A DNA stretch of 64,000 bases from Acidimicrobiia bacterium (GTDB taxonomy: Bacteria; Actinomycetota; Acidimicrobiia; Acidimicrobiales; Bin134), in contig VYCQ01000023.1 of the NCBI GenBank assembly GCA_009843865.1, positions 144,092 to 208,091 of the forward strand, in the 5' to 3' direction. The notes beneath the pieces were generated by a model, which saw nothing but the letters and a program-made list of their open reading frames with translations, made no database searches and had not been told where the DNA came from. This document shows, in pieces, positions 1-64,000 of the stretch. How positions within the stretch are numbered: the stretch's first letter is position 1; the number at the start of each line of letters is the position of its first letter. The position numbers and the translations under genes were made by a program.

Positions 1-1013
1 CTGACTTGAGTATCATACATTTGGGTGGAGGTGCCCTTTTGGGTTTGGTGGCTGGTCTCGGGGGAAGGGGTTTTGCGTGGTTGGTGCGCCAAGCTAAAGG
101 ACTGGAACAGCGGTACAACTTCACAATAAGAATCTTGTTAGGTGGTATGATTTTAGCCGGGTTGGTTTTGGTTACCGACGCGCTGTTTGAGGAACCGCTC
201 AGCTTAGGGCCGGGGGTTGAGGCCACTGAATGGTTGCGAGACGGTGATCACACATTAGGGCTAATCGGGGCTTTATTGGCATTTCGTGTGCTTGCCACGC
301 TCACAACCGTTGGTGCTGGAGGCACGGGCGGGCTCTTTATCCCTTTGGCAGTGCAGGGGGTTATCGTGGGCAGCCTTGTAGGTCAAACCTTAGATGTGGC
401 CGATATTGGGTTATACCGCACCTTGGGCTTAGCAGCCTTTTTGGCGGCTGGCTACAGGGCACCCATCACCGCTGTTATGTTCGTGGCGGAAAGTACCGGC
501 ACATCAGCTTTTGTTGTACCAGCGTTAATTGCCGCAGCGGTTTCACAGCTAGTGGCCGGGCGTAGTTCGGTAACGTCCTATCAGCTTGAAAAACGTGAAG
601 GTTTAGTTGAGCGGCGTTTGGCATTGCCGCTTACCTCTGCTCTAACTACCGATACGCTTACGGTGCCTTCAGATGCCACCGTAAGTGAGTTGGTTTACAT
701 TCATCTGCTTGGTCGACGTCAGCGGGAAGTGCCTGTAGTAGATAGTGGCATCTACGTGGGCATGTGTGGTTTGGAGGAGATCAGCGGTTTGGAACGAGAG
801 TTGTGGAACGACACTCTGGTTGGCGATATGGCCAACGCAAATCTACCCGTAGCACGCCCATCGTGGACATTACGTGATGTCATAACGCAGATGGACACCC
901 ACAATACCGACCAACTAGCTGTCACTGACGATGAGAATACCTTCATTGGCGTGGTGAGAGATGATGAGATCTTGCGTTTAGACGAAATCTTAGATGAGAC
1001 CGAAGGTGCTTAA
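1..1013 (+). CDS. ClC-family chloride channel/H+ antiporter with C-terminal CBS pair (5' partial)
   Basis: GGTGGLFIP and YRAPITAVMFVAE ClC motifs, hydrophobic helices, then two CBS-like repeats; the N-terminal part lies outside the window. Confidence 0.85.
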   Translation, partial: DLSIIHLGGGALLGLVAGLGGRGFAWLVRQAKGLEQRYNFTIRILLGGMILAGLVLVTDALFEEPLSLGPGVEATEWLRDGDHTLGLIGALLAFRVLATLTTVGAGGTGGLFIPLAVQGVIVGSLVGQTLDVADIGLYRTLGLAAFLAAGYRAPITAVMFVAESTGTSAFVVPALIAAAVSQLVAGRSSVTSYQLEKREGLVERRLALPLTSALTTDTLTVPSDATVSELVYIHLLGRRQREVPVVDSGIYVGMCGLEEISGLERELWNDTLVGDMANANLPVARPSWTLRDVITQMDTHNTDQLAVTDDENTFIGVVRDDEILRLDEILDETEGA

Positions 1014-1047
1014 GCTGTCGTTGAATAGCTGTTTGATACCTACTTGA

Positions 1048-1266
1048 TCAGCTAGGAAACAGGTCGTCAACATCATCAGACTTTGGGGGATCACGATACT
1101 CACACCAAGGCTTGGCTCCTGCCTTTACTAGGCGGCATTCCTCGCCTGGAATAGCACCACATTCTATACAAGGGTTTTCATTTTCTTGGAATCTGGCATC
1201 AAAATCGTCGTTTGTATGTTTCAGCGCGCGGGCTTCTTCATAGCGACGGTGGCGTCCCTTTTTCAT
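1048..1266 (-). CDS. Small hypothetical protein with Cys cluster (CxxCGAxPGExC...C), putative zinc finger
   Basis: ATG at 1266 gives MKKGRHRR...CIECGAIPGEECR...WC; a TATTGT hexamer lies upstream. Confidence 0.55.
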   Translation of the reverse strand: MKKGRHRRYEEARALKHTNDDFDARFQENENPCIECGAIPGEECRLVKAGAKPWCEYRDPPKSDDVDDLFPS

Positions 1267-1384
1267 GGGCGGCTCCACAATATCAAGCCGAGAGCAAACT
1301 GTACCCGGCAGCAGGGGGACGAACACCCCCTAGAATCTCATGACGCTTAGTCTACCTAATACGGTAGCTTACAACGCATCTTTA

Positions 1385-1897
1385 CTAGGTATCTAGAACC
1401 TTGTGGCGAGCTTGTTCAGCGCTCACCAAGGGCTGTTCAGTAGACCAGGGAAAGTTGATCCACCGTTCAGTGTGTTTCCACACATAGTCGCATTTTACTA
1501 AAGAATGGGGCTTCTCATACAGCACAGCAGAGCGCACATCGCCCACTCTGTCTACACAATAGTCGTAGACCATTTTCAGGGTGTGGCCGGTGTCGGCCAC
1601 GTCATCGGCAATGAGGATCTTGGAGTTGCGATGGTCTACCAAATCCACTGCTGGTGGCAGCATCACCGGCACCGGTAATCGTTCATCAACCCCGGTGTAG
1701 TACTCGCAGTTCATCACATAGATGTTCTTAACTGAAAGGGCATAGCCGAGCGACCCAGCACAGAAAAGACCTCCCCTAGCTATAGACAAGATCATTTCTG
1801 GTCGATAGCCGTCAGCAGCAACCGTGGTGGCTAGTTCTCGAATCGCTAGTCCGTAGGCTGCCCAGTCTAACCATTCTCGTTTGTTAGAAGAGTTCAT
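1385..1897 (-). CDS. Type I phosphoribosyltransferase (xanthine/guanine PRT-like)
   Basis: SIARGG, ILIADDVADTGHTL PRPP loop, WINFPW C-terminus. Confidence 0.85.
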   Translation of the reverse strand: MNSSNKREWLDWAAYGLAIRELATTVAADGYRPEMILSIARGGLFCAGSLGYALSVKNIYVMNCEYYTGVDERLPVPVMLPPAVDLVDHRNSKILIADDVADTGHTLKMVYDYCVDRVGDVRSAVLYEKPHSLVKCDYVWKHTERWINFPWSTEQPLVSAEQARHKVLDT

Positions 1898-1941
1898 GTT
1901 GTTTCTTTCTGGACTCAGGCTCTTTTAGCGAACCGTGATTG

Positions 1942-3111
1942 CTAGTTGCTTGCCATTAGAGCAATGGGACGACCAGACCGCTCTTCAAGGGCAAGCTTGC
2001 CATCGGGATCAAGAGCAACAGCAACTGCACCTCCTAGTAGTTGCTGTACAGGCGTTGCAAGAATTTCAGCTCGCCAACCCTTAGCAGCCTTACAGTCGGG
2101 ATTACCTGCTATTAGATCCTCAATATCGTTACGAGAAGCCAACAAGGCAGGATTTAGCTCTAATTCAACCGCATGCTGTGCCACCCAGGAAGATATAAGG
2201 CTAACAGCGGGCTTCAGTTCGACAGGCAGCTTGAGTGGCTTAACAGGTGGTGCGGTTGGTAGATCGGAGTTTCGCAGATCATCTAGTACCTCTAAAAGTT
2301 CTTCATCAGCCCCGTGGCGCAGGTTTCTAGGTTCTACCCCTCGTAAATTTCGTAGCTGTTTAAGCGAACTGGGCATTCGTTGAGCGATTACTGCCACCCC
2401 TAGATCTGACAACACATGTCGAACCGGCTGGTTCACCTTAGATGCGTGTTCTTCTCGCCAGCACGCTAAAGCTTTTGCTACAGCTTGGGGTTGGCCTTCC
2501 ATGCGGCTAACTTCTTTGATCTTGCGCCAAGCATTCTTCGCATCGCGCGCTTTGTTAGCTCTTTCCAAAAGCAGCGCACATTCTTCTTGAGCCCAGCTTA
2601 AGCGTCCACGAACTCTCAGATCTTCACACAAGATATTTTTGATTTCTAATAGCCGGGCCACGTCAGCTGCGGCATATTCCAACATGTTTTGAGGCAGGGG
2701 ACGTTGAAACCAATCCCATAATCGAGCTTGCTTGGCTAGTTTTACTCCCAGCAAGCGCTCATGGATGGTGGCTAGCGATGGGCTGGAGTAACCAATGAAT
2801 CCTGCTGCTACCTGCGTGTCAAAGATTGCTTTGGGCAAGGTGTGACACTCGTGCTTAAACACTTCAAGATCTTGTTCTGCTGCATGTAATACAGCCAGAG
2901 CTTTGCTAGCCAATAAATCTTTTAGCGGTGCAATGCTCACGGCTAAGGGATCAATAAGCGCTAGTTGATCTTTCCAGGCAACTTGCACTAAGCCTAAACG
3001 AGGGTGATAAGTGCGTTCGCGATGAAATTCGGTGTCGATGGCGTAGCTTTTTGCGCTTGCAGCATCAGCTAGTACCGCGGTTAGCTCACCTTCAGAAGTT
3101 ATCGGTTGCAA
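1942..3111 (-). CDS. rnd: Ribonuclease D (DEDDy exonuclease + HRDC)
   Basis: AIDTEFHRERTY, LHAAEQDL, FDTQVAA, YAAADV motifs; HRDC region. Confidence 0.92.
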   Translation of the reverse strand: MQPITSEGELTAVLADAASAKSYAIDTEFHRERTYHPRLGLVQVAWKDQLALIDPLAVSIAPLKDLLASKALAVLHAAEQDLEVFKHECHTLPKAIFDTQVAAGFIGYSSPSLATIHERLLGVKLAKQARLWDWFQRPLPQNMLEYAAADVARLLEIKNILCEDLRVRGRLSWAQEECALLLERANKARDAKNAWRKIKEVSRMEGQPQAVAKALACWREEHASKVNQPVRHVLSDLGVAVIAQRMPSSLKQLRNLRGVEPRNLRHGADEELLEVLDDLRNSDLPTAPPVKPLKLPVELKPAVSLISSWVAQHAVELELNPALLASRNDIEDLIAGNPDCKAAKGWRAEILATPVQQLLGGAVAVALDPDGKLALEERSGRPIALMASN

Positions 3112-3125
3112 GCGAATCGAGATAG

Positions 3126-3689
3126 CTATCCCCCGTAGTTCATGCGAGTGTCTTCCATACGCAACACCGGCGTATCTTCATCGGCTTGAAAACCGCAATC
3201 TACGATCTCGCCGATGAACAGCGTATGGGCACCAGTATCCACCCGCTGTTGTACTGCACAATCTAAATAGGCAGGGGCACAGTTCAAGATTGGAGCTCCG
3301 GTTATTCCTTCGTGAAAACCGAAGCCGTTGAGGGTCATAGCAGCTAAATCAACCTCTACAGGTTTGGTGAACTTGCGCACGATGGCTCGATCTTCGCGAG
3401 CCACAGTACATAAGGTGAACACGCCGCCAGCAGCAATGAGTTCATGGGTGAAAGCTGAATGTTCTACCCCAATGCCAAGCAGCTTGGGCTCAAACGCAAG
3501 CTGCGTGGCCCAGTTCAAAGTCATGGCGTTGCGTCTCTCATCTGCACGTGATCCCACCACGTATAGGCCGTATGGCAAACTCCAAAGCACACGCCGACGT
3601 AATCTGTCGTAGTTTTCTTGAGTTTGAGGATCGTCTCCCACGTTTTTAGGAAATGGTCCGATGGGTCCCGTGCCACCGGGCGCAGCCAT
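3126..3689 (-). CDS. Flavin reductase family protein
   Basis: LPYGLYVVG, NAMTLNWATQ, GAPIL, GAHTLFIGEIVD. Confidence 0.88.
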   Translation of the reverse strand: MAAPGGTGPIGPFPKNVGDDPQTQENYDRLRRRVLWSLPYGLYVVGSRADERRNAMTLNWATQLAFEPKLLGIGVEHSAFTHELIAAGGVFTLCTVAREDRAIVRKFTKPVEVDLAAMTLNGFGFHEGITGAPILNCAPAYLDCAVQQRVDTGAHTLFIGEIVDCGFQADEDTPVLRMEDTRMNYGG

Positions 3690-3691
3690 GT

Positions 3692-4138
3692 TCAGTCGTC
3701 CAAACTAGCTGGAGGCCAAGACGGGTCTAACTGCCGCAAAAAGTGTAAGCAGCGCTGTTGTTCGTCTTGTTCACCGATGGCTGCGGCTGCGGCCTCTAAA
3801 CCTGCCAAAGATCGCAAGAAGCCTCGATTCGCCTCATGTGACCAACGAACATAGCCCGATCCTCGCCAACCGTTTTGGCGTAGTCTGTCTAGGCCACGGT
3901 GATAGCCCACCCTAAAAGCGCTATAAGCCTCTATGTTGTCGCGCGCTAATTGCCCTAGGTGAGCCCAACCGTCTAAAAAGCGCGGAAACCGAGCTACCAC
4001 TGCGGCTACGGCAGAACGTTGTTGAGCCGGTGATTGCTTGAGAGCGTTGGCCAGCGCGTCGATGGCCGCAGCGGGTTCTGGATCCAGTACCGTTTCGGGC
4101 GGCCCCGATTCGGTTAGGTGTACTGACGCACTGCTCAT
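3692..4138 (-). CDS. DUF3151 family protein
   Basis: AYSAFRVGYHRGLDRLRQNGWRGSGYVRWSHEANRGFLR matches the actinobacterial DUF3151 signature. Confidence 0.85.
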   Translation of the reverse strand: MSSASVHLTESGPPETVLDPEPAAAIDALANALKQSPAQQRSAVAAVVARFPRFLDGWAHLGQLARDNIEAYSAFRVGYHRGLDRLRQNGWRGSGYVRWSHEANRGFLRSLAGLEAAAAAIGEQDEQQRCLHFLRQLDPSWPPASLDD

Positions 4139-4151
4139 GTAGACAATTCTC

Positions 4152-5576
4152 CTACGATTCAGGCACTCGCACCAAGCGCAACATGTCGGTGGCCTCTGTC
4201 ATCCCTGCTAACACAGCTACTAGGTCACCGGGTACCACATGTCCAGCCTCGATGGCTAAGTCTAAAGCTTCAGCCACACGACTCTCGTAACTTCCAAACT
4301 CTTTAGCCAGAATTGGGGTGACCCCCCAACTTAAGGTGAGTTGCTGCACTGTGCGCTCAAAGGTGCTAAAGCCTAATAGTGCGGTTTGCGGGCGAAATCG
4401 AGCCATAGATCTGACCGTGAACCCTGATGCCGATATGCAAATGATCGCTGCCAGATTTAGCTGGTTGGCTGCTGCCGCCCCAGAACTGGTCATGGCATCT
4501 GTAACAGCAGAGGACGTATCCGTGTTGGTCATGCGAATTGTCTTGATATTCTCGCCCCAACGCACATAGTCAAACTCTTCATCAGCTCGTTCGGCGATGC
4601 GAGCCATCGTGGCTACGGTAAGCACAGGATGAGCACCGATAGCTGTTTCAGCAGAGAGCATGATAGCGCTGGTGCCGTCAAACACGGCGTTAACCACATC
4701 GGATGCTTCTGCTCGTGTTGGAGTGGAAGCTTGTACCATTGAATCCAGCATTTGCGTGGCTGTGATGACAGGTAGTCCTCCGGCAATACAGTCGCGAATA
4801 ATCCGCTTTTGTAAATGTGGGGTTTCTTCAATAAGGCATTCGGTGCCTAAATCGCCCCGCGCTATCATGATGCCTGCCGATGCATCAATGATGTCATCTA
4901 AGTTGGCGATGGCGGCTTGTGTTTCAATTTTGGCAATTACTAGGGGGCCGTCGGGGTGAGGGGCGAGTTGCACACGCCGAATCTCATCGCCTGTGCGCAC
5001 AAAAGAAACTGCTACCATGTCTACTCCTTCGCTCACGAAAGCAGCCAAGTTGTGCAAATCTGTGGGCGTAGGGGTAGACATGCTAAGGCGATCTGAAGGG
5101 ATGCGAAAACCTGGTCGGCCGTGTATCACATCCCCATTGAGCACTCGGGCTATGGCTTGGTTGCCGCTCACATCGCAGATCTCCAGCAGCACCTGACCAT
5201 CTCCTAGAGCCACATGGTCGCCGGAGGCGATGTCGTTGAGGAGGTTGTCGTAGTCCACCTGAATCAAGTTGGCATTGCTATGGCTGTTGCCTGGTTGAAT
5301 TGTGAGTTCTGCGTTAGCAAGCAGCTCTACCCCTTCAGAGCCGAAGCTGGCCGTCCGCACTTTGGGTCCGGGCAAGTCCACCAAAACCCCCACACGGCGG
5401 TTAGCCTCCTGCGATATGCGCCGCACTAGGTGCATGCGTCCTAAAGCTTCATCTAGGGTTCCGTGAGCTAAGCCAATGCGGGCTACATCCATTCCGGCAT
5501 CCATCATGGCTCGCATAACCTCAGGCGACTCTGAGGCTGGTCCAATGGTGGCGATGATCTTGGTACGACGCGACAC
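4152..5576 (-). CDS. pyk: Pyruvate kinase
   Basis: RRTKIIATIGPAS, DLPGPKVR, AKIE, MIARGDLG, ATQMLDSM, PTRAEASDV. Confidence 0.97.
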   Translation of the reverse strand: MSRRTKIIATIGPASESPEVMRAMMDAGMDVARIGLAHGTLDEALGRMHLVRRISQEANRRVGVLVDLPGPKVRTASFGSEGVELLANAELTIQPGNSHSNANLIQVDYDNLLNDIASGDHVALGDGQVLLEICDVSGNQAIARVLNGDVIHGRPGFRIPSDRLSMSTPTPTDLHNLAAFVSEGVDMVAVSFVRTGDEIRRVQLAPHPDGPLVIAKIETQAAIANLDDIIDASAGIMIARGDLGTECLIEETPHLQKRIIRDCIAGGLPVITATQMLDSMVQASTPTRAEASDVVNAVFDGTSAIMLSAETAIGAHPVLTVATMARIAERADEEFDYVRWGENIKTIRMTNTDTSSAVTDAMTSSGAAAANQLNLAAIICISASGFTVRSMARFRPQTALLGFSTFERTVQQLTLSWGVTPILAKEFGSYESRVAEALDLAIEAGHVVPGDLVAVLAGMTEATDMLRLVRVPES

Positions 5577-5609
5577 AAGCAGTAACGCTATCGCTCACTC
5601 GTAGCGAGT

Positions 5610-6398
5610 ATGTGGACTTGCATTTTAGATAAGTTTGCGATGATGAGTCGTTGGGCCTATTTGGAACACGAAGGGCCTATTCCTATTGCCCACCGTGGTG
5701 GAGCAGCCGAAGGCAGTGAGAACACCATGGCAGCGTTCGCAACGACAATAGCTATGGGATATCGCTACTTGGAAACCGATGTGCAACTTACTCGGGATGG
5801 GGTGTTAGTGGTGTTTCATGATCAAAACTTGCAGCGTCTTTGCGGGCAAGCTGATGACATTGCAAACCTGACATGGCGAGATGTAACCACGTTGCGAATC
5901 AACGGCACACACCTTATCCCCCGGTTTGAAGAAGTGCTGGAGGAATGGCCAGATATTAAAATTGCCGTGGATCCCAAACACTATGAGGCCACTGCCCCAT
6001 TGATTGAAGTTCTACAACGAGCCAATGCCATTAAGCGGGTATGTGTGGGATCGTTCGTGGGCCGTCGGCTTCGAATGGCTAGGCACTTAGGTGGGCCAGA
6101 ATTGTGTACCAGCCTTAGCCCGTGGGAAATAGCGTGCATTCAATTCGCCAGCTATGGACCGTACTGGCGCTCAGTTAGCGGAGTTTGCGCGCAGGTGCCG
6201 TCTGCTGTTTGGGGGGTGCCTATCGTTCATCGGCGCTTTGTACACACCGCGCATAAAATGGGGTTAGCTGTGCATGTTTGGACGATTGATGACCCAGTAG
6301 AAATGCATCGGTTGTTAGACATGGGGGTGGATGGCATTATGACCGACCGGCCCAGCGTATTGCGAAACGTGCTGATAGCGCGAGGCTGTTGGGCTTAA
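5610..6398 (+). CDS. Glycerophosphodiester phosphodiesterase (true start may be 5640/5643)
   Basis: IAHRGG, ENTMAAF, LETDVQLTRDG, HVWTIDD, GVDGIMTDRP. Confidence 0.92.
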   Translation: MWTCILDKFAMMSRWAYLEHEGPIPIAHRGGAAEGSENTMAAFATTIAMGYRYLETDVQLTRDGVLVVFHDQNLQRLCGQADDIANLTWRDVTTLRINGTHLIPRFEEVLEEWPDIKIAVDPKHYEATAPLIEVLQRANAIKRVCVGSFVGRRLRMARHLGGPELCTSLSPWEIACIQFASYGPYWRSVSGVCAQVPSAVWGVPIVHRRFVHTAHKMGLAVHVWTIDDPVEMHRLLDMGVDGIMTDRPSVLRNVLIARGCWA

Positions 6399-6554
6399 AA
6401 GCTAAGCGCCAATCTTGAATATTCCTTAAGACCAGCGAGTTAGTGCTAGTTCGGCAAACCAACCTTAATTCCTACTAAATAGCTGATTAACTCTAGGTTT
6501 TCTGGGGATTTCTACTCACAGCAGTGGATAATCCTGTGGATTTTGTTTTTCAGT

Positions 6555-6582
6555 TTGACATCGGACTACAACACGCTATGGT
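6555..6582 (+). promoter_or_regulatory. SigA-type promoter TTGACA-16nt-TATGGT with no downstream protein gene
   Basis: Perfect -35 at 6555-6560 and TAnnnT -10 at 6577-6582; degenerate DnaA-box-like 9-mers just upstream (6523-6531, 6535-6543). Confidence 0.55.
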
Positions 6583-6588
6583 GAGACC

Positions 6589-6810
6589 ACTGATCAGAGA
6601 CAAGCGGAGTTCGCTGGGTCGCTGTAATGAGCAATGGAAGTCGGTGGCACCATCGAAATCCGAGGTTCAAAAAAGCGGTTCGGTGCCGCAAAGAACTGAT
6701 TGGGAGGGTTCGGTAGGCGTGAGTATCAGCTCACCGCCTAACCGAGACCGATGAGACGGCCCCGAGAAGTCGACCGGTTATTACCGGGAGGCTACTCGGG
6801 GTCTCTTGCA
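6589..6810 (+). ncRNA. Putative structured non-coding RNA of unknown family
   Basis: Three long stems (6644-6689, 6711-6744, 6753-6805) plus a small one (6603-6615) behind a consensus promoter, in the gap between convergent GDPD and gltD. Confidence 0.5.
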
Positions 6811-6864
6811 TATAGCAGAATTTAAACCGTGAACCCGTATCTTGGGAACTTCAGACAATACTGT

Positions 6865-8325
6865 TTAGCGGAGTTGCTGAGCGGTGGGTGGCAGCGGATG
6901 GGGTAATAATGTGTCACCGGTTAGATATTTATCAACAGCGGCGGCACATGCCCTGCCCTCAGCGATGGCCCACACAATCAAGCTTTGACCGCGGCCCATA
7001 TCACCAGCTACAAATACCCCCGCCACGCTGCTCATCCAACCAGCATCGCGCGCTACGGTGCCTTGTGGGGTTAGCTCTACTCCTAAACCCTCCAGTAGTC
7101 CCTCGGTTTCAGGTCCCACAAACCCCATAGCCAACAACACCAGGTCGGCTTGAAATTCTCGCTCGGTACCCTCAATAGGGGTGAAGCTCATACGCCCCCT
7201 AGAAAAGGATTGTTCCACATCTACAGTTCGTAGAGCTTCTAGCTTGCCGTTTGATCCGCTGAACTCCACCGTATTGATGGCGTACACCTGCGTGCCGCCT
7301 TCTTCATGCGCTGACGATGCCCGGTACATCAGCGGCCAAGTGGGCCACGGCGTGGAGTCGGCCCGCTCATCAGGAGGGCGTGCCATGATCTCAAACTGAT
7401 GAATAGACGCAGCACCATGGCGATGGGCAGTGCCCAAGCAATCAGCACCCGTGTCCCCTCCCCCGATGATGATCACATGTTTGCCTGCCGCCGAAAACGG
7501 ATGATCAATCAAATCCCCCTCTTGCACCCTGTTTGCTAGGGGTAGGTACTCCATGGCCTGATGAATCCCTTGCAGCTCTCGTCCCGGAGCTGCCAAATCC
7601 CGCCATTTAGTAGCCCCTCCTGCTAACACCACCGCCTTAAACTGCTTGGTTAATTCGCTTGCGGTGATGTCCTTACCAACATTTATGCCTGTTTGGAATA
7701 CTGTCCCCTCGGCGGTCATTTGCGCGAGGCGACGATCTAGATGACGTTTTTCCATCTTAAATTCAGGAATCCCGTAACGCAGTAAACCTCCAACACGGTC
7801 GGTCCGTTCAAAAACCACCACATCATGTCCCGCGCGAGTGAGCTGTTGAGCTGCTGCTAACCCCGCAGGCCCCGATCCCACAATAGCCACTTTATGGCCT
7901 GTGTGTTGTTTGCTTAACACTGGGGTGATCCACCCCTCTGCCCAAGCTCGATCTACTATTTCCACCTCAACCTGTTTGATGGTGACAGGGTCTTCGTTGA
8001 TGCCTAGCACGCAAGCTGCTTCACAAGGTGCTGGGCAGAGCCGTCCTGTGAACTCTGGAAAGTTGTTGGTGGCATGCAGGCGCTCAATAGCTTCACGCCA
8101 GTGGTCACGATAAACCAGGTCGTTCCAATCAGGGATCAGATTCCCCAGTGGACAACCGTTGTTGCAGAACGGGATGCCACAGTCCATACAACGCGAGGCC
8201 TGTGTTTGCACTGATTTAGGGTTGAAGTCGGTGTAAACCTCTTGCCAATCTTTGATCCGCACGGGCACTGCACGACGTGCTGGCAGTTCGCGGCCATGCT
8301 TTAGGAATCCGTGAACATCACCCAT
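6865..8325 (-). CDS. gltD: Glutamate synthase small subunit
   Basis: [49 protein letters not shown]. Confidence 0.98.
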
Positions 8326-11300
8326 GCGCAGCTGCCATGATGGCTGCTTCGGCGCTAGTTCCTGCGCGCTCGGCTTCGGTTACAGCAGCCAATACCCTCT
8401 TGTAATCTCCTGGCATAACCTTGACAAAGGCAGCAGCTTCGCTAATCCAATTAGCCAAGATGCGTTCAGCTAGCACCGAATCGGTGCTAGTCATGTGTGT
8501 GGTGATACGCTGCCGTAGCCACTCCATATCCTCAGCGTCAAGTGCTTCTAACTCCACCATTGCTCGGTTGACCTTGGCGGGAAATGCACCTTCGGGATCG
8601 TAAATATAAGCGATGCCCCCCGACATTCCCGCCCCAAAGTTTCGTCCGGTGGGTCCTAGAATCACAGTCCTTCCCCCCGTCATATACTCGCAGCCGTGGT
8701 CGCCTACTCCCTCTACAACAGCGATGGCACCGGAGTTACGTACGCAGAAACGCTCCCCTACCAAGCCCCGCAAGTACAATTCTCCGCTGGTGGCACCGTA
8801 ACCGATCACGTTGCCCGCGATTACGTTTTGTTCGGCTGCGAACTTAGCATCGGGATGGGTGGTGACGATTATTCGTCCACCCGAAAGACCTTTTCCTACG
8901 TAATCATTGGCATCTCCGGTCAACTTCAAGGTTATGCCGCGTGGCAAGAAAGCACCGAAACTGTTGCCAGCCGAACCGGTAAAGCTAATCGAAATGGTGT
9001 CATCTGGTAGCCCTTCAGCACCCCACTTAGCTGTTACCTCTGAACCCAACATGGTGCCCACAGTGCGGTTAACGTTGCTGATGGGTAGATCAATGTTTAC
9101 GCTGTGAGCGTTTTGTAGGGCAGGTTTGGCCATGGCGATGAGCTGCTGATCTAAGGTTTTATCCAAGCCATGGTTTTGGATTTGAGTGCAGTAGCGGTCA
9201 GCGGTGGGGTCTATCTCGGGGGCAAACAAGATAGGCGACAAGTTTAGACCTGATGCCTTCCAATGATCCACAGCATCACTCATATCCAAACACTCCACAC
9301 GGCCAATGGCTTCAGCCAAGGTGCGGAACCCTAGCATGGCCAACAATTCCCGTACCTCCTCGGCTACAAACTCCATGAAGTTGATCACAAACTCAGGTGT
9401 CCCAGTGAACTTTTTGCGGAGTTCAGGGTTTTGAGTAGCCACACCCACCGGGCAGGTGTCTAAGTGGCATACCCGCATCATTACACAACCCATCACAACT
9501 AAGGGTGCGGTCGCAAAGCCAAACTCCTCAGCTCCGAGCAGCGCCGCAATCATCACATCTCGACCGGTTTTTAGTTGTCCGTCAGTCTGCACCACGATGC
9601 GATCTCGCAGGCGATTTAACAACAAGGTTTGCTGGGTTTCAGCCAAACCTAACTCCCAAGGGGTGCCAGCGTGTTTGATGGAGGTTAGTGGTGAGGCCCC
9701 TGTGCCTCCATCGTGACCAGAAATAAGCACTACATCGGCATGAGCTTTGGCCACACCAGCCGCCACAGTGCCAACGCCTAACTCAGACACCAGCTTCACA
9801 TGGATACGGGCCTTTGGGTTTGCGTTTTTAAGATCGTGGATGAGCTGAGCTAGATCTTCGATGGAGTAAATGTCGTGGTGCGGTGGTGGCGAGATCAACC
9901 CTACTCCCGGGGTAGAATAACGTACCTGCGCAATCCAAGGCCATACCTTGTATCCGGGAAGCTGCCCGCCTTCACCAGGCTTAGCACCTTGGGCCATTTT
10001 GATCTGGATATCATCGCTGTTTACCAAGTATTCACTGGTAACCCCGAAGCGGCCTGAAGCAGCTTGTTTGATAGCGGAACGGCGCAGATCTCCGTTGGCA
10101 TCAGGCACATAACGGCGGGGATCTTCGCCACCTTCACCAGTATTGGATTTGCCGCCAATCCGGTTCATAGCGATGGCCAAAGTTTCGTGAGCCTCTGAAG
10201 AGATAGAGCCATAGGACATTGCTCCCGTGGAAAAGCGAGCAACTATCTCAGAGACTGGCTCTACTTCTTCAATGGGCACCGCAGAACGTTGTTCGCTGCG
10301 AAATTGGAACATTCCCCGCAATGTGGCTAGTTGTTCCGACTGAGCATTCACCTTTTCGGTGTATTCCTTGAAGATGTCATAACGCCTCTCTTTGGTGGCG
10401 TGTTGAAGCTTGAACACCGTTTCAGGATTGAATAGATGATACTCTCCTTCGCGTCGCCACTGATACTCTCCCCCCCCTTCTAAAGTGCGGTGAGCCCGTT
10501 CATCGGGATTTTCGGGAAAAGCTATCCGATGACGCAAGCGAATCTCTTTGGCCAGCTGCGTATAGCCAATTCCTCCGAGACGGCTGACGGTACCGGTAAA
10601 ACATTGATCTACCAAGCTGTGGCCAAGCCCGATAGCTTCAAAGATTTGTGCGCCCACATAAGATTTCACAGTAGAAATGCCCATCTTGGACATCACCTTC
10701 AAAACACCCTTGTCGCAAGCCGTGATGTAGTTACGATGAGCGGCTTGGATGTTGTCGGTTGGATCAAAACCATGCAACCCTTCTTGGATCATCTGAGTGA
10801 TGGTTTCAAACACTAAATAAGGGTTTATCGCTGTGGCACCATAGGCCAGCAATAAGCAGATGTGATGCACTTCACGAGCGTCTCCGGCTTCTACTACCAG
10901 CCCAACGCGAGTACGGGTCTTTTCCCTAATGAGATGGTGGTGAACCGCAGCGGTGGCCAGCAGGGAAGGCACCGGAGCATTGTCGGCATCGACACCTCGA
11001 TCCGATAACACGATGATGTTTTTGCCAGCATCAATGGCTTGGCTCACTTGTTGGCAAATGCGCGCAATAGCTAAGCGCAGCCCCGCCCCGCCGCCATCCA
11101 CCTTATAGAGACAAGCCACCACCTCACTAGACCAGTGGGCCTTCCCCTCAGGGCCATCCACATTCACAAGATTGGCTAGTTGTTGAGCGTTGATAACCGG
11201 ATGTTGAGTGAAGATTTGGCGACAAGACTCTGGCTGAGGGTCAAGCAGATTGCCTTCTGGTCCTAGCCAGCCGCAGGTGGCGGTAATTATTTCTTCGCGA

Positions 11301-12943
11301 ATGGCATCCAGTGGCGGGTTGGTGACCTGCGCAAAGAGCTGCTGAAAGTAATCAAATAAAAGGCGGGATCGGTTAGAAAGCACGGCCACAGGGGTGTCAG
11401 TGCCCATTGAACCCAAAGCCTCCTTGGCATCTCGTGCCATAGGTGTCAACAGCAGCTTTAACTCTTCGTGGGTGTAACCAAACACTTGTTGACGCACCAC
11501 GAGCGGAGTTTCTTCAGGTTCGGGCAGAGGACGATCCACCAGATCATCTAGATCAACCTGGTTCTCATCTAGCCAGGTCTGATACGGATGGGCTGAAGCC
11601 AGCTTGGCCTTAATTTCACCGTCACGCACGATTCGACCCACAGAGGTGTCAACCAAGAACATGCGACCAGGCTGAAGTCGACCCTTTTCGATAACAGTGC
11701 CGGGGTTTACCTCCATCACCCCGACCTCAGAAGCCATAATTACTAGGTCATCCTCGGTTACCCAATAGCGAGAAGGGCGTAAGCCGTTGCGATCCAACAC
11801 CGCGCCGATGAGCGTACCGTCACTGAATACGATGTCTGCGGGGCCATCCCAGGGTTCCATCAGAGAGGCGTAGTAACGATAGTAAGCCTTGAGTTCTGCC
11901 GACATGGATTCATGGTTCTCCCAAGGTTCGGGAATCATCATGAGTACGGCCTGAGGCAGTGAATAGCCACCCATGTAAAGTAGTTCTAAGACCTGGTCAA
12001 AGCTGGCGGTATCGCTTACCCCCTCGGCACATATCGGAAACAATCGGCTTAAATCTCCAGGAAGATGTGGGGAGTTCAGCAGCGCTTCTCTAGTACGCAT
12101 CCAGTTACGGTTGCCTTGCACAGTGTTGATCTCGCCATTGTGCGAGATGAAGCGGTATGGGTGGGCCAAAGACCAGGAAGGAAAGGTATTGGTTGAAAAT
12201 CGCGAATGAATCATGGCTAACGCGCTTTTCACCCTGGTATCACGCAAATCGGAGTAAAAATCACCTAGTTGTGGCGTGGTGAGCATCCCCTTGTAAACGA
12301 TGGTGCGGTTGGACAAGCTGGCAAAATAGCCATAACTAAGCTGACGGGTTTTAGAACCTAGTGACGCGCTGGGCTCGTAATCGTCGGTCTCATACATAAC
12401 CTCATTGCGAATCCTGGTGCGCACGATGTAGCCCCGACGTGTAAGAGCATCGCTGTCTAGGTCTGGAGCTGAATAAAACGGCTGCCAAAAAGATGGCATT
12501 GTGGCCAAAGCTTGGGTGCCTAATCCATCAGGACAGGTGGGCACCTCACGCCAACCCAGTGAGGTCAGACCCTCTTGTTGGGCTATGGCATCCATAGCCT
12601 GCTGAGCCCTGAGCGCAGCCTCGCAGGTATCGGGCAAAAAACTTATACCCGTCAAATAATCGCCGACCGGAGGCAATTCAAAACCGCAGACCTGACGATA
12701 AAATTCATCAGGTATTTGAATCAATAACCCGGCCCCGTCACCGGTATTGGGTTCTGCTCCAAGTGCTCCGCGATGTTGTAAATTGCACAGTGCCCCAAAG
12801 CCACCGGACACGATTTTATGGCTAACCCGACCTTGTAGATCCACCACAAACCCAACCCCACAGCTATCATGTTCGTAGCTGGGATCGTAAAGACCTTGGG
12901 TGTCTGGTAGTTGCGGTCGCTTATTTAATGCGTTCTTTCTCAA
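8318..12943 (-). CDS. gltB: Glutamate synthase large subunit
   Basis: [55 protein letters not shown]; overlaps the gltD start. Confidence 0.98.
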
Positions 12944-13007
12944 AAAATATTGCGTCCTTTCTCAAAAACCCGGTGCGTCTTTGTTTGCTTTGGTCATTGC
13001 TGTTTGC

Positions 13008-14570
13008 TTAGTGCCTGAACTTTACTCGCGCTGTCCTGCGAACTCGTTCATAAGCTGCTATCACCACCAACAGGATCGCGAAAAACTCCAACCGCCCAAT
13101 CAGCATAAGCAACATCAACACGACTCGAGATGGTCGGGTAAACACTAAAAAATTGGAGGTTGGCCCCGCTTCGCCTAAAGCCGGACCCATATTACCTAGG
13201 GCGCTGATCGTGCCAGAAGAAGATGTGATCAGATCTTGACCAAGCATGGATAACACCAAAGTTCCAGCGAAAGCTGTAAACGCATAAAGCGCCACTAAAC
13301 CAGCCACCCGCTGTAGAACTGATTCAGAGAGAGCTCTGCTGCCTAGCTTTACCCGTGCTACCACATGGGGGTGCTTTACCCGTAAAAGACCTACCCTCAT
13401 GTACTTGGCCATCACTTGAGCCCGCAAGACTTTTAGGCCGCCTGCGGTGCTGCCAGTCATGCCACCCATGACCATTAACGGCAACAAAAGAGACTGTGCC
13501 CCCGCTGTCCACACTGCGAAATCTCCGCTGGTATTAGAGCCCGAGGCATTACTAAATCCAGTGCTGGTGCCCAAAGTGACGGCATTGAATAAACCATTAC
13601 GAAGGCTGGTCACAAAATTAGAGATGTCGTTTAACCAGTTCAGGCTGGCCGCAACTAATGCTGTCAGTAAGATCGCCAACAAATAAAAACGAAACTCAGA
13701 TGATTCACCATAGGCACGAGGGCTACCGGTGATAGCTCGCCAATGCAAGGTGAAGCTGATCCCGCATGCCAGCATCCCTACAATGATGATCACTTCTACA
13801 GCCAGGTTATTGAAGTGGCCAATTGAGGCATTGTAGGGAGAGAATCCTCCAGTGCTTGCGGTGGTGAAGGCATGGGCAGTGGCATCGTACAAACTGAGAC
13901 CTGCCAGCTTTAACGCCACTGCCACTGCAATTGTAAACCCGCCGTATAGCGCCCACAGACGACGAGCTGTAGAACTCACCTGTGGTGCTAAACGGCTGGA
14001 CATAGGTCCTGGAGTTTCTGCTGAGATCAGGCTTAACCCGCCCACACCTAAAAACGGCAAGATGGTTACCGCCAAAACCACCATGCCCATACCCCCATAC
14101 CATTGGATGATTTGTCTCCACATCAGCACCCCGCGCCCTACACCTTCAATTTGGCTAAGAATTGTCGAGCCGGTTGCCGTGTAACCCGAAACTGATTCAA
14201 ACAAGGCGTTGTCGAAGCTGCCGAATTCCCCCGAGAACCAAAACGGCAGGGCACCAAACAAAGACGAGCCCACCCAAGTCCAAGCCACGGTCGCAAAAAC
14301 TGTGGCTGGCGACATGTCTGGTTCTAGTCGGGTGAAGACAACCAATCCAGCGCCTGCCAACAAGGTTGCCGCAGCGCCCATTCCTAAAGCTGTTTCATTG
14401 TGGGACGTAGACGATCCCCATTCCACAAGCGTGGCTACGATCATCCCAGGTGCTAAAAACAACAACCCTAGGCCCACTACAAAGCTCACGCTGCTAGTGA
14501 CCAGCCAAGGTCGTTCAGCAAGCAGACCTCGCAAAGCCAGTGCCGGAGCCTGCAAAGCTCGTCTTTTTAT
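13008..14570 (-). CDS. trkH: Trk potassium uptake membrane protein TrkH (start uncertain, 14570-14645)
   Basis: FESVSGYTATG, QWYGGMG, STGGFS, GSTAGGLK, LGNMGP, GRLE pore motifs. Confidence 0.9.
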   Translation of the reverse strand: MKRRALQAPALALRGLLAERPWLVTSSVSFVVGLGLLFLAPGMIVATLVEWGSSTSHNETALGMGAAATLLAGAGLVVFTRLEPDMSPATVFATVAWTWVGSSLFGALPFWFSGEFGSFDNALFESVSGYTATGSTILSQIEGVGRGVLMWRQIIQWYGGMGMVVLAVTILPFLGVGGLSLISAETPGPMSSRLAPQVSSTARRLWALYGGFTIAVAVALKLAGLSLYDATAHAFTTASTGGFSPYNASIGHFNNLAVEVIIIVGMLACGISFTLHWRAITGSPRAYGESSEFRFYLLAILLTALVAASLNWLNDISNFVTSLRNGLFNAVTLGTSTGFSNASGSNTSGDFAVWTAGAQSLLLPLMVMGGMTGSTAGGLKVLRAQVMAKYMRVGLLRVKHPHVVARVKLGSRALSESVLQRVAGLVALYAFTAFAGTLVLSMLGQDLITSSSGTISALGNMGPALGEAGPTSNFLVFTRPSRVVLMLLMLIGRLEFFAILLVVIAAYERVRRTARVKFRH

Positions 14571-15871
14571 CACCGAAGCCTCAGCCGTTGTAGTTCGCCA
14601 ATACCCCAGCCCAACACCACCACAACAGGATATATTGCTAACCACCCTAGAAACATCAGCACCATCAACACGGCTCTAGCAGGTGCAGCCAGCACGGTAG
14701 CATCTGCAAATCCTGCTAGCTCTCCTAATCCTGGTCCCGCTGTAGCCAATGCTGAGAGGGCTCCCGAAACTGCGGTGAGAAGGTCTTCGCCAAAAGCAGT
14801 TACACCGAACACCCCTACTGCTGCGGCCAAGACCCAAAGGATTTGGAAGTTCTGCACACGCGTAAGCGAATCCTCTGCAACTGATGCACCCGATACCTTC
14901 ACCGGCACCACAGCTTGAGGATGAAGTTGCACCACCAGCTCGCGCCGCACGATTCCTAAGATCTCAATCACTCGCACAACCTTGAAGCCACCACCAGCTG
15001 ATCCAGCCATTGCGCCTACTCCGATTAGCATCAGCAGCAGAACTTGAGGAGCGAAATCCCAGCCGCTCCAGTCGGCTACTCGAAATCCAGTGGTGCTCAA
15101 AGAAGATGTAGCAATAAAAAAGGCTCTGCGCAACGTTTGCAGACCACCACCGGTATCTTGCCATGTCCATATCGTGAGCAGCATCGTGGATACCAAAACC
15201 AACAAGCCGTATAGCTTGATCTCGCTCGAGCGCCAAAGTATCTGCACTTGTCCTCGTATTAGCCACATCAAAGTGGCTAGGGATGTGCCCGCCAAACACA
15301 TTGCTGATGCTGCTATCCATTCGATGGTTGCCGAGTCAAAGTGGGTAAAGGAATCTTGATAGTTAGCAAAACCACCGGTGGATGAAGTTGTTAATCCAAA
15401 GGTAACAGCATCGGTGATACCCATACCTGCCAATCCGTAGGCCATCATCACTGCACCGGTGAATCCTGTATATATCAAGATCACGCGTGTAGCCATACGT
15501 GATTGTTGTCCAAATAACATTGCTCGTTGCCCACGACCCTTAGCAGTCTGGCTTAAGCGACGGTGACCCCCAAAGGTGGGCACAACCAACAGAGCAAACA
15601 GCAACGTACCCGCACCACCTATCCATTGAGTTGTAGCCCGCCAGATTAACAACCAACTAGAAAGCTCTTCTGGGTTTAGCACTCCTAAAGAGGTGGTGGT
15701 TAGCCCAGCGGTGGCCTCAAACAATGCGTCGTCCACCCTATGCACTTCTCCAGAAAGCAAATAAACAACAGCGCAAAGCAATATGGCTGAGGTTGCTGTG
15801 ATTACCATGGTGGTCAACGCCCTGACTGAAGAGCGGTGCCACCGTAAGCGAACCCTAGAAGGGTCGCTCAT
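14570..15871 (-). CDS. trkH: Second, more divergent TrkH-family subunit
   Basis: FEATAGLTTT, QWIGGAG, STGGF, GSAGGGFK; terminal GWLA instead of GRLE. Confidence 0.85.
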   Translation of the reverse strand: MSDPSRVRLRWHRSSVRALTTMVITATSAILLCAVVYLLSGEVHRVDDALFEATAGLTTTSLGVLNPEELSSWLLIWRATTQWIGGAGTLLFALLVVPTFGGHRRLSQTAKGRGQRAMLFGQQSRMATRVILIYTGFTGAVMMAYGLAGMGITDAVTFGLTTSSTGGFANYQDSFTHFDSATIEWIAASAMCLAGTSLATLMWLIRGQVQILWRSSEIKLYGLLVLVSTMLLTIWTWQDTGGGLQTLRRAFFIATSSLSTTGFRVADWSGWDFAPQVLLLMLIGVGAMAGSAGGGFKVVRVIEILGIVRRELVVQLHPQAVVPVKVSGASVAEDSLTRVQNFQILWVLAAAVGVFGVTAFGEDLLTAVSGALSALATAGPGLGELAGFADATVLAAPARAVLMVLMFLGWLAIYPVVVVLGWGIGELQRLRLR

Positions 15872-17211
15872 CCGAAAAAGCGCATCATTTCGTCTATGGT
15901 GTCAGGTCGCGCAAAGACAATGATGTGATCGCGGCCGCGAAGCTGACTACGACCTCGCCCAATTTGAGCTTTACCGTCGCGCACGTAGGCACCTATAAGC
16001 ACGTCCTTAGGTAAACCCAGCTTGCTGATGGTGGCACCATCAGCTGACGAACCAGTTTTCACCTCAGCTTCGATGATCTCAAACTCGCCTGACAAATTCG
16101 TGGCTACCTGCGTCACCCCGCCCCGCACATAACGAAGCACACCGTTGGCACTAACTGTGCGGGGTGATAGGGCTACGTCAATGCCCACATCTTGTAGCAA
16201 GGTTCGCAATGCCAAGTTGTGTAAAACAGCGATGGTTTCGCTTGCCCCAAGCGACTTGGCATACAAGCAAGCCAAGATGTTGGCATCGTCTTTACCGGTA
16301 AGGGCGATGACAGCGTCAAATTTGCCTACCTCTTCAGACTCCAAGAGCTCGGCATCGGTAATATCGCCTTGTAGTACTAGCACAGCATCTAGTTCTTCGC
16401 TGAGAGCTTGAGCTCGCTCTAAGCTGTTTTCGATCAACACCACCTCGGCGTGCTGCTCGCTGAGGCATCGTGCCAATATTTCCGCAGTACGACCTCCTCC
16501 CAACAGCATGACCCTTCGGTGGGTGCCAGCAGCTAATCCCAATAGCGGCAGCAACGTACTGCGTGCTCGTCGTTTGCAAACCACCCGCAGCACATCTTCT
16601 GGTTCTAATGTTGTATCTGCACGGGGAATTTGCGTTTCACCATTACGGGTTAGCACGGCTACTAAAAAATCCCAATCCGGCTCTGATTCTGCCGCGATCT
16701 CGGCTAAGCGACGGTTGACCCAAGGAGCATCCGGCGCTAGCTGAACACCTACTACGATCACTTCTCCGTTGGCCATCACGGTTACATCGATGGCCCCAGG
16801 ATTAGACAACAGGTCAATGATCTCACGGGCTGTTTCTTCATCAGGATCAATGATGGTGTCCACCTGCATGGCTTCTCGCAGTTCACGGGCATTCTTTTCA
16901 CGCAAAGAATGAGCTTGAATACGAGCGATGGTGCGCTCCACTCCGTGCTGACGAGCTAACAAGCATGCCAGCAGGTTCACCTCGTCACTGGCCGTCACAG
17001 CTACCAGCAGATCGGCTTTGCTTATGCCAGCTTCCCGCAAAATATGAGGATGGGAACCACTGCCCTGCACCACCAGCACATCAAGTTCTTCAGAAATGTG
17101 GTGAAGCTTTTTTTCGTCCACCTCCACCATCGATACAGTGTTACCTTCTTCACTTAAAATCTGAGCAACATAGGTGCCCACCTCTCCTGCACCCACTACT
17201 ACAATCCGCAC
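15868..17211 (-). CDS. trkA: Trk system NAD-binding regulator TrkA
   Basis: Two RCK_N/RCK_C repeats; GAGEVG and GGGRTA. Confidence 0.95.
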   Translation of the reverse strand: MRIVVVGAGEVGTYVAQILSEEGNTVSMVEVDEKKLHHISEELDVLVVQGSGSHPHILREAGISKADLLVAVTASDEVNLLACLLARQHGVERTIARIQAHSLREKNARELREAMQVDTIIDPDEETAREIIDLLSNPGAIDVTVMANGEVIVVGVQLAPDAPWVNRRLAEIAAESEPDWDFLVAVLTRNGETQIPRADTTLEPEDVLRVVCKRRARSTLLPLLGLAAGTHRRVMLLGGGRTAEILARCLSEQHAEVVLIENSLERAQALSEELDAVLVLQGDITDAELLESEEVGKFDAVIALTGKDDANILACLYAKSLGASETIAVLHNLALRTLLQDVGIDVALSPRTVSANGVLRYVRGGVTQVATNLSGEFEIIEAEVKTGSSADGATISKLGLPKDVLIGAYVRDGKAQIGRGRSQLRGRDHIIVFARPDTIDEMMRFFG

Positions 17212-17214
17212 TAG

Positions 17215-17847
17215 CTACGTCCTTGCTGATGGCTCGTTAGGCCGCAAGCTGGTTTTGAGCGATAACGACTTATTAAAAATACGCACTTTTACTTCGGTCA
17301 CCAGCGCGTCCATAATTATATCTTTTGAATGAGAAGCAACCTTCTCTACAAGCTGACACTCATAGGCTAAACCGATCACTAATGGCTTGGTTGGCCTCGG
17401 GTCGTCTAGCAAGAAAGACAGTGCTCGGTCATAGTAGCCCATACCTCGCCCAGCACGATATCCAGCTTCATCAAACAGCACCACTGGAGCAAAGATCATA
17501 TCTAACTCCTTAGCTGCTATGTACATTGTTGAATCCACATTTGGCTCATCAATACCATAACGATTGGGCACCAACGGAGTGTGGTTGTCGCTGTAAGCAA
17601 ACTGCATGGGTGCAGGATCGCACAGAACTGGCATACACACGGTTATGCCCCGCAGCCAGCAGGCACTTACCAGCGGAGCGGGATCCAGTTCACCGTCATG
17701 CACCATTGTGGCAGCCACTTTTCCAACACCGTCTAACCACTCTAGCGCAATAATTGCCTGCGCCACCGCTTCAGCAGCGCTAGTAGGGTCGGGGTGAGAT
17801 TTGCGGGCCTCCCTAGCTTGTGCCCGCATCTTGCTCAGGCTGACCAC
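17215..17847 (-). CDS. 5-formyltetrahydrofolate cyclo-ligase
   Basis: NRYGIDEP, PVVLFD, RAGRGMGYYDR, HSKDIIMD; TAATCT 6 nt before GTG at 17847 suggests a leaderless start. Confidence 0.9.
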   Translation of the reverse strand: MVSLSKMRAQAREARKSHPDPTSAAEAVAQAIIALEWLDGVGKVAATMVHDGELDPAPLVSACWLRGITVCMPVLCDPAPMQFAYSDNHTPLVPNRYGIDEPNVDSTMYIAAKELDMIFAPVVLFDEAGYRAGRGMGYYDRALSFLLDDPRPTKPLVIGLAYECQLVEKVASHSKDIIMDALVTEVKVRIFNKSLSLKTSLRPNEPSART

Positions 17848-17957
17848 CAACTCAGATTATCGCAATTGCCACAGTCTCAGACATCTTATGTGGCAGCCTT
17901 AGAAAGGCAAGTCTTGCCCCAATATTCTTGCTTCGTCAACAGATCAGGGAGTCAAAA

Positions 17958-20099
17958 GTGGACGTGGTACCGTATCTAGCTGGAATTAGTGCAATTTTGG
18001 CGCTAACGCTCGCCTTTTTCTTTTATAGATTGGTTAAGTCAGCACCACCGGGCAACGACCGCATGGTGTACTTGATGAAGGAAATCCAATCTGGAGCGCG
18101 AGCTTTCCTTAAACAAGAATACACCTGGGTGGGTGGGTTCTTGATCATCATGGCCATCTTGATCCCGCTGCTTACCGGGGTAGCACTTACTTTTGTTAGC
18201 TATATCTTGGGCGCAGTGCTCTCTGCTGGTGCTGGTTATGTTGGCATGACCGTAGCCACCATGGCCAATGCCCGTACCACGCAGGCCGCTACCCAAGGCC
18301 CAGCTAAAGCTCTGCCATTGGCTTTTAGAGGAGGAGCGGTCATGGGCTTTTCCGTAGCTGGACTGAGTCTTTTAGGTTTGGCGTGTACCTATCTGATCTT
18401 TGTGGAGTGGTTCAGCGTGGATGATCCGTTCGAAATCTTCACAGCTTTTGGTTTGGGGGCTAGCTCAATTGCTTTATTTTCCCGTGTGGGTGGCGGTATC
18501 TATACCAAGGCCGCTGATGTGGGGGCCGATTTAGTCGGCAAAGTAGAAGCTGGTATACCCGAGGACGATCCCCGCAATCCCGCCACCATTGCTGACAACG
18601 TGGGCGACAACGTGGGCGATGTGGCTGGCATGGGTGCTGACTTGTTTGAGAGCTACAGCGGATCGATCATTGCTCCAGTAGCTCTTGCTGCGTTTTCATT
18701 CTCAGTGGCTGCTAACGAGGCCAGCGAAACCTCGATGTTCTCGTCAATTGCTTCTGGGACTGATGTGACTGATCATGCAATTGGTTCAGCAGCACTCTTG
18801 TTTCCGCTAGCAGTGGCATTTGTAGGAATGGTGGCTGCCATGATCGGCTCTTTTGCCGTGCGGGGTAGCACACAAGGCGATGTCAAGAGCTTGTCGCGGC
18901 AGCTTCATATGGGCACCAACGTGGCTATGGGTTTAACCGTGATAGGAACGATCCTGGTAGGTCTGTGGTTTTTCAACGGTGATGAGTTCGACAATCCAAT
19001 GGGGCTTCCCCTCTCTGTGATTAGCGGTTTGTTGGTAGGTTGGGCCATTGGCAAAGTGGCCGAAATCTGGACTAGCGATCATTATGCTCCGGTTAAAAAG
19101 ATTGCCAAGCAGTCCGAAACTGGTCCAGCTACCACCGTGCTCTCGGGTATCAGCGCTGGCATGGTCTCGGTGGCTGCTTCGGTGATTTTGATCGGTGCTG
19201 GTGTGTTGCTGGCTTATTGGGGTGGACAATTGACGCTAGGTGATACTGGCGGTGCTGGCATTTATGGCATAGCGGTGGCTGCTATCGGCATGCTGGCCAC
19301 CACCGGCGTGGTGGTATCTGTGGATGCTTATGGTCCTATTGCTGATAATGCTGGAGGCATCGCCGAGATGTCCGAACTTGACCCTAAGGTGCGAGAAGTA
19401 ACCGATGCCCTCGACTCACTAGGCAACACAACCGCAGCTATTGCGAAGGGTTTCGCAGTAGGCTCAGCAGCGCTTACAGCTTTGGCATTGTTTAAGACCT
19501 TTGAAGTAGCGCTAAAGCTTGAAGATCCTAACTTCGCTCTGTCGTTAAACGTAGGCGAGGTGGACGTATTTATTGGCCTGTTCTTAGGAGCAATGCTGCC
19601 ATTTTTGTTTGCTGCGTTGACGATTGACGCGGTAGGTCGGGCAGCCAACAAGATGATCGAAGAAGTACGACGGCAGTTCCGCGAGATACCAGGTTTGCGT
19701 GAAGGCTCAAGTGGAGCTACCCCCGATTCTGCCCGTTGTGTCGCTATCTCTACACGAGCTTCCTTGCGGGAGATGCTCCTTCCAGGTGCGTTGGCTGTAG
19801 CCGTACCCCTGATTATCGGATTCATTGATGTGGATACCTTAGGCGGCTTTTTAGCTGGAGCTTTAGTAAGCGGTTTCGCGTTGGCCATTTTTATGGCTAA
19901 TGCTGGTGGAGCTTGGGATAACGCCAAAAAGTACATTGAAGCTGGTAATCATGGCGGCAAGGGCTCAGAACCTCACAAGGCCGCAGTGGTTGGCGATACC
20001 GTAGGAGACCCATTTAAAGACACCTCAGGGCCGTCTATGAACATCCTCATCAAAGTGATGACGATCGTATCCTTAGTATTTGCCTCAGCATTCGTTTAA
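17958..20099 (+). CDS. hppA: Membrane-integral pyrophosphatase, K+-dependent, probably Na+-translocating
   Basis: [50 protein letters not shown]; AGGGAG RBS before GTG at 17958. Confidence 0.93.
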
Positions 20100-20156
20100 A
20101 CCTAATGCTACTTGTGGTGTTAGCTATCGCTGTCGCTTAGACTAACTACTCACCTC

Positions 20157-21746
20157 ATGAAATATCTGGCAGCCAAATATCCTCGACGACAAATGCTGAT
20201 CGGATTACTACTCGCATTGGTCATGAGTGCTGTGGTGCCTGTTCATGCTTTTGCGCAACAAACTCAGCAGGATGTTCAAATTCTGCACCTCCAAATCTTG
20301 TACAGCGATGGGTTGATTTATCAGCAAGAAAAATTGCTCAACGCCTATCGTTGCAGGTTTAATATCGACACCATCGTGGTACCGGGAGGATGTCAAGACG
20401 GTGTGTCAGCAGTCCCGCTACCGGTACCACTGCCCTTTACAGGCATCCCTACGACAGAAGAAAAGATCTTGCGAGACAGCACCGTGTTGTCGCAGGAAAC
20501 CTTATTAAATGTCTACCGGTGCATGTTCAGCATTGATACTCAGATAGTGCCTCAAGGTTGTCCTGAGCGCAATCAAACAGCTGCAACGCCAATAACAAGT
20601 GGTGGCTCTTCTTCTAGCAGCGCTGGTAAGGTCGTTACGCCTTTGACCGACACCTCAAAGTGCAGCTTTGCCGACTATGCCACCAATGCGATAGATGCGG
20701 TTTGGCAAGTTCGTGCAGGTCAGAATCTAGGCACAGCTTTTCATCTGGGTCAATACGCTGAGCATTCTTGGTGGCTAACAGCTGAGCATGTGATACGTGA
20801 TGCCGGTTCAATACGACTTACTCACGGAGGACAAAGTCTTATAGCCCGCATCGTGCTAGCCGACCGAGGCGAGGACATTGCGGTGCTGTCCACATCTCCA
20901 TCAACGGCGGCTGAGCTTCAGCTAGGCGGGCTGAGCACTACAAGACCAGGTAGCGACATCTTCGCAGTCGGCTTCCCACTTTATGTGGCATCCACGCCAT
21001 CAATTACACGCGGTATCGTCTCAAGGGTACTTGAAGACCCAATTCTCGGCAGAGTTTTGCAAACAGACACCGCAGTGAACCCGGGAAATAGCGGTGGTCC
21101 CATGCTGAACTCATGTGGATATGTGTTAGGCATGGTGGTAAGCAAGGCAGCGGCAGTCGGCAGTGAGGGTATCAACTACTCGGTTATTGAGCCAAAGTTG
21201 TTAGATGCTCTCACATTTGCTCAAGCCGACCCCAATCAGTCGCCTGCTCCACCTTCTCCCCCTAAACCTGCGATAGGCGTAGATGCCCCTGGCCCGGGAG
21301 AATGGCAGCAAAGTAGCTATAGCAACGGTGATGACTACCTATGGCATGTGTACTACTTGGACGAAAATGGCAACGGGGCTGTCGTCTATGAGTTTCCTTG
21401 CGGTAAGGACTACTACAACCTGGCAATTTGGACCACACGCTGGGATGCCTTAGCACTTGACAATCTTGGATATATCCGTTTTTGGGAAGAATCAAGCCAG
21501 TCTACTGTCAGCTTTCTGCGAGCCAATGTGTCGCAACACACTAGCAATGGCGCAACCCGTTTTGCTCTACGCCGTGAGTTCAATACAGGGGCAGTTCAAG
21601 ATTCAGATCGCTCTTACCGCTTCTACTTCGAACTGTTGGACAGCTTCCAAAATCGTGGGGTGCTGTTGAGCTTTATTTCCTCACCAGCTCACACACAAAT
21701 GGTTGAGGAAGCCCTAACCGTTACACGTAGGGAAGTGGCCTGCTAA
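20157..21746 (+). CDS. Secreted trypsin-like (S1C) serine protease with two N-terminal Cys-containing modules and an unknown C-terminal domain
   Basis: Signal peptide ending AFA; TAEHV, DIAVL and GNSGGP catalytic triad; duplicated QExLLNxYRCxFxID..VPxGC module. Confidence 0.85.
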   Translation: MKYLAAKYPRRQMLIGLLLALVMSAVVPVHAFAQQTQQDVQILHLQILYSDGLIYQQEKLLNAYRCRFNIDTIVVPGGCQDGVSAVPLPVPLPFTGIPTTEEKILRDSTVLSQETLLNVYRCMFSIDTQIVPQGCPERNQTAATPITSGGSSSSSAGKVVTPLTDTSKCSFADYATNAIDAVWQVRAGQNLGTAFHLGQYAEHSWWLTAEHVIRDAGSIRLTHGGQSLIARIVLADRGEDIAVLSTSPSTAAELQLGGLSTTRPGSDIFAVGFPLYVASTPSITRGIVSRVLEDPILGRVLQTDTAVNPGNSGGPMLNSCGYVLGMVVSKAAAVGSEGINYSVIEPKLLDALTFAQADPNQSPAPPSPPKPAIGVDAPGPGEWQQSSYSNGDDYLWHVYYLDENGNGAVVYEFPCGKDYYNLAIWTTRWDALALDNLGYIRFWEESSQSTVSFLRANVSQHTSNGATRFALRREFNTGAVQDSDRSYRFYFELLDSFQNRGVLLSFISSPAHTQMVEEALTVTRREVAC

Positions 21747-21757
21747 CAAGTCGAACC

Positions 21758-22183
21758 TCAACTAGCGTGAGTTATAATCGTTCCTGCTATCACACCTGAG
21801 TTGGGGTTAATGTTGGTCAGCTTGAGAGCAATGAGCATGTGGAACTCTCCTTTGTGCGCATCGCTATCGCCTTGCACTGAGTGATCAATGCTCATGATCT
21901 TGCTGGCAATTGGCTTGTCGCCCACTTGCACTAGCACCTTGTCGCCCACTTGCACGCGCCCACAAATTGCCCGCCCTATTACGAAGAAGTCCTCTTGTGA
22001 CATAGCCTCGGTACGTATCACTTCAAATCGCAGCTTCTCCTTGCTACGTTGCCACCGCTTGAAGAAGGTCTTCCAATTATGGGGCTGATCTTCCCACTCC
22101 CCTTCCACAATTCCCAAATAATTTCCCATTATGGAAAAACTAGCGAAATGGGAGACAGACTTCGTAATTACCGACATACTCAC
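21758..22183 (-). CDS. Hypothetical protein; C-terminal half resembles an EF-Tu domain II-like beta-barrel
   Basis: FVIGRAICGRVQVGDKVLV...KIMSI...G.II pattern; contains an 18-bp internal duplication. Confidence 0.45.
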   Translation of the reverse strand: MSMSVITKSVSHFASFSIMGNYLGIVEGEWEDQPHNWKTFFKRWQRSKEKLRFEVIRTEAMSQEDFFVIGRAICGRVQVGDKVLVQVGDKPIASKIMSIDHSVQGDSDAHKGEFHMLIALKLTNINPNSGVIAGTIITHAS

Positions 22184-22284
22184 CTATGCTGATTCGCTAC
22201 AAACTAGTGGCAGTACACCTGTAAACTTTTCCCGTTGGTTCCTCGCCACTCTCTTCTGATACCACCCAATCAGAAAGCGTACAC

Positions 22285-23982
22285 ATGTCTTTTCCTTCTG
22301 ATCTGGAAATCGCCCGCAACGCCCACTTGCGCCCCCTGTCTGAGGTAGCTGCTCAAGCTGCTATCCCCATCGACTTGTTAGAGCTTTACGGGTCGGGAGT
22401 AGCCAAAATTGGCCTGGATGCTATAGAGGCACTTGTTAACCGCCCTCGTGCTCGTTATGTGGTGGTAACGGCTATTACTCCTACCACGTTGGGCGAAGGA
22501 AAAACCACCACTACCGTGGGTTTAGGACAAGGATTTGCTCATATCAACAAGCGTGCCACTATAGTCATTCGCCAACCCTCTCTAGGGCCTACCTTCGGCA
22601 TTAAGGGGGGTGCCGCAGGAGGCGGTTATAGCCAGGTGGTGCCTATGGAGTTGTTCAACTTGCATCTCACGGGCGACACGCATGCGGTAACCGCAGCTCA
22701 CAACATGTGCTCAGCTATGTTGGATGCTCATATTTTTCATGGCAACGAGCTGGGCTTAGATCTGCACAACATCACTTGGCGACGAGCATTAGACATTAAT
22801 GACCGTGCATTGCGGAACATGGTTGTGGGTCTTGGCGGTCGCCTAGATGGTGTGCCTCGTGAAAGTGGCTTTGATATCACCGCAGCTTCTGAGGTAATGG
22901 CAACCCTGGCCTTGGCTACTTCGCTTCAAGATTTGCGAGTTCGATTAGGTCGTATTGTGGTGGGCTACACAAAACAGAACACTCCAGTAACTGCCGAGGA
23001 TTTACAAGTAGCAGGAGCCATGGCAGTGCTATTAAAAGATGCTCTCAAGCCCAACCTGATGCAAACTCTCGAAGGTAGCCCCGCATTAGTACACTGCGGA
23101 CCTTTTGGCAACATTGCAACCGGCCACTCATCTATTGTGGCCGACAAGATTGCTATAAGTACCGGCGACTATCTGATAACCGAAGCTGGCTTTGGAGCCG
23201 ACATGGGAGCCGAACGCTTTTTCAACATCAAGTGCCGCTACTCGGGCCTAGTTCCTGATGCCGCAGTGATGGTGGCCACCGTGCGAGGGCTCAAAGCTCA
23301 TTCTGGCAATCATCACATCGTGGCAGGCCACCCTCTGCCCGAAGCTCTGCTAGCCGAAAACCCTGATGAAGTACATGCTGGTGGTGATAATCTTCGCAAG
23401 CAACTCGCCAACATACAGGTCCACGGGGTCACGCCGGTGGTCGCCATCAACGCGTTTCCCGAAGATCATGATGCCGATCTAGCCGCCATCGCAGAGATTG
23501 CAGATGAATACGGTGTGCGCTGCGTGAGAACAACTCATTTTACCGATGGTGGATCTGGGGCGGTTCAGTTAGCTGAGGCTGTGGCCGAAGCTTGTGAGGA
23601 ACCGAGCACGTTCAAGCTGCTCTATAGAGATGACTTGTCGCTTAAAGACAAGATTGCGGCAGTGGCCGACACCATCTATGGAGCTGAAAAAGTGGAGTAC
23701 TCCACAAAGGCTAACCGTCAGCTAAACATCTATGAGGCTGCTGGTTTCGGGCATTTACCGGTCTGCATTGCTAAAACCCATCTGTCTATTTCTTCCGACC
23801 CATCTCTTAAGGGTGCTCCCACGGGTTGGACGCTGTCAGTACGCGAGGTCAGAGCATCGGCGGGTGCCGGGTTCGTGTATCCCATTTGTGGAGATATGCG
23901 TACTATGCCGGGGTTAGGCCGCCAACCTGCCGCGATGAACATAGACTTGGATGAAGACGGCCAAATTGTGGGTCTCAGCTAG
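22285..23982 (+). CDS. fhs: Formate--tetrahydrofolate ligase
   Basis: TPTTLGEGKTTT, GIKGGAAGGGYSQV, HCGPFGNIA, TEAGFGADMGAERF, MRTMPGL. Confidence 0.97.
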   Translation: MSFPSDLEIARNAHLRPLSEVAAQAAIPIDLLELYGSGVAKIGLDAIEALVNRPRARYVVVTAITPTTLGEGKTTTTVGLGQGFAHINKRATIVIRQPSLGPTFGIKGGAAGGGYSQVVPMELFNLHLTGDTHAVTAAHNMCSAMLDAHIFHGNELGLDLHNITWRRALDINDRALRNMVVGLGGRLDGVPRESGFDITAASEVMATLALATSLQDLRVRLGRIVVGYTKQNTPVTAEDLQVAGAMAVLLKDALKPNLMQTLEGSPALVHCGPFGNIATGHSSIVADKIAISTGDYLITEAGFGADMGAERFFNIKCRYSGLVPDAAVMVATVRGLKAHSGNHHIVAGHPLPEALLAENPDEVHAGGDNLRKQLANIQVHGVTPVVAINAFPEDHDADLAAIAEIADEYGVRCVRTTHFTDGGSGAVQLAEAVAEACEEPSTFKLLYRDDLSLKDKIAAVADTIYGAEKVEYSTKANRQLNIYEAAGFGHLPVCIAKTHLSISSDPSLKGAPTGWTLSVREVRASAGAGFVYPICGDMRTMPGLGRQPAAMNIDLDEDGQIVGLS

Positions 23983-23986
23983 GGCC

Positions 23987-24844
23987 ATGTCTGTGATCAA
24001 ATTAGACGGCGAAATGCTGTCAGCTGAAATAAAACAAGATCTTGTGACTCGAATAGCAGCTTTAACTGAGCAAAGCATAACGCCTGCTCTGGGTACGCTT
24101 TTAGTAGGTGACGATGGTCCTTCGGCCAATTATGTAGCTATGAAGCACCGTGACTGCGTAGAGTTAGGCATAAGTTCGCGCTTAGTCCACTTGCCATCTA
24201 CCGCCAGCCAAGCCGATGTCGCCGCGGTGGTTGAGGATTTCAACGCCGATTCTTTTTTGCATGCCTACATCTTGCAGTATCCGTTTCCCGAGCATCTGGA
24301 CTATGAGGCTGCTCTGATAAGCGTGCTACCTGAAAAAGATGCCGATGGGCTACACCCGATCAACTTGGGTAAGCTAGTACAAGGCATTGAAGCCCCTCTG
24401 GCATGTACTCCAAGAGGCATTCAGCTATTACTCAAGCGCTATGACATTCCCATAGCGGGCCGCCATATAGTGATAATCGGTCGAGGACTCACCATCGGTC
24501 GTCCCTTAGCCAACCTCTTATCGCTGAAACATCCTGATGCTAATGCCGCTATCACGGTGGTACACACTGGGGTTAACGACATCGCTCGATTTACAAGAAC
24601 CGCAGACATCCTTGTGGCAGCCGCTGGAACTCCTCACATAGTGAAACCCCATATGGTTAAACCTGGCGCAGCAGTGGTGGCCGCAGGAGTGAGTTTTGTG
24701 GACGGCAAATTGGTTTCTGATGTGGATGATGAAGTAGCTGATGTGGCAGGCTGGCTATCACCCAGAATTGGTGGTGTGGGCCCAATGACACGCGCCATTC
24801 TCATGGCAAACACCGTTGCTGCCGCAGAGCGAGCCACCAGCTAG
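23987..24844 (+). CDS. folD: Methylenetetrahydrofolate dehydrogenase/cyclohydrolase
   Basis: YVAMK, KDADGLHP, CTPRGI, GGVGPMTRA; ATG at 23987 just after the fhs stop. Confidence 0.96.
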   Translation: MSVIKLDGEMLSAEIKQDLVTRIAALTEQSITPALGTLLVGDDGPSANYVAMKHRDCVELGISSRLVHLPSTASQADVAAVVEDFNADSFLHAYILQYPFPEHLDYEAALISVLPEKDADGLHPINLGKLVQGIEAPLACTPRGIQLLLKRYDIPIAGRHIVIIGRGLTIGRPLANLLSLKHPDANAAITVVHTGVNDIARFTRTADILVAAAGTPHIVKPHMVKPGAAVVAAGVSFVDGKLVSDVDDEVADVAGWLSPRIGGVGPMTRAILMANTVAAAERATS

Positions 24845-24902
24845 GAGTGGCTCACCACTGAGCTTATATTGCTGTTCATGCCAATGTGCATGAACAGCAA
24901 GG

Positions 24903-27900
24903 TCATTGGGGCAAAACCCTGACAATCTGGATTTGCCTGTTTGGATCAAGCAATAACGCAGCAGCCTCTTTCACATCTTGCAGGGTTATCTCCTTCAAAC
25001 CGTCAATCAGATCTTGATGCGTGATGGCATCATCGCCTCCTGAAACGACCCACGCACTTAAGGATTCGATGATGTCGCTGTTCGTCAATAATTCAAGATC
25101 ATCGCTCAGCACAGAGTGACCCTGAACAAACTCTTCGGAGGATATCTCACCAGCATGAAATTCCTTGAGGATGCGAGCCATCTTTGCTTCTATGTTGCTC
25201 ATCTGCGTGGGGGCTCCGGTTGCTAGAGCTGAAATGGTGATATTAGGTGTTGGGGTGAGCCCTATGCGCACTGACGCTTCCGCACCATAAGACTCGCCCA
25301 ATTCTTCGCGCACTTCGTTGAGAAGCTTGGTGCTCAAGATGACTTGAAGCACACGACTAGCCAGGAACAAGTTACGGTTGAGTTCTACTTCTGTTTCAAA
25401 AATATACGTGGCTCTTGTGGATTGATTCTCAGGACTCAGAACCACCTCTTGGCGCACAACTTCATCAGGTAAGGAGCCTCTACGATCCATGTAGGTGTCG
25501 GATTCTTTAGCTGGCAGGGTGCCAACATAGGTGCGGGCCAGCTCAGCGACCACATCACGCTCCACATCGCCGACCACGATCACTGTTAAGTCGTCAATCC
25601 CGCCTAAGCGCTTTTGATAGATATCAAGCATGTCTTCAGCAGTTAGATCTGTTAGCTGTTCTTGCGAAGGTATTGGGTTGTACCAAGAGTAAGCATCACC
25701 GTGACGAGCTTGAAGTAGTGCTATAATCTCGCGTACATCTGGATCAGATTGGGCTAGGGAGATGTAGATGCCGCCAACATTAATGGCCTCTGCAAATGCT
25801 TGTTCGTCCACTCTCGGTGCTGTTACATACAGGTACATGAGCTGAAACATTGCTTCTGTTCCGACAGTGGTTGAAGAGCCAACAACACCTTCAGAAAACT
25901 CACCGATATAAGAGCGAACATTTATATTGTTTTCTGAGGAATAAGCAGTTAACTGATTTCTGCTGTAGCTCCCAAGCCCACTGGCATTCACAGCACGCGG
26001 TACCAAAGTTTGAGCGATCGGTCGCTCACCTTCGGAAAACAGCGACCAGCCACCCCAAGAAAAAGCGTTCAAGACTACTGCGTTTTCTGATATGCCAGAG
26101 TAGGCATACAGCACTTGAGCGCCATTATCAAAGACCCATCGATATGGGTCGTTCAGCTCGTCTGTAAGCGTCTCAATTGGGCCTTCGCTACTTGGTTCAA
26201 CGCTTGCTGGCGGCTCTATTAGCTGTGTGATGATTTCCAATTCGGCAGGTAGCTGTCCTGGTGCAGCAGCTTCTAATGCAGCCTTTAATTCTGAAGCTGT
26301 CGGTAAATCAGAATCTTGGGGTGCCACCCCAATGATAATGGGCTCACTTAAAGCTAAAATTGCTCGGTATCGCTCGGTTAGCTCCCCTATTTGCAAGTCA
26401 TCTAAAAGGGTGTTTACCCGTGCTGCGCGGCTTTCTGGAGTAGAAATATCAGAACTAGCTAAGAAGTGTGCCGTATATGCTTCAGCCAATTCAGTATCTC
26501 GTCTTGTGGCCGCAGCATCCACCGATGCTTGCAATTCGGCTCGCATTTCTCTAGATGCCCGATCAAAATCAGCTTGGCTAAATCCTAGTTCGGCCAAGCT
26601 CAACAATAAAGACCAGTAGTCTGTTAACGCCGTAGCAAAGTTGTCTGCACGCAAGTTGGTGCCGTAGTAACGCAACCCACGAGTATGAGAAAAACTTGAC
26701 CAGAATGCTGGGTCAATCTGAGATAAAAAACCTTGTTCATAGGCATCTTGCAAACGATTGTTCACCATGCTGGCGATGATTCGCTCAATCCAAAGCTGCC
26801 GGTTACCTGCGATGGTACCGGGATCCCAAGACGGTAGGCGTATGTCCAAAGATAAATAAGGATAAGCCTGCTCAGAGGAAGTGGCATTAGTAATGATTAA
26901 GTCATGGTCAATAGCCGACCGATGTTCAACCTCAAGGGGTACCTCCCCTGCACCGATGTCATCGAAATACTCCTCTACCAGAGATTGCAGCGTGTCTACC
27001 GGTAAGTCGCCTACCGCAATAACTGCCATGTTGGAGGGCACGTACCAGGATTCATAGAACGTCCTCAGATCTTGAGCAGTAGTAGCTGTAATGCTCTCTA
27101 TAGTGCCAATTGGACTGCGGCCCTCATAAGGAGTGCCCTCGGTATAAACATTATCGAAAACGCGGAATATTTTACCGTCTCCGGATTCAACTCGTAACCG
27201 GTACTCATCGCGGATTATCCCCTGTTCTTCCTCCACATCCTCAGCACTAATGGTTGCGGCATGCGCCCACTCAGAAAGAACCCCAAAAGCTGTAGCAACT
27301 GAGTCCTCTTTTTCGTCAATAATAAGATCTAGCTTGTACACCGTCTCGTCGTAAGACGTGTAAGCGTTGATATCAGGGCCAAACTCAATACCGATGCTCT
27401 GAAGGGCATCGGTAATTTCGTTACCAGGATATTTCTTTGTGCCGTTGAACAACATGTGTTCTAGATAGTGGGCATAGCCAGCTCCGATAAAAGGCTCGTT
27501 CAAGGAACCAGCATTGACGGCAAGCCGCAAAGACAAAGACCCGCCCGGTGATTCGTTGGAACGCAGATAGTAGGTGAGGCCGTTGGCCAAGGTGCCGATA
27601 CGTACTGCGGGGTCTACAGGTAACGAAATCGCAGCAGTATCTGTGCTCTCAGCATCAGGGGTCACAGCACCGTCGCTGCTACTTGATGTAGATGAGCCTG
27701 CCAGCTCACCCTCATCGTTTGCAGCCTCACCCTCATCTTGCGGCCCTTCGTCGCTGGTAGCACCATCAGCATCACCACCAGCATCACTATCAGTACCAGT
27801 ATCACTATCAGCGCTATCAGCTGACTCTGTTTCACTAGCAGATTCTTCTTCACTGATGGAATCGCCTTCATCAGCGGGACTGTCTTCATCAGTGGATGTC

Positions 27901-28025
27901 GCTTCACCGATAGATGTTGTTGCTTGCGGGGTTGCAGTGTTTGGTACCGCATTCTCCACAGCACTATCGCTACAGCTAGACACAAACAGGACTGCACAAA
28001 GCAAAAGGGCGAAAGTTTTTCTCAT
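24903..28025 (-). CDS. M16 family zinc peptidase (PqqL-like) lipoprotein with acidic disordered N-terminal linker
   Basis: Lipobox VSSC, ~100 aa D/E/S-rich linker, GTLANGLTYY, HYLEH inverted zinc motif, NAYTSYDETVY. Confidence 0.9.
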   Translation of the reverse strand: MRKTFALLLCAVLFVSSCSDSAVENAVPNTATPQATTSIGEATSTDEDSPADEGDSISEEESASETESADSADSDTGTDSDAGGDADGATSDEGPQDEGEAANDEGELAGSSTSSSSDGAVTPDAESTDTAAISLPVDPAVRIGTLANGLTYYLRSNESPGGSLSLRLAVNAGSLNEPFIGAGYAHYLEHMLFNGTKKYPGNEITDALQSIGIEFGPDINAYTSYDETVYKLDLIIDEKEDSVATAFGVLSEWAHAATISAEDVEEEQGIIRDEYRLRVESGDGKIFRVFDNVYTEGTPYEGRSPIGTIESITATTAQDLRTFYESWYVPSNMAVIAVGDLPVDTLQSLVEEYFDDIGAGEVPLEVEHRSAIDHDLIITNATSSEQAYPYLSLDIRLPSWDPGTIAGNRQLWIERIIASMVNNRLQDAYEQGFLSQIDPAFWSSFSHTRGLRYYGTNLRADNFATALTDYWSLLLSLAELGFSQADFDRASREMRAELQASVDAAATRRDTELAEAYTAHFLASSDISTPESRAARVNTLLDDLQIGELTERYRAILALSEPIIIGVAPQDSDLPTASELKAALEAAAPGQLPAELEIITQLIEPPASVEPSSEGPIETLTDELNDPYRWVFDNGAQVLYAYSGISENAVVLNAFSWGGWSLFSEGERPIAQTLVPRAVNASGLGSYSRNQLTAYSSENNINVRSYIGEFSEGVVGSSTTVGTEAMFQLMYLYVTAPRVDEQAFAEAINVGGIYISLAQSDPDVREIIALLQARHGDAYSWYNPIPSQEQLTDLTAEDMLDIYQKRLGGIDDLTVIVVGDVERDVVAELARTYVGTLPAKESDTYMDRRGSLPDEVVRQEVVLSPENQSTRATYIFETEVELNRNLFLASRVLQVILSTKLLNEVREELGESYGAEASVRIGLTPTPNITISALATGAPTQMSNIEAKMARILKEFHAGEISSEEFVQGHSVLSDDLELLTNSDIIESLSAWVVSGGDDAITHQDLIDGLKEITLQDVKEAAALLLDPNRQIQIVRVLPQ

Positions 28026-28276
28026 GGTTGTTCAGCTCTCCTCAGCATTTAGGGATCTTCAGCCAGTTTTTTTTTAAGGACTAAACCCTGTGATGATTTC
28101 AGAATTGTGAAGATTTCAATCGTTTAGACTACTTATAAAGTGTAAGCCTTTGGTGGTTTAGATTCTGAATTATCTGAATGTGTTGGGTCTCTTAGTTTGT
28201 CCGGTAAGTTAGAAACCGGTGTCTGTCCCACAATCCGAATAAGGGACGTTCATACACATAATAAATCAAGGTTGAC

Positions 28277-31195
28277 ATGATCTGCCCCCCCACCCCTTCT
28301 ATCGCCGAGTTAGATAACCCTCAAGAGTTTCTAGCTCGACACATCGGCCCCACCACCCAAGAACAAGCGCTTATGTTAAGCGAACTGGGCTTCGACAGCA
28401 TTGATGCGCTTCTAGACGCTGTTGTGCCCTCCAACATCCGTTCAAAAAGCCCACTAGACCTTCCTCCGCCAATGACCGAAGCCGTCACCACTGAGGCTTT
28501 GCGAAAAATAGCTGGCCGCAACATCATAGCCACCTCGCTGATAGGCATGGGCTATTACAACACTATTACTCCAGCGGTAATCCGCCGCAATGTGCTAGAA
28601 AACCCAACCTGGTATACGGCCTATACCCCATATCAGCCCGAAATCTCTCAGGGGCGGCTTGAGGCTCTAATTAACTTCCAAACAATGGTCACTGATTTAA
28701 CCGGCATGGGCATGGCTAATGCTTCATTGCTTGATGAGGGAACTGCGGCTGCTGAAGCAATGACGCTGTTGCGGCGTTTGAATCGTAAAACCGCCAAGGA
28801 TCGCTTCGTGGTGGATGCAGACACCCATCCCCAAACTATGGATGTCATTCATACTCGTGCCGCTCCACTAGGTATCGAAGTAGAGATAGCTGATTTAAAC
28901 GCTGCCAACATCGCCCGCCTAGCCGAAAGAGCGTTTGCAGTGCTTGTGTCATACCCTGCAAGCTCTGGTCGCATCAACGACATAGGTAGCATTATTTCTG
29001 AAGCACACAACGCAAATGCCCTAGTGTCGGTGGCCAGTGATTTGTTGGCATTGTGCCTGTTGACACCCCCCGGTGAGTTAGGTGCCGATGTGGTGGTGGG
29101 ATCATCGCAACGCTTTGGAGTGCCGTTGGGGTTCGGTGGACCTCATGCTGGCTTTATTGCAGTACGCGAAGCAGCCATGCGTTCTCTGCCAGGGCGACTA
29201 GTAGGAGTATCGGTAGACGATACCGGAGCCGTGGCTTACCGTCTCGCCCTTCAAACTCGCGAGCAACACATCCGCCGCGAGAAGGCCACCAGCAACATCT
29301 GCACAGCTCAAGTGCTGTTAGCCGTCATGGCTGCCATGTATGCCATCTATCATGGTCCTGAAGGACTTACCCGGATCGCTACACGCACTCATCGCCTCAC
29401 CGCCATTGCCGCTGCTGGCCTCCGTGAAGCTGGCTATGAACTTGCCGCAAATTACTTTTTTGACACAGTTACCGTAAGCACCCCCAACCAAGCCTCCCAA
29501 GTTACAGCAGCAGCCCTTAGAGAGGGTCTCAACCTTCGTCGCGTAGACAACAAAACGGTGGCTTTTTCATTGGATGAGACCAGCACTGCTACCACGCTAG
29601 ATGTCCTATGGCGGGCATTTAATATTCAGCGAAGCCCGGATAGCCATAATGAAGCTATCCAAAGCCTTGATAGCAGCACTCCTGATGCGTTGCCAACCAA
29701 CCTACGCCGAAGCAGCAGCTTTCTAACCCATCCCGTTTTCAACAGCTATCACAGTGAAACTGAGATGTTGCGTTATCTTCAGCATTTGGCTTCCAAAGAT
29801 TTAGCTCTAGATCGCAGCATGATCCCACTGGGGTCATGCACTATGAAACTCAATGCCGCTGTCCAAATGGAACCGATAAGTTGGCCAGAGTTTGCTCAAA
29901 TCCACCCGTTTGCTCCCTCTGATCAAACCCAAGGCTATCGAGCATTAATTGCTGATCTAGAGCAAGCGTTGCTAAAGATTACCGGCTATGCAGCCATCTC
30001 ATTGCAACCAAATGCTGGTGCACAAGGAGAATTGGCTGGCCTGCTAGCTATCCGCGCTTATCATGCTGCTCAGGGACAAAACCAACGAAACATTTGCTTG
30101 ATTCCCGCTTCGGCGCATGGCACCAACGCAGCTAGCGCAATCATGGCCGGGATGCAGGTGGTAGTGGTTGCCTGCGATGCCGATGGGAACGTGGACATAG
30201 CCGATCTGAAATCCAAAGCGGTGCAACACGCAGAGCAACTCAGCACTTTGATGGTCACATATCCTTCCACTCATGGCGTGTTTGAAACACACATAGTTGA
30301 GGTATGTGACCTAATCCATCTTCACGGCGGGCAGGTTTACCTAGACGGTGCCAACCTGAACGCCCTAGTGGGTATAGCTCAGCCGGGCCAATTTGGTGCC
30401 GATGTGTCTCACTTAAATTTGCACAAAACCTTTTGTATTCCACACGGCGGCGGCGGCCCCGGAGTTGGTCCCATAGCGGTGGGCGCTCACTTAGCGCCTT
30501 ACTTGCCTAAGCATGCGTTAGTTCCCGAAGCGGGCCCATCAAGCGGAGTAGGAGCCGTGTCTTCAGCCCCTTGGGGCTCTGCGGGTATATTGCCGATTTC
30601 TTGGGCCTACATCACTGCTATGGGAGCAAATGGGCTTACTCAAGCCACTCGAGTTGCTTTGCTCAATGCCAACTACCTAGCAGCACGATTAAAGAACCTG
30701 TTTCCCCTGCTCTACACCGGCAGCAATGGTCTAGTTGCCCACGAATGCATCATTGACTTACGTCCTTTGCACGACCGCACAGGTGTCACTGTGGACGATG
30801 TGGCCAAACGCCTCATCGATTTCGGGTTTCATGCCCCTACCGTTTCTTTTCCGGTCGCGGGCACGCTGATGGTGGAACCCACCGAATCGGAATCCAAAGC
30901 AGAACTGGATCGCTTCGTGGCTGCTATGAGCGCCATCCGCGCTGAAATCCAGCAAGTGGCTGACGGCATCATCACTATAGAAAAAAGCCCACTGCGCAGA
31001 GCTCCTCACACTGCGACAGCAATAGCCGACCATGATTGGGATCGCCCCTACTCGCGCAAACAAGCTGTGTTTGGTTTACAGGGAATCGCCGATCACAAAT
31101 ATTGGCCTCCTGTAGGGCGTATTGACGGTGCCTACGGTGACAAGAACGTTTTCTGTACCTGCCCACCCCTAGAAGACTTAACTGATAGTCAATAA
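28277..31195 (+). CDS. gcvP: Glycine dehydrogenase (decarboxylating), P protein
   Basis: [53 protein letters not shown]. Confidence 0.98.
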
Positions 31196-31221
31196 ACAAG
31201 TTCCCGCAAAAGGCATGGGGC

Positions 31222-31851
31222 TTATTGGATGCTAATGGCATGATTGCTAATGAGCTTGTCCCACACCTTGTCTACCGCGTCTGCCAAATCATCCAAACTA
31301 CCATTGTTGTGGATCACATAATTAGCTAGCGCGCGACGTTGCCTGTCGCTGGCTTGGCTATCCATGCGAGCCTTAGCTTGTTGTTTGTTGAGCCCTCGCC
31401 GAATCAGCCGTCGCATGCGCACTTCTTCGGGGGCCTCAACTACCACCACCCTGCTGTAGCCCTTGCCGGAGGGCAATTGTCCCAAACAGCTTTCGATCAG
31501 CACTGCCATATCTAACACCACAACATCCACATCTACACGTTCGGCGAATGCCGCTAGGCGCTGTTCTAACACTGCATTGATGGCCGGGTGGCTGATGATC
31601 TCAAGGGCCTTTAACCGTTCGGGCTGCGCAAACACCTCAGCAGCTAATTTGGCCCGATCTATGTTGCCGTTTTTATCTATAATTTTTTGTCCGAAAACCT
31701 CAATCACTGCTTGGGCGGCAGGGTTTTGTGGTTCTAAGACTTCCCGTCCTATGGCATCCACATCAATCACCACCGCACCTAGCTCACCAAAGCGGTGTGC
31801 CACAGATGTCTTGCCAGCACCGATGCCTCCAGTAAGGCCCACGACCAACAC
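31222..31851 (-). CDS. coaE: Dephospho-CoA kinase
   Basis: GLTGGIGAGKT, IDVDAIGR, IDRAKLA, HPAI. Confidence 0.95.
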   Translation of the reverse strand: MLVVGLTGGIGAGKTSVAHRFGELGAVVIDVDAIGREVLEPQNPAAQAVIEVFGQKIIDKNGNIDRAKLAAEVFAQPERLKALEIISHPAINAVLEQRLAAFAERVDVDVVVLDMAVLIESCLGQLPSGKGYSRVVVVEAPEEVRMRRLIRRGLNKQQAKARMDSQASDRQRRALANYVIHNNGSLDDLADAVDKVWDKLISNHAISIQ

Positions 31852-31891
31852 ACTATGAGGCTAGTCAATCTAAGCAGTAGCGTCTTGCAGT

Positions 31892-33265
31892 ATGACTAAA
31901 TCTGCTGAACATTTCGATCTTATAGTGGTTGGTGCCGGGTCGGGCAACAGCGTGCTCGCTGCCGATTTTGACCACTGGCGAGTTGCCATTGTGGAACGGA
32001 ACACTTTTGGGGGTACCTGTTTGAATAGGGGTTGTATACCATCCAAGATGTTTGTCTACGCCGCCGATGTTGCCCACCAAGCTGGCAACACCGCCAATTT
32101 GGGAGTAGACAGCTCTTTAAACGGAGTACGGTGGGGGGACATTGTAAACCGTGTCTTTGGCCGGATAGACCCCATCGCTCAAAGCGGAGAGGAGTACCGT
32201 CAAAGCCAGCCTAACGTCACTGTTTTCAAAGGCCAGGCACGCTTTATAGGCCACAAGACATTAGATGTAAACGGGCAGCAAATTAGCGGCGAGCAAATCA
32301 TCTTGGCAGCCGGTGCCCGACCCTTCGTACCACCAATTCCAGGGTTAACAAGTGCATCTGAGGCTCAAGTTGAGTATCACACCTCAGATTCGATCATGCG
32401 TTTAACGAAGCTGCCTGAGCACTTGATAATTTTGGGTGGAGGCTACATTGCTTCAGAACTAGCCCATGTTTTTAACGCGTTGGGTAGCGCTGTAACCATC
32501 GTGAATCGCTCTGAAAGGCTGTTGGCGGTTGTCGATGAAGATATCTCGGCTGCTTTTACCAAACACATGGTTGAACGGATGAATTGCATTTTGAATTCAC
32601 CGGTCATCAACGTGAAGCAAGTGGGTTCGGAGATTACGGTTACCACCAAGGCTCGCGCGATCAGCGGCGACGTTTTGCTGGTGGCTGCTGGTAGGGTGCC
32701 CAACGCCGATCAACTAGAAGTGACCTGTACCGGTGTGAATGTAGGGCCTCAAGGCCATGTGATAACTGATGAGTTCTTACGCACCAACGTGGAGGGGATC
32801 TGGGCACTAGGTGACATCTGCCACTCTATTCAGCTTAAGCACACCGCTAATGAAGATACCCGGGTGGTAGCCCACAACATCGCCCACCCCGAAGATCTAC
32901 GCCGCCCTAACTACTCGGGTATTCCCTATGCGGTGTTTTCGCATCCCCAAATTGCCTCAGTCGGTGCCACCGAACAACAGCTACGAACAGAAAAGCGCGT
33001 CTACAAGCGGGTTGTACGCTACTACTCTGATACCGCCTACGCCTGGGCTATGGAAGACACCAGCAGCTTCGTCAAACTACTAGCCGACCCGAAAACGAAC
33101 CTATTGTTGGGTGCTCACATTATCGGCCCACAAGCCCCTATCCTTATACAGCAGCTCATACAAGGCATGCAGTTCCAACTAACCGTTCAACAGATGGCAC
33201 GAGGACAGCTTTATATACACCCTGCCCTCACCGAGGTAGTAGAACAAGCTCTTTTAGAATTCTAG
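31892..33265 (+). CDS. mtr: Mycothione reductase
   Basis: GAGSGN, GGTCLNRGCIPSK, QLKHTAN, AVFSHPQIA, HPALTEVVE as in actinobacterial Mtr. Confidence 0.85.
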   Translation: MTKSAEHFDLIVVGAGSGNSVLAADFDHWRVAIVERNTFGGTCLNRGCIPSKMFVYAADVAHQAGNTANLGVDSSLNGVRWGDIVNRVFGRIDPIAQSGEEYRQSQPNVTVFKGQARFIGHKTLDVNGQQISGEQIILAAGARPFVPPIPGLTSASEAQVEYHTSDSIMRLTKLPEHLIILGGGYIASELAHVFNALGSAVTIVNRSERLLAVVDEDISAAFTKHMVERMNCILNSPVINVKQVGSEITVTTKARAISGDVLLVAAGRVPNADQLEVTCTGVNVGPQGHVITDEFLRTNVEGIWALGDICHSIQLKHTANEDTRVVAHNIAHPEDLRRPNYSGIPYAVFSHPQIASVGATEQQLRTEKRVYKRVVRYYSDTAYAWAMEDTSSFVKLLADPKTNLLLGAHIIGPQAPILIQQLIQGMQFQLTVQQMARGQLYIHPALTEVVEQALLEF

Positions 33266-33370
33266 AGAGCGCGGCTCTTTAAGGCCCCTGCGAAAAAGTT
33301 TTTACACTCCTTATATGTGTCTATGTCTATATGTGTCTATGTGTCACACGTCCTATATATATTGCTCCCC

Positions 33371-34510
33371 ATGGTGAGGTTTGTTCACACAGCCGATTGG
33401 CAGCTTGGCCAATGTCGCGACTACCTAGACGAAGATGCCCAGACGAGGCTTAATGAATCAAGAATTGAGGCCATATCGGCTATAGGGTCGTTGGCTGTTG
33501 AGGAGAGCTGCTCGTTCGTGGTGGTATGCGGTGATGTTTTCGAGCACAACCAAGTGAACCGGCGCGTGTTGAGTAGAGCACTGAGTGCCATGAAGGAGGC
33601 GCGAGATGTTGTGTTCTACCTGCTCCCCGGCAACCACGACCCGCTTAATGCGTCATCTATCTACTACTCACCAGATTTCCAAAGTCGACCTGACAACGTG
33701 TACTTGCTAGACAGCGCAGACCCTGTTGAGATTGAGCCAGGGGTTGAATTAATCGGAGCCCCATGGCCAAACAAAGAGCCGACTTCGGATCTAGTGACCG
33801 ATGCCTGTTCCTACCTGTCCGATGACGCGCTAGACAATGGGCGTGTGCGAATCGTTGTTGGCCACGGTGGGACGGATACCCTCGCTATGGGAAGAGTCGG
33901 ATCAAAAACGATCTCTACTACTTCGTTAGAGTCACTGATCGGACAAGGCCGTATCCATTATGTCGCTTTGGGGGATCGGCATTCCACAACTTCGGTAGGT
34001 AACACGGGCCGAATCTGGTATTCGGGGTCACCCGAGCCGACGGATTTTAGAGAGACAGACCCCGGCAATGTCCTTATTGTAGATGTTGATGAACAGATAG
34101 TGGAGGTAACACCTAAGCCAGTGGGGAGGTGGAGTTTTGTCGAAGAGGCGAGAGTTTTGACCTCAGGCGAGGATGTGGATTTACTCGGCGAGTGGCTAAC
34201 AGCGATTAGCGACAAAAAACGAGCCATCGTCCAACTTGATCTGAGCGGGCAGGTATCGGTGAAACAGAAAGCACGACTTGACGAAATCCTAGCTAGCTAC
34301 TGCGATGAGTTCGCTCACTTAACAGAGAAGTCTGACTGGACCAGCCTAGTGTTAATCCCAGACAACATGGACGAACAAGAGGTCGGCTTGTCTGGTTATG
34401 CCCTAGCCACATGGAATGAATTAAAAGCCGAAGCATTGTCATCTAACCCCGAAAAGGCGCGAATCGCCAAAGAGTCGTTAGCCATCATGTACCGAATAGC
34501 AAAACACTAG
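33371..34510 (+). CDS. Mre11/SbcD-like metallophosphoesterase nuclease
   Basis: HTADWQLG, CGDVF, PGNHD, VGHG, YVALGDRH, YSGSPE; TATATT 7 nt before ATG at 33371. Confidence 0.9.
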   Translation: MVRFVHTADWQLGQCRDYLDEDAQTRLNESRIEAISAIGSLAVEESCSFVVVCGDVFEHNQVNRRVLSRALSAMKEARDVVFYLLPGNHDPLNASSIYYSPDFQSRPDNVYLLDSADPVEIEPGVELIGAPWPNKEPTSDLVTDACSYLSDDALDNGRVRIVVGHGGTDTLAMGRVGSKTISTTSLESLIGQGRIHYVALGDRHSTTSVGNTGRIWYSGSPEPTDFRETDPGNVLIVDVDEQIVEVTPKPVGRWSFVEEARVLTSGEDVDLLGEWLTAISDKKRAIVQLDLSGQVSVKQKARLDEILASYCDEFAHLTEKSDWTSLVLIPDNMDEQEVGLSGYALATWNELKAEALSSNPEKARIAKESLAIMYRIAKH

Positions 34511-34512
34511 GC

Positions 34513-37140
34513 ATGAGACTCCACCGAATACATTTGACCAATTTTCGCGGAGTTCAAAACCGCTCCATTGAGTTCAACACCAACGGCATCACGATTGTCG
34601 AAGGCAACAACGAAGCAGGCAAATCCAGTATCTTCGACGCACTCCATATGGTTCTCTACGAGCGCGATTCGGCGAGGTCGCACAGGGTGAAAGATGCCCA
34701 ACCTGTCAACAGAGATGTTGGGCCTGAGGTCGCAGTCCACCTTTCTGTAGGCGAATATCAATTTGAGTACTGGAAGCGGTGGCTGAAGAACATTGGGACT
34801 ACACTGGAAATTTCGGCACCCGTTCCTGAGAACCATACTGGCAGAGCTGCTCACGAGCGGGTTGAGCAAATCCTTGCCGAGACCCTAGATGCGGACTTAT
34901 GGGACGCGTTGAGAATGCTTCAATCGGGCGATTTAAAGATGCCAGCGTTCACAGCAGAGTCATTCGGCAAAGCACTAGACATATCTACAGACAAGGTTGC
35001 GTTAGATGATTCGCTGAGCAGCTTGCGTGACAGGGTGGAAAAACATTACTTAGCCTTTTGGACCAAAACGGGCAGAGTGCCCAAGGAACGCGCCAGCAAG
35101 AAAACCGAGGCCAAAAGAGCAAGAGAGGCAAGAGATGACCTGCAATATCGAATGAACAGTGTGGATGCCGACCAAGCCAAGTTGGTGAAGCTGACAGACA
35201 CGCTCGGCCACTTGAATGATCAGGAGCGAGAACAGGCAGTCAAGCTAGAACACCTTACTGAGCAGTGGGACTCCACAGAGTCGCTTCGCCGCGATGTGGA
35301 CAGGTTTGCACTAGAGACCGGAAAAGCCAAAGCAGAATTGGAACATGCTAGAGCAGAGCAGCAAGACAGAAAACGTCTCATTGAAGAAGTTAAAACAGCC
35401 GAGAGCAGGGCCAAGAAAAGCCAAACAGATTTGTCCACAGCTAAAGAAAATCTCAAGGTGGCTGTTGAACAGGTGACAAAAGCAGAAGAAGCATTGACTT
35501 GCGCCATTAGTGTCCTTGAACACTTAACACAACACCTACAGACAGCAGAGCAAGACCGCGAGCACTATGCCCAACTCAAGCGATTAGGCGAACTGAGAGG
35601 CAACCATAACAGGGTCAAAGAGGCACAGCAGCAACAGGTTGAAGCCAAGAAAACGATTGATGTTTGCTTGAGCAGGAATGATGCTGACCGGATAGCGGAT
35701 GCCGAAGGTGCGAAGAACGCTGCCGAGGCAAGTTTCACTCAGTCTACAGCAAAGGTTATGGCCACGGCTCTGTGTACTATCGCCGTAGAGATCAATGGGG
35801 AAATGGTGTCCCTCGAACAGGGCGACATCAAAGAAAGACACGTCGTCGATGTCTGGGAACTCGTCCTCCCCGAGCAGCTGCGGGTCACCGTTCAGATAGG
35901 CGACGATTCCAAACACTTCGCCGACAAGTTTCAAGCAGCTCAAAAGCAGTACGAGACTCTCTGTTTAGAGGCTAGCGTAGCCGACACCATCGAAGCCCGT
36001 CAGCAGGCCACTGCCCGCGAAGAGGCAGAAAAATTATATCAGGAAGCAGAAAATGTCATCACAGCATGTCTTGACGGCACGATCATTGATGCGCTGGTCG
36101 CTGAGATCATCAAACAATCTGAAGTGACCGACTCTTATAAGAGCGCCAGGACCACAGACTGTCCCTTTCCTGCTGACGCTGAAGAAGCGGAAAGAGCTTT
36201 TGATGAAACAGTGCAACAACACGAAACTCAAAAAGCAGATATGGATGATTTGAAACAAGCGCTCAACGATGCCCAACGCGACTTCGCAACCGCCGAAACG
36301 AAGGTAGAACAAGCCAACAAGAGCCAAGTGGAAACCGAGAAAGGGTTGGTGATAGCCGAAACTGCTTTAGCCGACGCCCGTAAGGTCACAGATGACGATG
36401 CCGTCAAAAATAACCTAGATACCAAGTCTCAGCAGTTAAACGATTTGAGAGCATCAGAAGACAATGTCCGGTCACAATTAGAAAGCAAAAATGTCGAAGC
36501 CCTCAAGCAGTCGTTAGAAAACGCTCAAGACGATCACGAGCGAACTAAAGAAAATATCCAGGCCAATGAGCAGGAGCAGCGGAGACTAGAAGGGGCGCTT
36601 CAGCAAGCAGGCGCAGATGGAATCAGCACTTTATTGGATCAAGCCGAGAGCAAGCTGCAAGCCATTGAGCGGACGGTCCGAAGCGAAGACTTAAAAGCAG
36701 ATGCGGCAAAACTGCTCTATAAGACGTTTGAAAAGCACAGGCAGTCAGCCCACGAACGGTGCGTCGAGCCGTTTAAACAAGAGGTTGAGAAGCTCGGCCA
36801 CCTCGTATTCGGAAACGATTTCATGGTGACCTTGGACGAGAATATGAGAGTCGTGAGCCGTACCCTGAATCAAGAAACGTTGAGCTTAGATCAGCTCAGC
36901 ACAGGCACCCGCGAGCAGATCGGGGTATTGTGTCGACTGGCTTGCGCGTCTATCACAAGCATCGACGGTAAAGGTGCTCCCGTTGTCATCGACGATGCTC
37001 TCGGTTGGAGCGACTCGGATCGCTTGCAAACGATGGGCCAAGCCATCACTCAAGCAGGTAAAAGGTGTCAGGTCGTCATCCTCACTTGCATGGCTAGCAG
37101 GTACGGGAATGTAGGCGAGGCTAGAACAGTTCGACTCTGA
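34513..37140 (+). CDS. Rad50/SbcC-like coiled-coil ATPase
   Basis: NFRG, Walker A GNNEAGKS, long coiled coil, LSTGTREQ signature, Walker B VVIDDALG. Confidence 0.88.
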   Translation: MRLHRIHLTNFRGVQNRSIEFNTNGITIVEGNNEAGKSSIFDALHMVLYERDSARSHRVKDAQPVNRDVGPEVAVHLSVGEYQFEYWKRWLKNIGTTLEISAPVPENHTGRAAHERVEQILAETLDADLWDALRMLQSGDLKMPAFTAESFGKALDISTDKVALDDSLSSLRDRVEKHYLAFWTKTGRVPKERASKKTEAKRAREARDDLQYRMNSVDADQAKLVKLTDTLGHLNDQEREQAVKLEHLTEQWDSTESLRRDVDRFALETGKAKAELEHARAEQQDRKRLIEEVKTAESRAKKSQTDLSTAKENLKVAVEQVTKAEEALTCAISVLEHLTQHLQTAEQDREHYAQLKRLGELRGNHNRVKEAQQQQVEAKKTIDVCLSRNDADRIADAEGAKNAAEASFTQSTAKVMATALCTIAVEINGEMVSLEQGDIKERHVVDVWELVLPEQLRVTVQIGDDSKHFADKFQAAQKQYETLCLEASVADTIEARQQATAREEAEKLYQEAENVITACLDGTIIDALVAEIIKQSEVTDSYKSARTTDCPFPADAEEAERAFDETVQQHETQKADMDDLKQALNDAQRDFATAETKVEQANKSQVETEKGLVIAETALADARKVTDDDAVKNNLDTKSQQLNDLRASEDNVRSQLESKNVEALKQSLENAQDDHERTKENIQANEQEQRRLEGALQQAGADGISTLLDQAESKLQAIERTVRSEDLKADAAKLLYKTFEKHRQSAHERCVEPFKQEVEKLGHLVFGNDFMVTLDENMRVVSRTLNQETLSLDQLSTGTREQIGVLCRLACASITSIDGKGAPVVIDDALGWSDSDRLQTMGQAITQAGKRCQVVILTCMASRYGNVGEARTVRL

Positions 37141-37332
37141 TCGGACATTTCAGCTTGACGAAACAGACAATAGCATGTAATTGAACCGCGCCATGAATAA
37201 TTTGTAAGGAAATCATTACATAGAAGTCCATCACATAGAAGGATTGTGAGGCAACCATGCCACTGCTATAAGGCTTGCTAAAGGCTACAGTTCTGTCAAC
37301 AGCAACCACAGTGCCGATAGCCTTAACTTACA

Positions 37333-38430
37333 GTGAGTAGTTCAACGGGGAGGTTATTTCGGGTCACCACTTTTGGTGAATCCCATGGCGGAGGTATCGG
37401 CGCGGTGGTGGACGGTTGTCCGCCACGCCTGCCGCTCACTACCGAACTAATCCAGCGCGACTTAGATCGTCGTCGCCCGGGACAAAGCAAGCTCACAACA
37501 CAGCGTAATGAAGCTGATCGTGTAGAAATCCTTTCTGGCGTGTTTGAGGGTCAAACCCTGGGGTCGACAATTACTCTTTTGGTACGCAATGCTGATGCCA
37601 GCCCTAATGCCTACGAACATCTCAAAGACGTATACCGACCTTCTCATGCCGACTTCACTACATATGCCAAATTCGGTATTCGTAACTGGCAAGGCGGCGG
37701 ACGTGCGAGCGCCCGCGAGACGGTTGGCCGAGTTGGTGCTGGTGCCATTGCACGTTTGCTGCTGTGTTCAGCAGCAAACGTGCAGGTCTTGGCTTGGGTG
37801 AGACAAATCGCTGACATCGCTGCTGATGTTGACCCAGAGGCAATCACCCTGGATCAAGTGGAAGCTCATCCCACTCGATGTCCCGCCAGCGATGTGGCAG
37901 AAGCCATGGCGAAGGCCATTGAAGCAGCACGTCGTGATGGCAATTCTCTAGGTGGGATCGTGGAATGCGTGGCCAAAGGTGTGCCCGCTGGCTTAGGCGA
38001 ACCGGTGTTTGACAAACTTGAGGCCGACTTAGCTAAAGCTGTTTTGTCTATTCCTGCAACCAAGGGTTTTGAGATCGGCTCAGGCTTTGGTGCTACTACC
38101 ATGACCGGTAGAGATCACAACGATCCGTTTGTGCCGGGCACTATGGGACAACCTCGTACTTCTTCTAATCGCTCCGGTGGCGTACAAGGGGGAATTAGCA
38201 ACGGTGAGGACATCGTGATTCGAGTGGCGTTTAAACCAACAGCCACAATCGCCTCAACCCAAGACACTGTAGATAACCAGAATAACCCCGTAGCTTTAGA
38301 AGCAAAAGGCCGTCACGATCCTTGCGTTTTACCTCGTGCAGTGCCCATCGTTGAAGCACAAGTGCTTTTGGTATTAGCAGATCACTGGCTACGCCAACAA
38401 GCAACAGATGTGCTGCCCCGCAATGGCTAA
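37333..38430 (+). CDS. aroC: Chorismate synthase
   Basis: [35 protein letters not shown]. Confidence 0.98.
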
Positions 38431-38476
38431 ACCAACATTGATTTAGCTAACGGTACATTAGACAGAACTCAAGCAG

Positions 38477-39238
38477 ATGCCAGTAAAACAGTTCCAACAT
38501 GAACCAGAAGAGCAAACAAAAAGCTTCAAGCAGGCTCTGCTCAATAACCTAAATAATAACAACAGCTCAAGTATCGCGATCATTGCTGAGATCAAAAGAC
38601 GTTCTCCTTCACGAGGTGACCTTAATGCCGAGCTGAATCCGGCTCACATAGCAGTTGCTTATCGCGATGGCGGTGCTAGCTGTTTGTCGGTGCTTACCAA
38701 CCAGACCATGTTTAGCGGTAGTATCGACGACCTCAAACAAGCAGCTCAAGCATCAGGACTACCTGTTTTGCGTAAGGACTTCATCACCACCACTCAAGAT
38801 GTCTATGACTCTCAGCAAATGGGTGCGGCTGCTGTTTTGCTGATAGTGGCTGATCTTTTGCTGCCTACACATAAGGGACCGGATCTCGCTGAATTGCACC
38901 ACCTCGCATTGACTCTAGGAATGGATGCGCTCGTTGAGGTGAAGTCTTCTCGTGAGCTTGAAGTTGCTCTAGCAGCAGGTGCTCAGATTATCGGTGTCAA
39001 TCAGAGGGCCAAGCCCAAGAGCCAGACCTACACGATGGACTTTCAACGTGCCGAGCGGATGGCATCGCTGCTGCCAGACCATGTTGTGAAAGTAGCCGAA
39101 TCTGGTATCGCAGTTACAGGAGGAACGAGCATTGCCACGATACGTCAAGCTGGTTATCACGCTGCGCTCATCGGTGAGGCTTTGGTGACCGCCGAAGACC
39201 CTGCAATGCGTCTTCGGGAACTGCTGGCGCAAGATTAA
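38477..39238 (+). CDS. trpC: Indole-3-glycerol phosphate synthase (N-terminally short, divergent)
   Basis: IAEIKRRSPSRG, LSVLT, PVLRKDFI, GVNQR, VAESGI, LIGEALV. Confidence 0.85.
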   Translation: MPVKQFQHEPEEQTKSFKQALLNNLNNNNSSSIAIIAEIKRRSPSRGDLNAELNPAHIAVAYRDGGASCLSVLTNQTMFSGSIDDLKQAAQASGLPVLRKDFITTTQDVYDSQQMGAAAVLLIVADLLLPTHKGPDLAELHHLALTLGMDALVEVKSSRELEVALAAGAQIIGVNQRAKPKSQTYTMDFQRAERMASLLPDHVVKVAESGIAVTGGTSIATIRQAGYHAALIGEALVTAEDPAMRLRELLAQD

Positions 39239-39349
39239 ACGGAAAGCTCTGAGCTGCTGGTCGCGTTAAGATACAGTGCATTAAGACGCAACCGACCCTC
39301 AGCTGAGCTGGAACGGATCCCTAAAGACACCACACATGAGCAACCACAC

Positions 39350-40234
39350 ATGAAGTTAACCAACAGCGTCGTTATCAGGTCTTTGGCACTGCTATTTGCC
39401 GTAGCTTTAGTTTGTATGGCTTGCAGCTCAGATAGCTCAACCGCGTCTCACACAGGGACACCTGTAACTAGCACGCCCAATCAAGCTCCAAGCGATATTA
39501 GCAGCGATCCAGCAACAACTTCACCCACCTCTGAAACCATGCAAGCTCAGACCCCTGTTCCTACTACTAGGGTTGAGCAGCCAGTACCTTTCGATCAGAG
39601 TCAAACCCCAGAGCCAGTTTCTGATTCTGCTGAAACACCAACACCGCAATCCGGGCAAAACTCTGCGCAGAACCCCTCAGCAACTCAAGCCCCAGAACCG
39701 CAAACAGAACCCCAGACCACCCCACCAACCGAGCAACAAGCTACGCCTCAACCCACCCCTACCAGGCCATTAGCTACACCATCGTCAAGCGCAACTCCCA
39801 CATCAAAACCAACACCAATCCCCGAATCGGATCTGCCATCCATCAACGTTATCAACGTTACCAGCGGCGCAACTGTAAACCTCGCAAGCTTTGCGCCAGG
39901 CCAAAAGCCCATTGTGTTGTGGTTTTGGGCACCCCATTGATCTACTTGCCGCCGGGAAGCATCCGGCCTCGAGCAGTTGGCTCGACAGAACAGCGACAAG
40001 TTCACCCTCATCGGCTTGGGGGCACAAGACAGCCTCTCGCACGCTGAGAGTTTCGTAAGCTCCACTGGTACTACCTTTACCATGCTTTGGGACTCATCAG
40101 GAGCCTCCTGGCGAGAGCTAAGTGTTTTTGGTCAACCCAGTTTGATCGTCATGGATCGCTATGGTCGCGAAACCGACCGCCGTGGTGGTGTTTCACCAAG
40201 TTGGATTCTGCACGCGATTGAAAACATTAATTAA
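39350..40234 (+). CDS. Putative selenoprotein: lipoprotein TlpA/DsbE-like thioredoxin with UxxC active site (UGA at 39938-39940)
   Basis: ORFs 39350-39940 and 39977-40234 share one frame; read-through gives WFWAPH-U-STCRREA...GQP, a complete thioredoxin fold; signal peptide with MAC lipobox and P/T/Q-rich linker. Confidence 0.8.
39951..39967 (+). promoter_or_regulatory. Candidate bacterial SECIS hairpin
   Basis: GCCGG-GAAGCAT-CCGGC starts 10 nt after the in-frame UGA. Confidence 0.6.
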
Positions 40235-40245
40235 ATAATCTCAGA

Positions 40246-41292
40246 TCAGACAAACGGCAACTTCGCCACCTGAGCAGGCACCTCGGTGCCTCGCATGTTT
40301 AATGCCACAGCATCACCAACTTGTACATTGGGAGACATAAAAGCCAAAGCGATACCGGTTTCCAAAGTGGGTGAAAAATTGCCTGAGGTGACCTCGCCAA
40401 TAACCTGCTTGTGGCGCATCACCTGTTGACCTTGTCTAGGTGGACGACGCCCTTCAACGATCAAACCCCTTAAGCGACGAGCAACACCACGGTCCTTCTC
40501 AGCGAAAAGTGCCTCACGTCCCTTAAACGTTGGTTTATTCCAACTCACCACCCAACCCAGCCCGGCCTGCAATGGGGTGATGGCTGGGCCTAACTCGTGT
40601 CCGTGTAAGGGAAACCCTGCCTCTAAACGTAAGGTGTCACGCGCTCCCAACCCCGCCGGAACAATGCCCGATGCAAGCAACGCATCCCAAAGCCGCGAAG
40701 CCGCCTCTTGCGGTACTGCAATCTCTACACCGTCTTCACCGGTGTAACCAGTACCTGCCACCATGAGTTCCACCTCCTCCCACCGAACAGTTGTCACGCA
40801 ATTACGTTTAACCGCAGCAGCGCCGGGGCAAACCGAAGCCAACTGTTGCCTAGCTTGTGGTCCTTGCACTGCAAGCAGGGCTCTAGTAGCAGTAACATCT
40901 ATACCACCCACCACAGCACTCACCCGCTTGGTGTTAGATGCGTTAGGTATCACCTCAAAACTCTGTTCAGCCACCCACCAAACAATGATGTCATCCATCA
41001 CAGAGCCATCGTCTTCTAGCAGATGTGTGTACTGGGTTTGACCGGGGCCAATCTTGCTCAGATCGTTCGTCAAGGTCTTTTGCAAACGAATAAATGCATC
41101 AGCGCCAACTACCTGAAGTGTCCCCAGATGACTTACGTCAAACACCACCGCAGTGGTGCGACAGGCCCTGTGTTCTGCCAAGGTTCCCGAAGGGTAGGAC
41201 AAAGGCATCTCCCATCCCCCAAATGGCACCATCTTGGCGTAGAGCTTGCGATGGTCGCTGTCTAACACAGACAAGCGCACCTCGGCCCCCAC
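40246..41292 (-). CDS. gcvT: Glycine cleavage aminomethyltransferase T
   Basis: MVPFGGWEMP, FDVSHLG, TGYTGEDGVE, GLGARDTLRLEAG. Confidence 0.97.
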   Translation of the reverse strand: MGAEVRLSVLDSDHRKLYAKMVPFGGWEMPLSYPSGTLAEHRACRTTAVVFDVSHLGTLQVVGADAFIRLQKTLTNDLSKIGPGQTQYTHLLEDDGSVMDDIIVWWVAEQSFEVIPNASNTKRVSAVVGGIDVTATRALLAVQGPQARQQLASVCPGAAAVKRNCVTTVRWEEVELMVAGTGYTGEDGVEIAVPQEAASRLWDALLASGIVPAGLGARDTLRLEAGFPLHGHELGPAITPLQAGLGWVVSWNKPTFKGREALFAEKDRGVARRLRGLIVEGRRPPRQGQQVMRHKQVIGEVTSGNFSPTLETGIALAFMSPNVQVGDAVALNMRGTEVPAQVAKLPFV

Positions 41293-41645
41293 TAGCTTCT
41301 ACCGGCGCAAGTTAGGTTGCCTTGGGTGCCCGAGGTGTCTTCAAACCCATATTTGGTTAACAAATTCTGATAGTCCCGCTGACACAACACCATCAAATCC
41401 ACCTCGGGATAAGCTTCGCGAAGTCGACGTACCTTAGCATTCTTGCGTGTGATGTATTTTTGGCGGGTGGTGGTGATTTCCACATAGCGGTCAAATCTCG
41501 GAAGGTAGAAGTCTGGAGTGAAAGCCTCTGTTACCTCACCCAATTCATTGCGAGCGAGCACAAAGGTTGTGGGTTCATAGCTCCACTCAATGCCATAAAA
41601 GTCCAGCAACTCTGCGAACTGCCGTTCAGAGTTGTGGGCGAACAC
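41292..41645 (-). CDS. Small PD-(D/E)xK-like nuclease-fold protein
   Basis: SERQFA..LD..GI.W.YEP, FTPDFYLP, YVEITT; its stop overlaps the gcvT start. Confidence 0.65.
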   Translation of the reverse strand: MFAHNSERQFAELLDFYGIEWSYEPTTFVLARNELGEVTEAFTPDFYLPRFDRYVEITTTRQKYITRKNAKVRRLREAYPEVDLMVLCQRDYQNLLTKYGFEDTSGTQGNLTCAGRS

Positions 41646-41676
41646 GCTAGCTGCTCTCTGCTAGCCCAAGATTGGT

Positions 41677-42198
41677 CTAGCTGCCAGTTTGACTAGCCGG
41701 TTGCTGGTTTATCCGAAACGAGTCATTAGAAGCGACACCTTTGATGTTACTCCGATCGCCAGCAGCTTCAACAGGCAACTTCTGAACCGCAGCATCTACC
41801 TGCTGCACCAGATCATCCATGGGTAAGTACAGAGCTCCTTGACCTTGGCGCAACGCGTCTAAGAGCTGCTCATCAGTGCGTACTAGCAACGACTTCTTGC
41901 CTTTGATCACCAAATCGGCACTGACCAAATCCTCGCCTAGTTCATGGCGCACATAGTCAAACACCTCACGCACTCGCTGCAACCCAATGCCTTCATCCAT
42001 CAATCTTTTAATAAGCTTCAACTCCAGCAAATCCCGGTAAGAGTAGCGGCGCCGACTACCACTACCGATTGCTTTTTGGGCAGTAGAGGTGACCAAACCC
42101 GTGCGGGTCCAATAGTCCAACTGCCGGTAAGTAATACCCACAATTGCAATGGTCTGAACCGAGCTGAAGTCACTGGCTACCTGTTTGTAGACGGTCAT
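41677..42198 (-). CDS. MerR-family regulator (Rv1830-like)
   Basis: GITYRQLDYWTRTGLV, GSGSRRRYSYRDL, LDALRQGQG; GGGAGG RBS. Confidence 0.9.
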   Translation of the reverse strand: MTVYKQVASDFSSVQTIAIVGITYRQLDYWTRTGLVTSTAQKAIGSGSRRRYSYRDLLELKLIKRLMDEGIGLQRVREVFDYVRHELGEDLVSADLVIKGKKSLLVRTDEQLLDALRQGQGALYLPMDDLVQQVDAAVQKLPVEAAGDRSNIKGVASNDSFRINQQPASQTGS

Positions 42199-42298
42199 TT
42201 GATCCTCCCAGGTATAGATGAGAACAGGTATCAGCGAAGAACGAACGAGCCCTTCGCATTTTGATTACATCAAAGAAACTACGCCCTTGATGTTCTTC

Positions 42299-42327
42299 AG
42301 GCTAGAACTCTGCCTGTGAATTGTCAA
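42299..42327 (-). promoter_or_regulatory. SigA-type promoter TTGACA-17nt-TAGCCT for the merR-nuclease-gcvT unit
   Basis: -35 at 42327-42322 and -10 at 42304-42299 on the minus strand. Confidence 0.65.
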
Positions 42328-42346
42328 GGGTTGTGAACTGGCTGAT

Positions 42347-42844
42347 TCAGCCGTTGAAATCCTCAGGGTTAACTTGATCTAGGAACTCTCTAAACTGATC
42401 TAGCACCTCTTCGGGAGGTTCATCTTCAGAATCTAATGGCATATCCGCCACATGACCTGCTGCCGCTAGAACCTCTTCAGAGGCAAAAATTGGTGCCCCA
42501 GATCGCACCGCTAAAGCAAATGCATCAGAAGGACGACTCGAGATGCGCCGCTGTCCATTAGCATCTGCGAATTCCAGCTCGGCAAAAAAAGTACGTTCCC
42601 GCAACTCGGTCACGATAATGCGTTCCAAACGCACACCTAGGTCATCCAACACGTTCTTAAACAAGTCGTGGGTCATTGGGCGTGGTGTTTCTACCTCTTC
42701 TAATGCCAGAGCAATTGCCTGAGCTTCGGTACCACCAATGAAAATGGGTAACAGGCGGGCTCCCCCGTTAACTTCGCGGAGCAAAACAATGGGCGCGTTG
42801 GTTGGTAACTCAACACGCACTCCGATGAGTTCCATCTCAATCAT
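42347..42844 (-). CDS. Bifunctional nuclease family protein (BFN/DUF151, Rv1829-like)
   Basis: LPIFIGGTEA, PRPMTHDL, SSRPSDAFALA, FREFLDQVNPEDF; ATG at 42844. Confidence 0.92.
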   Translation of the reverse strand: MIEMELIGVRVELPTNAPIVLLREVNGGARLLPIFIGGTEAQAIALALEEVETPRPMTHDLFKNVLDDLGVRLERIIVTELRERTFFAELEFADANGQRRISSRPSDAFALAVRSGAPIFASEEVLAAAGHVADMPLDSEDEPPEEVLDQFREFLDQVNPEDFNG

Positions 42845-42854
42845 CGTTGCCAGG

Positions 42855-43412
42855 CTAGTAGAGGACAGACACAAAGGCATCCGGGTCAGCAGCCAAGCTT
42901 GCCGGATGGCAGATGAACAGATCTTGAAGATTGCGGTAGCGGCCCAACCAGTCCAATCCATAGCCCAAGAAAAACTCGTCTGGCACCTCAAAGGCTACGT
43001 AGTCAGGCACCAAGGGCAATATCCGGCGAGCCTTGCGATCTAACAAGGTGGCTACCGACACCGAAGCTGCCGAACGACGTTGCAACTCCTCCACCAGGTA
43101 GTTGAGGCTTAAGCCGGTGTCAACGATGCCCTCGACCAGCACAATCTCGCGACCGGTCACGTCCTGATTCAAATCTTTCAAAAGCCGCACGCGCCCCGAG
43201 TCTGGTGCAAATCGGTTCAGAGCTAAAAAATCAATCTCTACTTCAATATCGAGTGCTTTTGCTAGATCAGCCAAAAACAATAGGCTGCCCTTGAGCACCG
43301 AAACCAGCACTGTGCCGTTTGAGCGCTCCGCTGAAATTTGCTGCGCTACTCGTACAACGGCAGCGGCGATTTCGTTCTTGCTGGCAAACAGCTTCAATGG
43401 TGCGACCTGCAC
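42855..43412 (-). CDS. HPRT-like phosphoribosyltransferase with degenerate active-site motifs
   Basis: VLKGS..FLADL and GYGLD..YRNL are HPRT-like, but VEGIVDTG replaces VEDIVDTG and NRF replaces the SY loop. Confidence 0.8.
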   Translation of the reverse strand: MQVAPLKLFASKNEIAAAVVRVAQQISAERSNGTVLVSVLKGSLLFLADLAKALDIEVEIDFLALNRFAPDSGRVRLLKDLNQDVTGREIVLVEGIVDTGLSLNYLVEELQRRSAASVSVATLLDRKARRILPLVPDYVAFEVPDEFFLGYGLDWLGRYRNLQDLFICHPASLAADPDAFVSVLY

Positions 43413-43418
43413 GAGAAA

Positions 43419-44252
43419 TTAAGGATTTTGAGTATGGTTGGCTAAAGCCATCCGCAAAAGTGATAAGCGCAACTCCGAGCCAAGGTCAATCAACTCCTCT
43501 AACATGTCCTGACACTTATGTCGGGCCGACTGAGTGTGCAGCATGGCTAGCGGCCTGATTCGCCGCTCTAACAAATCAGCCTCATGTTCTACTGCGGTCT
43601 TGTAAATACGCAGATGACGAGGTTCTACTCCATGCTGATTCAAAAAGGCCGCTACGGTCTTAGCCACGATCACCGCCTCGGGGCTGTAATGCAAGTTGTG
43701 CCCATTGTCGATCTTCTCAATAAGGCCGAACTGCTCAAGCTCAGAAATCCGACCCACCAGCAACCCGCTAGCCGCAACCAACTCATCGACAGTTAGCGGC
43801 CCTATAGTTCCCCCTATAGCTCCTTTTGCAGTCCTTTTTGAAGTCTCTTGTGGACTTAGGTTTCTAGCATTACTTGAGGGTTTAGAGCGAGATGCACGCT
43901 CAGAAGTCTTCAAGGTATTGCGTGTCGGCTTGCGTCGAGTGCTCGCTTTTGGCACATCGCGGCTGAGCTGTGGTTCAGCAAACTGTTCCTCAGCCAAGCT
44001 TGCACCAAAATCTTTGGTGTCGATTAACTCTTTGATTACCTTGAGGGGCAGGAAATGGTCACGCTGTTGCTCCAAAATCCAACGTAAGCGATTCACATCT
44101 GCTTCTGTGAATTTGCGATAGCCAGATTTGGTGCGGTCTGGGTCTATCAAACCTTGGCTCTCCAAAAACCGGATTTTGGAGATGCTGATGTCTTTGAACT
44201 CATCCTTCAACAAATCCAAAACCTGCCCAATGGAACGATGTGGGCTGCTCAC
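43419..44252 (-). CDS. MerR-family regulator (FtsR/Rv1828-like)
   Basis: SIGQVL..L..EF.DISISKIRFLESQGLI, RTKSGYRKF, QRDHFLPLKVI, GVEPRHLR. Confidence 0.9.
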   Translation of the reverse strand: MSSPHRSIGQVLDLLKDEFKDISISKIRFLESQGLIDPDRTKSGYRKFTEADVNRLRWILEQQRDHFLPLKVIKELIDTKDFGASLAEEQFAEPQLSRDVPKASTRRKPTRNTLKTSERASRSKPSSNARNLSPQETSKRTAKGAIGGTIGPLTVDELVAASGLLVGRISELEQFGLIEKIDNGHNLHYSPEAVIVAKTVAAFLNQHGVEPRHLRIYKTAVEHEADLLERRIRPLAMLHTQSARHKCQDMLEELIDLGSELRLSLLRMALANHTQNP

Positions 44253-44752
44253 TGGCCCGTTCCATCTTGGTAGAACAACTTAAAACGACCCACCTGCAAC
44301 TCATCACCGTTTTTAAGGCCAACATCTTCCACCCGACGACTGTTGAGGTAAGTACCGTTTAGCGAACCCATATCTTTCACTCTGCGTACCAACCCATCTC
44401 TATAAATCTCTGCATGGCGGCGTGAAACGGTGATGTCATCCAAGAAAATTCGGGAGTCGCCATGTCGTCCAATGGTCACCAAATCTTCCGATAGTTCAAA
44501 GCGGCTCCCCGCAGCTAGTCCTTCAGTAATCACCAACACCGCAGGGTGGCGAAATAACTCAGCGTCAAGCTTAAGCTCAGTAGTGGGTTCACCCGCTGAC
44601 GTGCCTGCTTGTAAGTCACAGTTGGTCTTCACTAAACGGACACCACAGGCGGCGCAGAAGTTGGCACCATGCTCGTTAATGTGGCCGCGCAACTTGCAAG
44701 GCACCTGCTCATCATCTGCTGGTGTTGCATCTGGACGGGGGTCGGAGATCAC
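44249..44752 (-). CDS. FHA domain protein with N-terminal zinc-ribbon-like segment (GarA/OdhI-like)
   Basis: C..GH.N...ANFC..CG, EPTT, IGRH...IFLDDITVSRRHA, GSLNGTY; position downstream of gcvH. Confidence 0.88.
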   Translation of the reverse strand: MISDPRPDATPADDEQVPCKLRGHINEHGANFCAACGVRLVKTNCDLQAGTSAGEPTTELKLDAELFRHPAVLVITEGLAAGSRFELSEDLVTIGRHGDSRIFLDDITVSRRHAEIYRDGLVRRVKDMGSLNGTYLNSRRVEDVGLKNGDELQVGRFKLFYQDGTGQ

Positions 44753-45144
44753 TCCACGCTCTCCGTAAGTTGAGAATAAGCAGCGCCGTCCATGAGTTGA
44801 TCCACCTCAGATAAATCAGTGGTCTCAATCACGCAGATCCATCCCTCGCCATAGGGGTCTTCGTTAAGGCGCTCCGGGTGATCTACAAGATCAGAGTTAA
44901 TTTGCGCTATCACCCCTGACACTGGGGCGTAGATTTCGGAAACTGATTTTGTTGATTCCACCTCACTAAAAGCTTCACCTTTGTGTACCGCAGTGCCCAC
45001 TTCCGGCAAATCAATGTAAACCACATCGCCAAGGGCATCTTGCGCGTAGTCAGTGATGCCCAAATAAACACGATTACCTTCAATTTTAGTCCATTCGTGG
45101 TCTTCGGAGTAGCGAAGTTGGCTTGGAACATTGAAGGTCTGCAT
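44749..45144 (-). CDS. gcvH: Glycine cleavage H protein
   Basis: YSEDHEW, GITDYAQDALGDVV, lipoyl motif VESTKSVSE, DPYGEGW. Confidence 0.97.
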   Translation of the reverse strand: MQTFNVPSQLRYSEDHEWTKIEGNRVYLGITDYAQDALGDVVYIDLPEVGTAVHKGEAFSEVESTKSVSEIYAPVSGVIAQINSDLVDHPERLNEDPYGEGWICVIETTDLSEVDQLMDGAAYSQLTESVE

Positions 45145-45182
45145 CTGCTATAAAGTACCCGCTCGCAGTCAAAGTCTCAACC

Positions 45183-45803
45183 TCAACTTGAGCTTGTTTG
45201 ACTAGATGCCTGATTAGCACGCCCTTCGGTGAGGGCTTGACGTGCCTGAGGAATGTACTGAATAGCAGCGTAATAGCTGAGCGCTAACGACAATATAGCG
45301 ATGCCCCATCCCACACTACGCAAGGCCACTCCTCCACCTACATTAGAATTTCCCAACAACAAAAGCGGCAAGGCAAACATGAGACCGAAAGTGGCTGTTT
45401 TGCCTGTCCATGTGACATCCATGCGCCTTGCTCCCAGTGCTGCCAGAATCAGCACTACCAACGACACCGCGGCCTCTCGCATCAGCATCAGCACCCCAAA
45501 GACTAAGTGCAATGAACCATCTATGAGCATTGCTGTAACAGCGGCTAAGAACATGAGCCGATCGGCAGTGGGATCTAAAATCTTACCCATTTCGGATTCT
45601 TGTTTGAAGCGTCTAGCGATGAACCCATCCACCCAATCGGTAGCGCCTAATACACCAAGCAAAATAGCTGCTCCTACCCGATTGCCCATAGCCAGCAACA
45701 AAACACAAAAAAACGGCACGCACCCCAAACGTAAGCCTGAAATAAGGTTGGGAATTGTGGCTAGGTTAGACGTAATTTCAACCCGCCATTGGTTGCTGCT
45801 CAT
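45183..45803 (-). CDS. CDP-alcohol phosphatidyltransferase (PgsA2/cardiolipin synthase-like)
   Basis: TIPNLIS..R, TDWVDGFIARR, GKILDPTADR. Confidence 0.92.
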   Translation of the reverse strand: MSSNQWRVEITSNLATIPNLISGLRLGCVPFFCVLLLAMGNRVGAAILLGVLGATDWVDGFIARRFKQESEMGKILDPTADRLMFLAAVTAMLIDGSLHLVFGVLMLMREAAVSLVVLILAALGARRMDVTWTGKTATFGLMFALPLLLLGNSNVGGGVALRSVGWGIAILSLALSYYAAIQYIPQARQALTEGRANQASSQTSSS

Positions 45804-45874
45804 GGGTTACAGACTAGACAGGTCGACGCTAAGTGAGTCATCGCAACCACCGCTTACAAAGGTAACCTTACCGA

Positions 45875-46279
45875 ATGCCCAGCGTGTTTACGAAGATCAT
45901 GAACAAAGAGTTGCCAGGTCATTTTGTCTGGGAAGACAAAGATTGCATTGCCATCTTGAGCATCAATCCTATTCAAACAGGCCATGCGTTGGTGATCCCT
46001 CGTGTTGAGGTTGATCACTGGCTAGACGTTCCACCACAACTAGCAGCGCATCTGTTCTTAGTGGCCCAAAAGATTGGACATGCGCAAAAAGCAGCCTTTC
46101 GGTCCCCCAGGGTAGGGCTCATCATTGCCGGAGAAGAGGTGCCTCACACTCACCTTCATGTGATCCCTATGTTTAACATCGCCGACCTCAATTTCGCTCA
46201 CGCTAAAACCTCAATCCCCCCTACAGACCTAGCCGCCACTGCCCAACTCCTACAATCTCACTTATCCTCGACCTCCTAA
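45875..46279 (+). CDS. HIT family nucleotide hydrolase
   Basis: SVFTKI, GHALVIP, EVPHTHLHVIP. Confidence 0.93.
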   Translation: MPSVFTKIMNKELPGHFVWEDKDCIAILSINPIQTGHALVIPRVEVDHWLDVPPQLAAHLFLVAQKIGHAQKAAFRSPRVGLIIAGEEVPHTHLHVIPMFNIADLNFAHAKTSIPPTDLAATAQLLQSHLSSTS

Positions 46280-46304
46280 CACCAAGCACTTATTTTTCAA
46301 GCAC

Positions 46305-46790
46305 TTATTTTCTTTGTGTAAAAGAAATAGCCAGCCAGCGTCCATTAAGAGGAAAAACCACTAGCTGAGACATGGCATCCACCAAAAACATCAGCACGTT
46401 TTTTGGGTCTTGACCTTCGGGTAGCTCATAAACCAAACCCCGTTTGATGTGGTCTTGCCGACGATGCCAACCGTCTGGTTCAATCACACCCCGCTCTTCT
46501 AGCAATTTGGTGGCTCCGCCCCCTCCCCCATGCTGCAAACCCACACACGCCGGTTGCCACTTATTTCGTTTATGGTGGCCAGGCACCCAGGTGCCCAGCG
46601 GGACAGCAGGGCCTCTAGCTGTAAACCACTTGAATAAAGGCGGCTCAGCAGGACGATCTTCCTCAGCTACTAAGGGCTGCACATTCAACCAGCCAGAACC
46701 ATCACCCCGAACAGCTAGAGCTAACATTTCATGGACCACTTCGTCTAGCTCTGTAAGGTCAAAGCGAATGTGATGCAGATCAAGTGCCAT
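46305..46790 (-). CDS. Conserved hypothetical protein
   Basis: Fills the gap between HIT and ETF; GWLN, ARGP.VP..TWVP and QDH.KRGLV look like conserved motifs; start uncertain. Confidence 0.55.
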   Translation of the reverse strand: MALDLHHIRFDLTELDEVVHEMLALAVRGDGSGWLNVQPLVAEEDRPAEPPLFKWFTARGPAVPLGTWVPGHHKRNKWQPACVGLQHGGGGGATKLLEERGVIEPDGWHRRQDHIKRGLVYELPEGQDPKNVLMFLVDAMSQLVVFPLNGRWLAISFTQRK

Positions 46791-46876
46791 AACTACAAAA
46801 GCCAACCCTAATTCATTTTGACCTTGCCAGTAACCTCCACGCGTATGGCCATGCACACCTCACAAACAACCTTGCT

Positions 46877-48865
46877 GTGACAACACCTTTTAGTCAACCT
46901 GCTCAGGTAATTGCCCCTGATCGTGTTTTGCGTGTGGCGGTATTGGCCAAGCAAATTCCGGCGTTTGAAAACATGATGCTAAACCCCGACGGTCGTCTAC
47001 TGCGAGACGGGGTGGGCATGCATATAAACGACTACTGCCGACGAGCAATCGCCAAGGGCACCGAGGTGGCCAGAGTCAGCGGTGGTACCGTCACAGTGTT
47101 TACCTTGGGACCTCCTGTAGCTGAAAACGTGTGCCGAGAAGCCATCTTGTTTGGTGTGGATCAGACAATTCATATCTGCGATCCAGCCTTTGCTGGCTCT
47201 GATACCCTGGCTACAGCTAAAGCTCTCGCAAGAGCACTAGAGCATTTTGGGCCATTTGATTTGGTGTTCATGGGCCGGAACTCGGTGGATGCCGACACCG
47301 GACAAGTGCCGCCGCAGCTTGCAGAGATGCTGAAATTACCTTTTGCCGCAGGCGTGCGCTGTTTCTCACTTCATGGAGAACAAACTGAACTTCGTCTAGA
47401 ACACGACGACCGATGGGTGGATGTAACCGTACAGCTACCCGTTGTGCTGTCGTGTGCGGAACGGCTCTGCGAGCCTTGCAAGATCAAAGACCCAAGGGCT
47501 TGGGCTACAGTGGATGCTTCGCTTATTCAAACCTGCAAAGCTGCTGAATTGGGCACGGGGCCATGGGGTCAAGCAGCTAGCCCCACTTCGGTAGGCGCAG
47601 TTCATAGCCTAAAAGTGCAACGTAAACGCCGCATGCTAAGCGGCACCATTGAACAGCAGGTAGCCGAGGCAGCCGCGATTTTCGCCGACCTAGGAGTGTT
47701 GGATTCTAGCAACGCTCCTAATCCAGGTACCGTGGTTCATACAACAACACTGATTCATGCAACAAGCAACACTGCTACAGACACAATCACTACTACAGAT
47801 ACAAATAGCGCAACCGACAACGCTGGGGTTGTCGTGCTCGCAGAACCAGGCAAAGATCGTATCAACAAAGAGTTGCTAGCTACAGCAGCCGAATTGTCCT
47901 GTGAGGTTGGTGGCAGGGTTACCGCCATTGGTCCGGGCCTAGATAATCCTGATCTGGAACTTGGCCCGTGGGGAGCCGATCAGCAGATTGCAATCACCGC
48001 CAGCAACGGCTCCATGAAGATAATGTCAGAAAAAATAATGTCAGAAGAGATTACGTTTGAGAAGATTGCGGCAGAAGATGTGGCTATAGCCATCACCAAG
48101 TGGATCAGCAACACGCTACCTTGGGCAGTGCTAGCACCAGGCACTATATGGGGTCGTGAAGTAGCTTCACGCATAGCAGCTACCCTCAACGCAGGACTGA
48201 CTGGCGATGCTGTAGAACTGCGTATAAACGACCAAGGCAGGCTAATCGCCATGAAGCCAGCTTTCGGGGGTTCGATGCTGGCAGAAGTTCTTTGCTCCTC
48301 ACCCATACAAATGGTTACGGTACGTCCCGGGGTGCTGCCCTATCGTCATCCAAATCTCAAACGACCTGAAGCCAAACGAAGCGTGTTACCATCACCAGCA
48401 CACAGCCGCATGAAGATCGTGGCTACTCATACCACAGATGACAGCACCGAGCTAGCGAATGCATCTGTGGTAATCGGCGTAGGCCAAGGGGTAGATCCAA
48501 AAGACTATCCAAAGCTGGAACAGCACCGACGCGCTATTGGCGCTACTCTGTGCGCCACCCGCAAAGTGACCGATAACGGCTGGATGCCCCGAGCCCGCCA
48601 AGTAGGTATCACCGGCCATAGCATCAGCCCACAGCTTTATCTGGCCATCGGTACCAGCGGCAAGTTCAACCATACCGTGGGAGTGCGCAACGCTGGCATT
48701 GTGGTGGGTATCAATTCCGATCCCACCGCACCTTTGTGGGATGTGGTGGACATCGGCATCGTGGGAGATTGGGCCGAGGTGTTAGATGCTCTGATTCCGC
48801 GTCTACTATCAAATAGAACAACAGACAATGGCACTAGTGCGATCATCAGCTCACCTATTAATTAA
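46877..48865 (+). CDS. Fused electron transfer flavoprotein beta+alpha subunits
   Basis: N-half AFAGSDTLATA, GRNSVDADTGQV (ETF-beta); C-half KPAFGG, RQVGITG, LYLAIGTSG, INSDP.AP (ETF-alpha). Confidence 0.9.
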   Translation: MTTPFSQPAQVIAPDRVLRVAVLAKQIPAFENMMLNPDGRLLRDGVGMHINDYCRRAIAKGTEVARVSGGTVTVFTLGPPVAENVCREAILFGVDQTIHICDPAFAGSDTLATAKALARALEHFGPFDLVFMGRNSVDADTGQVPPQLAEMLKLPFAAGVRCFSLHGEQTELRLEHDDRWVDVTVQLPVVLSCAERLCEPCKIKDPRAWATVDASLIQTCKAAELGTGPWGQAASPTSVGAVHSLKVQRKRRMLSGTIEQQVAEAAAIFADLGVLDSSNAPNPGTVVHTTTLIHATSNTATDTITTTDTNSATDNAGVVVLAEPGKDRINKELLATAAELSCEVGGRVTAIGPGLDNPDLELGPWGADQQIAITASNGSMKIMSEKIMSEEITFEKIAAEDVAIAITKWISNTLPWAVLAPGTIWGREVASRIAATLNAGLTGDAVELRINDQGRLIAMKPAFGGSMLAEVLCSSPIQMVTVRPGVLPYRHPNLKRPEAKRSVLPSPAHSRMKIVATHTTDDSTELANASVVIGVGQGVDPKDYPKLEQHRRAIGATLCATRKVTDNGWMPRARQVGITGHSISPQLYLAIGTSGKFNHTVGVRNAGIVVGINSDPTAPLWDVVDIGIVGDWAEVLDALIPRLLSNRTTDNGTSAIISSPIN

Positions 48866-50207
48866 AACAGCGGCTTGGTTAACCATAGCTGGAATCATCA
48901 CCGCTAGTGCCTGCGGGTCGGAATCCAGCAGCAATCTTGTCCCGTCCATCCCTATCACTACCACCAACGGCTCTGCTCCCACGCCTGTAACTGAAATGCA
49001 TGACCCATCATCTGCTCCCAATAAAACCTTTCTAAGCCCCGTATTTCAACCTAACGGCAACCGCTTAGCCCAAGGATCAGGTTTAGCCACGGGTTTTATT
49101 CAAGAAGTCACCACCAAAGACATTGAATTGAACGGCATCCCCACCTGGATTACCGGTGCAAGCACCCCAACGGGTGACCTATGGGTCATAGCCCTCAACG
49201 ATGGGTCACTTCTTAGCTATCAAGTGCCCATTGGCGAACAACCACTTACTGCAACAGTTCCAGTTGATCGCCTCAAGGCACATCAACCCCCTGTCCTCCA
49301 AGTAGCAGACAATTTGGTACGTTTAGTAACTACACCCGTCAACGCCTCGGCCAACAGCATCGCTGTACATCTAGCTGGAGAACGAACGGCCTACATAGAC
49401 AACCTACATCGGCTCACCGTCCTAGAACCTGACGGCAACTTGTGGCGACCTGACATTGAGGTATTACCCGATAGCAGGCTAGTACAGCTCAATAAAGAGC
49501 AGATATTGGTGCTAGCCAACCCCACTAATCGTCACCCTTATTCAGCACTAGGCGACGACCTTGAAGCCACGACGGTTGTAAAGGTAACCGTTGGCAGCAA
49601 TGAGGTGACCACCATCTATAACTCAGGAGAGACTGTTATTGAATCCATTGCGCCATTACTAGCTGATATGGATGGCGATGGAACTGCTGAAGTAGCACTT
49701 ACCTTGAGCGACGCAACTCATATATGGTCGGTGTTAGTTTCTACCACTGGCTCAGGAGAAATTGCCCGAAGCGAGCCCGTTGACCGGCTTTTGGGCTGGC
49801 GTCATATCTTGGCATTAGGACCTTTGGGTCCTAATGGGCAGATCCAACTTGCAGAGGTGCTGTATCCCGACGGACAAGGCAACTTGGTTTTTTTGCAAAA
49901 ACAGGGCAACTCCCTAGAGGTGGCAGCTTCCCTAAAGGGTTATCGTTCCCACGAGTTTGGCTCTCGCAATTTAGAGCAGGCTCTAGCCGCAGACCTAGAC
50001 CGCGACGGCCATATAGAAGTAATCGTACCCACATTAGATCGCCAAAACATTGCCGCTGTTCGTAACACCCCTGAGGGTGCAACAGAGCTGTGGCGACGAT
50101 CAATAGGGGGCGCTTTAGCCACCAACATTGCTGTTATTGAGCGACCTGACGGCACCTTGTCGCTAGCAGTAGCGACAAACCAAGGCACTCTACGCATCTG
50201 GCAATAA
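48828..50207 (+). CDS. Lipoprotein with FG-GAP/VCBS-like Ca-binding repeats (probable beta-propeller)
   Basis: Lipobox ASAC, ADMDGDGTAE and ADLDRDGHIE motifs, LGDDLEA, H.FGSRNL. Confidence 0.7.
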   Translation: MALVRSSAHLLIKTAAWLTIAGIITASACGSESSSNLVPSIPITTTNGSAPTPVTEMHDPSSAPNKTFLSPVFQPNGNRLAQGSGLATGFIQEVTTKDIELNGIPTWITGASTPTGDLWVIALNDGSLLSYQVPIGEQPLTATVPVDRLKAHQPPVLQVADNLVRLVTTPVNASANSIAVHLAGERTAYIDNLHRLTVLEPDGNLWRPDIEVLPDSRLVQLNKEQILVLANPTNRHPYSALGDDLEATTVVKVTVGSNEVTTIYNSGETVIESIAPLLADMDGDGTAEVALTLSDATHIWSVLVSTTGSGEIARSEPVDRLLGWRHILALGPLGPNGQIQLAEVLYPDGQGNLVFLQKQGNSLEVAASLKGYRSHEFGSRNLEQALAADLDRDGHIEVIVPTLDRQNIAAVRNTPEGATELWRRSIGGALATNIAVIERPDGTLSLAVATNQGTLRIWQ

Positions 50208-50276
50208 ACAGCACCTAAAAGTACACAGTAGTGAGGCGATCTTGTATCTTCAAAGCGTGCCCATTGTCTTCGCAAT

Positions 50277-52661
50277 ATGCCTGAATCTAGCGTGAGCAGC
50301 CCTAGCTATAGTGCTCAGGCTACCGGCGATCCTGCACGCGGACTTACCCAACAACAGGTGGCTGAACGGATAGCCAGCGGTCAAACCAATCAGGTGCCCG
50401 ACGCGCCGGTACGGACGCTATCGCAGATCTTGCGAGCTAACTTGTTTTCTCCAGTCAACGGAATCATGTTGGCCTTGTTCTGCGTCATTTTGATTGCCGG
50501 TTACCCACGAGACAGCCTGTTCGTTGGAGTGGTGGTATCCAACGCTGTGATTGGGGTCGTCCAAGAAATCAGAGCTAAACGCGAACTAGACCATCTGACG
50601 GTGCTAAGCGCCCCTAAAGCCAAAGTAGTGCGCGACGGCGAAGTGCTAGAAGTTGAAGTGAGTGAGGTTGTAGCTGACGAAGTTTTAGAAGTTACCTCAG
50701 GCGATCAGATTGTGGTGGATGGCAAGGTTCTAACAACCTCAGGCTTAGAAGCTGATGAATCGCTGCTCACAGGTGAAGCTGATCCCATTGAAAAACAGGT
50801 AGAAGATAAGCTGCTCTCAGGCAGCTTCGTAGCCGCGGGTAACGGGCGCTATCAGGCAACTCATATCGGGGCAGATTCATACGCTAGCTCACTATCAGAA
50901 GAAGCCCGTCGCTTCACCCTGATTAACAGCGAGTTGCGACGGGGCATCAACACCGTGCTGCGCTGGCTTATCGTAATCATTCCACCTGCTTCTGCTCTTT
51001 TAATCTTGGTCTTGATCGACACCGAGGAGCGTTGGCAAGAAGCTTTACAGGGTACCGTAGCTGCTGCTGTTGCTATGGTTCCCGATGGCTTGGTGCTGCT
51101 CACAAGCCTGTCTTTTGTGGCTGGTGTAATAGCATTAGCTCGTCGCCATGCTCTAGCCAAAGAACTCGCCACAGTGGAACTGCTCGCTCGAACCGATGTG
51201 CTCTGTTTAGATAAGACAGGAACCATCACCACCGGTCAGATCAGCTTTGGGGATGTAGAAGTTCTTTCTGACAATGACTTAATCGAGGCGACAACAGCGC
51301 TAGCTGCCATGGCCAATGCCGACGAAGCACCTAACGCCACTATGTTGGCTGTGCGCGACGCTTACACGATGCCAAGCAATTCCAGCGAGTCTTGGCAACC
51401 ATTGAGCACCATGGCGTTTTCCAGTGCCCGCAAATGGTCGGCAATGGAATTTGTAGGACGTGGCACCTACTACTTCGGCGCTCCAGACGTGATGGCTAGC
51501 GAAAGACATGATGTGATGCAAAGCGTGATCACACATGCCAACGCTGGCAAACGAACCTTGTTGCTGGCTCACAGCTCTGAACCCTTAGTTAGCGACGAGT
51601 TACCAACAGCTCTGAACCCTTTGGCTCTAGTGCTTCTTGAAGACACAATTCGCCATGATGCCCCCGAAATCTTGGCATTCTTTGAGCGACAAGGCGTACA
51701 CCTCAAGGTAATTTCGGGCGACCACACCGCTACCGTTGCCTCAGTGGCGCAGCGCGCTGGCATTCCTAACGCTACAGCCAGCATAGATGCTCGTGAGTTA
51801 CCGGAAAATCCCAAACAAATGGCTGATTGTTTAACATCCAACACAGTATTTGGCCGCGTCACCCCGCACCAAAAACGTTCTATGGTGAACGCATTGCAGG
51901 CCAAAGGACACACGGTTGCTATGACCGGTGACGGTGTTAACGATGTGCTAGCACTAAAAACCGCAGACATGGGAATCGCTATGGGCAGCGGTTCAGCTTC
52001 CACTCGAGCAGTAGCTCAGCTAGTGCTGCTAGACAACTCTTTCGCCAACTTACCAGAGGTGCTAGCGCAAGGGCGTAAGGTGATCAACAACGTGGAACGG
52101 GTGGCTAATCTATTTGTCACCAAAGCTTCCTACGCAGTGCTGCTAACCATTCTCGTAGGCATCTTCACCGTAGAATATCCGTTCTTGCCTCGACATCTCA
52201 CCTTAGTGGGAACGTTCTCTATCGGCGTACCTGGCTTATTTTTGGCATTAGCACCGAGCACGGAACTCATCAAATCAGGCTTCTTGCGGCGAGTACTTCA
52301 ATTCTCAATTCCTGCTGGGTTTTTAGCAGGAACCGCATCTTTTTTCGCCTATGAAATAGCTCGTCGCCACGAAGAGGTCACTTTGGCAGAAGCTCGCACC
52401 GTCGCTACCTTGACCCTGCTAGGTGTAGGGCTGGTGATATTGGTGGTGATTAGTCGTCCCCTGCGTCCATGGAAAATTGGCTTAGCTGCGGCCATGGCTG
52501 GCTCCTACTTGTTGGTGATGGTGTGGCCCTTTGCACGTAACTTTTTTGAGCTAGATGCTCCTCCAATGTGGATGTGGGGCCCAACTATCGTCGCAATAGC
52601 CGTCGCCGGTACAGGGGTAATCATGATCCCCCGCGCGCTACGAAGATACAACAATCACTAG
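50277..52661 (+). CDS. P-type ATPase, CtpE-like cation transporter
   Basis: DESLLTGE, VPDGL, DKTGT, ISGD, TGDGVND. Confidence 0.93.
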   Translation: MPESSVSSPSYSAQATGDPARGLTQQQVAERIASGQTNQVPDAPVRTLSQILRANLFSPVNGIMLALFCVILIAGYPRDSLFVGVVVSNAVIGVVQEIRAKRELDHLTVLSAPKAKVVRDGEVLEVEVSEVVADEVLEVTSGDQIVVDGKVLTTSGLEADESLLTGEADPIEKQVEDKLLSGSFVAAGNGRYQATHIGADSYASSLSEEARRFTLINSELRRGINTVLRWLIVIIPPASALLILVLIDTEERWQEALQGTVAAAVAMVPDGLVLLTSLSFVAGVIALARRHALAKELATVELLARTDVLCLDKTGTITTGQISFGDVEVLSDNDLIEATTALAAMANADEAPNATMLAVRDAYTMPSNSSESWQPLSTMAFSSARKWSAMEFVGRGTYYFGAPDVMASERHDVMQSVITHANAGKRTLLLAHSSEPLVSDELPTALNPLALVLLEDTIRHDAPEILAFFERQGVHLKVISGDHTATVASVAQRAGIPNATASIDARELPENPKQMADCLTSNTVFGRVTPHQKRSMVNALQAKGHTVAMTGDGVNDVLALKTADMGIAMGSGSASTRAVAQLVLLDNSFANLPEVLAQGRKVINNVERVANLFVTKASYAVLLTILVGIFTVEYPFLPRHLTLVGTFSIGVPGLFLALAPSTELIKSGFLRRVLQFSIPAGFLAGTASFFAYEIARRHEEVTLAEARTVATLTLLGVGLVILVVISRPLRPWKIGLAAAMAGSYLLVMVWPFARNFFELDAPPMWMWGPTIVAIAVAGTGVIMIPRALRRYNNH

Positions 52662-52693
52662 CCCTGATTACCCACTAATAAATATTGACCCGT

Positions 52694-52734
52694 ACCCCAC
52701 AAGCAACGCTGCGGGGATAGCTGCTTAGGGGGGG
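52694..52734. terminator. Hairpin between the convergent P-type ATPase and Rdx genes
   Basis: CCCC..AAGCA...TGCTT.GGGG imperfect inverted repeat. Confidence 0.35.
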
Positions 52735-53025
52735 TTAAGACCCGTAAACAGGAACCCCTTGGGCATATTTGACAGCGAACAAATCAACAACCTCACCCGG
52801 ATGAGCATGACGATTAGTAGCATCTTTGGAATAGAGCATCTCGCCGTTTACCTCCACATCGAAAATACCTGAGGTGCCGGTTATCAAGTACACTTTTTCA
52901 ATGATGTGCTGGTACTTCTTTAGTAAATCGTTAGCAGCGCTCACGGCGTGCTCGGAATAGTCTCAAGGGACACAGTAAATGATGGAAATGCTGTGTTTAT
53001 TTGTCATGGGGGATTCCGGACTCAT
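52735..53025 (-). CDS. Putative selenoprotein: Rdx (SelW/SelT/SelH-like) with CxxU motif (UGA at 52965-52963)
   Basis: Upstream in-frame extension reads MSPESPMTNKHSISIIYCVP-U-DYSEHAVSAANDLL...GTSGIFDVEVNGEMLYSK; TAGTAT 6 nt before ATG at 53025. Confidence 0.85.
52933..52952 (-). promoter_or_regulatory. Candidate bacterial SECIS hairpin
   Basis: AGCA-CGC-CGTGA-GCG-C-TGCT starts 10 nt after the in-frame UGA. Confidence 0.55.
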
Positions 53026-53052
53026 GTGGCAATACTAACGCCTAGCTACCGT

Positions 53053-54585
53053 CTATTGATACGTCACAGCAGTACCTGCGACAGTTGCTCTAGGGTTCAC
53101 AGATGCTCCAACGTCTCTGGTTTCTAAAATGTCCGCGATCTCGGTGCCTAACCCTGCCGACTCCACGAGTTCCACCAAGTTATCTGGATCACAGTCCATA
53201 GTTCCGGGAGCAGCAGGGTGACGACGAATCCAACCGCTGGTGGTGGGGGTTACCAACATGAAACAGCTTGAAGGGTGACCCTCGGCCGGGTTGGTATACC
53301 CATGCAACCCGCGCCCGTTCCACTCGGTGATGGTACTAGCAGCTTCAATCACCAGCTCTCGTGTCAACCCTCCACCGCTTAAGAACCTGGCCTTGTTCAC
53401 GGCCTCCTCAAACAGCAAAGCCGAGGCCCAACTAGACAACCCGATCAAGTCCAACTCGGCCTCTTCATCCACTTGCTCTCGCAATGAAAGCACGTACCTA
53501 ACCAACTCTACATTGTCGCCTGGTTCCTCAAAAGGCAACATGTTGATGCTGACCCACACATTTTGGTTTAACTCGCCAGCCCGCTCAGGCCAAGTTTGCG
53601 AGTAGCAGTCGGCCCCACAGTAAAAGAAAAACTGCCCCGACGACAGCTCATTATTCACTCTGCGAATTGCTGCTAAGTCCGCAGCGTTCAGTTGGTTGTT
53701 GGTTGCGCTTGCATCAACCAAACGTGTCCAAGCTTGCAACAACTCCAACATCCGCTCACTATCTGCTGTCCATGTCACAGAGCGCGCCCCGCTTCGCAGC
53801 AGTTCTAATGCCAAAGCATCGTAATCCTGCCCAACCACATCGGCAGTGGCCTGATGGACATACCTAAAGCCAGCCCCAGTGGCTGCCTCAATCTCTCTCT
53901 GTGCCTGATAAAACGCCACCGGCATGTCCAACACCACCGTTGCCACTGCATCAGTCAGCTCACTAAACCGTTCGCTTAAATACTGGGCAGGCCCGGCCTG
54001 CCACACTGTGTTGGAAACCGGATTGGACACGAAGGTCACCGGAGATTCCCTTCGCTTTGGGCTAAGAGCTGCCGCCGGAAAATCGGGTAGCTGACAAGAC
54101 TCCTCATTCAAATAATCCACGCCTTCACCGTCTTGCAGAGCATAAGACCCAACTAAGGCAAAAATGTCGCTCTCACATGCCTCTCGCATGACCTCCGCGT
54201 GGCGAAATACGTTGGCATCAAACAGCACAACCTCTACATCCCGCCCGCCTAGACCGCCTCTGTCGTTAATCGACCGGGCCCAAGCTCTCATGGCTAACCA
54301 GGCAGCCTCACTCCCCTTGGTGACAGCTTTGCTGTTGGTTATGTCGGCGATCACACCCAATCGCATCACCTCGTCGCTGAGGCCCGGAGAACGAGGCTTA
54401 GAGGGGTCGATCGCCGAGGCAGTGGGCTCTTCAAACACCGCAGGTGTGGCTGTGTTCAGATCTGATGCACCCAACACCGGGCCCTGCAAATCAGGCTTTT
54501 GGCAAGCTACAACCCCAGCTGAGAGGCCAACCGCAAGCATCAACCCAACTAGCCGCCACTTCCTCCTAGACATGTGTCGAAACAT
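53053..54585 (-). CDS. Orphan ABC-type substrate-binding lipoprotein (LivJ/Peripla_BP_6-like)
   Basis: Lipobox VVAC, GLSDEVMRLG, INDRGGLGGRDVEV, FALVGS; no permease genes adjacent. Confidence 0.75.
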   Translation of the reverse strand: MFRHMSRRKWRLVGLMLAVGLSAGVVACQKPDLQGPVLGASDLNTATPAVFEEPTASAIDPSKPRSPGLSDEVMRLGVIADITNSKAVTKGSEAAWLAMRAWARSINDRGGLGGRDVEVVLFDANVFRHAEVMREACESDIFALVGSYALQDGEGVDYLNEESCQLPDFPAAALSPKRRESPVTFVSNPVSNTVWQAGPAQYLSERFSELTDAVATVVLDMPVAFYQAQREIEAATGAGFRYVHQATADVVGQDYDALALELLRSGARSVTWTADSERMLELLQAWTRLVDASATNNQLNAADLAAIRRVNNELSSGQFFFYCGADCYSQTWPERAGELNQNVWVSINMLPFEEPGDNVELVRYVLSLREQVDEEAELDLIGLSSWASALLFEEAVNKARFLSGGGLTRELVIEAASTITEWNGRGLHGYTNPAEGHPSSCFMLVTPTTSGWIRRHPAAPGTMDCDPDNLVELVESAGLGTEIADILETRDVGASVNPRATVAGTAVTYQ

Positions 54586-54609
54586 GTATCAAGAAGGATA
54601 GGCGGCGCG

Positions 54610-55923
54610 CTAAGCCTTAGCCGCTGCGAAACCCTGTTCTAGGTCTGCAATGATGTCTTGAAGGGTTTCTAGCCCCACCGAAAGACGCACCAAACCAGGG
54701 TAAACCCCTGTGCTGATTTGTTCATCTTCGCTGAGTTGTGAGTGGGTAGTGGAAGCCGGATGAATAACCAAACTACGCACATCACCAATGTTGGCTACAT
54801 GGCTATGCAAGCTCAGAGCATTCACAAACTTTTCACCAGCTTCGCGACCACCCTTTATGTGAAAAGCTGGTACCGAGCCGTAACCCTTACCACCGGTGTA
54901 ATAGGTCATGCGCTCATGCCACGGGCTAGAAGCCAGCCCACCAAATTGCACCGACTCAACCTGATCGTGTCCCTCCAAGTACTCAGCTACAGCTTGGGCA
55001 TTAGCCAAGTGACGTTCCATGCGCACGCTAAGGGTCTCTAACCCTTGTAAAAAGTAGAAGGCATTCTGCGGTGAAATGGCAGCACCGATATCACGCAAGA
55101 GCTGCACACGAGCCTTGATGATAAACGAACCGTGCCCCAGCGCTGGCCAATAAGCCAAACCATGATAACTCGGATCAGGCTCAGTGAAATTGGGAAAACG
55201 CCCGCTAGATCCAAAATCAAAGCTGCCACCATCCACGATTACCCCCCCTATAGAGTTACCGTGACCACCAATAAACTTGGTCATTGAATGCACTACGATA
55301 TCGGCACCATGAGCTAGCGGTTGGATCAAATACGGTGACGGTACTGTGTTGTCCACAATCAACGGAATACCCTCAGCATGACCCACCGCAGCCACGCTCT
55401 CAATGTCTAGGCAGTCATTTTTGGGATTGCCAATGGTCTCAGCATAGAGCGCTTTGGTGTTATCCCTGATGGCATTCTTCCAAGCCCCTAGATTATCTGG
55501 GTCTTCAATGAACGACACCTCTATGCCCATCTTAGGCAAGGTGTAATGAAGCAAGTTATAGGTGCCTCCATAGAGCGAGGCCGATGACACGACGTGATCG
55601 CCCGACTCAGCCAAGTTCAAGATGGCCGTCATCTCTGCTGCCTGACCAGACGACAGGGCAAGCGCCCCCGGAATACCTATTGCAGTGGCTGTGCCCCCTT
55701 CTAAAGCTGCAATACGTGCCTCTAACACCATCTGAGTGGGGTTCATAATACGGGTATAGATGTTGCCCACCTCGGTTAGCCCAAACAGCGCCGCAGCATG
55801 CTCTGTGTCACGAAACACATAAGAAGTGGTCTGATGGATCGGCACCGCGCAAGACCCAGTTGTCGGATCGGGTGCTTGACCTGCGTGGATTTGCTTGGTT
55901 TCAAAACCCCATTCTTCGCTCAC
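54610..55923 (-). CDS. metY: O-acetylhomoserine aminocarboxypropyltransferase
   Basis: FETKQIHAG, YTRIMNPT, SSGQAA, HSMTKFIGGHG, ANIGDVRSLVIHPASTTH; likely GTG start at 55923. Confidence 0.93.
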   Translation of the reverse strand: MSEEWGFETKQIHAGQAPDPTTGSCAVPIHQTTSYVFRDTEHAAALFGLTEVGNIYTRIMNPTQMVLEARIAALEGGTATAIGIPGALALSSGQAAEMTAILNLAESGDHVVSSASLYGGTYNLLHYTLPKMGIEVSFIEDPDNLGAWKNAIRDNTKALYAETIGNPKNDCLDIESVAAVGHAEGIPLIVDNTVPSPYLIQPLAHGADIVVHSMTKFIGGHGNSIGGVIVDGGSFDFGSSGRFPNFTEPDPSYHGLAYWPALGHGSFIIKARVQLLRDIGAAISPQNAFYFLQGLETLSVRMERHLANAQAVAEYLEGHDQVESVQFGGLASSPWHERMTYYTGGKGYGSVPAFHIKGGREAGEKFVNALSLHSHVANIGDVRSLVIHPASTTHSQLSEDEQISTGVYPGLVRLSVGLETLQDIIADLEQGFAAAKA

Positions 55924-56035
55924 TGCTTTACCTGCTTTCTGTTTTTCTATCTCTCTGTTTTTTAAGTTTTCTAAGTTTTCTGAGTTGGATTGACTGACAA
56001 TGTTTGAGTTGAAGCGATGTTTTATTTCAGGCAAT

Positions 56036-57067
56036 CTAGCTCTGGCCACCAGAAACTGCTTGTACACTCTGGCGACCCTCAGCAATCCAAGGCATCATCG
56101 AACGTAGCTTGGCTCCCACCTGTTCGATCAGATGAGTTTGCCCATCAGCTTCCATGGCCAAAAAGTTGGCACGCCCACCACGGCTTTCGTTCATCCACTC
56201 GGTTGCAAAAGCACCACTTTGAATTTCAGCAAGAATCTTCTTCATCTCTGCACGAGTATCTGCATTGATAATTCGATCTCCGCGACTTAAATCCCCGTAT
56301 TCGGCAGTGTCAGAAATGGAATAGCGCATTCCGCCAATGCCCTCTTCATACATAAGATCAACGATCAACTTCAGTTCGTGCAAGCACTCAAAGTAAGCCA
56401 CCTCAGGTTGATAACCAGCCTCACACAGGGTCTCAAAAGCAGCGGTGACCAAAGAAGTAAGCCCTCCGCAAAGCACCACTTGTTCACCAAACAAGTCGGT
56501 CTCGCACTCTTCAGCAAAGGTGGTTTCAATCACCCCAGCTCTAGTACCACCTATGGCATCGGCATAAGCCAACGCTAAATCCCGTGCATTGCCGCTAGCA
56601 TCTTGGTTCACGGCTATCAGGCATGGTACTCCTCCACCTTCTAGATAAGTGCGGCGGACGAGATGACCTGGACCTTTGGGTGCCACCATTGCTACGTCCA
56701 CTTGTGCGGGAGCAGTAATCAGATCAAAACGCACGTTAAAGCCATGCGCAAACAGCAAGGCATCACCTGAGTTTAGGTAAGGTGCTACATGGGCATCATA
56801 GATGTCAGCCTGTTCGGTATCAGGCAACAGCATCACAATCACGTCAGCTTCTGCTGCGGCTTTAGCTATAGACATCACAGACAAACCTGCTTCAGCGGCT
56901 TTAGCAACTGAAGCAGAGCCATCTCGAAGCCCTACCCGCACATCAACACCGGATTCTTTGAGGTTCAAGGCATGAGCATGGCCCTGCGAGCCATAACCTA
57001 AGATCGCTACTTTCCGATCAGCAATCTTAGAATTATCTGCATCTTTTTCATATAACACGGTTACCAT
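56036..57067 (-). CDS. ilvC: Ketol-acid reductoisomerase
   Basis: [43 protein letters not shown]. Confidence 0.98.
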
Positions 57068-57125
57068 CTTTGTCCTTTATTTCTGTGTCTCTAAGTTGTG
57101 ATCGTTCTGTTAGATACTTAGGTGC

Positions 57126-57659
57126 TTAAGCGAGCTGCTCTGAGACATTTTTAGTCAGCTTAGGTAAGGCCACTTTGCCGGTTCGCTGCACATCCACAAT
57201 CCCGTAAGGTCGCAACAGGTCTTCAAAATCATCTATCCGACTGAGCGACCCGGTAAGCGACACCATGATCTCATCGTGGCCCACATTAAGCACCGTGGCT
57301 TGGAAAATCCTCACCAAATCTAGGATTTGACCCCTAATCTCAGGCTCTGCGCGCACGGTGGCCATCATCAGCTCTCGCTCAATGCTTGCTATCGGATTCA
57401 ATTCCTGGATTTCCACCACGTTTACAAGCTTGTCTAGCTGTTTTACCACCTGTTCCATGGGCGCAGAACTAACCCCCACCACGATGGTCAAACGGCTAAA
57501 GCGTTCGTCATCAGTAGGTGCCACAGTCAACGACTCAATGTTGAACCCCCTCCTAGCAAACAATCCAGCCACACGAGCTAACACACCAGCCTTGTTTTCC
57601 ACATGCACCACCAAGGTGGTGGTTTCAGCTCCTCTGTATCTACTTGACTGGCTGTTCAT
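57126..57659 (-). CDS. ilvN: Acetolactate synthase regulatory subunit
   Basis: VENKAGVLARVAGLFARRGFNIESL ACT domain. Confidence 0.96.
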   Translation of the reverse strand: MNSQSSRYRGAETTTLVVHVENKAGVLARVAGLFARRGFNIESLTVAPTDDERFSRLTIVVGVSSAPMEQVVKQLDKLVNVVEIQELNPIASIERELMMATVRAEPEIRGQILDLVRIFQATVLNVGHDEIMVSLTGSLSRIDDFEDLLRPYGIVDVQRTGKVALPKLTKNVSEQLA

Positions 57660-59395
57660 CGGGGCAAATCTTGCTGAGAGGGATCTACGACAACCTCACT
57701 GTTGGTCTTGCCCGCAGGCACCATGGGCAACACGTTTTCTTCGGCCTCGCAACGGAACTCCACCACCACGGGACGGTCATCAACCTCGTTGGCTTTGACT
57801 ATCGCAGGTTCCACCTCTTCAGGAGAATCCACCCGAATTCCCACACAACCCAAAGCCTCAGCCCACTTCTTATAGTCAGGCACATCACGATCTAGATAAA
57901 CCTCAGAGTAGCGCTCTTCGTAGAACATTTCCTGCCATTGGCGGACCATGCCCAGATAAGAGTTATTGATCAACGCCACCTTGATGGGAAAACCCTCGGT
58001 GGTGGCCGTCACCAATTCTTGAGCAGTCATCTGAAAGCAACCATCACCGTCCACCGCCCAAATCATACGATCAGGCTTGCCAGCTTTAGCACCTATAGCA
58101 GCAGGAATAGCAAAGCCCATGGTACCCAAACCGCCAGAGTTCACCCAGGTGTAGGGATGGTTGAACTTCCAATACTGGCTTGTCCACATTTGATGCTGGC
58201 CCACCCCCGAAGCCACGATTGTGTCATCTGGGGTTGAGTCACGCAGCTTTTCTAGCACATACTGCGGCTTCAACAACTCACCTGGCTGCGACTGCTCGTA
58301 GGTAAGCGGAAAACGTTCTTGCCATCCGCTAATGCGAGAACGCCACTGGCTGCGATCTGGCTGGCTCTCAACTCCTCCCTCAGCTTTAAGCACCTCCACA
58401 AGCTCTTCGATTACAACACGGCAATCACCTTGGATAGCTATATCAGGACGACGTACCTTTCCTAGTTCCGCGCTGTCAATATCAACATGGATCACCTTAG
58501 CCAGCGGGGCGAAGCCATCTACCTTGCCTGTTACACGGTCATCAAAACGAGCACCTAGTGCGATAAGCAGGTCAGCTTCTTGCATGGCAGTAACAGCGGT
58601 GTAGTTGCCGTGCATGCCAGGCATGCCCAAACCCAACGGGTGCTCATCGGGAAAGCCCCCTCGGTTCATCAATGTGGTAACCACATGAATGCTAGTTAGT
58701 TCGGCCAACTCCAAAAGTGCCTCTGCCGCACGCGCTTTCAAAATACCGCCGCCCGTGTAAAGCACCGGACGCTCAGCCGCACAAATCAACTTAGCGGCAT
58801 GGCGGATTTGCTCAGGGTCACCGTGTAAGTTGGGAGAGTAACCTGGCAAGTCATGATCTTTAGGCGTGCGCCACTCCATAGCTGAACGGGGATTATTAGG
58901 GTCAACGATGTCCTTGGGGATATCCACTAGTACGGGGCCCGGTCGACCCGTGGTGGCGATGTGAAAAGCATCATGGATCACCTGAGGAATATCAGCAGCC
59001 TCGGTAACCAAGTAATTGTGTTTGGTAACCGCCATGGTGATGCCGGTGGTATCACACTCTTGAAAAGCGTCGGTCCCGATGGCGGCATAAGGTACCTGAC
59101 CGGTCACCACAACCATTGGGATGGAGTCCATGTAGGCATCGCAAAGCGGGGTAACAATGTTGGTGGCCGCAGGGCCGGAAGTGACCATGGCGACCCCGGG
59201 TTGTCCGGTAGCGTGAGCATATCCCTCGGCCATGTGTCCCGCGCCTTGTTCGTGGCGGACCAGCACATGGCGAATGGAGGAGTCTAAAAGCGGATCGTAC
59301 ACCGGCAAGATTGCACCGCCGGGCAGCCCAAACAAAATGCTTACCCCCTCATTTTCGAGGGCTTTCATTAGGGCTTGTCCGCCGTTCATCTTCAT
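57656..59395 (-). CDS. ilvB: Acetolactate synthase large subunit
   Basis: RHEQGAGHMAEGYA, TSGPAATN, GMPGMHG, GDGCFQM...NN. Confidence 0.97.
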   Translation of the reverse strand: MKMNGGQALMKALENEGVSILFGLPGGAILPVYDPLLDSSIRHVLVRHEQGAGHMAEGYAHATGQPGVAMVTSGPAATNIVTPLCDAYMDSIPMVVVTGQVPYAAIGTDAFQECDTTGITMAVTKHNYLVTEAADIPQVIHDAFHIATTGRPGPVLVDIPKDIVDPNNPRSAMEWRTPKDHDLPGYSPNLHGDPEQIRHAAKLICAAERPVLYTGGGILKARAAEALLELAELTSIHVVTTLMNRGGFPDEHPLGLGMPGMHGNYTAVTAMQEADLLIALGARFDDRVTGKVDGFAPLAKVIHVDIDSAELGKVRRPDIAIQGDCRVVIEELVEVLKAEGGVESQPDRSQWRSRISGWQERFPLTYEQSQPGELLKPQYVLEKLRDSTPDDTIVASGVGQHQMWTSQYWKFNHPYTWVNSGGLGTMGFAIPAAIGAKAGKPDRMIWAVDGDGCFQMTAQELVTATTEGFPIKVALINNSYLGMVRQWQEMFYEERYSEVYLDRDVPDYKKWAEALGCVGIRVDSPEEVEPAIVKANEVDDRPVVVEFRCEAEENVLPMVPAGKTNSEVVVDPSQQDLPR

Positions 59396-59411
59396 GTGAG
59401 CACAACCATCA

Positions 59412-61088
59412 TCAAGCTTCGGTCACAGCACCCTTTTCGGCACCTTGAGCTAAACGAGCATACTTGGCTAATACGCCTTTGGTATAACGGGGCGTAGGCG
59501 GCTTCCAATCGGCGCGCCGTTCAGCCAAGATGGAATCATCCACCAGCAGGTCAATGGAATGGTCTCGCACGTTTATTCTAATCCGATCACCCTCGGCCAC
59601 TAATGCTATCGGCCCACCCTCGGTGGCCTCAGGAGCCACATGGCCCACACAAAATCCGTGAGTACCTCCTGAGAAACGACCGTCGGTAATCAGGGCAGCG
59701 TCTCCGCCGCGACCAGCGCCCTTCATCGCGCCGGTAATGGCCAGCATCTCTCTCATTCCGGGACCACCCTTGGGCCCCTCATAGCGGATTACCACGATGT
59801 CGCCAGCTTCGATATGCCCATTCAGCACCGCGTCCATAGCCGTATCTTCGCCGTCGAACACCCGAGCCCGGCCTTCAAAATGGTCGAAGTCAATGCCAGC
59901 TACCTTCAACACTGCCCCGTTGGGAGCTAGCGACCCCGTGAGCACGGCTATGCCACCAATATCATGTAGCGGATTATCAAAACCATGAATCACATCTCCG
60001 TCAGGGCCGGGCGGGTCCAGCAGAACAAGGTTCTCGGCCATGGTCTTTCCCGTAACGGTGATCTCATCGCCATGCAACAGGCCATCCTCCAGCAACATCT
60101 GCATCACAACAGGGATACCACCGATACGATCAATGTCGGCCATGTGGTACTGCCCGTGGGGCTTGGTATCAGCCAGATGAGGCACCCGAGCTGCCACCTT
60201 ATTGAAATCGTCTAGCTTTAGCTCTACACCGGCCTCCCAGGCGATGGCCAGCAAGTGCAGCACTGCGTTTGTGGAACCGCCCAAGGCCATGGTCACAGCA
60301 ATGGCGTTTTCAAATGCTCCCTTCGACATGATGGTGCGAGGACGGATGTTATCTTGCAGCAACCCGATAATCGCCGTACCGCTGGCATAGCTGTAGTCAT
60401 CGCGACGGCGGTCCACTGCTGCCGCCGAGGCACTTCCCGGCAAAGACATGCCCAGCGCTTCACCAATTGAAGCCATGGTGTTGGCGGTAAACATCCCCGC
60501 GCAAGAACCCTCAGTGGGACATGCATTGCGCTCAATAGCATCAAGCTCTTTGTCATCAATGTCACCCACAGCGTGTGCGCCCACCGCTTCAAACACGCTC
60601 ACGATGTCCAGCACCTTACCGTTGTGCTGTCCAGGCAATATAGATCCACCATAAACAAACACCGAAGGTAGATTGAGCCGCGCAGCAGCCATCAGCATGC
60701 CAGGCAATGACTTGTCACAGCCTGCAAAGCTCACAAAAGCATCCAGCCGCTCAGCATGCATAACCGCTTCTACCGAGTCAGCGATAATCTCTCGGCTTAC
60801 CAACGAGGCTCGCATCCCTTCATGGCCCATGGAGATACCATCAGAAACTGCGATGGTGTTGAACTCAATGGGAAAACCGCCAGCATCCCTCACGCCTTGT
60901 TTGGCTCGCTTAGCCAAACGGTCTAACGGTAAGTTACAAGGGGTCACCTCATTCCACGACGATGCCACCCCCACCTGGGGCTTGTCCCAATCGTCATCTG
61001 TCATGCCCACTGCGCGCAGCATGGCCCTAGCTGGGGCACGCCCAACCCCAGATGTAACCTCATGCGAACGTGGCTTCATGTCGCTCAT
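59412..61088 (-). CDS. ilvD: Dihydroxy-acid dehydratase
   Basis: [44 protein letters not shown]. Confidence 0.98.
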
Positions 61089-61213
61089 AGCGACAGGCTA
61101 CTGAATGGCAAGACAAAATCAGGCATGAGAACACCTGATACGACAACTGACATAACAACTGAAATGAAAACTGACACAATAACAATCCCACAACGACAAT
61201 CCAAAGTGTGCAT
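61085..61213 (-). other. Candidate Val/Ile/Leu-rich leader peptide (uORF) of the ilvDBNC operon
   Basis: [42 protein letters not shown]; stop overlaps the ilvD ATG (ATGA). Confidence 0.4.
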
Positions 61214-61229
61214 ACACGGGAACCCTATG

Positions 61230-62501
61230 TCAGGTCAATAGCAACTGCTTAGAACTTTCGGGCTGCCGGTTGACAATCTCTGTTTTTTGTAATGAGTCTG
61301 GCTCCTTGCAAAACATTCGGGGCTTGGGTTGCCAAGGTTGAAGGTCGGCGTAGGGTTTGGGTGGTGGTCTGAGTTCATATGTGCCGTCTTTTCGCCGATG
61401 CACAACCCAGCCGTCATCATGGATGTTGTGGTGGCAACTCGGGCACACTAACACGAGGTTGTCAATATCAGTGCTTCCGCCTTTGTGCCATTCGATAATG
61501 TGGTGAGATTCGCACCATACTGCTGATCGCTCGCAACCAATGCAGTGTTGATCACGAGCGATGAGCACGGCTCGTTGCGCCTCGGTTGCTGATCGGTGTT
61601 TACGCCCCACCCGAAGCTCTTGGTTTTTAGTGTCAAATACACAAGGCAAGATGTCAGCATCGCAAGCCAACCGCACCGCTTCGCCCATCGGCAGCAGATC
61701 ACCATCAGACAAGCGCACATTAGCAAGCTTGCTGCTAGCTGCATCCCACTCGGCGGTCAACACTAGCGTGACACCCTGAGATCTGCGGTTGCTGGTATTG
61801 GTGCAGACCAGGCTTTCCAAAGCATCAGCAAGCCGCTGATCGAAAGTTGTTTGCTCACCTGTCTTGTCATCGTTGCGTAGTCGGCGTTCCTCAGCAGCCA
61901 GTGCTGCCTCAATCTTGTTTCCAGCTTCTGGATCAAACCGCCCATTCAAGACATACATGCCATCATCTGAAGCCTTAAAGAAGCTCAGCGAGCGACGCTC
62001 GCGCTTTTTAGCAAAAAGAGATTTGCCAGCATCACCAGACTGTTCGTATTGATGATCGCGCAATGTCCGAGAAAAGGTGCCGAAGTCCTGGCATCGGGCC
62101 GCTTCTACTAGCAGCGTCTCATCAACCGACCCTTGAGAAGCGGCCTTGGCGATTTGAGTGGCATGAGCTGTAGGAATCTCACCGGCACCCAATGCATCGA
62201 GTGTCTCAGGAACCTGAGAGAATTGAGCAGCGGTCTCCACCTCACGGCGAGCTTGCTGTTTAGAGGTTTGAAGCTCATCTAAAACCACCCGACGAGCCAT
62301 ACCTTCGCCGCTCCGATTAGCGTATTCAGCCAACGCGGCTGTCTTCATTGCTGCTAGTCGTGCCTCAGCCCGCTTAATCAACCCTAACCGCCCTCGCAGT
62401 TCAGACAGTGACAGAGATGCAACATTCGCTACCTCCGGCCATATTGGCCCAGATGGCTGTCTATCAGCCTGTTTATCCTGCTCACATAACCTAAACTCCA
62501 T
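61230..62501 (-). CDS. DUF222 (13E12-repeat type) HNH endonuclease
   Basis: QRLADAL, RLACDA, RDQHCIGC...CESHHI.EW..GG.TDIDNLVLVC..CH..IH; TATACT 7 nt before ATG. Confidence 0.88.
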   Translation of the reverse strand: MEFRLCEQDKQADRQPSGPIWPEVANVASLSLSELRGRLGLIKRAEARLAAMKTAALAEYANRSGEGMARRVVLDELQTSKQQARREVETAAQFSQVPETLDALGAGEIPTAHATQIAKAASQGSVDETLLVEAARCQDFGTFSRTLRDHQYEQSGDAGKSLFAKKRERRSLSFFKASDDGMYVLNGRFDPEAGNKIEAALAAEERRLRNDDKTGEQTTFDQRLADALESLVCTNTSNRRSQGVTLVLTAEWDAASSKLANVRLSDGDLLPMGEAVRLACDADILPCVFDTKNQELRVGRKHRSATEAQRAVLIARDQHCIGCERSAVWCESHHIIEWHKGGSTDIDNLVLVCPSCHHNIHDDGWVVHRRKDGTYELRPPPKPYADLQPWQPKPRMFCKEPDSLQKTEIVNRQPESSKQLLLT

Positions 62502-62614
62502 GTATGCAAGTATACTGGCCTTAGTAGCAATAACAACTTAAATAATCAATAATTAGTCAATTTATATGATTATTTACCAGACTTTCTAGAAAATAAGCAA
62601 CATAGCCTATATTC

Positions 62615-62788
62615 TCAGCAAGCCACGCGTTTGATAAACTCGTCAAACAGCGGCACGGTGAAGGCGGTTTCGCCATGGGCAGGGTTGTAGATCATGCCTT
62701 TGCTAATGAGCGCAGACCGACGGGATGCCACCGAACTAACCTGCATACTCAGATGGTCGGCAATATCCCCCGAGCGGTAGGGGCCATA
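62615..62788 (-). pseudogene. 3' remnant of an AAA/ATP-binding protein gene (C-terminal winged-helix part)
   Basis: GC-richer patch in AT-rich DNA translating to GPYRSGDIADHL...RSALISKGMIYNPAHGETAFTVPLFDEFIKR*; no upstream ATPase domain. Confidence 0.7.
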
Positions 62789-62914
62789 ACTTTAATAATC
62801 AAGTAGTATTGTTATCATTAATTAGGCAAGCCTTCTAGTTTGCTGTTATATCGGCTTCTATGTTGACAATACGGCCTAAACAGTAAGTACTGTCAGCTGG
62901 TTGCATTCGCTAAG

Positions 62915-63616
62915 CTATCCTTCCCAACTTTGTAACCAGCCAAGCACTGATCTGAGTTGACCGCCTAAATCAAAAATGGCTTCAATCTGGATGCAGTCGT
63001 TATCACTATCAGTTTTGATATGCAACTGTTTGGCATCAAGGTAAGCCCCTAGGAACTTGTCCGCAGGTGGTAATGGAAATAGGGTTTGGATATTGGATTG
63101 ATTCCAAATAGGGATCTGCTTATCTTTTTGATACCAAAAAGATTCTGAATTTTGATTATCGAATTGGTAGGAAATAGGAAATGACTCGCTGCAAGACAAA
63201 GGCGCAGATCTCAAATCGATAAAGACTTCTGTCGTTCCGGGGCTAGTAGTATGAGCATGAGCAGCAGTTAGAGCTTTTTGAATAGTAAACGTTATGAGAT
63301 TATACCAACTAAATTGTGGTGTGGCCTGCCAACGGCAAACAGCATACGCACCACTATTCGGGCGGTTTATTGTACAGTTTGCAGGCTTAGCAGCTGTTGA
63401 CGTAAGTGATGCAGGGTCTGAGTTCACGCAGCCTCCGGGTACAAGCTGAATATCAATATTAAACATGCAGCGATACACATTTAATAGTTTCTCTTGTTCA
63501 ACAATTAATCGATCGCGAGCTGCTATGTCTGCTGCTGGGTCGTGCGCAACAACAGGCATCGCAAGCAGCAGCACCAAAACTATTGCCACAGTTAAAAAAG
63601 TTGTTAGGCGGTTCAT
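62915..63616 (-). CDS. Secreted hypothetical protein with one N-terminal QExLLNxYRCxFxID..VPGGC module
   Basis: Signal peptide ending VVA; module shared with the protease at 20157. Confidence 0.75.
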   Translation of the reverse strand: MNRLTTFLTVAIVLVLLLAMPVVAHDPAADIAARDRLIVEQEKLLNVYRCMFNIDIQLVPGGCVNSDPASLTSTAAKPANCTINRPNSGAYAVCRWQATPQFSWYNLITFTIQKALTAAHAHTTSPGTTEVFIDLRSAPLSCSESFPISYQFDNQNSESFWYQKDKQIPIWNQSNIQTLFPLPPADKFLGAYLDAKQLHIKTDSDNDCIQIEAIFDLGGQLRSVLGWLQSWEG

Positions 63617-63650
63617 AGTCTTGTTTCTTTCTGGTTCGTGGTCAGACTGC

Positions 63651-64000
63651 TTACAACTTCAGCAGTCCTAATTTAAAAAAGAAAGCCGTATCAGACTCTA
63701 AACATTTATCCCGTATATCGAACACCCAAGAAGGATGCATAGGTCGAGCATTGGGGCCTGACTCACCTCCAGCTATAACCCAATCTATAGCATGAAGATC
63801 AAGAGAAGGTAAACCTCCTAATAAAGGCTCAGCAGATACAAAGCGAACGGCTGCTGGCACCTCTCTCAAATGATCAATACGAAAACAATAGCGATCTGTT
63901 TCCACACTCACGCCTATCCAAATGTTGTCAGGCCAAGAAAGTCGTGATGCAAGTTTAGTAAGTCGCTGTGAACGCTTGGTAAGAACTTGATATGTATGAC
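63651..64000 (-). pseudogene. DUF5131 (phage Gp37/Gp68-like) protein, 5' part outside window, C-terminus apparently truncated
   Basis: YQVLTKR, NIWIGVSVE, RFVSAEPLLG, IDWVIAGGESG..ARPM; ends FFFKLGLLKL* rather than the usual FFFKQWGG tail. Confidence 0.7.

Follow-up and report, generated by a model that had tools for sequence, protein, structure and literature searches.

Results

A predicted RNA gene between GDPD and a gltD-like gene

The window, by which we mean the whole 64,000-nt stretch of Acidimicrobiia DNA that was analysed, contains an intergenic gap of 466 bp between a GDPD gene on the + strand (5610–6398; Pfam GDPD, 1.4e-44) and a convergent gltD-like gene on the − strand (6865–8325; Fer4_20 and Pyr_redox_2). 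The first-pass annotation had placed in this gap an orphan, promoter-driven and highly structured RNA. A promoter scan recovered the claimed promoter, TTGACA -16- TATGGT, on the + strand at 6555–6582 (TATGGT at 6577–6582) with 10/12 matches, and returned 2 promoter-like sites vs. 0.6 ± 0.8 in shuffled sequence. Both the −35 (CTTGACC) and the −10 are kept throughout the genus, and the −35 is kept in other families too. With its start placed by promoter geometry and its end by the limit of conservation, the predicted RNA is ~224 nt long (6589–6812, + strand); homology to relatives is confined to 6484–6809, the remaining spacer being without conservation. The + strand at 6580–6815 folds with a minimum free energy (MFE) of −112.2 kcal/mol (z = −8.37), a value equalled by 0/200 shuffles, while the − strand of the RNA region has a z-score of −3.32. 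With the promoter found and a fold z-score near −8.4, the proposed structured RNA between GDPD and gltD is borne out.

The structured RNA locus has one match in the 1.79-Mb genome of the window and one locus per relative, and is thus not the MITE/REP repeat that had been named as a possible refutation. A flank scan located GDPD upstream and on the same strand in the window and in the genomes G022 and G005, and GDPD is a neighbour of the RNA gene only within the genus. The second flank varies even there, with gltD in the window and an alpha/beta hydrolase in G005, and gltD is a neighbour of the RNA gene in neither G022 nor G005. In other families a gamma-glutamyltranspeptidase, an ABC permease or XdhC lies beside the gene. 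Because the flanking genes vary between families and the downstream gene is convergent, the RNA gene is not a leader, in agreement with the original view of an orphan gene with no downstream gene to regulate. Further, no conserved reading frame was found among the relatives, in which insertions of varying length occur in a short hairpin.

Fold and covariation

In the MFE fold and in the RNAalifold consensus of 36 distinct genus-level RNAs (64 pairs), the RNA is predicted to consist of three domains, with a middle hairpin between a 5′ domain and a 3′ hairpin. The 5′ domain (6590–6703, + strand) is closed by P1 (6590–6597 with 6696–6703), which appears in both the MFE fold and the genus consensus, and it contains a near-invariant apical hairpin at 6641–6656 (UCGGUGGCACCAUCGA) and a short hairpin at 6603–6615 which is the place of variable insertions in relatives. 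The latter is the AGCGG/TCGCT stem of the first-pass annotation, and that claim stands in part: 95% of cells are paired in the 36 relatives, and ~20–90 nt are inserted exactly in its loop, but its covariation is not decisive and it competes with a distal GCGG/CCGC pairing (6604–6607 with 6686–6689) that is preferred by both the MFE fold and RNAalifold. The middle hairpin, or domain 2 (6710–6745, + strand; 6710–6724 with 6729–6745 in the MFE fold), lies in a region which is variable among relatives and in them carries a GCAA-capped helix; the stem predicted there earlier, CGGT-AGGCG-TGAG/CTCA-CGCCT-ACCG (6711–6744), is present in the MFE fold and in the genus consensus.

The family-defining 3′ hairpin occupies 6753–6807 on the + strand (6753–6771 with 6790–6807; apical helix 6774–6778 with 6783–6787), so that the long bulged stem proposed for 6753–6805 was recovered, slightly extended, in both the MFE fold and the genus consensus. 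In the window it reads CCCCGAG-A-AGUC-GA-CCGGU / ACCGG-GA-GGCU-A-CUCGGGG, with a covarying basal extension, and scores 74.8 bits with the hairpin covariance model R1. It is terminator-like, but its U tract in the window is weak, and the promoter/terminator scan did not call it a terminator. Two further pairings that had been suggested are not favoured. The stem GTGGCACC/GGTGCCGC (as RNA, GUGGCACC/GGUGCCGC) conflicts with the consensus, and a U-to-C change in GGUGCC (4/36 sequences) improves the consensus pair from G-U to G-C and would break the A-U pair of the suggested stem. For the alternative pairing of the 5′ AGAGAC with the 3′ GTCTCT, the 5′ side is near-invariant whereas the 3′ side varies between U and C, and the GTCTCT side is already taken by the basal 3′ stem, which covaries.

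Among the 36 RNAs, 97.9% of cells form standard pairs, compared with 32–53% when the partners are slid by 1–3 columns. Seven pairs show double changes, and the observed measures were reached by 0/500 shuffles. This support from inside the genus is modest, since the set is made up of near relatives and its own alignment supplied the structure under test. The window sequence, the most diverged of the set, holds 5/9 of the double-change cells, among which P1 accounts for two and the basal 3′ stem for one. In 64 distinct hairpins the outermost modelled pair of the basal 3′ stem is AU in 9, GC in 49 and GU in 5.

Catalogue status and distribution of the family

In a search of the whole window against Rfam 15 at gathering scores, no family was matched; E-value mode on the RNA region (E ≤ 10) returned chance matches only (F6, 1.6; Twister-P5, 2.2; MIAT, 1.5), and 12 homologous loci searched at E ≤ 0.1 gave nothing. 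Of the interpretation first offered, 'a new class' proves to be the better half. RNase P RNA and SRP RNA were rejected as identities, both being located elsewhere in the genome; 6C RNA was not found in a search whose control was itself weakly detected. A literature search retrieved nothing specific on an RNA of such a kind or on an sRNA regulated by DnaA. That the locus is a genuine gene for a structured RNA, transcribed on its own and belonging to an uncatalogued family, we consider very probable.

By BLAST, the RNA locus is present in 21/24 congeneric genomes at ~70% identity, with one locus each, and the 3′ hairpin alone in 2/16 genomes of other families of the order. An exact scan of 185,579 species genomes for the hairpin pattern yielded 69 further loci, nearly all of them from Acidimicrobiia/Acidimicrobiales (Ca. 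Poriferisocius, Ca. Aldehydirespirator, Iamiaceae and Microthrixaceae). The covariance model R1 at E ≤ 0.001 matched 32/151 sampled genomes of the class (29/82 genera) and none in two of its well-sampled families (0/17 and 0/35). Across the family the length from promoter to hairpin runs from ~180 to ~600 nt and the RNA bodies are barely alignable between families; what is constant is the 3′ hairpin together with the promoter and its upstream boxes. The hairpin consensus, CCCCGAG-R-AGYY-GA-helix-loop-helix-GA-GGYU-A-CUCGGGG, carries an R-A mismatch and tandem G-A/A-G pairs, and its apical helix covaries (CCGGU/ACCGG, CCAGC/GCUGG, CCGAC/GUCGG). Its invariance in the loci L031–L099 is partly circular, as these were found with the same pattern; its near-invariance in the BLAST-found loci of the genus is independent of that pattern.

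In a sample of the phylum, 17/151 genomes match the hairpin model at E ≤ 0.01. Score alone is no proof of homology here, since out-of-class matches reach 26–37 bits and the antisense of true hairpins reaches 20–32 bits. We therefore kept as out-of-class candidates those matches that contain GAGRAG…YUACUYGGG, namely those in f28, a family of another class, and the loci L112, L114 and L117; L115, L119, L120 and L124–L127 were not among them and were set aside, and nothing claimed here depends on L120, which comes from the unpublished genome G091. In f28, 6/10 genomes match (one genus 5/5), at L113, L116, L118, L121, L122 and L123. L113, L116, L121 and L123 have a ~300-nt unit that is headed by CTGGGGATTGACC and closes with GGCCCCGAGGAG…GAGGCCUACUCGGGGC, near variants of both head and end occur at L118 and L122, and XdhC lies downstream in the five f28 loci with scanned flanks (all but L122). 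L112, L114 and L117 share the motif with compensatory changes (CCCCAAG/CUUGGGG in L112), and a promoter-like site directly before the hairpin of L114 suggests a minimal form. Relatives of the RNA in other classes of Actinomycetota are thus possible.

A phased array of boxes upstream of the promoter

Degenerate DnaA-box-like 9-mers in front of the promoter had been mentioned only in passing by the first-pass annotation; they are real, and they are the most informative feature of the locus. With distances counted upstream of the T of TTGAC, the box TGTGGATTT (6535–6543) lies at −20, AGTGGATAA (6523–6531; 8/9 matches to TGTGGATAA) at −32, and TGGGGATTT (6503–6511), a DnaA-box-like sequence of the TGGGGA type, at −52, all of them on the + strand. 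An alignment of 22 genus loci places a degenerate remnant of a distal box, CTGATTAAC, at 6483–6491 on the same strand, about −72 from the −35, where relatives have CTGTGGTTAA. In 65 distinct upstream regions, NG[GT]GGA cores are forward in 183 cases vs. reverse in 4, and boxes stand at 19–21 nt in 65/65, at 31–33 nt in 40/65 and at 52–53 nt in 63/65 regions, some of which have extra boxes near 74, 85 and 96 nt. The repeat unit is C-T-G-(G/T)-G-G-A-T-T-T-C, 11 nt in length, with spacings of 11–12 and 20–21 nt. Genome-wide the NG[GT]GGA core occurs at 1.65/kb, and its 3 occurrences in 85 nt compare with 0.14 expected (Poisson P = 4e-4); triplets of same-strand cores within 60 nt number only 6 in the whole genome, the present one included.

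The canonical core of the DnaA box is TGTGGA, and boxes of both the TGTGGA and the TGGGGA type recur at replication genes. In the window genome, the dnaA promoter has an inverted pair, TTATCCACA…TGTGGATAA, and the AT-rich dnaA–dnaN spacer contains TGGGGATAA, GGTGGATTA, TTTTCCACA and ATTTCCACT. Direct rows of TGGGGA-type boxes are found in the dnaA–dnaN spacers of G001, where four lie within ~50 nt, and similarly of G022 and G043. In the spacer upstream of dnaB, TCCCCA-type boxes alternate with TCCACA-type boxes at 10–12-nt steps in 5/5 relatives examined, as exemplified by the G022 row AAATCCCCA, TTGTCCACC, ATATCCACG and CCTTCCCCT (at +11, +10 and +11), and the rplI–dnaB spacer of the window genome has three same-strand boxes at 10–11-nt steps. 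In these mixed rows the TGGGGA box shares phased arrays with canonical DnaA boxes. The recurrence of both types at the dnaA promoter, in the dnaA–dnaN spacer and upstream of dnaB indicates that the boxes at the sRNA promoter are most likely DnaA boxes. To our knowledge, the DnaA box consensus has never been determined experimentally for Acidimicrobiia.

When clusters in the window genome were ranked with a position weight matrix (PWM) whose core was anchored and whose source was the sRNA boxes, the sRNA promoter came 3rd, the dnaA promoter 4th and the rplI–dnaB spacer 5th. In 1st place was a site in front of a DEAD/DUF3516 helicase gene, with CTTGACC and three canonical boxes. The high-ranking PWM clusters C5, C26, C40 and the one at 58887–58920 of the window lie inside coding sequence and were discarded as chance. 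As a separate observation, the window genome has two genes for a ribonucleotide reductase large subunit, and one of them is preceded by TCCACA-type boxes.

OmpR/PhoB-type response regulators also bind 11-nt direct-repeat arrays, and the boxes of the same RNA gene might be read by such a regulator, or by another one, instead of DnaA. The 11-nt unit with its spacings of 11–12 and 20–21 nt would suit it, the core met most often is TGGGGA and not the canonical TGTGGA, and the sRNA boxes of G042 (TGGGGATT) are unlike those at its origin (CGTGGACAA). We nevertheless regard a different regulator as rather unlikely, given that in the five relatives examined the TGGGGA-type boxes before dnaB are phased with canonical ones of the TCCACA type, that TGGGGA-type boxes occur in the dnaA–dnaN spacers of the window genome, G001, G022 and G043, and that the window box AGTGGATAA is one mismatch away from the genome's own dnaA-promoter box. 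That the array is a DnaA array gating the promoter is, by comparison, a probable reading. Phased DnaA-type boxes beside a promoter are likewise seen at DnaA-controlled promoters (dnaA autoregulation, nrdAB and the B. subtilis clusters), from which the present case differs in that the product is a non-coding RNA and that the −20/−32/−52 geometry is kept across families. Insofar as the accessible text of PMC5988900 covers the matter, the DnaA boxes reported in front of ncRNAs to date are predictions only, made in Caulobacter.

Comparison with Ms1, 6S and raiA motif RNAs

Ms1 (Mycobacterium Ms1/MTS2823, Streptomyces scr3559) binds the RNA polymerase core. It is transcribed towards the origin, is abundant in stationary phase, and its fold also has two short hairpins near the ends. 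According to the accessible parts of two papers (PMC4191392, PMC9130861), Ms1 is ~300 nt long in M. smegmatis and ~230 nt in S. coelicolor, and forms a rod with a central bubble, its gene being flanked by that of a HAD-IB hydrolase and situated close to the origin. The available text of the latter traces Ms1 in 14 orders of Actinomycetia without listing Acidimicrobiia, and states that Rfam detects Ms1 only near mycobacteria (PMC9130861).

We judged likeness to Ms1 by Rfam, by published descriptions and by a motif search of a supplement. The window RNA could be a Ms1/6S-like RNA that sequesters RNA polymerase, as an Acidimicrobiia counterpart of Ms1 which has moved away from the HAD-IB locus. 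The two share the phylum Actinomycetota, a single-gene unit, a sigma-A-like promoter, a terminator-like end, a highly structured RNA of a few hundred nt (200–300 nt) and fast sequence divergence between lineages, as far as the consulted portions of PMC4191392 and PMC9130861 describe them, and the niche would appear open, Ms1 being unreported from Acidimicrobiia in the text available (PMC9130861) and 6S RNA undetected in the genome.

The differences make such a counterpart improbable. Besides the absence of an Rfam match at E ≤ 10 (window region) or E ≤ 0.1 (12 loci), no HAD family is present among the flanking ORFs scanned at the window and 14 further loci; the two HAD-IB genes of the genome lie on contig C36 instead of C11, and the search for a folded spacer next to them was negative (z of −0.06 and −1.3 for the one candidate spacer). 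Nor is the gene close to the origin: in three complete genomes its distance from dnaA is ~1.45 Mb (G022, 3.6 Mb), 1.0 Mb (G001, 3.5 Mb) and ~1.4 Mb (G041, 3.9 Mb). The consensus fold is predicted to have three domains where Ms1 is a rod with a bubble, a comparison which for folds of >200 nt is not decisive. The hairpin motifs CTCGGGG, TACTCGGGG, CCCCGAGGAG and CCCCGAGAAG are absent from the supplement of the Ms1 paper, and none of them recurs in the probes and primers that its accessible text gives for S. coelicolor; one probe, …TTACTCGGGACC, had looked similar and was dropped, as it lies upstream of the Ms1 start according to the text seen of PMC9130861. A DnaA-box array is not mentioned in those portions of the Ms1 literature that were consulted.

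For 6S RNA (RF00013), a search of the whole genome at E ≤ 1 gave no match, with 5/14 control genomes positive. The window RNA is like 6S RNA in being a stand-alone structured RNA, and no 6S RNA was detected elsewhere in the genome; it is unlike it in the family's length of 180–600 nt and in a predicted fold that does not resemble the ~180-nt rod with a central bubble.

The raiA motif RNA (RF03072), known from Bacillota and Actinomycetota, is a structured orphan among ncRNAs, its biochemical function not being established; it has 51 conserved nucleotides, the helices P1–P6 and two pseudoknots. Like the window RNA it is single-copy, ~200 nt long, has its own promoter and varied gene contexts, and occurs in the same order, its presence in Acidimicrobiia being reported in the accessible text of PMC10861870. 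The window RNA differs in giving no RF03072 match: at E ≤ 0.1 none was obtained in the window genome or in 24 congeners (0/25 of the genus), whereas 7/16 genomes from other families of the order score 133–157 bits. In three related genomes the raiA RNAs differ in sequence and lack both the boxes and the 3′ hairpin, and in 2/3 of those inspected the raiA RNA is followed by an ORF that looks HPF/RaiA-like, a reading made by eye and not by a scan. Co-occurrence of raiA and the structured RNA was 0 in 41 and 0 in 151 genomes (chance ~0.2–0.3), which allows no conclusion. As the comparisons with Ms1, 6S and raiA established membership in none of them, the idea of an RNA polymerase binder is left unsupported. 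It seems doubtful to us that RNA polymerase is the partner of the RNA, and of the first proposal, '6S/Ms1-like or a new class', the second limb is the better one and the first, with neither an RF00013 match nor HAD-IB synteny behind it, is not supported.

Discussion

The reading that we prefer, at a probability of roughly 50% for the model as a whole, is that the locus encodes a stand-alone, structured, trans-acting ncRNA of an uncatalogued Acidimicrobiia family behind a DnaA-type array. Transcription would start at the sigma-A-type promoter, upstream of which helically phased DnaA-type boxes in the same orientation stand at −20, −32 and −52 and, in decayed form, near −72. Promoter output would be set by DnaA filling the array, in which case the amount of RNA would track the state of replication initiation. 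The RNA body appears plastic (~180–600 nt), and the long 3′ hairpin may be its constant functional module, most likely a protein-binding and stabilising element that is also the end of the transcript. Action in trans through this hairpin as a protein-binding module is a proposition on which we are evenly divided. We infer DnaA binding, the direction of regulation, production of the RNA and its partner from sequence. In the literature searched, no experimental case of a DnaA-array-to-RNA circuit was found in any bacterium.

A bolder version of this model, put forward as a speculation, would make the RNA an unrecognised housekeeping class of Actinomycetota, in which ATP-DnaA on a low-affinity phased array switches on an abundant structured RNA whose invariant 3′ hairpin binds a core machine, be it RNA polymerase, the ribosome or a replication factor. 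If true, replication initiation would be coupled to global gene expression, and the array would be a cell-cycle sensor with an RNA output.

The RNA might act as a base-pairing sRNA on mRNAs by means of a conserved single-stranded seed. Its stand-alone nature, its terminator-like 3′ hairpin and its conserved, purine-rich unpaired stretches would be compatible with this, and some members have an excess of GGAG/GGGA/AGGA words (19 vs. 11.2 ± 3.4 and 41 vs. 22.1 ± 4.8). However, the enrichment of GGA-type words is inconsistent across members, being absent in L071, L078 and L089, the length of the RNA varies three-fold, and the sole constant across families is a closed hairpin, not a loop, all of which makes base pairing through a seed quite unlikely.

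The boxes could also serve at the level of DNA, as a site for DnaA titration or the DnaA cycle of the datA/DARS kind, with a transcript that is incidental or modulates occupancy. DnaA-type boxes are indeed clustered here at a long distance from the origin, and in E. coli datA is likewise next to a transcribed unit, a strongly transcribed tRNA operon from which read-through affects datA, as given in the accessible text of PMC10950094. Against such a site, the families agree to within 1 nt in the distance from boxes to promoter, as control of a promoter would require. In addition, the RNA fold is kept by compensatory changes and its 3′ hairpin conserved across families, and transcription is directed away from the boxes; we hold a titration site to be very unlikely. 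Finally, although the hairpin lies 53–58 nt past the gltD stop on the opposite strand and GDPD is upstream on the same strand genus-wide, an ordinary feature, be it a MITE/REP repeat, a terminator belonging to GDPD or gltBD, or the 3′ UTR of either, can practically be dismissed in view of the one copy per genome, the change of neighbours (no gltD in G022/G005, no GDPD in other families), the conserved promoter of the RNA gene itself and the much weaker fold of the − strand.

Two elements of the stand-alone RNA model are new. The first is the distribution of the structured RNA in the class and the phylum, together with its failure to group with Ms1, 6S or raiA; the second is the putative DnaA-type identity, with fixed geometry, of the repeats upstream of the promoter of a structured RNA. 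Acidimicrobiia are abundant bacteria of marine, freshwater, soil and sponge-associated habitats, and their RNA biology is almost nil. We know of no 6S RNA in Actinomycetota. The window genome, at 1.79 Mb about half the size of those of its congeners, still keeps the RNA gene, and its function is therefore likely to be an important one. A concrete hypothesis, that DnaA controls an RNA gene, comes from the conserved DnaA-type array, and, if true, the DnaA regulon would extend to non-coding RNA. The 3′ hairpin offers a defined handle on the partner of the RNA, and the family merits a place in the catalogues, its locus being otherwise annotated as an empty spacer.

DnaA-box-like sequences elsewhere in the genome

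When box clusters across the genome holding the window (G000) were ranked with a position weight matrix built from the boxes of the RNA gene themselves, the first rank was taken by a cluster of DnaA-box-like 9-mers lying outside the window (L135; contig C18, 30516-30633), upstream of a minus-strand gene for a DEAD/DUF3516 helicase. Here, three near-canonical boxes, TGTGGACAA, TGTGGATAG and TGTGGATAA, are followed by CTTGACC, and a fourth, TGGGGATTA, lies downstream of the -35 element. Two TCCACA-type boxes, AAATCCACA and CTTTCCACA, placed 32 nt apart on contig C2 (roughly 9,600-9,650), were found about 250 nt upstream of an ORF (6636-9371, minus strand) that encodes a 912-aa ribonucleotide reductase large subunit. 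Three box-like 9-mers also cluster at window positions 58887-58920 within a 579-aa ORF on the minus strand; we take the cluster to be a chance occurrence.

The rplI-dnaB spacer carries a row of DnaA-type boxes phased at 10-12 nt (L134; contig C7, 17670-17700). In five related genomes (L136-L140), the dnaB-spacer row mixes TCCCCA-type with TCCACA-type boxes, and this mixture in the sequences suggests that the DnaA of this lineage tolerates G at box position 3.

Other features of the RNA family and its genomic distribution

GGAG, GGGA and AGGA words occur at about twice the frequency of mononucleotide shuffles in some members of the RNA family (L050, L034, L099, L043 and L094), and the same RNAs are low in U (7-16%). 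Against such shuffles, no excess of these words was seen in the members L071, L078 and L089. A locus from another order of Acidimicrobiia (L119; G175, contig C46) has two similar hairpins, CCCCGAGAGGG…CCCUCGGGG, at a distance of about 410 nt from each other. Several CCCGAGAGGG tetraloop hairpins occupy the intervening stretch, and the locus may represent a different repeated-hairpin RNA.

The raiA motif RNA (RF03072) was detected in 7 of 16 genomes from other families of the order (for example L131-L133 in G036, G028 and G025) and in none of the 25 genomes of the window's genus. No genome searched contained both this RNA and the one studied here, numbers too small to establish mutual exclusion.

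At 1.79 Mb (98% complete, 53.7% G+C), compared with 2.2-4.1 Mb in its congeners, the genome holding the window is a reduced one. It nevertheless still keeps the RNA gene, in a copy whose variable hairpin is the shortest seen and in which one of the boxes has decayed.

Follow-up and report, generated by a model that had tools for sequence, protein, structure and literature searches.

Repeat-bearing genes in the window

The window, by which we mean the whole stretch of 64,000 nucleotides that was analysed, contains two genes whose products carry a short helical unit with two cysteines (Table 1). One of them encodes an exported serine protease with two such units in tandem. The protease domain was matched by the Trypsin_2 model (PF13365) of Pfam at residues 192–326, with an E-value of 1.1e-23 and a score of 85 bits against a cut-off of 27.6. 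The translation contains the sequences TAEHV, DIAVL and GNSGGP, which we take to be the His, Asp and Ser motifs of the catalytic triad. Membership in the HtrA/DegP group was rejected; the best NCBIfam models for HtrA or Do reached at most 82 bits against cut-offs of at least 416, and Pfam matched no PDZ domain in the 529 residues. Because of these low scores, the passenger is regarded as an S1-type protease and not as a canonical HtrA. The neighbours of the gene are of a housekeeping kind, with an H+-pyrophosphatase gene upstream and a formate-tetrahydrofolate ligase gene downstream.

Table 1. Coordinates of the features in the 64,000-nucleotide window
Feature	Position	Strand	Basis
Exported serine protease gene, 529 aa, with tandem domain	20157..21746	+	ORF and Pfam Trypsin_2
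Predicted Sec signal peptide, aa 1–33 (…VPVHAFA/QQ), without lipobox Cys	20157..20255	+	Read from the sequence
Unit 1 (aa 42–79), predicted helix followed by C-x12-C loop	20280..20393	+	HMM E 6e-21, alignment, AF2 helix (model residues 2–27)
Pro-rich linker between the units, 56-aa register class	20394..20447	+	Modelled as ordered, pLDDT 92–95
Unit 2 (aa 98–135)	20448..20561	+	HMM E 5.5e-21, AF2 helix (model residues 59–82)
Ser/Thr/Gly/Pro-rich spacer from the tandem domain to the protease domain	20562..20729	+	Sequence
Trypsin_2 protease domain with TAEHV, DIAVL and GNSGGP	20730..21134	+	Pfam; motifs read from the translation
UxxC oxidoreductase, 294-aa lipoprotein (…LVCMAC)	39350-40234	+	TlpA/redoxin-type
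Exported 233-aa protein gene, one unit and an orphan passenger	62915..63616	-	ORF, hydrophobic N-terminus
Single unit, third in the window, aa 26–63, directly after the signal peptide (…VVA/HD)	63428..63541	-	Motif scan, HMM E 4.2e-23

The second gene was located by a motif scan over all six frames of the window. Its product of 233 residues had no Pfam family match at E ≤ 1, and no full-length homologue was found among 5.8 billion clustered proteins in the range of 128–408 residues. The passengers of the protease and of this protein have no similarity to each other (BLASTP E 0.47), and those of the three small module proteins in the genome are also mutually dissimilar (BLASTP E 0.046 to 0.59). 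The gene sits between a DUF222-HNH gene and a fragment of a DUF5131 gene.

A preliminary description of this DNA had reported two motif copies in the secreted protease and a third copy in an unrelated secreted protein. Both observations were reproduced: nucleotides 20304-20561 of the forward strand translate exactly to the two peptides, and the third copy lies on the reverse strand in front of a dissimilar passenger. The motif of 30 residues in three copies is real as well, but the true unit has 38 residues and the genome holds 12 of them. The motif is not limited to the two proteins of the window, since it was found in seven ORFs of the genome and in every genome of the family. An exported UxxC oxidoreductase had also been named as a conceivable partner. 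The gene exists approximately 19 kb from the protease gene, and it encodes a lipoprotein in which a long stalk rich in P, T, S and Q is combined with a Redoxin/AhpC-TSA-type domain, whose WAPH-U-STC motif contains an in-frame TGA; however, no evidence connects the gene with the module. A search for VKOR in the genome of the window found none.

The search for co-occurring genes that the same description had proposed gave no partner. When the non-module ORFs around 91 module loci were clustered, no recurrent neighbour gene emerged. The largest cluster comprised 12 ORFs from 10 loci without a Pfam match, and these ORFs overlap module genes on the opposite strand; judging from the coordinates, they probably represent an antisense shadow ORF. 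DNA ligase, SDR, HAD, DUF222-HNH, phosphatase, methylase and helicase genes made up the remaining clusters.

The repeat unit and the tandem domain

The genome of the window (1.79 Mb in 43 contigs, the window lying on contig C11) was examined with a loose motif scan and then with an HMM built from the copies, by which the 12 units in 7 ORFs were obtained. Within this genome, the E-values of the units ranged from 1e-15 to 1e-22, compared with 3.9 for the best unrelated ORF. Therefore, the similarity among the copies is far beyond chance. The alignment of the ten full units gave the 38-residue consensus xxxxDIAxRDxLIxxQExLLNxYRCxFxIDTxxVPGGC, in which conservation reaches approximately 8 residues upstream of the 30-residue motif. 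Gln16, Glu17, Leu19, Leu20, Tyr23, Arg24, Cys25, Asp30, Val34, Gly37 and Cys38 are invariant in these ten units.

Two units are present in four of the seven proteins, one of which is cut by a contig end, and a single unit is present in two. The remaining one, a VCPO-like protein, combines a full unit with a degenerate second one, from which both cysteines have been lost together. The unit pair of a 1083-residue protein is located at the extreme C-terminus. Apart from the protease, the passengers that could be assigned here are an Rpf-like double transglycosylase (PF06737) and a VCPO_2nd/DUF6851 enzyme; no passenger family was matched in four of the seven proteins. A general intragenic homogenisation of the two units was rejected, the median identity being 66% within proteins and 63% between them.

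Two units at a fixed register of 52 or 56 residues constitute one domain of approximately 94 residues. The register was determined in the best 150 of 403 matching representative proteins, a set that was ranked by summed score and is therefore biased towards two-unit proteins. It was 56 residues in 106 and 52 residues in 45 of the 155 consecutive unit pairs (151 together), and the two register classes differ in their conserved linkers. An AF2 model was calculated from an alignment of 80 tandem pairs with the pair of the window placed first, and it had a mean pLDDT of 95.9 and a pTM of 0.85. The model has two long helices, at residues 2–27 and 59–82, and the cysteine loops and the linker are ordered. 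Across these 80 pairs, none of the four cysteines varies, and a further 18 columns of the alignment are likewise invariant. In a complex prediction with a single unit in two copies, the score was 0.28 and the mark 0.42. Because of the confident fold and the nearly fixed register, the modelling indicates that the domain is usually built from the tandem pair and not from one unit alone. Each 38-residue unit would form a long helix and then a 13-residue loop closed between its two invariant cysteines, and the two helices would pack together with the fixed-length linker running along both. A disulfide bond in each loop is plausible from the sequences because the cysteines are invariant in each unit, are lost jointly in the degenerate unit, and belong to exported proteins.

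Searches with the domain model did not reveal a known fold. Foldseek against the PDB returned nothing better than E 6.4. In a wide structural search with VIA-align, the best Z score was 6.8, and the matches were generic helical bundles or coiled coils under the noise level stated for helical models by the tool. Several of these matches are either three-helix bundles or the two-segment coiled coil of adenylyl cyclases; an arrangement in which the helices run parallel and the linker substitutes for a middle helix might conceivably agree with them. Searching the PDB sequences with the profile yielded no matches at E ≤ 1, and a look-up of the 94-residue domain in the ESM Atlas gave no usable match.

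Distribution, passengers and anchor replacement

The module was found in all 40 genomes of the family to which the window belongs (Acidimicrobiales; a single genus in the collection). With the 38-position profile, these genomes contain 3–59 units each, 882 in total, with a median of 22.5. It was not found in a sample of 197 other genomes of the order, representing 82 other families (E ≤ 0.01), nor in a sample of 400 other genomes of the phylum. In a first draw, all 24 family genomes matched, as against none of 16 from elsewhere in the order. When one genome per prokaryotic species was scanned with a pattern, 399 stretches were confirmed, and the best 80 of these (77 distinct loci) all come from records named Acidimicrobiia, Acidimicrobiales, Candidatus Poriferisocius or "Sva0996 bin134". 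The corresponding scan of viral contigs gave one confirmed stretch and no loci. Candidatus Poriferisocius is placed in Acidimicrobiales by NCBI, and bin134 is tied to a sponge metagenome in the accessible part of the source. The literature found that names Poriferisocius concerns corals, as far as its accessible parts go.

Among 1.84 billion representative proteins, 403 matched at E ≤ 1e-3, 366 at E ≤ 1e-10 and 203 at E ≤ 1e-30, and 163 of the 366 strong matches scored in the range of one unit. Neither Pfam nor NCBIfam contains a family that matches the 86-residue module region (P0001) or the whole 233-residue protein at E ≤ 1, in the protease nothing but the protease domain was matched, and the module region was never matched in Pfam scans of the 150 best representatives. 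At the level of listings, the literature searched on this clade and on sponge-symbiont Acidimicrobiia gave no description of the module, and a term search of PMC11706023 found no occurrence.

The position of the module was examined in the same 150 representatives. Two units are present in 145 of them, three in four and four in one. A few of the proteins, P0002 and P0003 for example, are made up of three or four units with hardly any other sequence. The first unit lies within the first 160 residues in 141 proteins, the pair lies within 60 residues of the C-terminus in eight, and it is internal in one. An uncharged hydrophobic 12-mer is located ahead of the module in 115 of the 141 N-terminal cases, and the unit starts at a median distance of 9 residues past the hydrophobic signal region. 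Several of the remaining N-terminal cases are visibly truncated, the start of the gene call falling within a unit. In 130 N-terminal cases, the 30 residues past the last unit consist of P, T, S, G, A, E, D, Q or N at 74%, compared with a background of 60%. Other anchors are scarce on these proteins: a lipobox-like sequence was found in 4 of 111 N-terminal signal regions, and the 150 proteins include one with an LPXTG-like sequence and one with a TM-like segment downstream of the module.

A Pfam family follows the domain in 61 of the 150 proteins at E ≤ 1e-5, and none was matched in the other 89. Approximately 20 unrelated types of passenger were distinguished. The commonest is RCC1_2 (26 proteins), followed by CAP (7), Calx-beta (4) and fn3 (4). 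Trypsin_2, LRR, cadherin or cadherin-like, PD40 and DUF2510 passengers occur three times each, and SBP_bac_5, OpuAC (one partial, within a protease fusion) and Gmad2 twice each. Peptidase_M60, FG-GAP, pentapeptide, Ank and CarboxypepD_reg are represented by one protein each.

The solute-binding proteins allow the module to be compared with another anchor on related passengers. The OpuAC-type binding protein in the genome of the window is a lipoprotein (…LIAAAC), and its gene follows those of an ABC ATPase and a 682-residue permease. In the OpuAC paralogues of two relatives (G024 and G041), which are 78% and 69% identical to the module-bearing representative P0012, the tandem domain precedes the binding domain. 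The paralogue of G024 is complete, with an AxA-type signal peptide and then the tandem domain, and it has 55% identity to the lipoprotein over 318 residues of the binding domain; the gene call of G041 begins inside the first unit. A second case is the SBP_bac_5 representative P0030, which comes from outside the 40 family genomes and also has an AxA-type signal peptide and the tandem domain. Its counterparts in 33 of the 40 family genomes align only from residue ~135 on, with 61–68% identity. In the one genome examined for this purpose (G047), the counterparts are two lipoproteins with …LVAAAC and a long acidic stalk, encoded in an operon with two permeases. Judged from the alignments, the domain replaces the lipobox and stalk of an operon-encoded paralogue in two separate binding-protein families. 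In monoderm bacteria, binding proteins need a tether, which is normally a lipid anchor or a fusion to the permease. Therefore, a domain that takes the place of the lipobox and stalk is most simply understood as another tether. These replacements are the best evidence for such a role, which they support indirectly.

Possible roles of the domain

The domain resembles several known systems in its arrangement. SLH (PF00395) consists of tandem, mainly helical units of ~55 residues, is terminal on unrelated exported proteins of one lineage, and holds proteins non-covalently on a secondary wall polymer; the likeness extends to the role proposed here. However, SLH has three units where this domain has two, it lacks an invariant cysteine pair in each unit, and no SLH profile matched at E ≤ 1. 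SLH structures, which form a helical spindle of three units, did not appear among the generic helical fold matches, an absence that does not exclude an SLH fold. Type I dockerin (PF00404) is likewise a small domain of duplicated segments at either end of dozens of secreted proteins in an expanded lineage-specific set. In contrast to dockerin, the consensus has no Asp-rich calcium-loop motif and has cysteines in place of the calcium sites; no Pfam match was obtained at E ≤ 1, and no cohesin-like partner was present among the neighbours in the 91 loci. CWB2 of Clostridioides and WxL of Enterococcus and Lactobacillus are also lineage-restricted, terminal modules with varied passengers and tens of paralogues per genome, but no sequence match to them was found, and their size and fold differ. 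The lipoprotein anchor (lipobox and Lgt) of Gram-positive solute-binding proteins occupies the same place at the mature N-terminus, ahead of a flexible stalk, but it is a lipid modification and not a folded protein domain. C-terminal sorting signals of the LPXTG/sortase or PEP-CTERM type, in which a short motif stands next to a hydrophobic tail, were rejected for a folded 94-residue domain that is N-terminal in 141 of 150 proteins and is rarely accompanied by LPXTG-like or TM-like sequences.

The module had been described beforehand as a portable, disulfide-closed N-terminal tag on diverse passengers, which behaved like an SLH-type anchor or a sorting signal and belonged to no described family. 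Its portability is borne out by the approximately 20 unrelated passenger types, and its novelty by the absence of matches in Pfam, NCBIfam and the PDB sequences. The N-terminal position applies to most proteins, although the extreme C-terminus is used in eight. The invariant and jointly lost cysteines agree with closure of the loops, the bond itself being an inference. The SLH comparison is useful as an analogy, to which the two replacements of a lipobox lend weight, but not as a family assignment. A function as a sorting signal is unsupported because the module is a stably folded domain behind an ordinary signal peptide.

We consider that there is about an even chance that the domain retains exported passengers at the bacterium's own cell surface. 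The domain would be placed at the mature N-terminus, or more rarely at the extreme C-terminus, of Sec-exported proteins, and a flexible low-complexity spacer would join it to the passenger. Putative binding to a lineage-specific component of the envelope, either a wall polymer or a surface protein, would then retain the passenger non-covalently. The domain would thus be equivalent in function to a lipid anchor, a sortase anchor or wall-binding repeats of the SLH and CWB2 type, and with it a new domain family and fold may have taken up a familiar role, that of a portable module for surface retention. Retention is favoured by the two independent replacements in the OpuAC and SBP_bac_5 families, by the small number of other anchors on the same proteins, and by the combination of unrelated passengers with a terminal position. 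Trypsin-fold proteases, Rpf-like wall hydrolases and solute-binding proteins work at the envelope of their producer, and the protease and the Rpf-like enzyme therefore fit as passengers. The restriction to one lineage together with expansion inside it points in the same direction, being typical of modules that bind a wall polymer peculiar to their lineage (SLH, CWB2 and WxL). On the other hand, the genome of the window encodes Lgt and a sortase; therefore, a further anchor is not evidently needed. The module-OpuAC genes of G024 and G041, both near contig ends, are not beside a permease gene in the DNA seen, and their products may therefore not act in transport. Freely secreted proteins would equally lack other anchors, the commonest passengers are eukaryote-like repeats that also suit a host-directed role, and neither a recurrent neighbour gene nor a similarity to a known wall-binding fold supports retention.

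Retention has to be weighed against three other roles. With its duplicated segments and its place at one or the other terminus of dozens of proteins in each genome, the domain is reminiscent of dockerins, and it might bind a dedicated scaffold, by the logic of cohesin and dockerin, or its own copies, so that complexes or a surface coat are formed. Since the fold needs two helices, the single units of proteins such as the two in the genome of the window might pair between chains, and the proteins made of little more than three or four units would also suit this kind of assembly. We nevertheless regard docking as unlikely; no scaffold candidate or conserved neighbour gene was found in the 91 loci, and exactly two units, which would satisfy each other within one chain, are present in 145 of the 150 best representatives. 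Docking onto a cell-bound scaffold would merge with retention at the cell surface. A little less probable still is an adhesin that binds a glycan of the sponge mesohyl, collagen or a cell-surface molecule and thereby fixes the proteins or the bacterium to the host. The lineage is labelled a sponge-associated clade in record titles and in the accessible part of the source, the domain was not found outside the lineage in the genomes searched, and LRR, cadherin, fn3, Ank, RCC1-like and M60 enhancin-type peptidase passengers are eukaryote-like. However, the domain is also carried by housekeeping proteins of the envelope (solute-binding proteins, the trypsin-fold protease and the Rpf-like muralytic enzyme), and the replacement of lipoboxes argues for retention on the producer. 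It is very improbable that the domain is only a cap, without a binding role, that aids folding after Sec export or shields the termini from host and microbial proteases. Its small, very stable-looking fold with invariant cysteines and its location at a terminus agree with such a function, but the polar residues Arg9, Asp10, Gln16, Glu17, Asn21, Arg24 and Asp30 are invariant beyond the need of a passive cap, and the replacement of lipid anchors would be left unexplained. Moreover, the flexible spacer separates the domain from the passenger; therefore, a cap could not chaperone the passenger fold directly.

If retention at the cell surface is correct, the domain would add a new structural class to the few surface-anchoring modules of Gram-positive bacteria. 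A wider proposal, which we put forward tentatively as less likely than not, is that surface display throughout the lineage relies on the domain as a shared handle. Through a fold unrelated to any known anchor, up to ~30 proteins per cell would be docked on a symbiont-specific envelope receptor. The cargo would then include most of the eukaryote-like proteins for interaction with the host (RCC1-like, LRR, cadherin, fn3, Ank and CAP), and one pair of domain and receptor would organise the whole host-facing surface of a dominant clade of sponge symbionts.

Sponge symbionts are uncultured, and in one dominant family of them the surface or exported proteome is marked by this single, easily recognised domain. 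It provides a handle for cataloguing exported proteins, including the 89 of 150 representatives without a known family, and a bait for a putative receptor. A family model in Pfam or NCBIfam is therefore merited. Between two and four module genes are present in 17 of the 91 loci, and eight module genes are consecutive in one relative.

Repeated copies of the module within proteins and genomes

In a relative's genome (G022), eight successive module genes with open frames of 349–470 aa are spaced by approximately 1.05 kb and form a tandem array of module-bearing paralogues. The two units of a 1083-aa exported protein from the own genome are identical at 110 of 114 nucleotides, compared with 56 of 114 for those of the window's 529-aa Trypsin_2 protease; this nucleotide identity suggests that the former pair was duplicated or converted recently. 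In the 1083-aa protein, Ig-like or Calx-like segments recur alongside WSDGxxxWVAD repeats, and a run of N breaks into the sequence. The own genome contains 12 module units versus a median of 22.5 over 40 family genomes, which represent one genus in the collection. At 1.79 Mb (98% completeness), its size is below those of all 39 other species of the genus in the collection (2.2–4.1 Mb, rounded).

Features in the window and in the extracted loci
Feature	Location	Strand	Remark
Redoxin/AhpC-TSA-type lipoprotein, 294 aa	window 39350-40234	+	lipobox LVCMAC
DUF222-HNH endonuclease gene	window 61230-62501	-	flanks 233-aa module gene
233-aa module protein	window 62915-63616	-	
DUF5131 fragment	window 63651-63998	-	flanks 233-aa module gene; continues past window edge
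Exported protein, 1083 aa	L001:625-3873 (own genome, contig C22)	+	two units at its end
Eight successive module genes	G022:C1:3199937-3207445 (part is L014)	-	module starts each gene
Two neighbouring SBP_bac_5 lipoproteins	L098:1917-5813 (G047)		long acidic stalks

The 233-aa module protein

Among proteins of 128–408 aa, the 233-aa protein's passenger had no homologue beyond its own record. This exported protein seems to be specific to its species. DUF222-HNH genes adjoin module genes in seven further loci.

Stalked lipoproteins

The 294-aa lipoprotein of the window has a P/T/S/Q-rich stalk of approximately 130 aa. An in-frame TGA (near 39938) lies within its active-site motif, WAPH-U-STC, which makes this protein a candidate exported selenocysteine thiol-disulfide oxidoreductase. 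In both SBP_bac_5 lipoproteins of another relative (G047), an acidic Pro/Ala/Asp/Glu stalk separates the lipobox from the binding domain. The stalks are unusually long (approximately 90 aa); therefore, a thick envelope layer to be spanned is suggested.

Follow-up and report, generated by a model that had tools for sequence, protein, structure and literature searches.

Two predicted selenoprotein genes of ordinary bacterial type in an Acidimicrobiia genome, each with conserved pairing downstream of its UGA codon

Bacteria insert selenocysteine (Sec) at particular UGA codons by an established pathway, in which the winged-helix domain of SelB recognizes a GU in the loop of an mRNA hairpin, the SECIS. 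A consensus model for the bacterial element (bSECIS) is reportedly the work of Zhang and Gladyshev. As the consensus is set out in the relevant passages of a 2026 review (PMC13188914), the apical loop has 3-9 nt, with a G at loop position 1 or 2 that is usually followed by G or U; the upper stem has 4-16 bp; the apical loop lies 16-37 nt from the UGA; and the minimum free energy (MFE) is at most -7.5 kcal/mol. The SECIS of E. coli fdhF (NC_000913.3), when folded, has an 11-nt spacer and an upper stem from nt 15 onward; its loop, GGUC, occupies nt 22-25, the GU being nt 23-24 (here and below, nt positions in hairpins are counted from the U of UGA). An 11-nt spacing rule for E. coli was not found in PMC10778597. 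Surveys of the Sargasso Sea and GOS data give the SelW-like family as the most abundant and place SelW-like (CxxU), Prx-like/Trx-like (UxxC), arsenate reductase (UxxS) and SelD proteins among the abundant marine selenoproteins; all four families have been catalogued from marine metagenomes since 2005-2008 (PMC1088965, PMC2398784). Entries of the 2026 review also include a "Prx-like thiol:disulfide oxidoreductase PF00578 UxxC" and a "Redoxin family PF08534 UxxC" (PMC13188914).

The window analyzed here is a stretch of 64,000 nt from an Acidimicrobiia metagenome-assembled genome (1.79 Mb in 43 contigs, 98% completeness) that lies near "Candidatus Poriferisocius"; the host is thus actinobacterial, as a first-pass annotation of the window had supposed. 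That annotation drew attention to two strings running from a UGA to a hairpin, each of which occurs once, at 39938-39967 on the plus strand and at 52965-52933 on the minus strand. It took them for a recoding signal peculiar to the lineage. With a probability of roughly 85%, we read the two loci (Table 1) as ordinary bacterial selenoprotein genes that would use the general bacterial SECIS rather than a lineage form, in a genome with about four selenoprotein genes. Both families, and this kind of Sec decoding, are already known.

Table 1. Positions of the two genes, their UGA codons and the downstream hairpins within the window
Feature	Position	Strand	Description
TlpA/redoxin-like thiol:disulfide oxidoreductase gene, predicted selenoprotein	39350..40234	+	294 aa; frame open through TGA
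Predicted Sec codon (UGA), site 1	39938..39940	+	U of UxxC redox motif
Hairpin 1, site 1 (that of the first-pass annotation)	39951..39967	+	GCCGGG-AAGCA-UCCGGC; begins 10 nt past UGA
Hairpin 2, site 1	39969..39985	+	UCGAGC-AGUUG-GCUCGA; loop begins 34 nt past UGA
Rdx/SelW-like gene, predicted selenoprotein	52735..53025	-	96 aa from first ATG; frame open through TGA
Predicted Sec codon (UGA), site 2	52963..52965	-	U of CxxU, motif C-V-P-U
Predicted SECIS hairpin, site 2	52933..52952	-	AGCACGC-CGUGA-GCG(C)UGCU; begins 10 nt past UGA

By family models and motif, the gene at site 2 is the same as the bacterial SelW-like (Rdx) CxxU selenoproteins, with nothing unusual. Its product matches the Pfam model Rdx (PF10262) across the U (E 5.3e-15; 55.8 bits, cut-off 22.6) and NCBIfam TIGR02174, "SelT/SelW/SelH" (40.7 bits, cut-off 34.2), while the equivalog NF041051 is not reached (66.6 against 88). 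The U aligns to the second Cys of CxxC, and the motif lies at the start of the fold. Relatives start at a Met seven residues downstream, at position 53007. An in-frame TGA is present in all 39 matches found in 61 genomes and in 34 of 36 genomes of the same genus, and the Sec position is TGA at 35/35 mapped sites of relatives. Among the best 80 SelW-like loci in species-representative genomes, 79 carry TGA and one encodes CxxC.

The gene at site 1 shares both its domains and its UxxC motif with the Prx-like/Trx-like/redoxin UxxC selenoproteins. Three Pfam families exceed their cut-offs and cover U197, which stands in W-A-P-H-U-S-T-C: AhpC-TSA (E 2.5e-11), Redoxin and Thioredoxin_8. The NCBIfam equivalogs for TlpA, ResA, DsbE and StoA, in contrast, score far under every cut-off, the highest being TIGR00385 (34.8 bits, with 123 needed); the TlpA model NF047696 gives 19.4 against a cut-off of 230. 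Since only broad Pfam families are matched and the equivalog cut-offs are missed, the gene is named "TlpA/redoxin-like" and not TlpA. Besides lying outside the named equivalogs, it differs from oxidoreductases of the TlpA-ResA-DsbE type in a low-complexity linker: read by eye, the protein has a hydrophobic, lipoprotein-like N-terminal leader followed by a long stretch rich in Pro, Thr, Ser and Gln. Within the genus, matches in 34 of 36 genomes carry the in-frame TGA, the other two stopping short of the Sec position. At the 66 mapped sites of relatives, 11 of them from other families of the order, the aligned position is TGA without exception.

The genome encodes the components needed for Sec decoding, each above its curated cut-off. 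selA (398 bits) and selB (296 bits) are neighbors on the same contig; selD (339 bits) itself contains one in-frame TGA; and a tRNA-Sec, found at 68.9 bits with Rfam, is called tRNA-SeC with anticodon TCA by ARAGORN. SelB consists of GTP_EFTU, GTP_EFTU_D2, Beta-barrel_SelB and SelB-wing_3 domains, and its closest PDB structures are SelB 4zu9 and 5lzb. By its predicted domain make-up it is of the canonical bacterial type. A comparison of its C-terminal domain, which had been suggested as a check, found the canonical SelB-wing_3 (residues 523-567, E 1.3e-14), the winged-helix domain that binds SECIS, and gave no support for a SECIS form of the lineage's own.

At both loci the frames are open, the TGAs are retained and the downstream pairing is conserved, so that each UGA is probably a site-specific Sec codon with a recoding hairpin behind it, as the first reading had it. 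Sec would then be inserted at both. SelB, together with Sec-tRNA(Sec) and GTP, would use its C-terminal winged-helix domain to bind the mRNA hairpin that closely follows the UGA and would deliver Sec to the ribosome while that UGA occupies the A site; UGA elsewhere would remain a stop. At site 2 a single hairpin with its CGUGA loop 17 nt past the UGA, essentially the geometry of fdhF, would suffice; at site 1 two adjacent conserved hairpins are available, hairpin 2 being the more likely SelB-binding element.

The site 2 hairpin agrees with every rule of the bSECIS consensus. RNAfold pairs nt 14-20 with nt 26-33, leaving one bulged C, and places the loop CGUGA at nt 21-25 with the GU at nt 22-23, so that the loop ends 22 nt past the UGA, as annotated earlier. 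The loop has 5 nt, with G second and then U; the stem consists of 3 + 4 pairs and the bulged C; the spacing is 17 nt; and the MFE of -7.7 kcal/mol over 48 nt is marginal against the limit of -7.5. Pairs were counted on codon-anchored alignments, A1 for TlpA-like and A2 for SelW-like genes. In A2 (24 distinct sites), 81% of cells are paired versus 12-44% in slid controls, and three of seven pairs have changed on both sides, the compensatory exchanges in relatives being C-G to U-A (L022), A-U to G-C (L042) and G-C to U-A (L065). The sequence GCCGU (nt 19-23) is invariant at all 24 sites. Across the wider set of 80 loci, 21 of 76 distinct sites miss a strict stem rule (4 bp + bulge + 2 bp), with the CGUGA core kept.

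At site 1, RNAfold gives hairpin 1 a stem of nt 14-19/25-30 and the loop AAGCA (nt 20-24); opening the G.U closing pair yields the 7-nt loop GAAGCAU drawn in the first-pass annotation. Consequently, of the geometry said to be shared by the two sites, the 10-nt spacer holds at both, whereas a loop end 22 nt past the UGA holds at site 2 and, at site 1, only as first drawn (21 nt by RNAfold). The 16-nt spacing and 6-bp stem of hairpin 1 fall inside the bSECIS range. Its loop, AAGCA here and AAGCC in most orthologues, misses the loop-G rule unless the closing G.U or G-C pair opens. Hairpin 2 satisfies all four rules (a 5-nt loop, AGUUG, with G second and then U; a 6-bp stem; 34 nt from the UGA). 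Folded together, the two hairpins reach -17.1 kcal/mol. Of the 14 pairs in A1 (40 distinct sites), 7 have changed on both sides, and 82% of cells are paired versus 32-41% in slid controls: helix 1, which is hairpin 1, is paired in 75% of cells with four such pairs, and helix 2, hairpin 2, in 91% with three. Conservation in orthologues had been named as a test of the two hairpins first described, one at each site, and both are kept throughout the genus as well as in other families of its order, compensatory changes included.

Which of the two site 1 hairpins SelB would bind can be weighed from these alignments. Hairpin 1 covaries and sits at an E. coli-like distance from the UGA, and may therefore be the functional one of the two; it is 91% paired inside the genus, and its loop begins with G once the G-C or G.U closing pair opens. 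It could thus be the SelB-binding element itself, with hairpin 2 an accessory or simply the result of codon conservation in VEQ(F/L)AR. Against this, its pairing falls to 61% in other families, where hairpin 2 retains 76%, and in the more distant homologues a GGUC, AGUUN or AGGUG loop is retained farther downstream without exception. When 57 distinct TlpA-like sites were examined, 47 had a GU-loop hairpin, and in 44 of these a GU loop starting at nt 38 was the best motif. The selD gene offers a parallel, with a variable first loop and a second, GGUC-type loop that is invariant at 20/20 distinct sites. On balance, the odds are somewhat better than even that hairpin 2 is the SECIS bound by SelB and that hairpin 1 is accessory or structural; the assignment of SelB to hairpin 1 is possible and clearly the less likely, and a smaller share of probability goes to the two acting together.

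The proposal of a minimal SECIS private to the lineage, in which CUA(C/U)U lies in a spacer fixed at 10 nt and the loop ends at 22 nt, and of a large hidden selenoproteome marked by it, draws on the spacer and loop end common to both window sites. Among 749 ordinary TGA stops, indeed, no more than 41 have a hairpin of 5 or more pairs with its loop ending at nt 25. However, the loop of E. coli fdhF also ends 22 nt past the UGA. Like the window hairpins, whose stems start at nt 14 and whose loops occupy nt 20-24 and 21-25, the fdhF element is a coding-region hairpin straight after the UGA. There is no sequence relationship, the window hairpins have none of the long lower stem drawn by RNAfold for fdhF, and site 1 departs further from fdhF in its AAGCA loop, which lacks GU, and in its extra hairpin, whose GU loop lies 34 nt past the UGA. 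Since fdhF shares the geometry and the bSECIS consensus covers it, the signal in the window is not specific to the lineage. Within the same genome, moreover, no hairpin with a loop ending at nt 25 was found at the Sec codons of SelD and the ArsC-like gene, whose loops lie at other distances. The CUA(C/U)U motif is present at both window sites and fails as a signal: it occurs at 1 of 40 distinct TlpA-like sites, namely the window's own, and at 18/24 SelW-like sites, where it equals Asp/Asn-Tyr-Ser codons. Its presence at sites 1 and 2 is codon-driven chance. With a canonical SelB and four selenoprotein genes only, a private SECIS form is very improbable. Single-sequence fold energies are unremarkable against shuffles (z -1.0 at site 1 and -0.1 at site 2). 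An Rfam search of the whole window at gathering thresholds gave 0 matches, which carries no weight in either direction, as bacterial SECIS hairpins as short as these had no counterpart among the Rfam families. Still less credible is the reading of the TGAs as true stops in split, decaying or mis-assembled genes, or as codons reassigned genome-wide to a standard amino acid, which has nothing in its favor beyond the bare stop codon. TGA is retained at all 35 and all 66 mapped orthologous sites, across genera, at the redox-active Cys of two thioredoxin-fold families, and the Sec machinery is complete. Reassignment was rejected, TGA being the most frequent stop in the genome (348 of 791 stops of ORFs of at least 300 aa). 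Other genes of the window (gcvH, an SbcC-like ATPase gene and ilvD) end normally at TGA, as had been stated.

The large selenoproteome predicted from two such genes in 64 kb did not materialize. A genome-wide search found four selenoprotein genes in the 1.79 Mb, encoding the TlpA-like, SelW-like and ArsC-like proteins and SelD, the first two of them in the window; with only these found, the selenoproteome is not large. Pfam was run on 324 structurally plausible TGA read-through ORFs. To pass the filter, an ORF had to share its frame with a scored sub-ORF, to have 4 or more codons upstream and 8 or more downstream of the TGA, and to show a Pfam match across the U. A credible domain spans the U in the TlpA-like, SelW-like and ArsC-like proteins only, SelD having come from the search for the Sec machinery, and the count of four is a lower bound, as families without a Pfam model would escape the filter. 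Family scans of the whole genome gave six AhpC-TSA matches, one with TGA, four Thioredoxin matches, none with TGA, one Molybdopterin match without TGA, and no match for CMD. Two further candidates were set aside: U-spanning coiled-coil matches at L109:6327-6680 (Fez1, HAP1_N, ATG16) are weak and all under cut-offs, and a U-spanning Methyltransf_25 match at L113:18845-19216 has 26.2 bits, under the cut-off of 27. Scans made de novo, one with codon-usage log-odds and one with a 3-periodic 4th-order Markov model, were too noisy: coding statistics are distorted in the SECIS region, so that known positives fell below local thresholds. The gene-structure filter with Pfam took their place.

The best candidate loops of the four Sec genes of the genome lie 17, 23, 32 and 34 nt from the UGA. 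At a distance of 16-37 nt, 4/4 Sec UGAs versus 89/749 ordinary TGA stops of the genome have a hairpin with an early GU in its loop. A GU loop common to all Sec sites was nevertheless borne out only in part: of the 23 distinct sites in the ArsC-like genes of congeners, just 8 pass the GU-loop rule, and most have a CUCGAG-AUC-CUCGAG hairpin instead. SelW-like genes of the "Candidatus Poriferisocius"-type congeners mostly encode UxxU, that is, two Sec codons (25/30 loci). The 2026 review gives the family in its table as CxxU with one Sec, and UxxU is not among the forms listed in that table (PMC13188914).

The practical use lies in annotation: with standard gene callers the TlpA-like, SelW-like, ArsC-like and SelD genes will come out split or truncated, and they should be annotated as selenoproteins. 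A neat geometry shared by two Sec sites need not signal a new kind of recoding; in this case the spacing is of the classical E. coli type. We suggest tentatively, at somewhat less than even odds, that SelB-dependent decoding in this Acidimicrobiia lineage tolerates a wide range of distances from UGA to loop, that one SECIS may serve two UGAs, and that a bipartite SECIS may exist. If so, one hairpin would serve two UGA codons 9 nt apart in the UxxU SelW-like genes, whose product would carry a putative diselenide, and in the TlpA-like and SelD genes the two conserved hairpins in tandem might work jointly as such a bipartite element. Selenium biologists may be interested in these tandem hairpins and in the sponge-associated congeners, whose SelW-like genes have UxxU.

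Two in-frame UGA codons in the window, one in a TlpA/redoxin-like gene (site 1) and one in a SelW-like gene (site 2), were read as selenocysteine (Sec, U) in the first-pass annotation. The sequence features had been described accurately, and this reading is very probably right: Pfam domains extend across U, the Sec machinery is encoded in the genome, and the TGA codons are conserved. Each of the two sequence strings on which it was based has a single occurrence in the window (39938-39967, +; 52965-52933, -). With the TGA of site 1 read as U, two ORFs fuse and encode a protein of 294 aa that contains the motif WAPH-U-STC; U197 is covered by the Pfam domains AhpC-TSA (E 2.5e-11), Redoxin, and Thioredoxin_8. 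The scores of this protein against the TlpA, ResA, and DsbE equivalogs lie far under the cut-offs, and it is therefore named only TlpA/redoxin-like. At site 2, the same reading yields a 96-aa protein with the motif YCVP-U-DY; its U is covered by Rdx (E 5.3e-15), and the protein passes the cut-off of NCBIfam TIGR02174 ("SelT/SelW/SelH family"). Elsewhere in the window, a single 662-aa ORF (46877-48865, +) has two ETF-domain stretches and an ETF_alpha FAD-binding domain, a layout suggestive of a fusion between the beta and alpha subunits of electron-transfer flavoprotein.

Selenoprotein genes of the genome (G000) and hairpins of the window
Feature	Location	Sec TGA	Strand	Remarks
TlpA/redoxin-like gene (site 1)	window 39350-39940 fused with 39977-40234	39938-39940	+	neighbours trpC (IGPS) and gcvT, one each side
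Hairpin 1 of site 1	window 39951-39967		+	spacer 10 nt; upper stem from nt 14; apical loop nt 20-24
Hairpin 2 of site 1	window 39969-39985		+	UCGAGC-AGUUG-GCUCGA
SelW-like gene (site 2)	window 53025-52735	52965-52963	-	neighbours P-type ATPase and periplasmic binding protein, one each side
Hairpin of site 2	window 52933-52952		-	spacer 10 nt; upper stem from nt 14; apical loop nt 21-25
ArsC-like gene	C36:46744-47157	46834	+	PF03960 across U, E 3.7e-11
SelD gene	C41:10574-11695	11647	-	U17; one in-frame TGA

The assembly (1,785,529 bases in 43 contigs, 98% complete; the window is C11:144092-208091) contains selA adjoining selB, as well as selD and tRNA-Sec, all above curated cut-offs. ARAGORN assigns the tRNA the anticodon TCA. 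SelB (572 aa) comprises GTP_EFTU, domain 2, the SelB beta-barrel, and a C-terminal SelB-wing_3 winged helix (E 1.3e-14), and its nearest solved structures are bacterial SelB (4zu9, 5lzb). Sec decoding in this organism is predicted to follow the standard route. Among ordinary stops, TGA is also the most frequent, closing 348 of the 791 ORFs with a length of 300 aa or more; it ends 17 of the 55 scored ORFs inside or overlapping the window, including the 5' part of the TlpA-like gene; the earlier statement that gcvH, the SbcC-like ATPase gene, and ilvD stop normally at TGA is true. The relatives that carry names in public records are Acidimicrobiia ("Candidatus Poriferisocius", Ilumatobacteraceae, Sva0996 marine group). 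The 36 genomes of the same genus measure 2.2-4.1 Mb, mostly ~3.5 Mb; genome reduction or binning may account for the 1.79 Mb of this assembly. On contig C1 (~13000-22000 and 5597-13178), numerous short "ORFs" share a recurrent peptide, GGSVGPPFIEA or, on the opposite strand, MKGGPTDPPN, and look like a translated CRISPR repeat array; this putative array adjoins cas1, cas2, and a GSU0054-family cas gene.

Both Sec codons are conserved in relatives. The SelW-like query finds matches in 39 of 61 related genomes, including 34 of the 36 of the same genus, and all 39 have the in-frame TGA. A TlpA-like match with an in-frame TGA is present in 34/36 same-genus genomes, mostly as two tandem copies, and Sec forms occur in several further families of the order; G014 and G017 have only partial matches that end short of the Sec position. 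At every mapped Sec position of the fetched loci the codon is TGA (35/35 SelW-like and 66/66 TlpA-like sites). In most congeners (loci L053-L079), ~600 bp separates the tandem TlpA-like genes, and a Sec TGA with hairpins is present in both; in the window's genome, a single Sec copy is accompanied by distant Cys paralogues.

The single-sequence folding energies of both hairpins first described here are unremarkable. The case that the downstream hairpins are real is instead comparative, built on pairing and covariation in ungapped, codon-anchored alignments of distinct 48-nt sites, A1 (TlpA-like, 40 rows) and A2 (SelW-like, 24 rows); since the sequences are kin, the figures that follow are indicative and are not probabilities. 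In A1, pairing holds in 82% of cells, compared with 32-41% when partners are slid; both sides have changed in 7 of 14 pairs, and the covariation score is matched by 0/500 shuffles. In A2, 81% are paired (12-44% when slid) and 3 of 7 pairs show double changes; here the shuffle control is weaker, with 33/500 matching the score. Compensatory exchanges, some accompanied by an amino-acid change, include C-G to U-A (L022), A-U to G-C (L042), and G-C to U-A (L065).

At site 1, a second hairpin lies immediately 3' of the one first described, and either could in principle bind SelB. Hairpin 1, too, covaries. Pairing in A1 is 91% for hairpin 2 versus 75% for hairpin 1 (97% and 91% within the genus, 76% versus 61% outside it). 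In the published bSECIS consensus, as given in a review (PMC13188914), the loop has 3-9 nt, the stem 4-16 bp, the distance from the UGA is 16-37 nt, and the MFE is <= -7.5 kcal/mol; one of loop positions 1-2 is G, and the next base is usually G or U. Hairpin 2 agrees with every consensus rule: its loop has G then U at positions 2-3, and its distance from the UGA is 34 nt. In hairpin 1 the loop reads AAGCA (mostly AAGCC among orthologues), and only an opening of the closing pair would bring a G to positions 1-2. Even where hairpin 1 is lost, the more divergent TlpA-like Sec genes retain a hairpin whose loop is GGUC, AGUUN, or AGGUG. The SelD layout is similar, with a variable first loop and a constant second hairpin: downstream of its UGA stand two hairpins in tandem, and 20/20 distinct congeneric sites have the second, GCGCA-GGUCN-UGCGC (loop at nt 36). 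Thus, pairing, consensus fit, distant homologues, and the SelD parallel together favour hairpin 2 as the candidate SelB-binding element.

The geometry common to the two sites had been taken as a lineage-specific signal, a proposal that the comparison with E. coli does not support. In fdhF of E. coli K-12 (NC_000913.3; 48 nt folded from the Sec UGA), the spacer is 11 nt, the upper stem starts at nt 15, and the GGUC loop spans nt 22-25, ending 22 nt after the UGA, much as in the window; the loop GU is at nt 23-24 rather than nt 22-23 as in the SelW-like hairpin. Moreover, the site 2 hairpin falls within the published consensus. Hairpins of at least 5 pairs whose loop ends at nt 25 follow 41/749 ordinary TGA stops and 1192/20000 random TGAs; of the four Sec codons in the genome, those at sites 1 and 2 alone have one. 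Of 40 distinct TlpA-like spacers, a single one contains the supposedly shared motif CUA(C/U)U, and most of the rest read CCCACCUGCC; in 18/24 SelW-like spacers the motif represents Asp/Asn-Tyr-Ser codons. Results also go against a simple "GU loop" rule, which only 8/23 distinct congeneric ArsC-like sites pass, most having a CUCGAG-AUC-CUCGAG hairpin instead. A strict stem rule is failed by 10/57 TlpA-like and 3/32 SelW-like sites, and by 21/76 of a wider SelW-like set, these 21 still keeping the CGUGA core.

Nor does a genome-wide scan support the large hidden selenoproteome that had been suggested. Among 8443 in-frame TGAs with an upstream start and an open downstream frame, 324 pass a gene-structure filter (a same-frame scored sub-ORF, with the TGA covered by no better gene); all were translated with TGA as U and scanned against Pfam in three batches of 108, giving 0, 4, and 1 cases with a domain across U. 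Two of these five were discarded as sub-threshold. The remaining three are TlpA-like, SelW-like, and ArsC-like, and SelD is the fourth selenoprotein gene; two of the four happen to fall in the window. The ArsC-like protein has the motif IYHNPG-U-GSS (UxxS); its TGA is present in 34/36 same-genus genomes, with Cys forms in more distant families, and that of SelD in 36/36. Independent whole-genome family scans reading through stops agree, with in-frame TGA in 1 of 6 AhpC-TSA matches, 0 of 4 Thioredoxin matches, and 0 of 1 Molybdopterin match, and with 0 CMD matches. Four genes is a lower bound, as families lacking a Pfam model, Sec codons very close to either terminus, and genes located at the ends of contigs would escape the scan.

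The SelW-like gene of the window is of the CxxU form. A UxxU form, with TGA at each of the two redox positions (two predicted Sec codons 9 nt apart) and one downstream hairpin, is found at 25/30 same-genus loci (L023-L041, L043-L046, L048, L049); the distance to the hairpin is 17 nt for the second UGA and 26 nt for the first, both within the consensus range. In the best 80 loci from one-genome-per-species contigs, the motif is CxxU in 54, UxxU in 25 (L188, L190, and 23 others of L181-L260), and CxxC in 1. At L046 (G028:C1), a TAA replaces the Tyr codon just before UxxU, probably reflecting a pseudogene or a sequencing error in a single genome. In literature passages found by a non-exhaustive keyword search, UxxU is not mentioned for SelW-like proteins.

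As excerpted from surveys of the Sargasso Sea (PMC1088965) and GOS (PMC2398784), the main marine selenoprotein families include SelW-like (CxxU, the most abundant), SelD, Prx-like/Trx-like (UxxC), and arsenate reductase (UxxS). Entries in a 2026 review table (PMC13188914) read "Prx-like thiol:disulfide oxidoreductase PF00578 UxxC, UxxU", "Redoxin family PF08534 UxxC", and "Selenoprotein W-like PF10262 CxxU, 1 Sec". Thus, the observations here amount to known families with the known signal.

Follow-up and report, generated by a model that had tools for sequence, protein, structure and literature searches.

Introduction

The exported thiol-disulfide oxidoreductases DsbF (3ios) and DsbE/MPT53 (1lu4) of Mycobacterium tuberculosis are described as oxidants rather than reductants, and they combine an LWFWxP-x-C-xx-C-x-x-EAP active-site block with a QP cis-Pro loop. 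The gene reported here, at 39350-40234 of a 64,000-nucleotide stretch of genome from an Acidimicrobiia bacterium (hereafter the window), resembles them in both features, in the predicted export of its product and in its actinobacterial origin. It differs from them in having selenocysteine (Sec, U) in place of the first Cys and His rather than Trp before it, in possessing a lipobox and a linker of approximately 135 residues, and in needing a SECIS. TlpA, ResA, CcmG (DsbE) and the Etrx proteins of Streptococcus pneumoniae share the fold (TM 0.79-0.85) and are membrane-anchored or lipoproteins, an architecture that is predicted for the present protein, and a CcdA-type partner is encoded in its genome. 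The gene is nonetheless unlike TlpA, ResA and CcmG (DsbE) in scoring far under the NCBIfam cut-offs and in lying beside neither ccdA nor cytochrome c maturation genes, and unlike the Etrx systems in that no exported Msr was found, as judged from the start of the MsrA ORF.

Selenoproteins of this kind are already known, TlpA-like ones included, and the gene adds a member to them. UxxC Prx-like, redoxin and TlpA-like selenoproteins have been catalogued since 2004-2008, and UxxC thioredoxin-fold selenoproteins are given as the dominant class in marine metagenomes, according to a 2026 review (PMC13188914) and to tables of the Sargasso Sea and GOS papers. Among the entries of the review table are a Prx-like thiol:disulfide oxidoreductase (PF00578), a redoxin family protein (PF08534), a UGC-containing TlpA family and a thioredoxin-like selenoprotein with a HUIPC motif (NCBIfam NF047660). 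By domain and motif, the present protein is like the catalogued Prx-like, redoxin and thiol-disulfide-isomerase-like selenoproteins in carrying UxxC with Sec first and in matching both PF00578 and PF08534, and it is like the HUIPC family in having His directly before Sec in a UxxC thioredoxin-like motif. Membership of the HUIPC family was rejected: NF047660 is absent from the matches at E <= 0.01 and has no match anywhere in the genome.

A literature search of main texts found no description of an Acidimicrobiales clade of WAPH-U-xxC lipoproteins. Sec machinery and approximately five selenoproteins per genome are described for another order of Acidimicrobiia in an Actinomarina preprint, in whose text a term search did not find 'thioredoxin' or 'TlpA'. 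A DsbE/DsbF-like enzyme, predicted to be exported and lipid-anchored, is hereby added to the short list of actinobacterial selenoproteins. Knowledge of Sec biology is unchanged by it; as a secondary outcome, of the two hairpins that follow the codon the Sec-specific one is the second and not the first.

Gene organization and reading frame

ORF calling divides the locus into 39350..39940 (196 aa, ATG start) and 39977..40234 (85 aa, TTG start). A reading of the sequence only, made before the present analysis, had proposed that the two calls are one frame broken by a lone TGA, and this proved correct: both lie in the same frame, and the context of the codon is PIVLWFWAPH-U-STC-RREA. Translation with TGA as U yields the 294-residue product that had been predicted, in which U197 is the single recoded codon (Table 1). 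The TGA had further been placed on the nucleophilic Cys, and U197 indeed aligns with the first Cys of LWFWAPWCPTC in DsbF and of LWFWTPWCPFC in MPT53, just as the cis-Pro motif GQP, reported from the downstream half, aligns with the QP of both M. tuberculosis proteins. That the locus is a genuine selenoprotein gene, split by standard ORF calling, is strongly supported, and across a whole genus of Acidimicrobiales associated with sponges, as well as in related families, this would correct the annotation of a conserved gene that is presumably cut into two fragments, for which the lack of full-length orthologues among predicted proteins of 161-515 aa is an indirect sign.

Table 1. Features of the selenoprotein gene, in positions of the window
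Feature	Position	Strand	Basis
Whole gene, 294 codons and TAA stop, one in-frame TGA read as Sec	39350..40234	+	reading frame; Pfam matches across the TGA
Predicted signal peptide (M1-A24) to putative lipobox Cys25 (..LVCMA-C-SSDSS)	39350..39424	+	sequence, orthologues
Low-complexity Pro/Thr/Gln/Ser/Ala linker ('stalk'), residues 26-160	39425..39829	+	composition, orthologues
TlpA/ResA/DsbE-like thioredoxin-fold domain, residues 161-294	39830..40231	+	AlphaFold2, Foldseek, phmmer
Sec codon TGA (U197), aligned with the nucleophilic first Cys of CxxC, immediately ahead of helix 1	39938..39940	+	alignment, model
Resolving Cys200 of U-S-T-C	39947..39949	+	invariant column C40 in the 36-sequence protein alignment
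Hairpin 1, 6-bp stem GCCGGG/UCCGGC, loop AAGCA, possible spacer or auxiliary	39951..39967	+	folding, comparison
Hairpin 2, proposed SECIS core, stem UCGAGC/GCUCGA, loop AGUUG	39969..39985	+	+32..+48 from the U of UGA
Pro263, thioredoxin-fold cis-Pro (GQP at 40130-40138)	40136..40138	+	aligned with QP of DsbF and MPT53

No read or contig variant with TGC, TGT or TGG at the codon, which had been named beforehand as contrary evidence, was found. Logan contigs from four sponge-metagenome runs show 0 differences over the 885 bases; this agreement is not independent, because the runs belong to one study, possibly the source of the assembly. All four are DNA runs, and no RNA run was among the sequencing runs listed as carrying the gene.

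Homologues, Sec/Cys alternation and coding constraint

A six-frame search of 60 relatives, among them 36 genomes of the same genus, gave matches in every one of these 36, and each match that covers query residue 37 has one TGA. The three matches that have none (one in genome G014 and two in G017) are contig-end fragments that start past this residue. The motif W[AF]WAPH-U-xxC is present in 55 of 55 copies from 30 fetched loci, which comprise 29 same-genus genomes and the window's own. Most of the larger genomes carry two tandem copies approximately 600 bp apart; there is one copy in the window and in each of its two closest relatives. A scan of named genomes identifies the relatives as MAGs that bear the label Candidatus Poriferisocius, Acidimicrobiales or Sva0996 marine group, and more homologues are found in Ilumatobacteraceae, Aldehydirespiratoraceae, Sporichthyaceae and Microthrixaceae. 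The 80 named loci overlap with the six-frame search, many being from the same genomes. Among the 110 matches at these loci that could be mapped, one weak match being unmappable, the active-site column holds TGA in 90, TGC in 18 and TGT in two; the alternation that the sequence-only reading had put forward as a check is therefore present, with TGA in 90, TGC or TGT in 20 and conservation on both flanks.

The 36-sequence protein alignment contains 17 invariant columns, of which 11 lie downstream of the Sec column. In the cis-Pro loop, Q is near-invariant and P is replaced in some paralogues. Substitutions per site relative to the window, at codon positions 1, 2 and 3, are 0.41, 0.27 and 0.62 downstream of the SECIS region and 0.33, 0.18 and 0.59 upstream, counted on 64 of 71 sequences after seven were dropped in which an insertion shifts the ungapped alignment. 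This coding pattern and the 11 invariant columns contradict relaxed selection downstream of the TGA, which would have told against the gene. The His before Sec, earlier singled out as unusual, is present but is not specific to Sec: the Cys forms have WFWAPH-C-PFC, and since His is conserved in them too it is a feature of the clade and not an adaptation to Sec.

A quick maximum-likelihood tree was built from 64 domain sequences, of which 44 are Sec and 20 are Cys forms, after masking of the trait column; most rows from the genus were omitted, as were the duplicate loci L050-L082. All Sec forms fall in one 46-row group (SH-aLRT 84), alongside two long-branched Cys forms, L096 and L129, and at least three state changes are needed on this tree. 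The topology fits a single gain of Sec and two later reversions to Cys, a history that a tree of this kind may suggest and does not prove. Among predicted proteins of 161-515 aa there was no full-length orthologue; the best matches are Cys forms with 41-50% identity, and the Cys homologues bear the database names TlpA family protein disulfide reductase and thiol-disulfide isomerase/thioredoxin.

Selenocysteine decoding capacity of the genome

The source assembly comprises 1.79 Mb in 43 contigs and is 98% complete. The search for Sec machinery that the sequence-only reading had suggested found every component in this genome, each over its curated cut-off: tRNA-Sec (68.9 bits in Rfam against a gathering score of 47, and called SeC(tca) by ARAGORN), selA (398 bits), selB directly after it (296 bits, in a 584-aa frame) and selD (339.5 bits). 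SelD itself contains Sec, encoded by its own in-frame TGA in the context GAG-U-AGK, and a candidate hairpin follows that UGA at +13..+27. TGA is also the genome's commonest ordinary stop, closing 356 of the 816 stop-to-stop frames that are 300 codons or longer, from which it follows that the codon has not been reassigned.

Among other, possibly incomplete genomes, selA was found in four of five further TGA-form genomes and two of five Cys-form genomes; the one TGA-form genome in which selA was not found is a MAG. A crude scan of the genome for UxxC or CxxU across in-frame TGAs gave 160 candidates, mostly out-of-frame, and was uninformative.

Protein architecture and fold

The N-terminus of the window protein is hydrophobic, with Cys25 in a lipobox, C-M-A-C, that is atypical; those of the orthologues are hydrophobic as well and end in ..AAC[G/S] or ..VTAC at the aligned place. 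The orthologue linkers are Pro/Thr/Ala-rich and of similar composition and variable length, and the window's linker gives a weak Pfam match to a Pro-rich family. The earlier suggestion of a membrane-anchored lipoprotein on a stalk agrees with these clear lipoboxes and Pro/Thr-rich linkers in the orthologues, and the window protein, with its atypical lipobox, may have the same arrangement.

Pfam matches span the TGA. Between residues 162 and 283 the protein matches AhpC-TSA (PF00578) with 44 bits against a cut-off of 26, Redoxin (PF08534) with 43.1 against 26.6 and Thioredoxin_8 with 30.8 against 27. An AlphaFold2 model of the domain has a pLDDT of 97.3 and a pTM of 0.91, and in it U37 of the domain precedes a helix at 38-53. 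The best phmmer matches among solved structures in the PDB are DsbF (8.8e-15) and MPT53 (3.7e-14), and the top Foldseek matches are 3ios (TM 0.83) and 1lu4 (TM 0.78), with 28-30% identity; ResA, CcmG, the pneumococcal lipoprotein Etrx2 and TlpA follow with TM 0.77-0.85. Scores against NCBIfam models are below the curated cut-offs, at 34.8 against 123.15 for DsbE (TIGR00385), 21.9 against 170 for ResA (NF002854) and 19.4 against 230 for TlpA (NF047696). Judged by these sequence matches, the protein is a member of the TlpA/ResA/DsbE superfamily that stands outside the named DsbE, ResA and TlpA subfamilies.

Gene neighbourhood and proposed function

The neighbouring genes are aroC, trpC and gcvT, none of which is a functional partner; gcvT is convergent downstream across the genus, and aroC-trpC lies upstream in the nearest relatives. 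The genome encodes one CcdA-like membrane protein, whose neighbour on contig C9 is a TlpA-like lipoprotein with a canonical WCxxC motif. The methionine sulfoxide reductases MsrA and MsrB are each encoded once; no hydrophobic leader is seen at the start of the MsrA ORF, and the frame that contains MsrB is 144 aa long. An Etrx/Msr model, in which a surface thioredoxin feeds an exported Msr, was dropped upon finding no exported Msr, the MsrA start having been examined. An Etrx-like role in Msr repair is unsupported, because MsrA lacks a leader and neither Msr is fused or adjacent to the gene.

The product is very likely an exported, lipoprotein-type thiol/selenol-disulfide oxidoreductase of the TlpA/ResA/DsbE branch, with Sec as the attacking residue of U-S-T-C. 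In the proposed scheme, SelB carrying Sec-tRNA(Sec) would be recruited by an mRNA stem-loop within the coding sequence, and the product would be exported via the Sec pathway and lipidated at Cys25. The Pro/Thr/Gln linker would hold the domain off the membrane, where it may undergo selenenylsulfide/disulfide exchange with envelope proteins. The reduced state is probably maintained by the genome's CcdA-type membrane electron carrier, in which case the protein would act as a reductase or isomerase and not as an oxidant, the role that we somewhat favour.

RNA element downstream of the Sec codon

The RNA was compared over 73 distinct Sec and 19 distinct Cys stretches, each running from 3 nt upstream of the codon to 57 nt downstream of it. 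The GCCGG/CCGGC hairpin that had been noticed 10 nt past the TGA is real (hairpin 1 in Table 1) and folds on its own with -9.1 kcal/mol. Its proposed role as the SECIS stands in part: a Sec-specific element does follow the codon, but its core is more likely the hairpin that comes next, hairpin 2. The two-hairpin fold of the window sequence is no better than that of shuffled sequences (z -0.62; 53 of 200 shuffles fold at least equally well).

Hairpin 2 is the sole helix retained by RNAalifold. Of its cells 98.6% are paired, and the stem shows a single compensatory change, from C-G to U-A, beside five wobble changes; the covariation support is thin because the element is nearly invariant. The exact 17-mer is found in 61 of 73 Sec forms and in none of the 19 Cys forms, all 73 Sec forms have AGUUN as the loop, and the region reaches an MFE of -7.5 or lower in 66 of 73 Sec forms and in no Cys form (0/19). 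Column entropy is approximately 0 save at the last loop base, as against 0.7-1.7 bits in the flanks of these sequences and also in the Cys forms at the hairpin positions. Both nested Cys forms, L096 and L129, have lost the hairpin. The Ala codon of the stem is GCT in 70 of 72 cases, a share that falls to 72 of 807 among the domain's other Ala codons, and the Arg codon is CGA in 67 of 71, compared with 60 of 454. The fixation of the stem codons on these rare synonymous forms points to selection on the RNA and not on the protein. As the Sec forms are one clade, however, the conservation of hairpin 2 may partly be shared ancestry.

According to a figure legend of the 2026 review (PMC13188914), a bSECIS has a loop of 3-9 nt, a stem of 4-16 bp, a G in the first two loop positions, a spacing of 16-37 nt and an MFE of -7.5 or lower. 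Hairpin 2 agrees with these constraints, having a 6-bp stem, a loop of 5 nt whose second base is G and whose third is U, 34 nt between the UGA and the loop, and an energy of -8.6 kcal/mol; hairpin 1 fails the rule for the loop G. A search of 39850-40100 against all Rfam families with E up to 10 returned no SECIS family, the only hit being a chance match to DapZ at E 5.4. Within the genome the hairpin-2 core is found only in this gene, and it is therefore not a shared SECIS motif. Hairpin 2 is probably the SECIS core, with hairpin 1 a folded spacer or helper.

Alternative explanations

The TGA could be a true stop, with the locus a pseudogene or the product of a nonsense mutation or an assembly error and the two ORFs debris or separate genes. 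Gene callers do end the frame there, and the set of predicted proteins of 161-515 aa lacks a full-length orthologue, yet a TGA recurs in the identical column in all 55 genus copies and in 90 matches elsewhere, subject to the overlap noted above. Substitutions downstream are coding-patterned, with 11 invariant columns, and the downstream piece alone would be without the active site and without strand 1 and helix 1 of the fold; the four sets of contigs with 0 differences also speak against an error, although they stem from one study, possibly the source, and are not independent. This explanation is exceedingly improbable. The UGA could otherwise be read through as an amino acid other than Sec, by near-cognate insertion of Trp or Cys or under a reassigned code, and conservation on both sides of the codon is compatible with this in principle, nothing specific favouring it. 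Read-through of this kind is highly improbable, given that TGA ends 356 of the 816 long frames, that the column holds the catalytic Cys in homologues (the classic Sec/Cys pair), and that the genome has the full Sec machinery and the codon a stem-loop specific to the Sec forms. A separate matter is whether the same protein might be an envelope oxidant that forms disulfides in exported proteins in the manner of M. tuberculosis DsbE and DsbF, which are its closest solved relatives by sequence and fold; moreover, the gene lies away from ccdA, whereas the canonical WCxxC paralogue adjoins it. Nearly all the other structural neighbours (ResA, CcmG, TlpA and Etrx2) are, however, titled or known as reductants, and the genome encodes a CcdA-type carrier. 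A selenenylsulfide has, in general, greater stability than a disulfide, and a UxxC motif would for this reason be a poorer oxidant. A role as an oxidant is accordingly unlikely, while retaining appreciable weight beside that of a reductase or isomerase.

As to the RNA, hairpin 1 might be the functional SECIS and hairpin 2 be kept for another purpose, such as a protein motif (V/L)EQ(F/L)AR. Hairpin 1 starts 10 nt after the UGA and in this resembles the candidate hairpin of selD in the same genome, whose position keeps the idea alive. It is also stronger in Sec than in Cys forms, with a mean MFE of -10.6 against -4.8 kcal/mol, 65 of the 73 Sec forms have it at -7.5 or lower, and compensatory changes on both sides are seen at four of its pairs. 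Against it, the hairpin is nearly absent (-2.0 kcal/mol) in four of 73 Sec forms and reaches -7.5 or lower in three of 19 Cys forms, including the nested form L096. RNAalifold drops it, and its sequence largely follows from the residues C-R-x-E-A-P, which are common to the Cys forms. The synonymous sites of hairpin 2, fixed on rare codons, are in turn unexplained by protein-level selection. Hairpin 1 as the SECIS is hence improbable, and hairpin 2 is the preferred core.

Building on hairpin 2 as the core, a broader joint reading is offered tentatively and is rather doubtful as a whole: an unusual two-hairpin SECIS together with a selenoenzyme of Actinomycetota that is tethered to the surface, present throughout the lineage and not yet catalogued. 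The SelB-binding stem-loop (AGUUN) would be 28 nt away from the UGA, which is the far end of known bSECIS spacing, and the co-evolving hairpin between them would fold and so restore an effective spacing of approximately 11 nt. For the enzyme, this reading would include a tandem duplication in sponge symbionts and the loss of the cis-Pro in one copy. The 73 Sec forms, the 19 Cys forms and the two nested Cys forms without the element constitute a data set for refining models of the bacterial SECIS.

Selenoprotein SelD and the conventional envelope reducing pair

The selenophosphate synthetase (SelD) encoded in the genome of the window (G000) is a selenoprotein too: its gene possesses an in-frame TGA in the context ..AHGAG-U-AGKLGP.., and a hairpin, CUCGG-GCCGU-CCGAG, lies at +13..+27 past this TGA. 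On contig C9 of the same genome, a 378-aa CcdA/DsbD_TM membrane protein is encoded directly downstream of a 172-aa TlpA-like lipoprotein with a canonical WCxxC motif, and the two form the conventional envelope reducing pair of G000. Within the window, the SbcD/SbcC-like pair and the MerR/nuclease/FHA cluster are both unrelated to the selenoprotein finding.

Locations of the features discussed
Feature	Location	Strand	Remarks
selD	G000:C41:10676-11677 (locus L018)
TlpA-like lipoprotein and CcdA/DsbD_TM protein	G000:C9:14195-15918 (locus L130, 943-2667)	minus
Nested Cys form	L096:1501-1902		hairpin 2 (proposed SECIS core) absent, hairpin 1 kept
Nested Cys form	L129:1498-1899		hairpin 2 absent
Metallophosphoesterase and 875-aa AAA/SMC-type ATPase (SbcD/SbcC-like)	window 33317-37140	+
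MerR, bifunctional nuclease domain, MerR, FHA	window 41677-44752	-

Paralogues and Cys forms of the window's gene

G000 is 1.79 Mb with 53.7% GC, its congeners are listed at 2.2-4.1 Mb, and the synonymous sites of homologues of the window's gene are much GC-richer than those of its own copy. G000 looks like a reduced-genome lineage within its genus. The larger congeners possess a tandem pair of Sec-containing paralogues approximately 600 bp apart (L023, L025-L042 and similar same-genus loci), and the window has a single copy, with QP, as do its two closest relatives. The cis-Pro motif is QH or QL in the tandem copy nearest to the window's gene at these loci, and NS occupies this site in homologues L087, L096 and L101; such replacement of the cis-Pro suggests altered redox or substrate behaviour.

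On a quick maximum-likelihood tree, the Sec clade contains two Cys forms, L096 and L129, each on a long branch, and these look like natural Sec-to-Cys reversions. The gene copy of L110, a record titled uncultured Planctomycetota, sits inside the Ilumatobacteraceae group with a branch length of zero, and its bin label or contig assignment is probably wrong.

Follow-up and report, generated by a model that had tools for sequence, protein, structure and literature searches.

The question raised by this locus is whether a TGA codon at positions 52965-52963, on the reverse strand of the 64,000-nucleotide stretch of DNA analyzed here (the window), ends a reading frame or encodes selenocysteine (Sec) within one. 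Downstream of that codon lies a 69-aa open reading frame (ORF) at 52735..52944 (reverse strand) that starts with GTG 52944. The initial annotation had extended this ORF upstream through the one TGA and read the result as a 96-aa Sec protein of the Rdx/SelW type. We confirmed the extension, with the frame open to ATG 53025, and the coding sequence (CDS) spans 53025..52735 (reverse strand) with its TAA stop codon (52737-52735) included. Translation from ATG 53025 with TGA as U gave 96 residues with a single TGA (MSPESPMTNKHSISIIYCVPUDYSEH...GIFDVEVNGEMLYSK...). The redox motif of this product is I-I-Y-C-V-P-U, in which redox position 1 is Cys18 (TGT, 52974-52972, reverse strand) and redox position 2 is the TGA, or Sec21. 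The product also carries the motif G-I-F-D-V-E-V-N-G-E-M-L-Y-S-K. Both sequence signatures that the initial annotation named for the Rdx family are found, the YCxxU start as described and the G.FEV.VNG motif with D in place of E. Because gene callers stop at TGA, the public annotation of the window gene is a 69-aa stub from GTG 52944, and the four public gene calls that we found for close relatives are each a 69-aa stub as well. At a probability of roughly nine in ten, we read the locus as encoding a small oxidoreductase of the SelT/SelW/SelH (Rdx) family with a thioredoxin fold, 96 aa long (or 90 aa from Met7), with Cys18 and Sec21 as the redox pair of its putative activity.

The family assignment was examined with profile models. 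Pfam Rdx (PF10262) matched residues 13-81 of the read-through product with 55.8 bits, well above its cut-off of 22.6, compared to 34.6 bits for the 69-aa ORF without the extension. The product also passed TIGR02174 (CXXU_selWTH; 40.7 bits versus a cut-off of 34.2). Filing it under NF041051 (SelTWH_Campy), a Campylobacter-type equivalog, was rejected, as its 66.6 bits fall under the cut-off of 88. The sequence matches in the PDB were all Rdx-family proteins (2fa8, 2ojl, 3dex, 2oka, 2ljk, 2p0g, and 2obk), and their CxxC aligned on C-V-P-U.

With a 63-sequence alignment as input, AlphaFold2 returned a model with a mean pLDDT of 93 and a predicted order of beta1-alpha1-beta2-beta3-beta4-alpha2, where beta1 comprises residues 11-18 and alpha1 comprises residues 24-41. 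In this predicted model, C18-V-P-U21 lies in the loop that connects beta1 to alpha1. The best Foldseek matches in the PDB were the SelW-related structures 2fa8, 2oka, 2obk, 3dex, 2ojl, and 2p0g, with query-normalized TM scores of 0.73-0.81, target-normalized TM scores of 0.86-0.91, and rmsd values of 1.1-2.0 Å. Mouse SelW and then thioredoxins ranked below these bacterial structures. The predicted fold is the thioredoxin-like Rdx fold. The solved bacterial Cys-form Rdx proteins (2fa8, which is Atu0228; 2oka; 2obk; 3dex, which is SAV_2001; 2ojl; and 2p0g) have the same fold, but they carry a Cys-Cys pair where the window protein has CVPU and are 20-26% identical to it. To our knowledge, none of them has an assigned function. 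Mouse SelW (2npb) likewise presents CxxU on a thioredoxin-like fold (Foldseek E = 1.8e-3, TM 0.59) but is much more distant, at 16% identity. In addition, eukaryotic genes such as mammalian SelW place the SECIS element in the 3' UTR, whereas that of the window gene would lie inside the CDS.

The closest known system is the prokaryotic SELENOW-like family (PF10262/TIGR02174), which shares with the window protein its domain, a CxxU motif with Sec in second place, its size, and a marine habitat. Nothing essential differs between the two; particular to the window lineage are an N-terminus longer by 6 residues and a transcript that is probably leaderless. According to the available text of the GOS survey, SelW-like CxxU proteins were its commonest prokaryotic selenoprotein family, with 427 sequences (PMC2398784). 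The window protein is another member of this long-known and abundant bacterial SelW-like CxxU family.

We then asked where translation begins. The frame offers ATG 53025 and a second in-frame ATG encoding Met7 (53005..53007, reverse strand). A -10-like hexamer, TAGTAT, had been reported 6 nt before ATG 53025, and it is indeed present at 53032..53037 (reverse strand), separated from the start by the spacer tgccac. The hexamer and the lack of a Shine-Dalgarno sequence fit leaderless mRNAs of the actinobacterial type, in which TANNNT stands a few nt ahead of the start codon. Among the loci read in the genus, 36 of 37 have TANNNT exactly 6 nt before the start; the hexamer of one of them (L060) was read by eye, and L043 is the locus without it. 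The inner bases of the hexamer vary (GTA, CGC, ATA, GCC, and GTC). Outside the genus, the hexamer is found in only one of four loci, and two others have a Shine-Dalgarno-like GGAGG.

The spacing is also a property of the window genome as a whole. TANNNT occupies positions -12 to -7 at 6.4% of 1,522 first starts (ORFs of at least 150 aa) and at 0.23% of 8,171 internal ATGs. Other in-frame offsets gave 1.4-2.2% of first starts, values that are inflated because of the first-start-after-stop rule, as TAA and TAG begin with TA. The 6-nt spacing is the genome-wide mode, and leaderless transcripts seem to be common in this genome, judging from these counts. Offsets of -13 and -14 each account for about a further 3% of the first starts of long ORFs.

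In the window, the conserved TANNNT-N6-start unit goes with ATG 53025 and not with ATG 53007. Since the spacing is kept to ATG 53025, six extra codons must follow the promoter-start unit in the window lineage. These codons, MSPESP, are unique to the window genome among the loci compared, and Met1 has no counterpart outside this lineage. The same selenoprotein could instead be started at ATG 53007, as a 90-aa protein made from a leadered mRNA or by co-transcription with the binding-protein gene upstream. In favor of that start, the genes of the relatives have 90 codons and all begin at the equivalent of Met7, 11 codons before redox position 1, and the uniqueness of MSPESP points in the same direction. 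The upstream gene (53053-54585, Peripla_BP_6) runs in the same direction, with its end at 53053, and because only 27 nt separate it from ATG 53025, transcription could read through from it. However, the promoter-start unit with its modal 6-nt spacing belongs to ATG 53025, and before ATG 53007 there is neither a TANNNT hexamer nor an obvious purine-rich Shine-Dalgarno sequence. We consider a start at ATG 53007 possible but rather unlikely. The leaderless mRNA from ATG 53025 that had been proposed at the outset draws support from its conservation in the genus and from the genome-wide spacing, and we regard it, together with a putative promoter role for TAGTAT, as fairly probable.

If the TGA encodes Sec, the genome should be able to decode it. 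The window genome (1.79 Mb in 43 contigs, 98% complete) contains selA (398 bits) and, adjoining it, selB (296 bits), both above their curated cut-offs. It also contains a tRNA-Sec with the anticodon TCA (68.9 bits, above cut-off) and selD (339.5 bits, above cut-off). The selD match (G000:C41:10676-11677, reverse strand, locus L010) has one in-frame TGA of its own, and its product, selenophosphate synthetase, is likely itself a selenoprotein. All of the sel genes sought were therefore found.

The TGA is conserved among relatives, which are kin and not independent samples. Of 41 related genomes drawn, 27 had the gene, each of them with TGA at redox position 2. A survey of the genus found the gene in 38 of 40 genomes, with an in-frame TGA every time, and TGA stood at redox position 2 in each of the 37 loci read (the G048 locus was left out of this count). 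Changes at the first, second, and third codon positions numbered 9, 7, and 21 over the 11 codons from the relatives' start to the motif and 56, 43, and 125 downstream of the motif. This bias toward third positions upstream of the redox motif implies that the upstream stretch is translated.

Cys/Sec exchange is a mark of selenoproteins, and we looked for it by searching 1.84 billion proteins; of the 150 best representatives, 88 span the motif. Cys occupies both redox columns in 73 of these 88. Ten record C-x-x-W at the motif (P0012, P0018, P0044, P0074, P0077, P0080, P0088, P0089, P0136, and P0142), most simply read as a Sec TGA translated as Trp under a gene-calling code in which TGA is Trp. 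The remaining motif-spanning representatives comprise three with Y, S, or R and two unrelated repeat proteins. In the 63-sequence alignment, the sole invariant columns were C18 and C21. The other 62 of the 150 representatives fall short of the motif, and most of them are stubs of 42-89 aa that start just past it.

Were the TGA a true stop, either an Rdx gene would have decayed into a pseudogene here or the only product would be that of the 69-aa ORF starting at GTG 52944. The public 69-aa calls in the window and its close relatives agree with that reading, and one congener (L060) has a TAA nonsense codon in this gene. However, the TGA and the frame upstream of it are kept in every relative with coding-type substitutions, the 69-aa product would be without strand beta1 and the entire redox motif, and the genome holds the Sec machinery. 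The 62 similar stubs among the 150 homologues are an annotation artifact to be expected when calls stop at TGA. We consider a true stop very improbable. Less probable still is that the TGA is read as another amino acid (Trp or Gly through reassignment) or is an assembly error for TGY, because the C-x-x-W records in 10 of the 88 homologues are outweighed by Cys in this column in 73 and by the tRNA-Sec and selB in the genome, because six relatives (L041-L046) terminate this same gene with TGA, so that TGA is still a stop there and global reassignment was rejected, and because four DNA runs have no variant at the TGA.

The four runs belong to a single study, and as the source sample may be among them, they do not count as evidence independent of the assembly. 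With the TGA present in all of the relatives' loci examined as well as invariant in the runs, a sequencing error at 52963-52965 is excluded. Taken together, the Rdx profile match, the homologues at the U column, the Sec machinery, and the conservation of the TGA back the reading of this locus as a 96-aa Sec protein.

Decoding of a bacterial Sec codon calls for a SECIS element, and the initial annotation had placed a hairpin 10 nt downstream of the TGA. We found it there, within the CDS at 52933..52952 (reverse strand), as a stem of 7 bp interrupted by one bulge, with a 5-nt loop, C-G-U-G-A (52945-52941), 17 nt from the UGA. Its folding energy was -8.3 kcal/mol on 61 nt and -7.7 kcal/mol on 39 nt. 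The bSECIS rules set out in a 2026 review (PMC13188914) are an apical loop of 3-9 nt on a stem of 4-16 bp, a G as the first or second loop base that is usually followed by G or U, a UGA-loop distance of 16-37 nt, and an energy of -7.5 kcal/mol or lower. The window hairpin falls within all four of these constraints as worded there, for energy only narrowly. Its stability was not beyond chance relative to shuffled sequences, as 131 of 200 shuffles folded at least as well (z = +0.49).

When the relatives' sequences were folded one by one, 17 of 20 distinct sequences gave the same loop at this position; the 7-bp stems of L042 and L044 are perfect but in a shifted register, and the folds of L036, L045, and L046 differ. 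When the columns were held fixed, the support was modest, with 79% of cells paired versus 14-44% for slid partners. Compensatory change occurred at two pairs (for example, C-G to U-A in two distinct sequences), with a covariation score that was reached by 50 of 500 shuffles. RNAalifold on 27 sequences recovered only six pairs at -2.31 kcal/mol, a weak consensus that arises because the lower stem shifts register between lineages. Across 34 distinct genus sequences, third-position diversity was 0.095 over the ten codons that follow Sec21 versus 0.30 elsewhere, and of 81 ten-codon windows, those that begin at codons 13-16 had the lowest third-position diversity. Part of this conservation comes from the protein, since the hairpin overlaps the conserved peptide SEHAVSAA. 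The hexamer, too, would be weak on its own; judged by comparison of sequences, the hexamer, the TGA, and the hairpin are all significant features.

A scan of the whole window at Rfam gathering thresholds gave no matches, and ARAGORN found no tRNA in it. A 35-nt unitig covering the TGA and hairpin (52934-52968) was isolated in three of the four metagenome runs at 2-3.4 times the flanking depth, which suggests that co-occurring relatives may share this exact stretch.

In the mechanism that we propose, with the -10-like TAGTAT 6 nt upstream as its promoter, the mRNA would begin at or beside the first base of ATG 53025. During translation, SelB with Sec-tRNA(Sec) would bind the hairpin that begins 10 nt past the UGA and bring Sec to the ribosome, competing there with release factor. 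Once made, the protein would cycle between a reduced thiol/selenol state and an oxidized Cys-Sec selenenylsulfide, with electrons passed to or from a partner.

While reading the genus loci, we noted that redox position 1, which is Cys in the window, is most often TGA as well. Its codon is TGA in 29 of the 37 loci, TGC in 6, and TGT in 2. The loci with both TGAs (L023-L035, L037-L040, L048-L055, and L057-L060) encode U-V-P-U, compared to C-V-P-U in the window itself. Counted by genome, 29 of 38 congeners encode U-V-P-U, where G048 was counted from a one-TGA match. All five of the U-V-P-U genomes tested have selB and tRNA-Sec above cut-off. The first UGA of these congeners comes 11 codons after the start, and their two UGAs, 9 nt apart, lie 26 and 17 nt from the hairpin loop. 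As 26 nt still falls between 16 and 37 nt, a single hairpin could suffice for the two codons. In one of these two-TGA copies, L060 (G055:C1:3096000-3096275, reverse strand), TAA replaces the Tyr codon right before the first TGA. This copy looks broken, or there is an assembly error at that place; judging from this TAA before the motif, loss of the gene can apparently occur.

To follow redox position 1 through the genus, we used a gene tree in which the position-1 codon was masked. This tree requires at least two Cys/Sec switches (bootstrap range, 2-3). The three-member Cys clade that contains the window (support, 99/99) is nested in a two-Sec group with 89/82 support, which hints that Cys18 of the window may be a secondary Sec-to-Cys replacement. 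The tree analysis also flagged the odd base composition of the window copy.

Beyond the genus, we looked for the two-TGA form in 401 genomes of the phylum. Pfam matches to Rdx numbered 101 in 94 of these genomes, and none had two TGAs; 75 had one TGA and 26 had none. With the 12 rows from 11 unpublished genomes set aside (G293, G445, G073, G056, G103, G202, G280, G228, G322, G390, and G136), the counts were 65 with one TGA, 24 with none, and 0 with two.

We put only a little better than an even chance on the following account of the lineage as a whole. Its usual form would be the two-Sec U-V-P-U protein of 29 of the 38 sponge-associated congeners, a diselenide-capable protein made from a leaderless mRNA with one SECIS decoding both UGAs, and the Cys of the window would be secondary, in a genome-reduced sublineage. 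A diselenide protein, SelL, has reportedly been described. In the tables of PMC9312934 and PMC13188914, prokaryotic SELENOW-like proteins (PF10262) are CxxU with one Sec only, and prokaryotic UxxU appears only in Prx-like, metal-binding/mercuric-reductase-like, and FmdB-family proteins. For eukaryotes, the available text of PMC7539508 gives UxxU SELENOW in amphioxus and Ostreococcus. Full-text searches of the literature brought up no bacterial SelW-like protein with UxxU. The U-V-P-U of the congeners is a two-Sec redox motif like those of amphioxus and Ostreococcus SELENOW and of the prokaryotic Prx-like, metal-binding, and FmdB-family proteins; as the congeners are bacterial, both of their UGAs must be served by a hairpin inside the CDS.

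The loci of close relatives come from metagenome-assembled genomes of Candidatus Poriferisocius, Acidimicrobiia, Acidimicrobiales, and Ilumatobacteraceae, and the more distant relatives are Chloroflexota. The genus Candidatus Poriferisocius belongs to the Acidimicrobiales (Actinomycetota), and the DNA runs that contain the locus are labeled sponge metagenome. In the window, the neighbors of the gene are the Peripla_BP_6 binding protein, a convergent P-type ATPase, and a Cys/Met PLP enzyme, an arrangement common only to the nearest sublineage. The distance from the binding-protein gene to the Rdx gene is about 0.95 kb in the nearest relatives (L021 and L022) versus 27 nt in the window (53026-53052). 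The window genome measures 1.79 Mb at 53.7% GC, compared to 2.2-4.1 Mb for its congeners, and its small size and the short gap fit genome reduction. The two-Sec relative L094 is flanked by nitroreductase, enoyl-CoA hydratase, P450, and thiolase genes. No functional partner was indicated by gene context in the window, the nearest sublineage, or the L094 neighborhood.

Four things are added to what was known of the family: the gene model is corrected, a leaderless start gains support, the window yields another likely selenoprotein, and a two-Sec variant is recognized in the congeners. The value of the window gene is mostly one of annotation, as a redox selenoprotein is publicly recorded only as a 69-aa stub. 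The same truncation affects 62 of the 150 best representatives, and the selenoproteomes of symbionts like this one are therefore systematically undercounted. If the two-Sec reading of the congeners is true, their pair of adjacent Sec codons with its single hairpin would test how far one bacterial SECIS reaches, and the two-Sec SelW-like form would test what a diselenide contributes relative to a selenenylsulfide when the scaffold is otherwise the same. With CxxU and UxxU versions in sister species, these can be compared directly.

To look for further selenoproteins in the window, we ran a crude scan for ORFs that read through TGA. It gave 42 candidates, mostly out-of-frame noise, and 12 of them were checked with Pfam, of which only one was selenoprotein-like. 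This is a 294-aa lipoprotein-like read-through ORF at 39350-40231 (forward strand) with its TGA at 39938-39940. A Pro/Thr/Gln-rich linker precedes a redoxin-type C-terminal domain, which matched AhpC-TSA, Redoxin, and Thioredoxin_8 with 44, 43, and 31 bits, respectively. The TGA falls within W-A-P-H-U-S-T-C, placing UxxC at the site of the thioredoxin-fold CxxC, and the ORF is probably the other hidden selenoprotein implied by the initial annotation.
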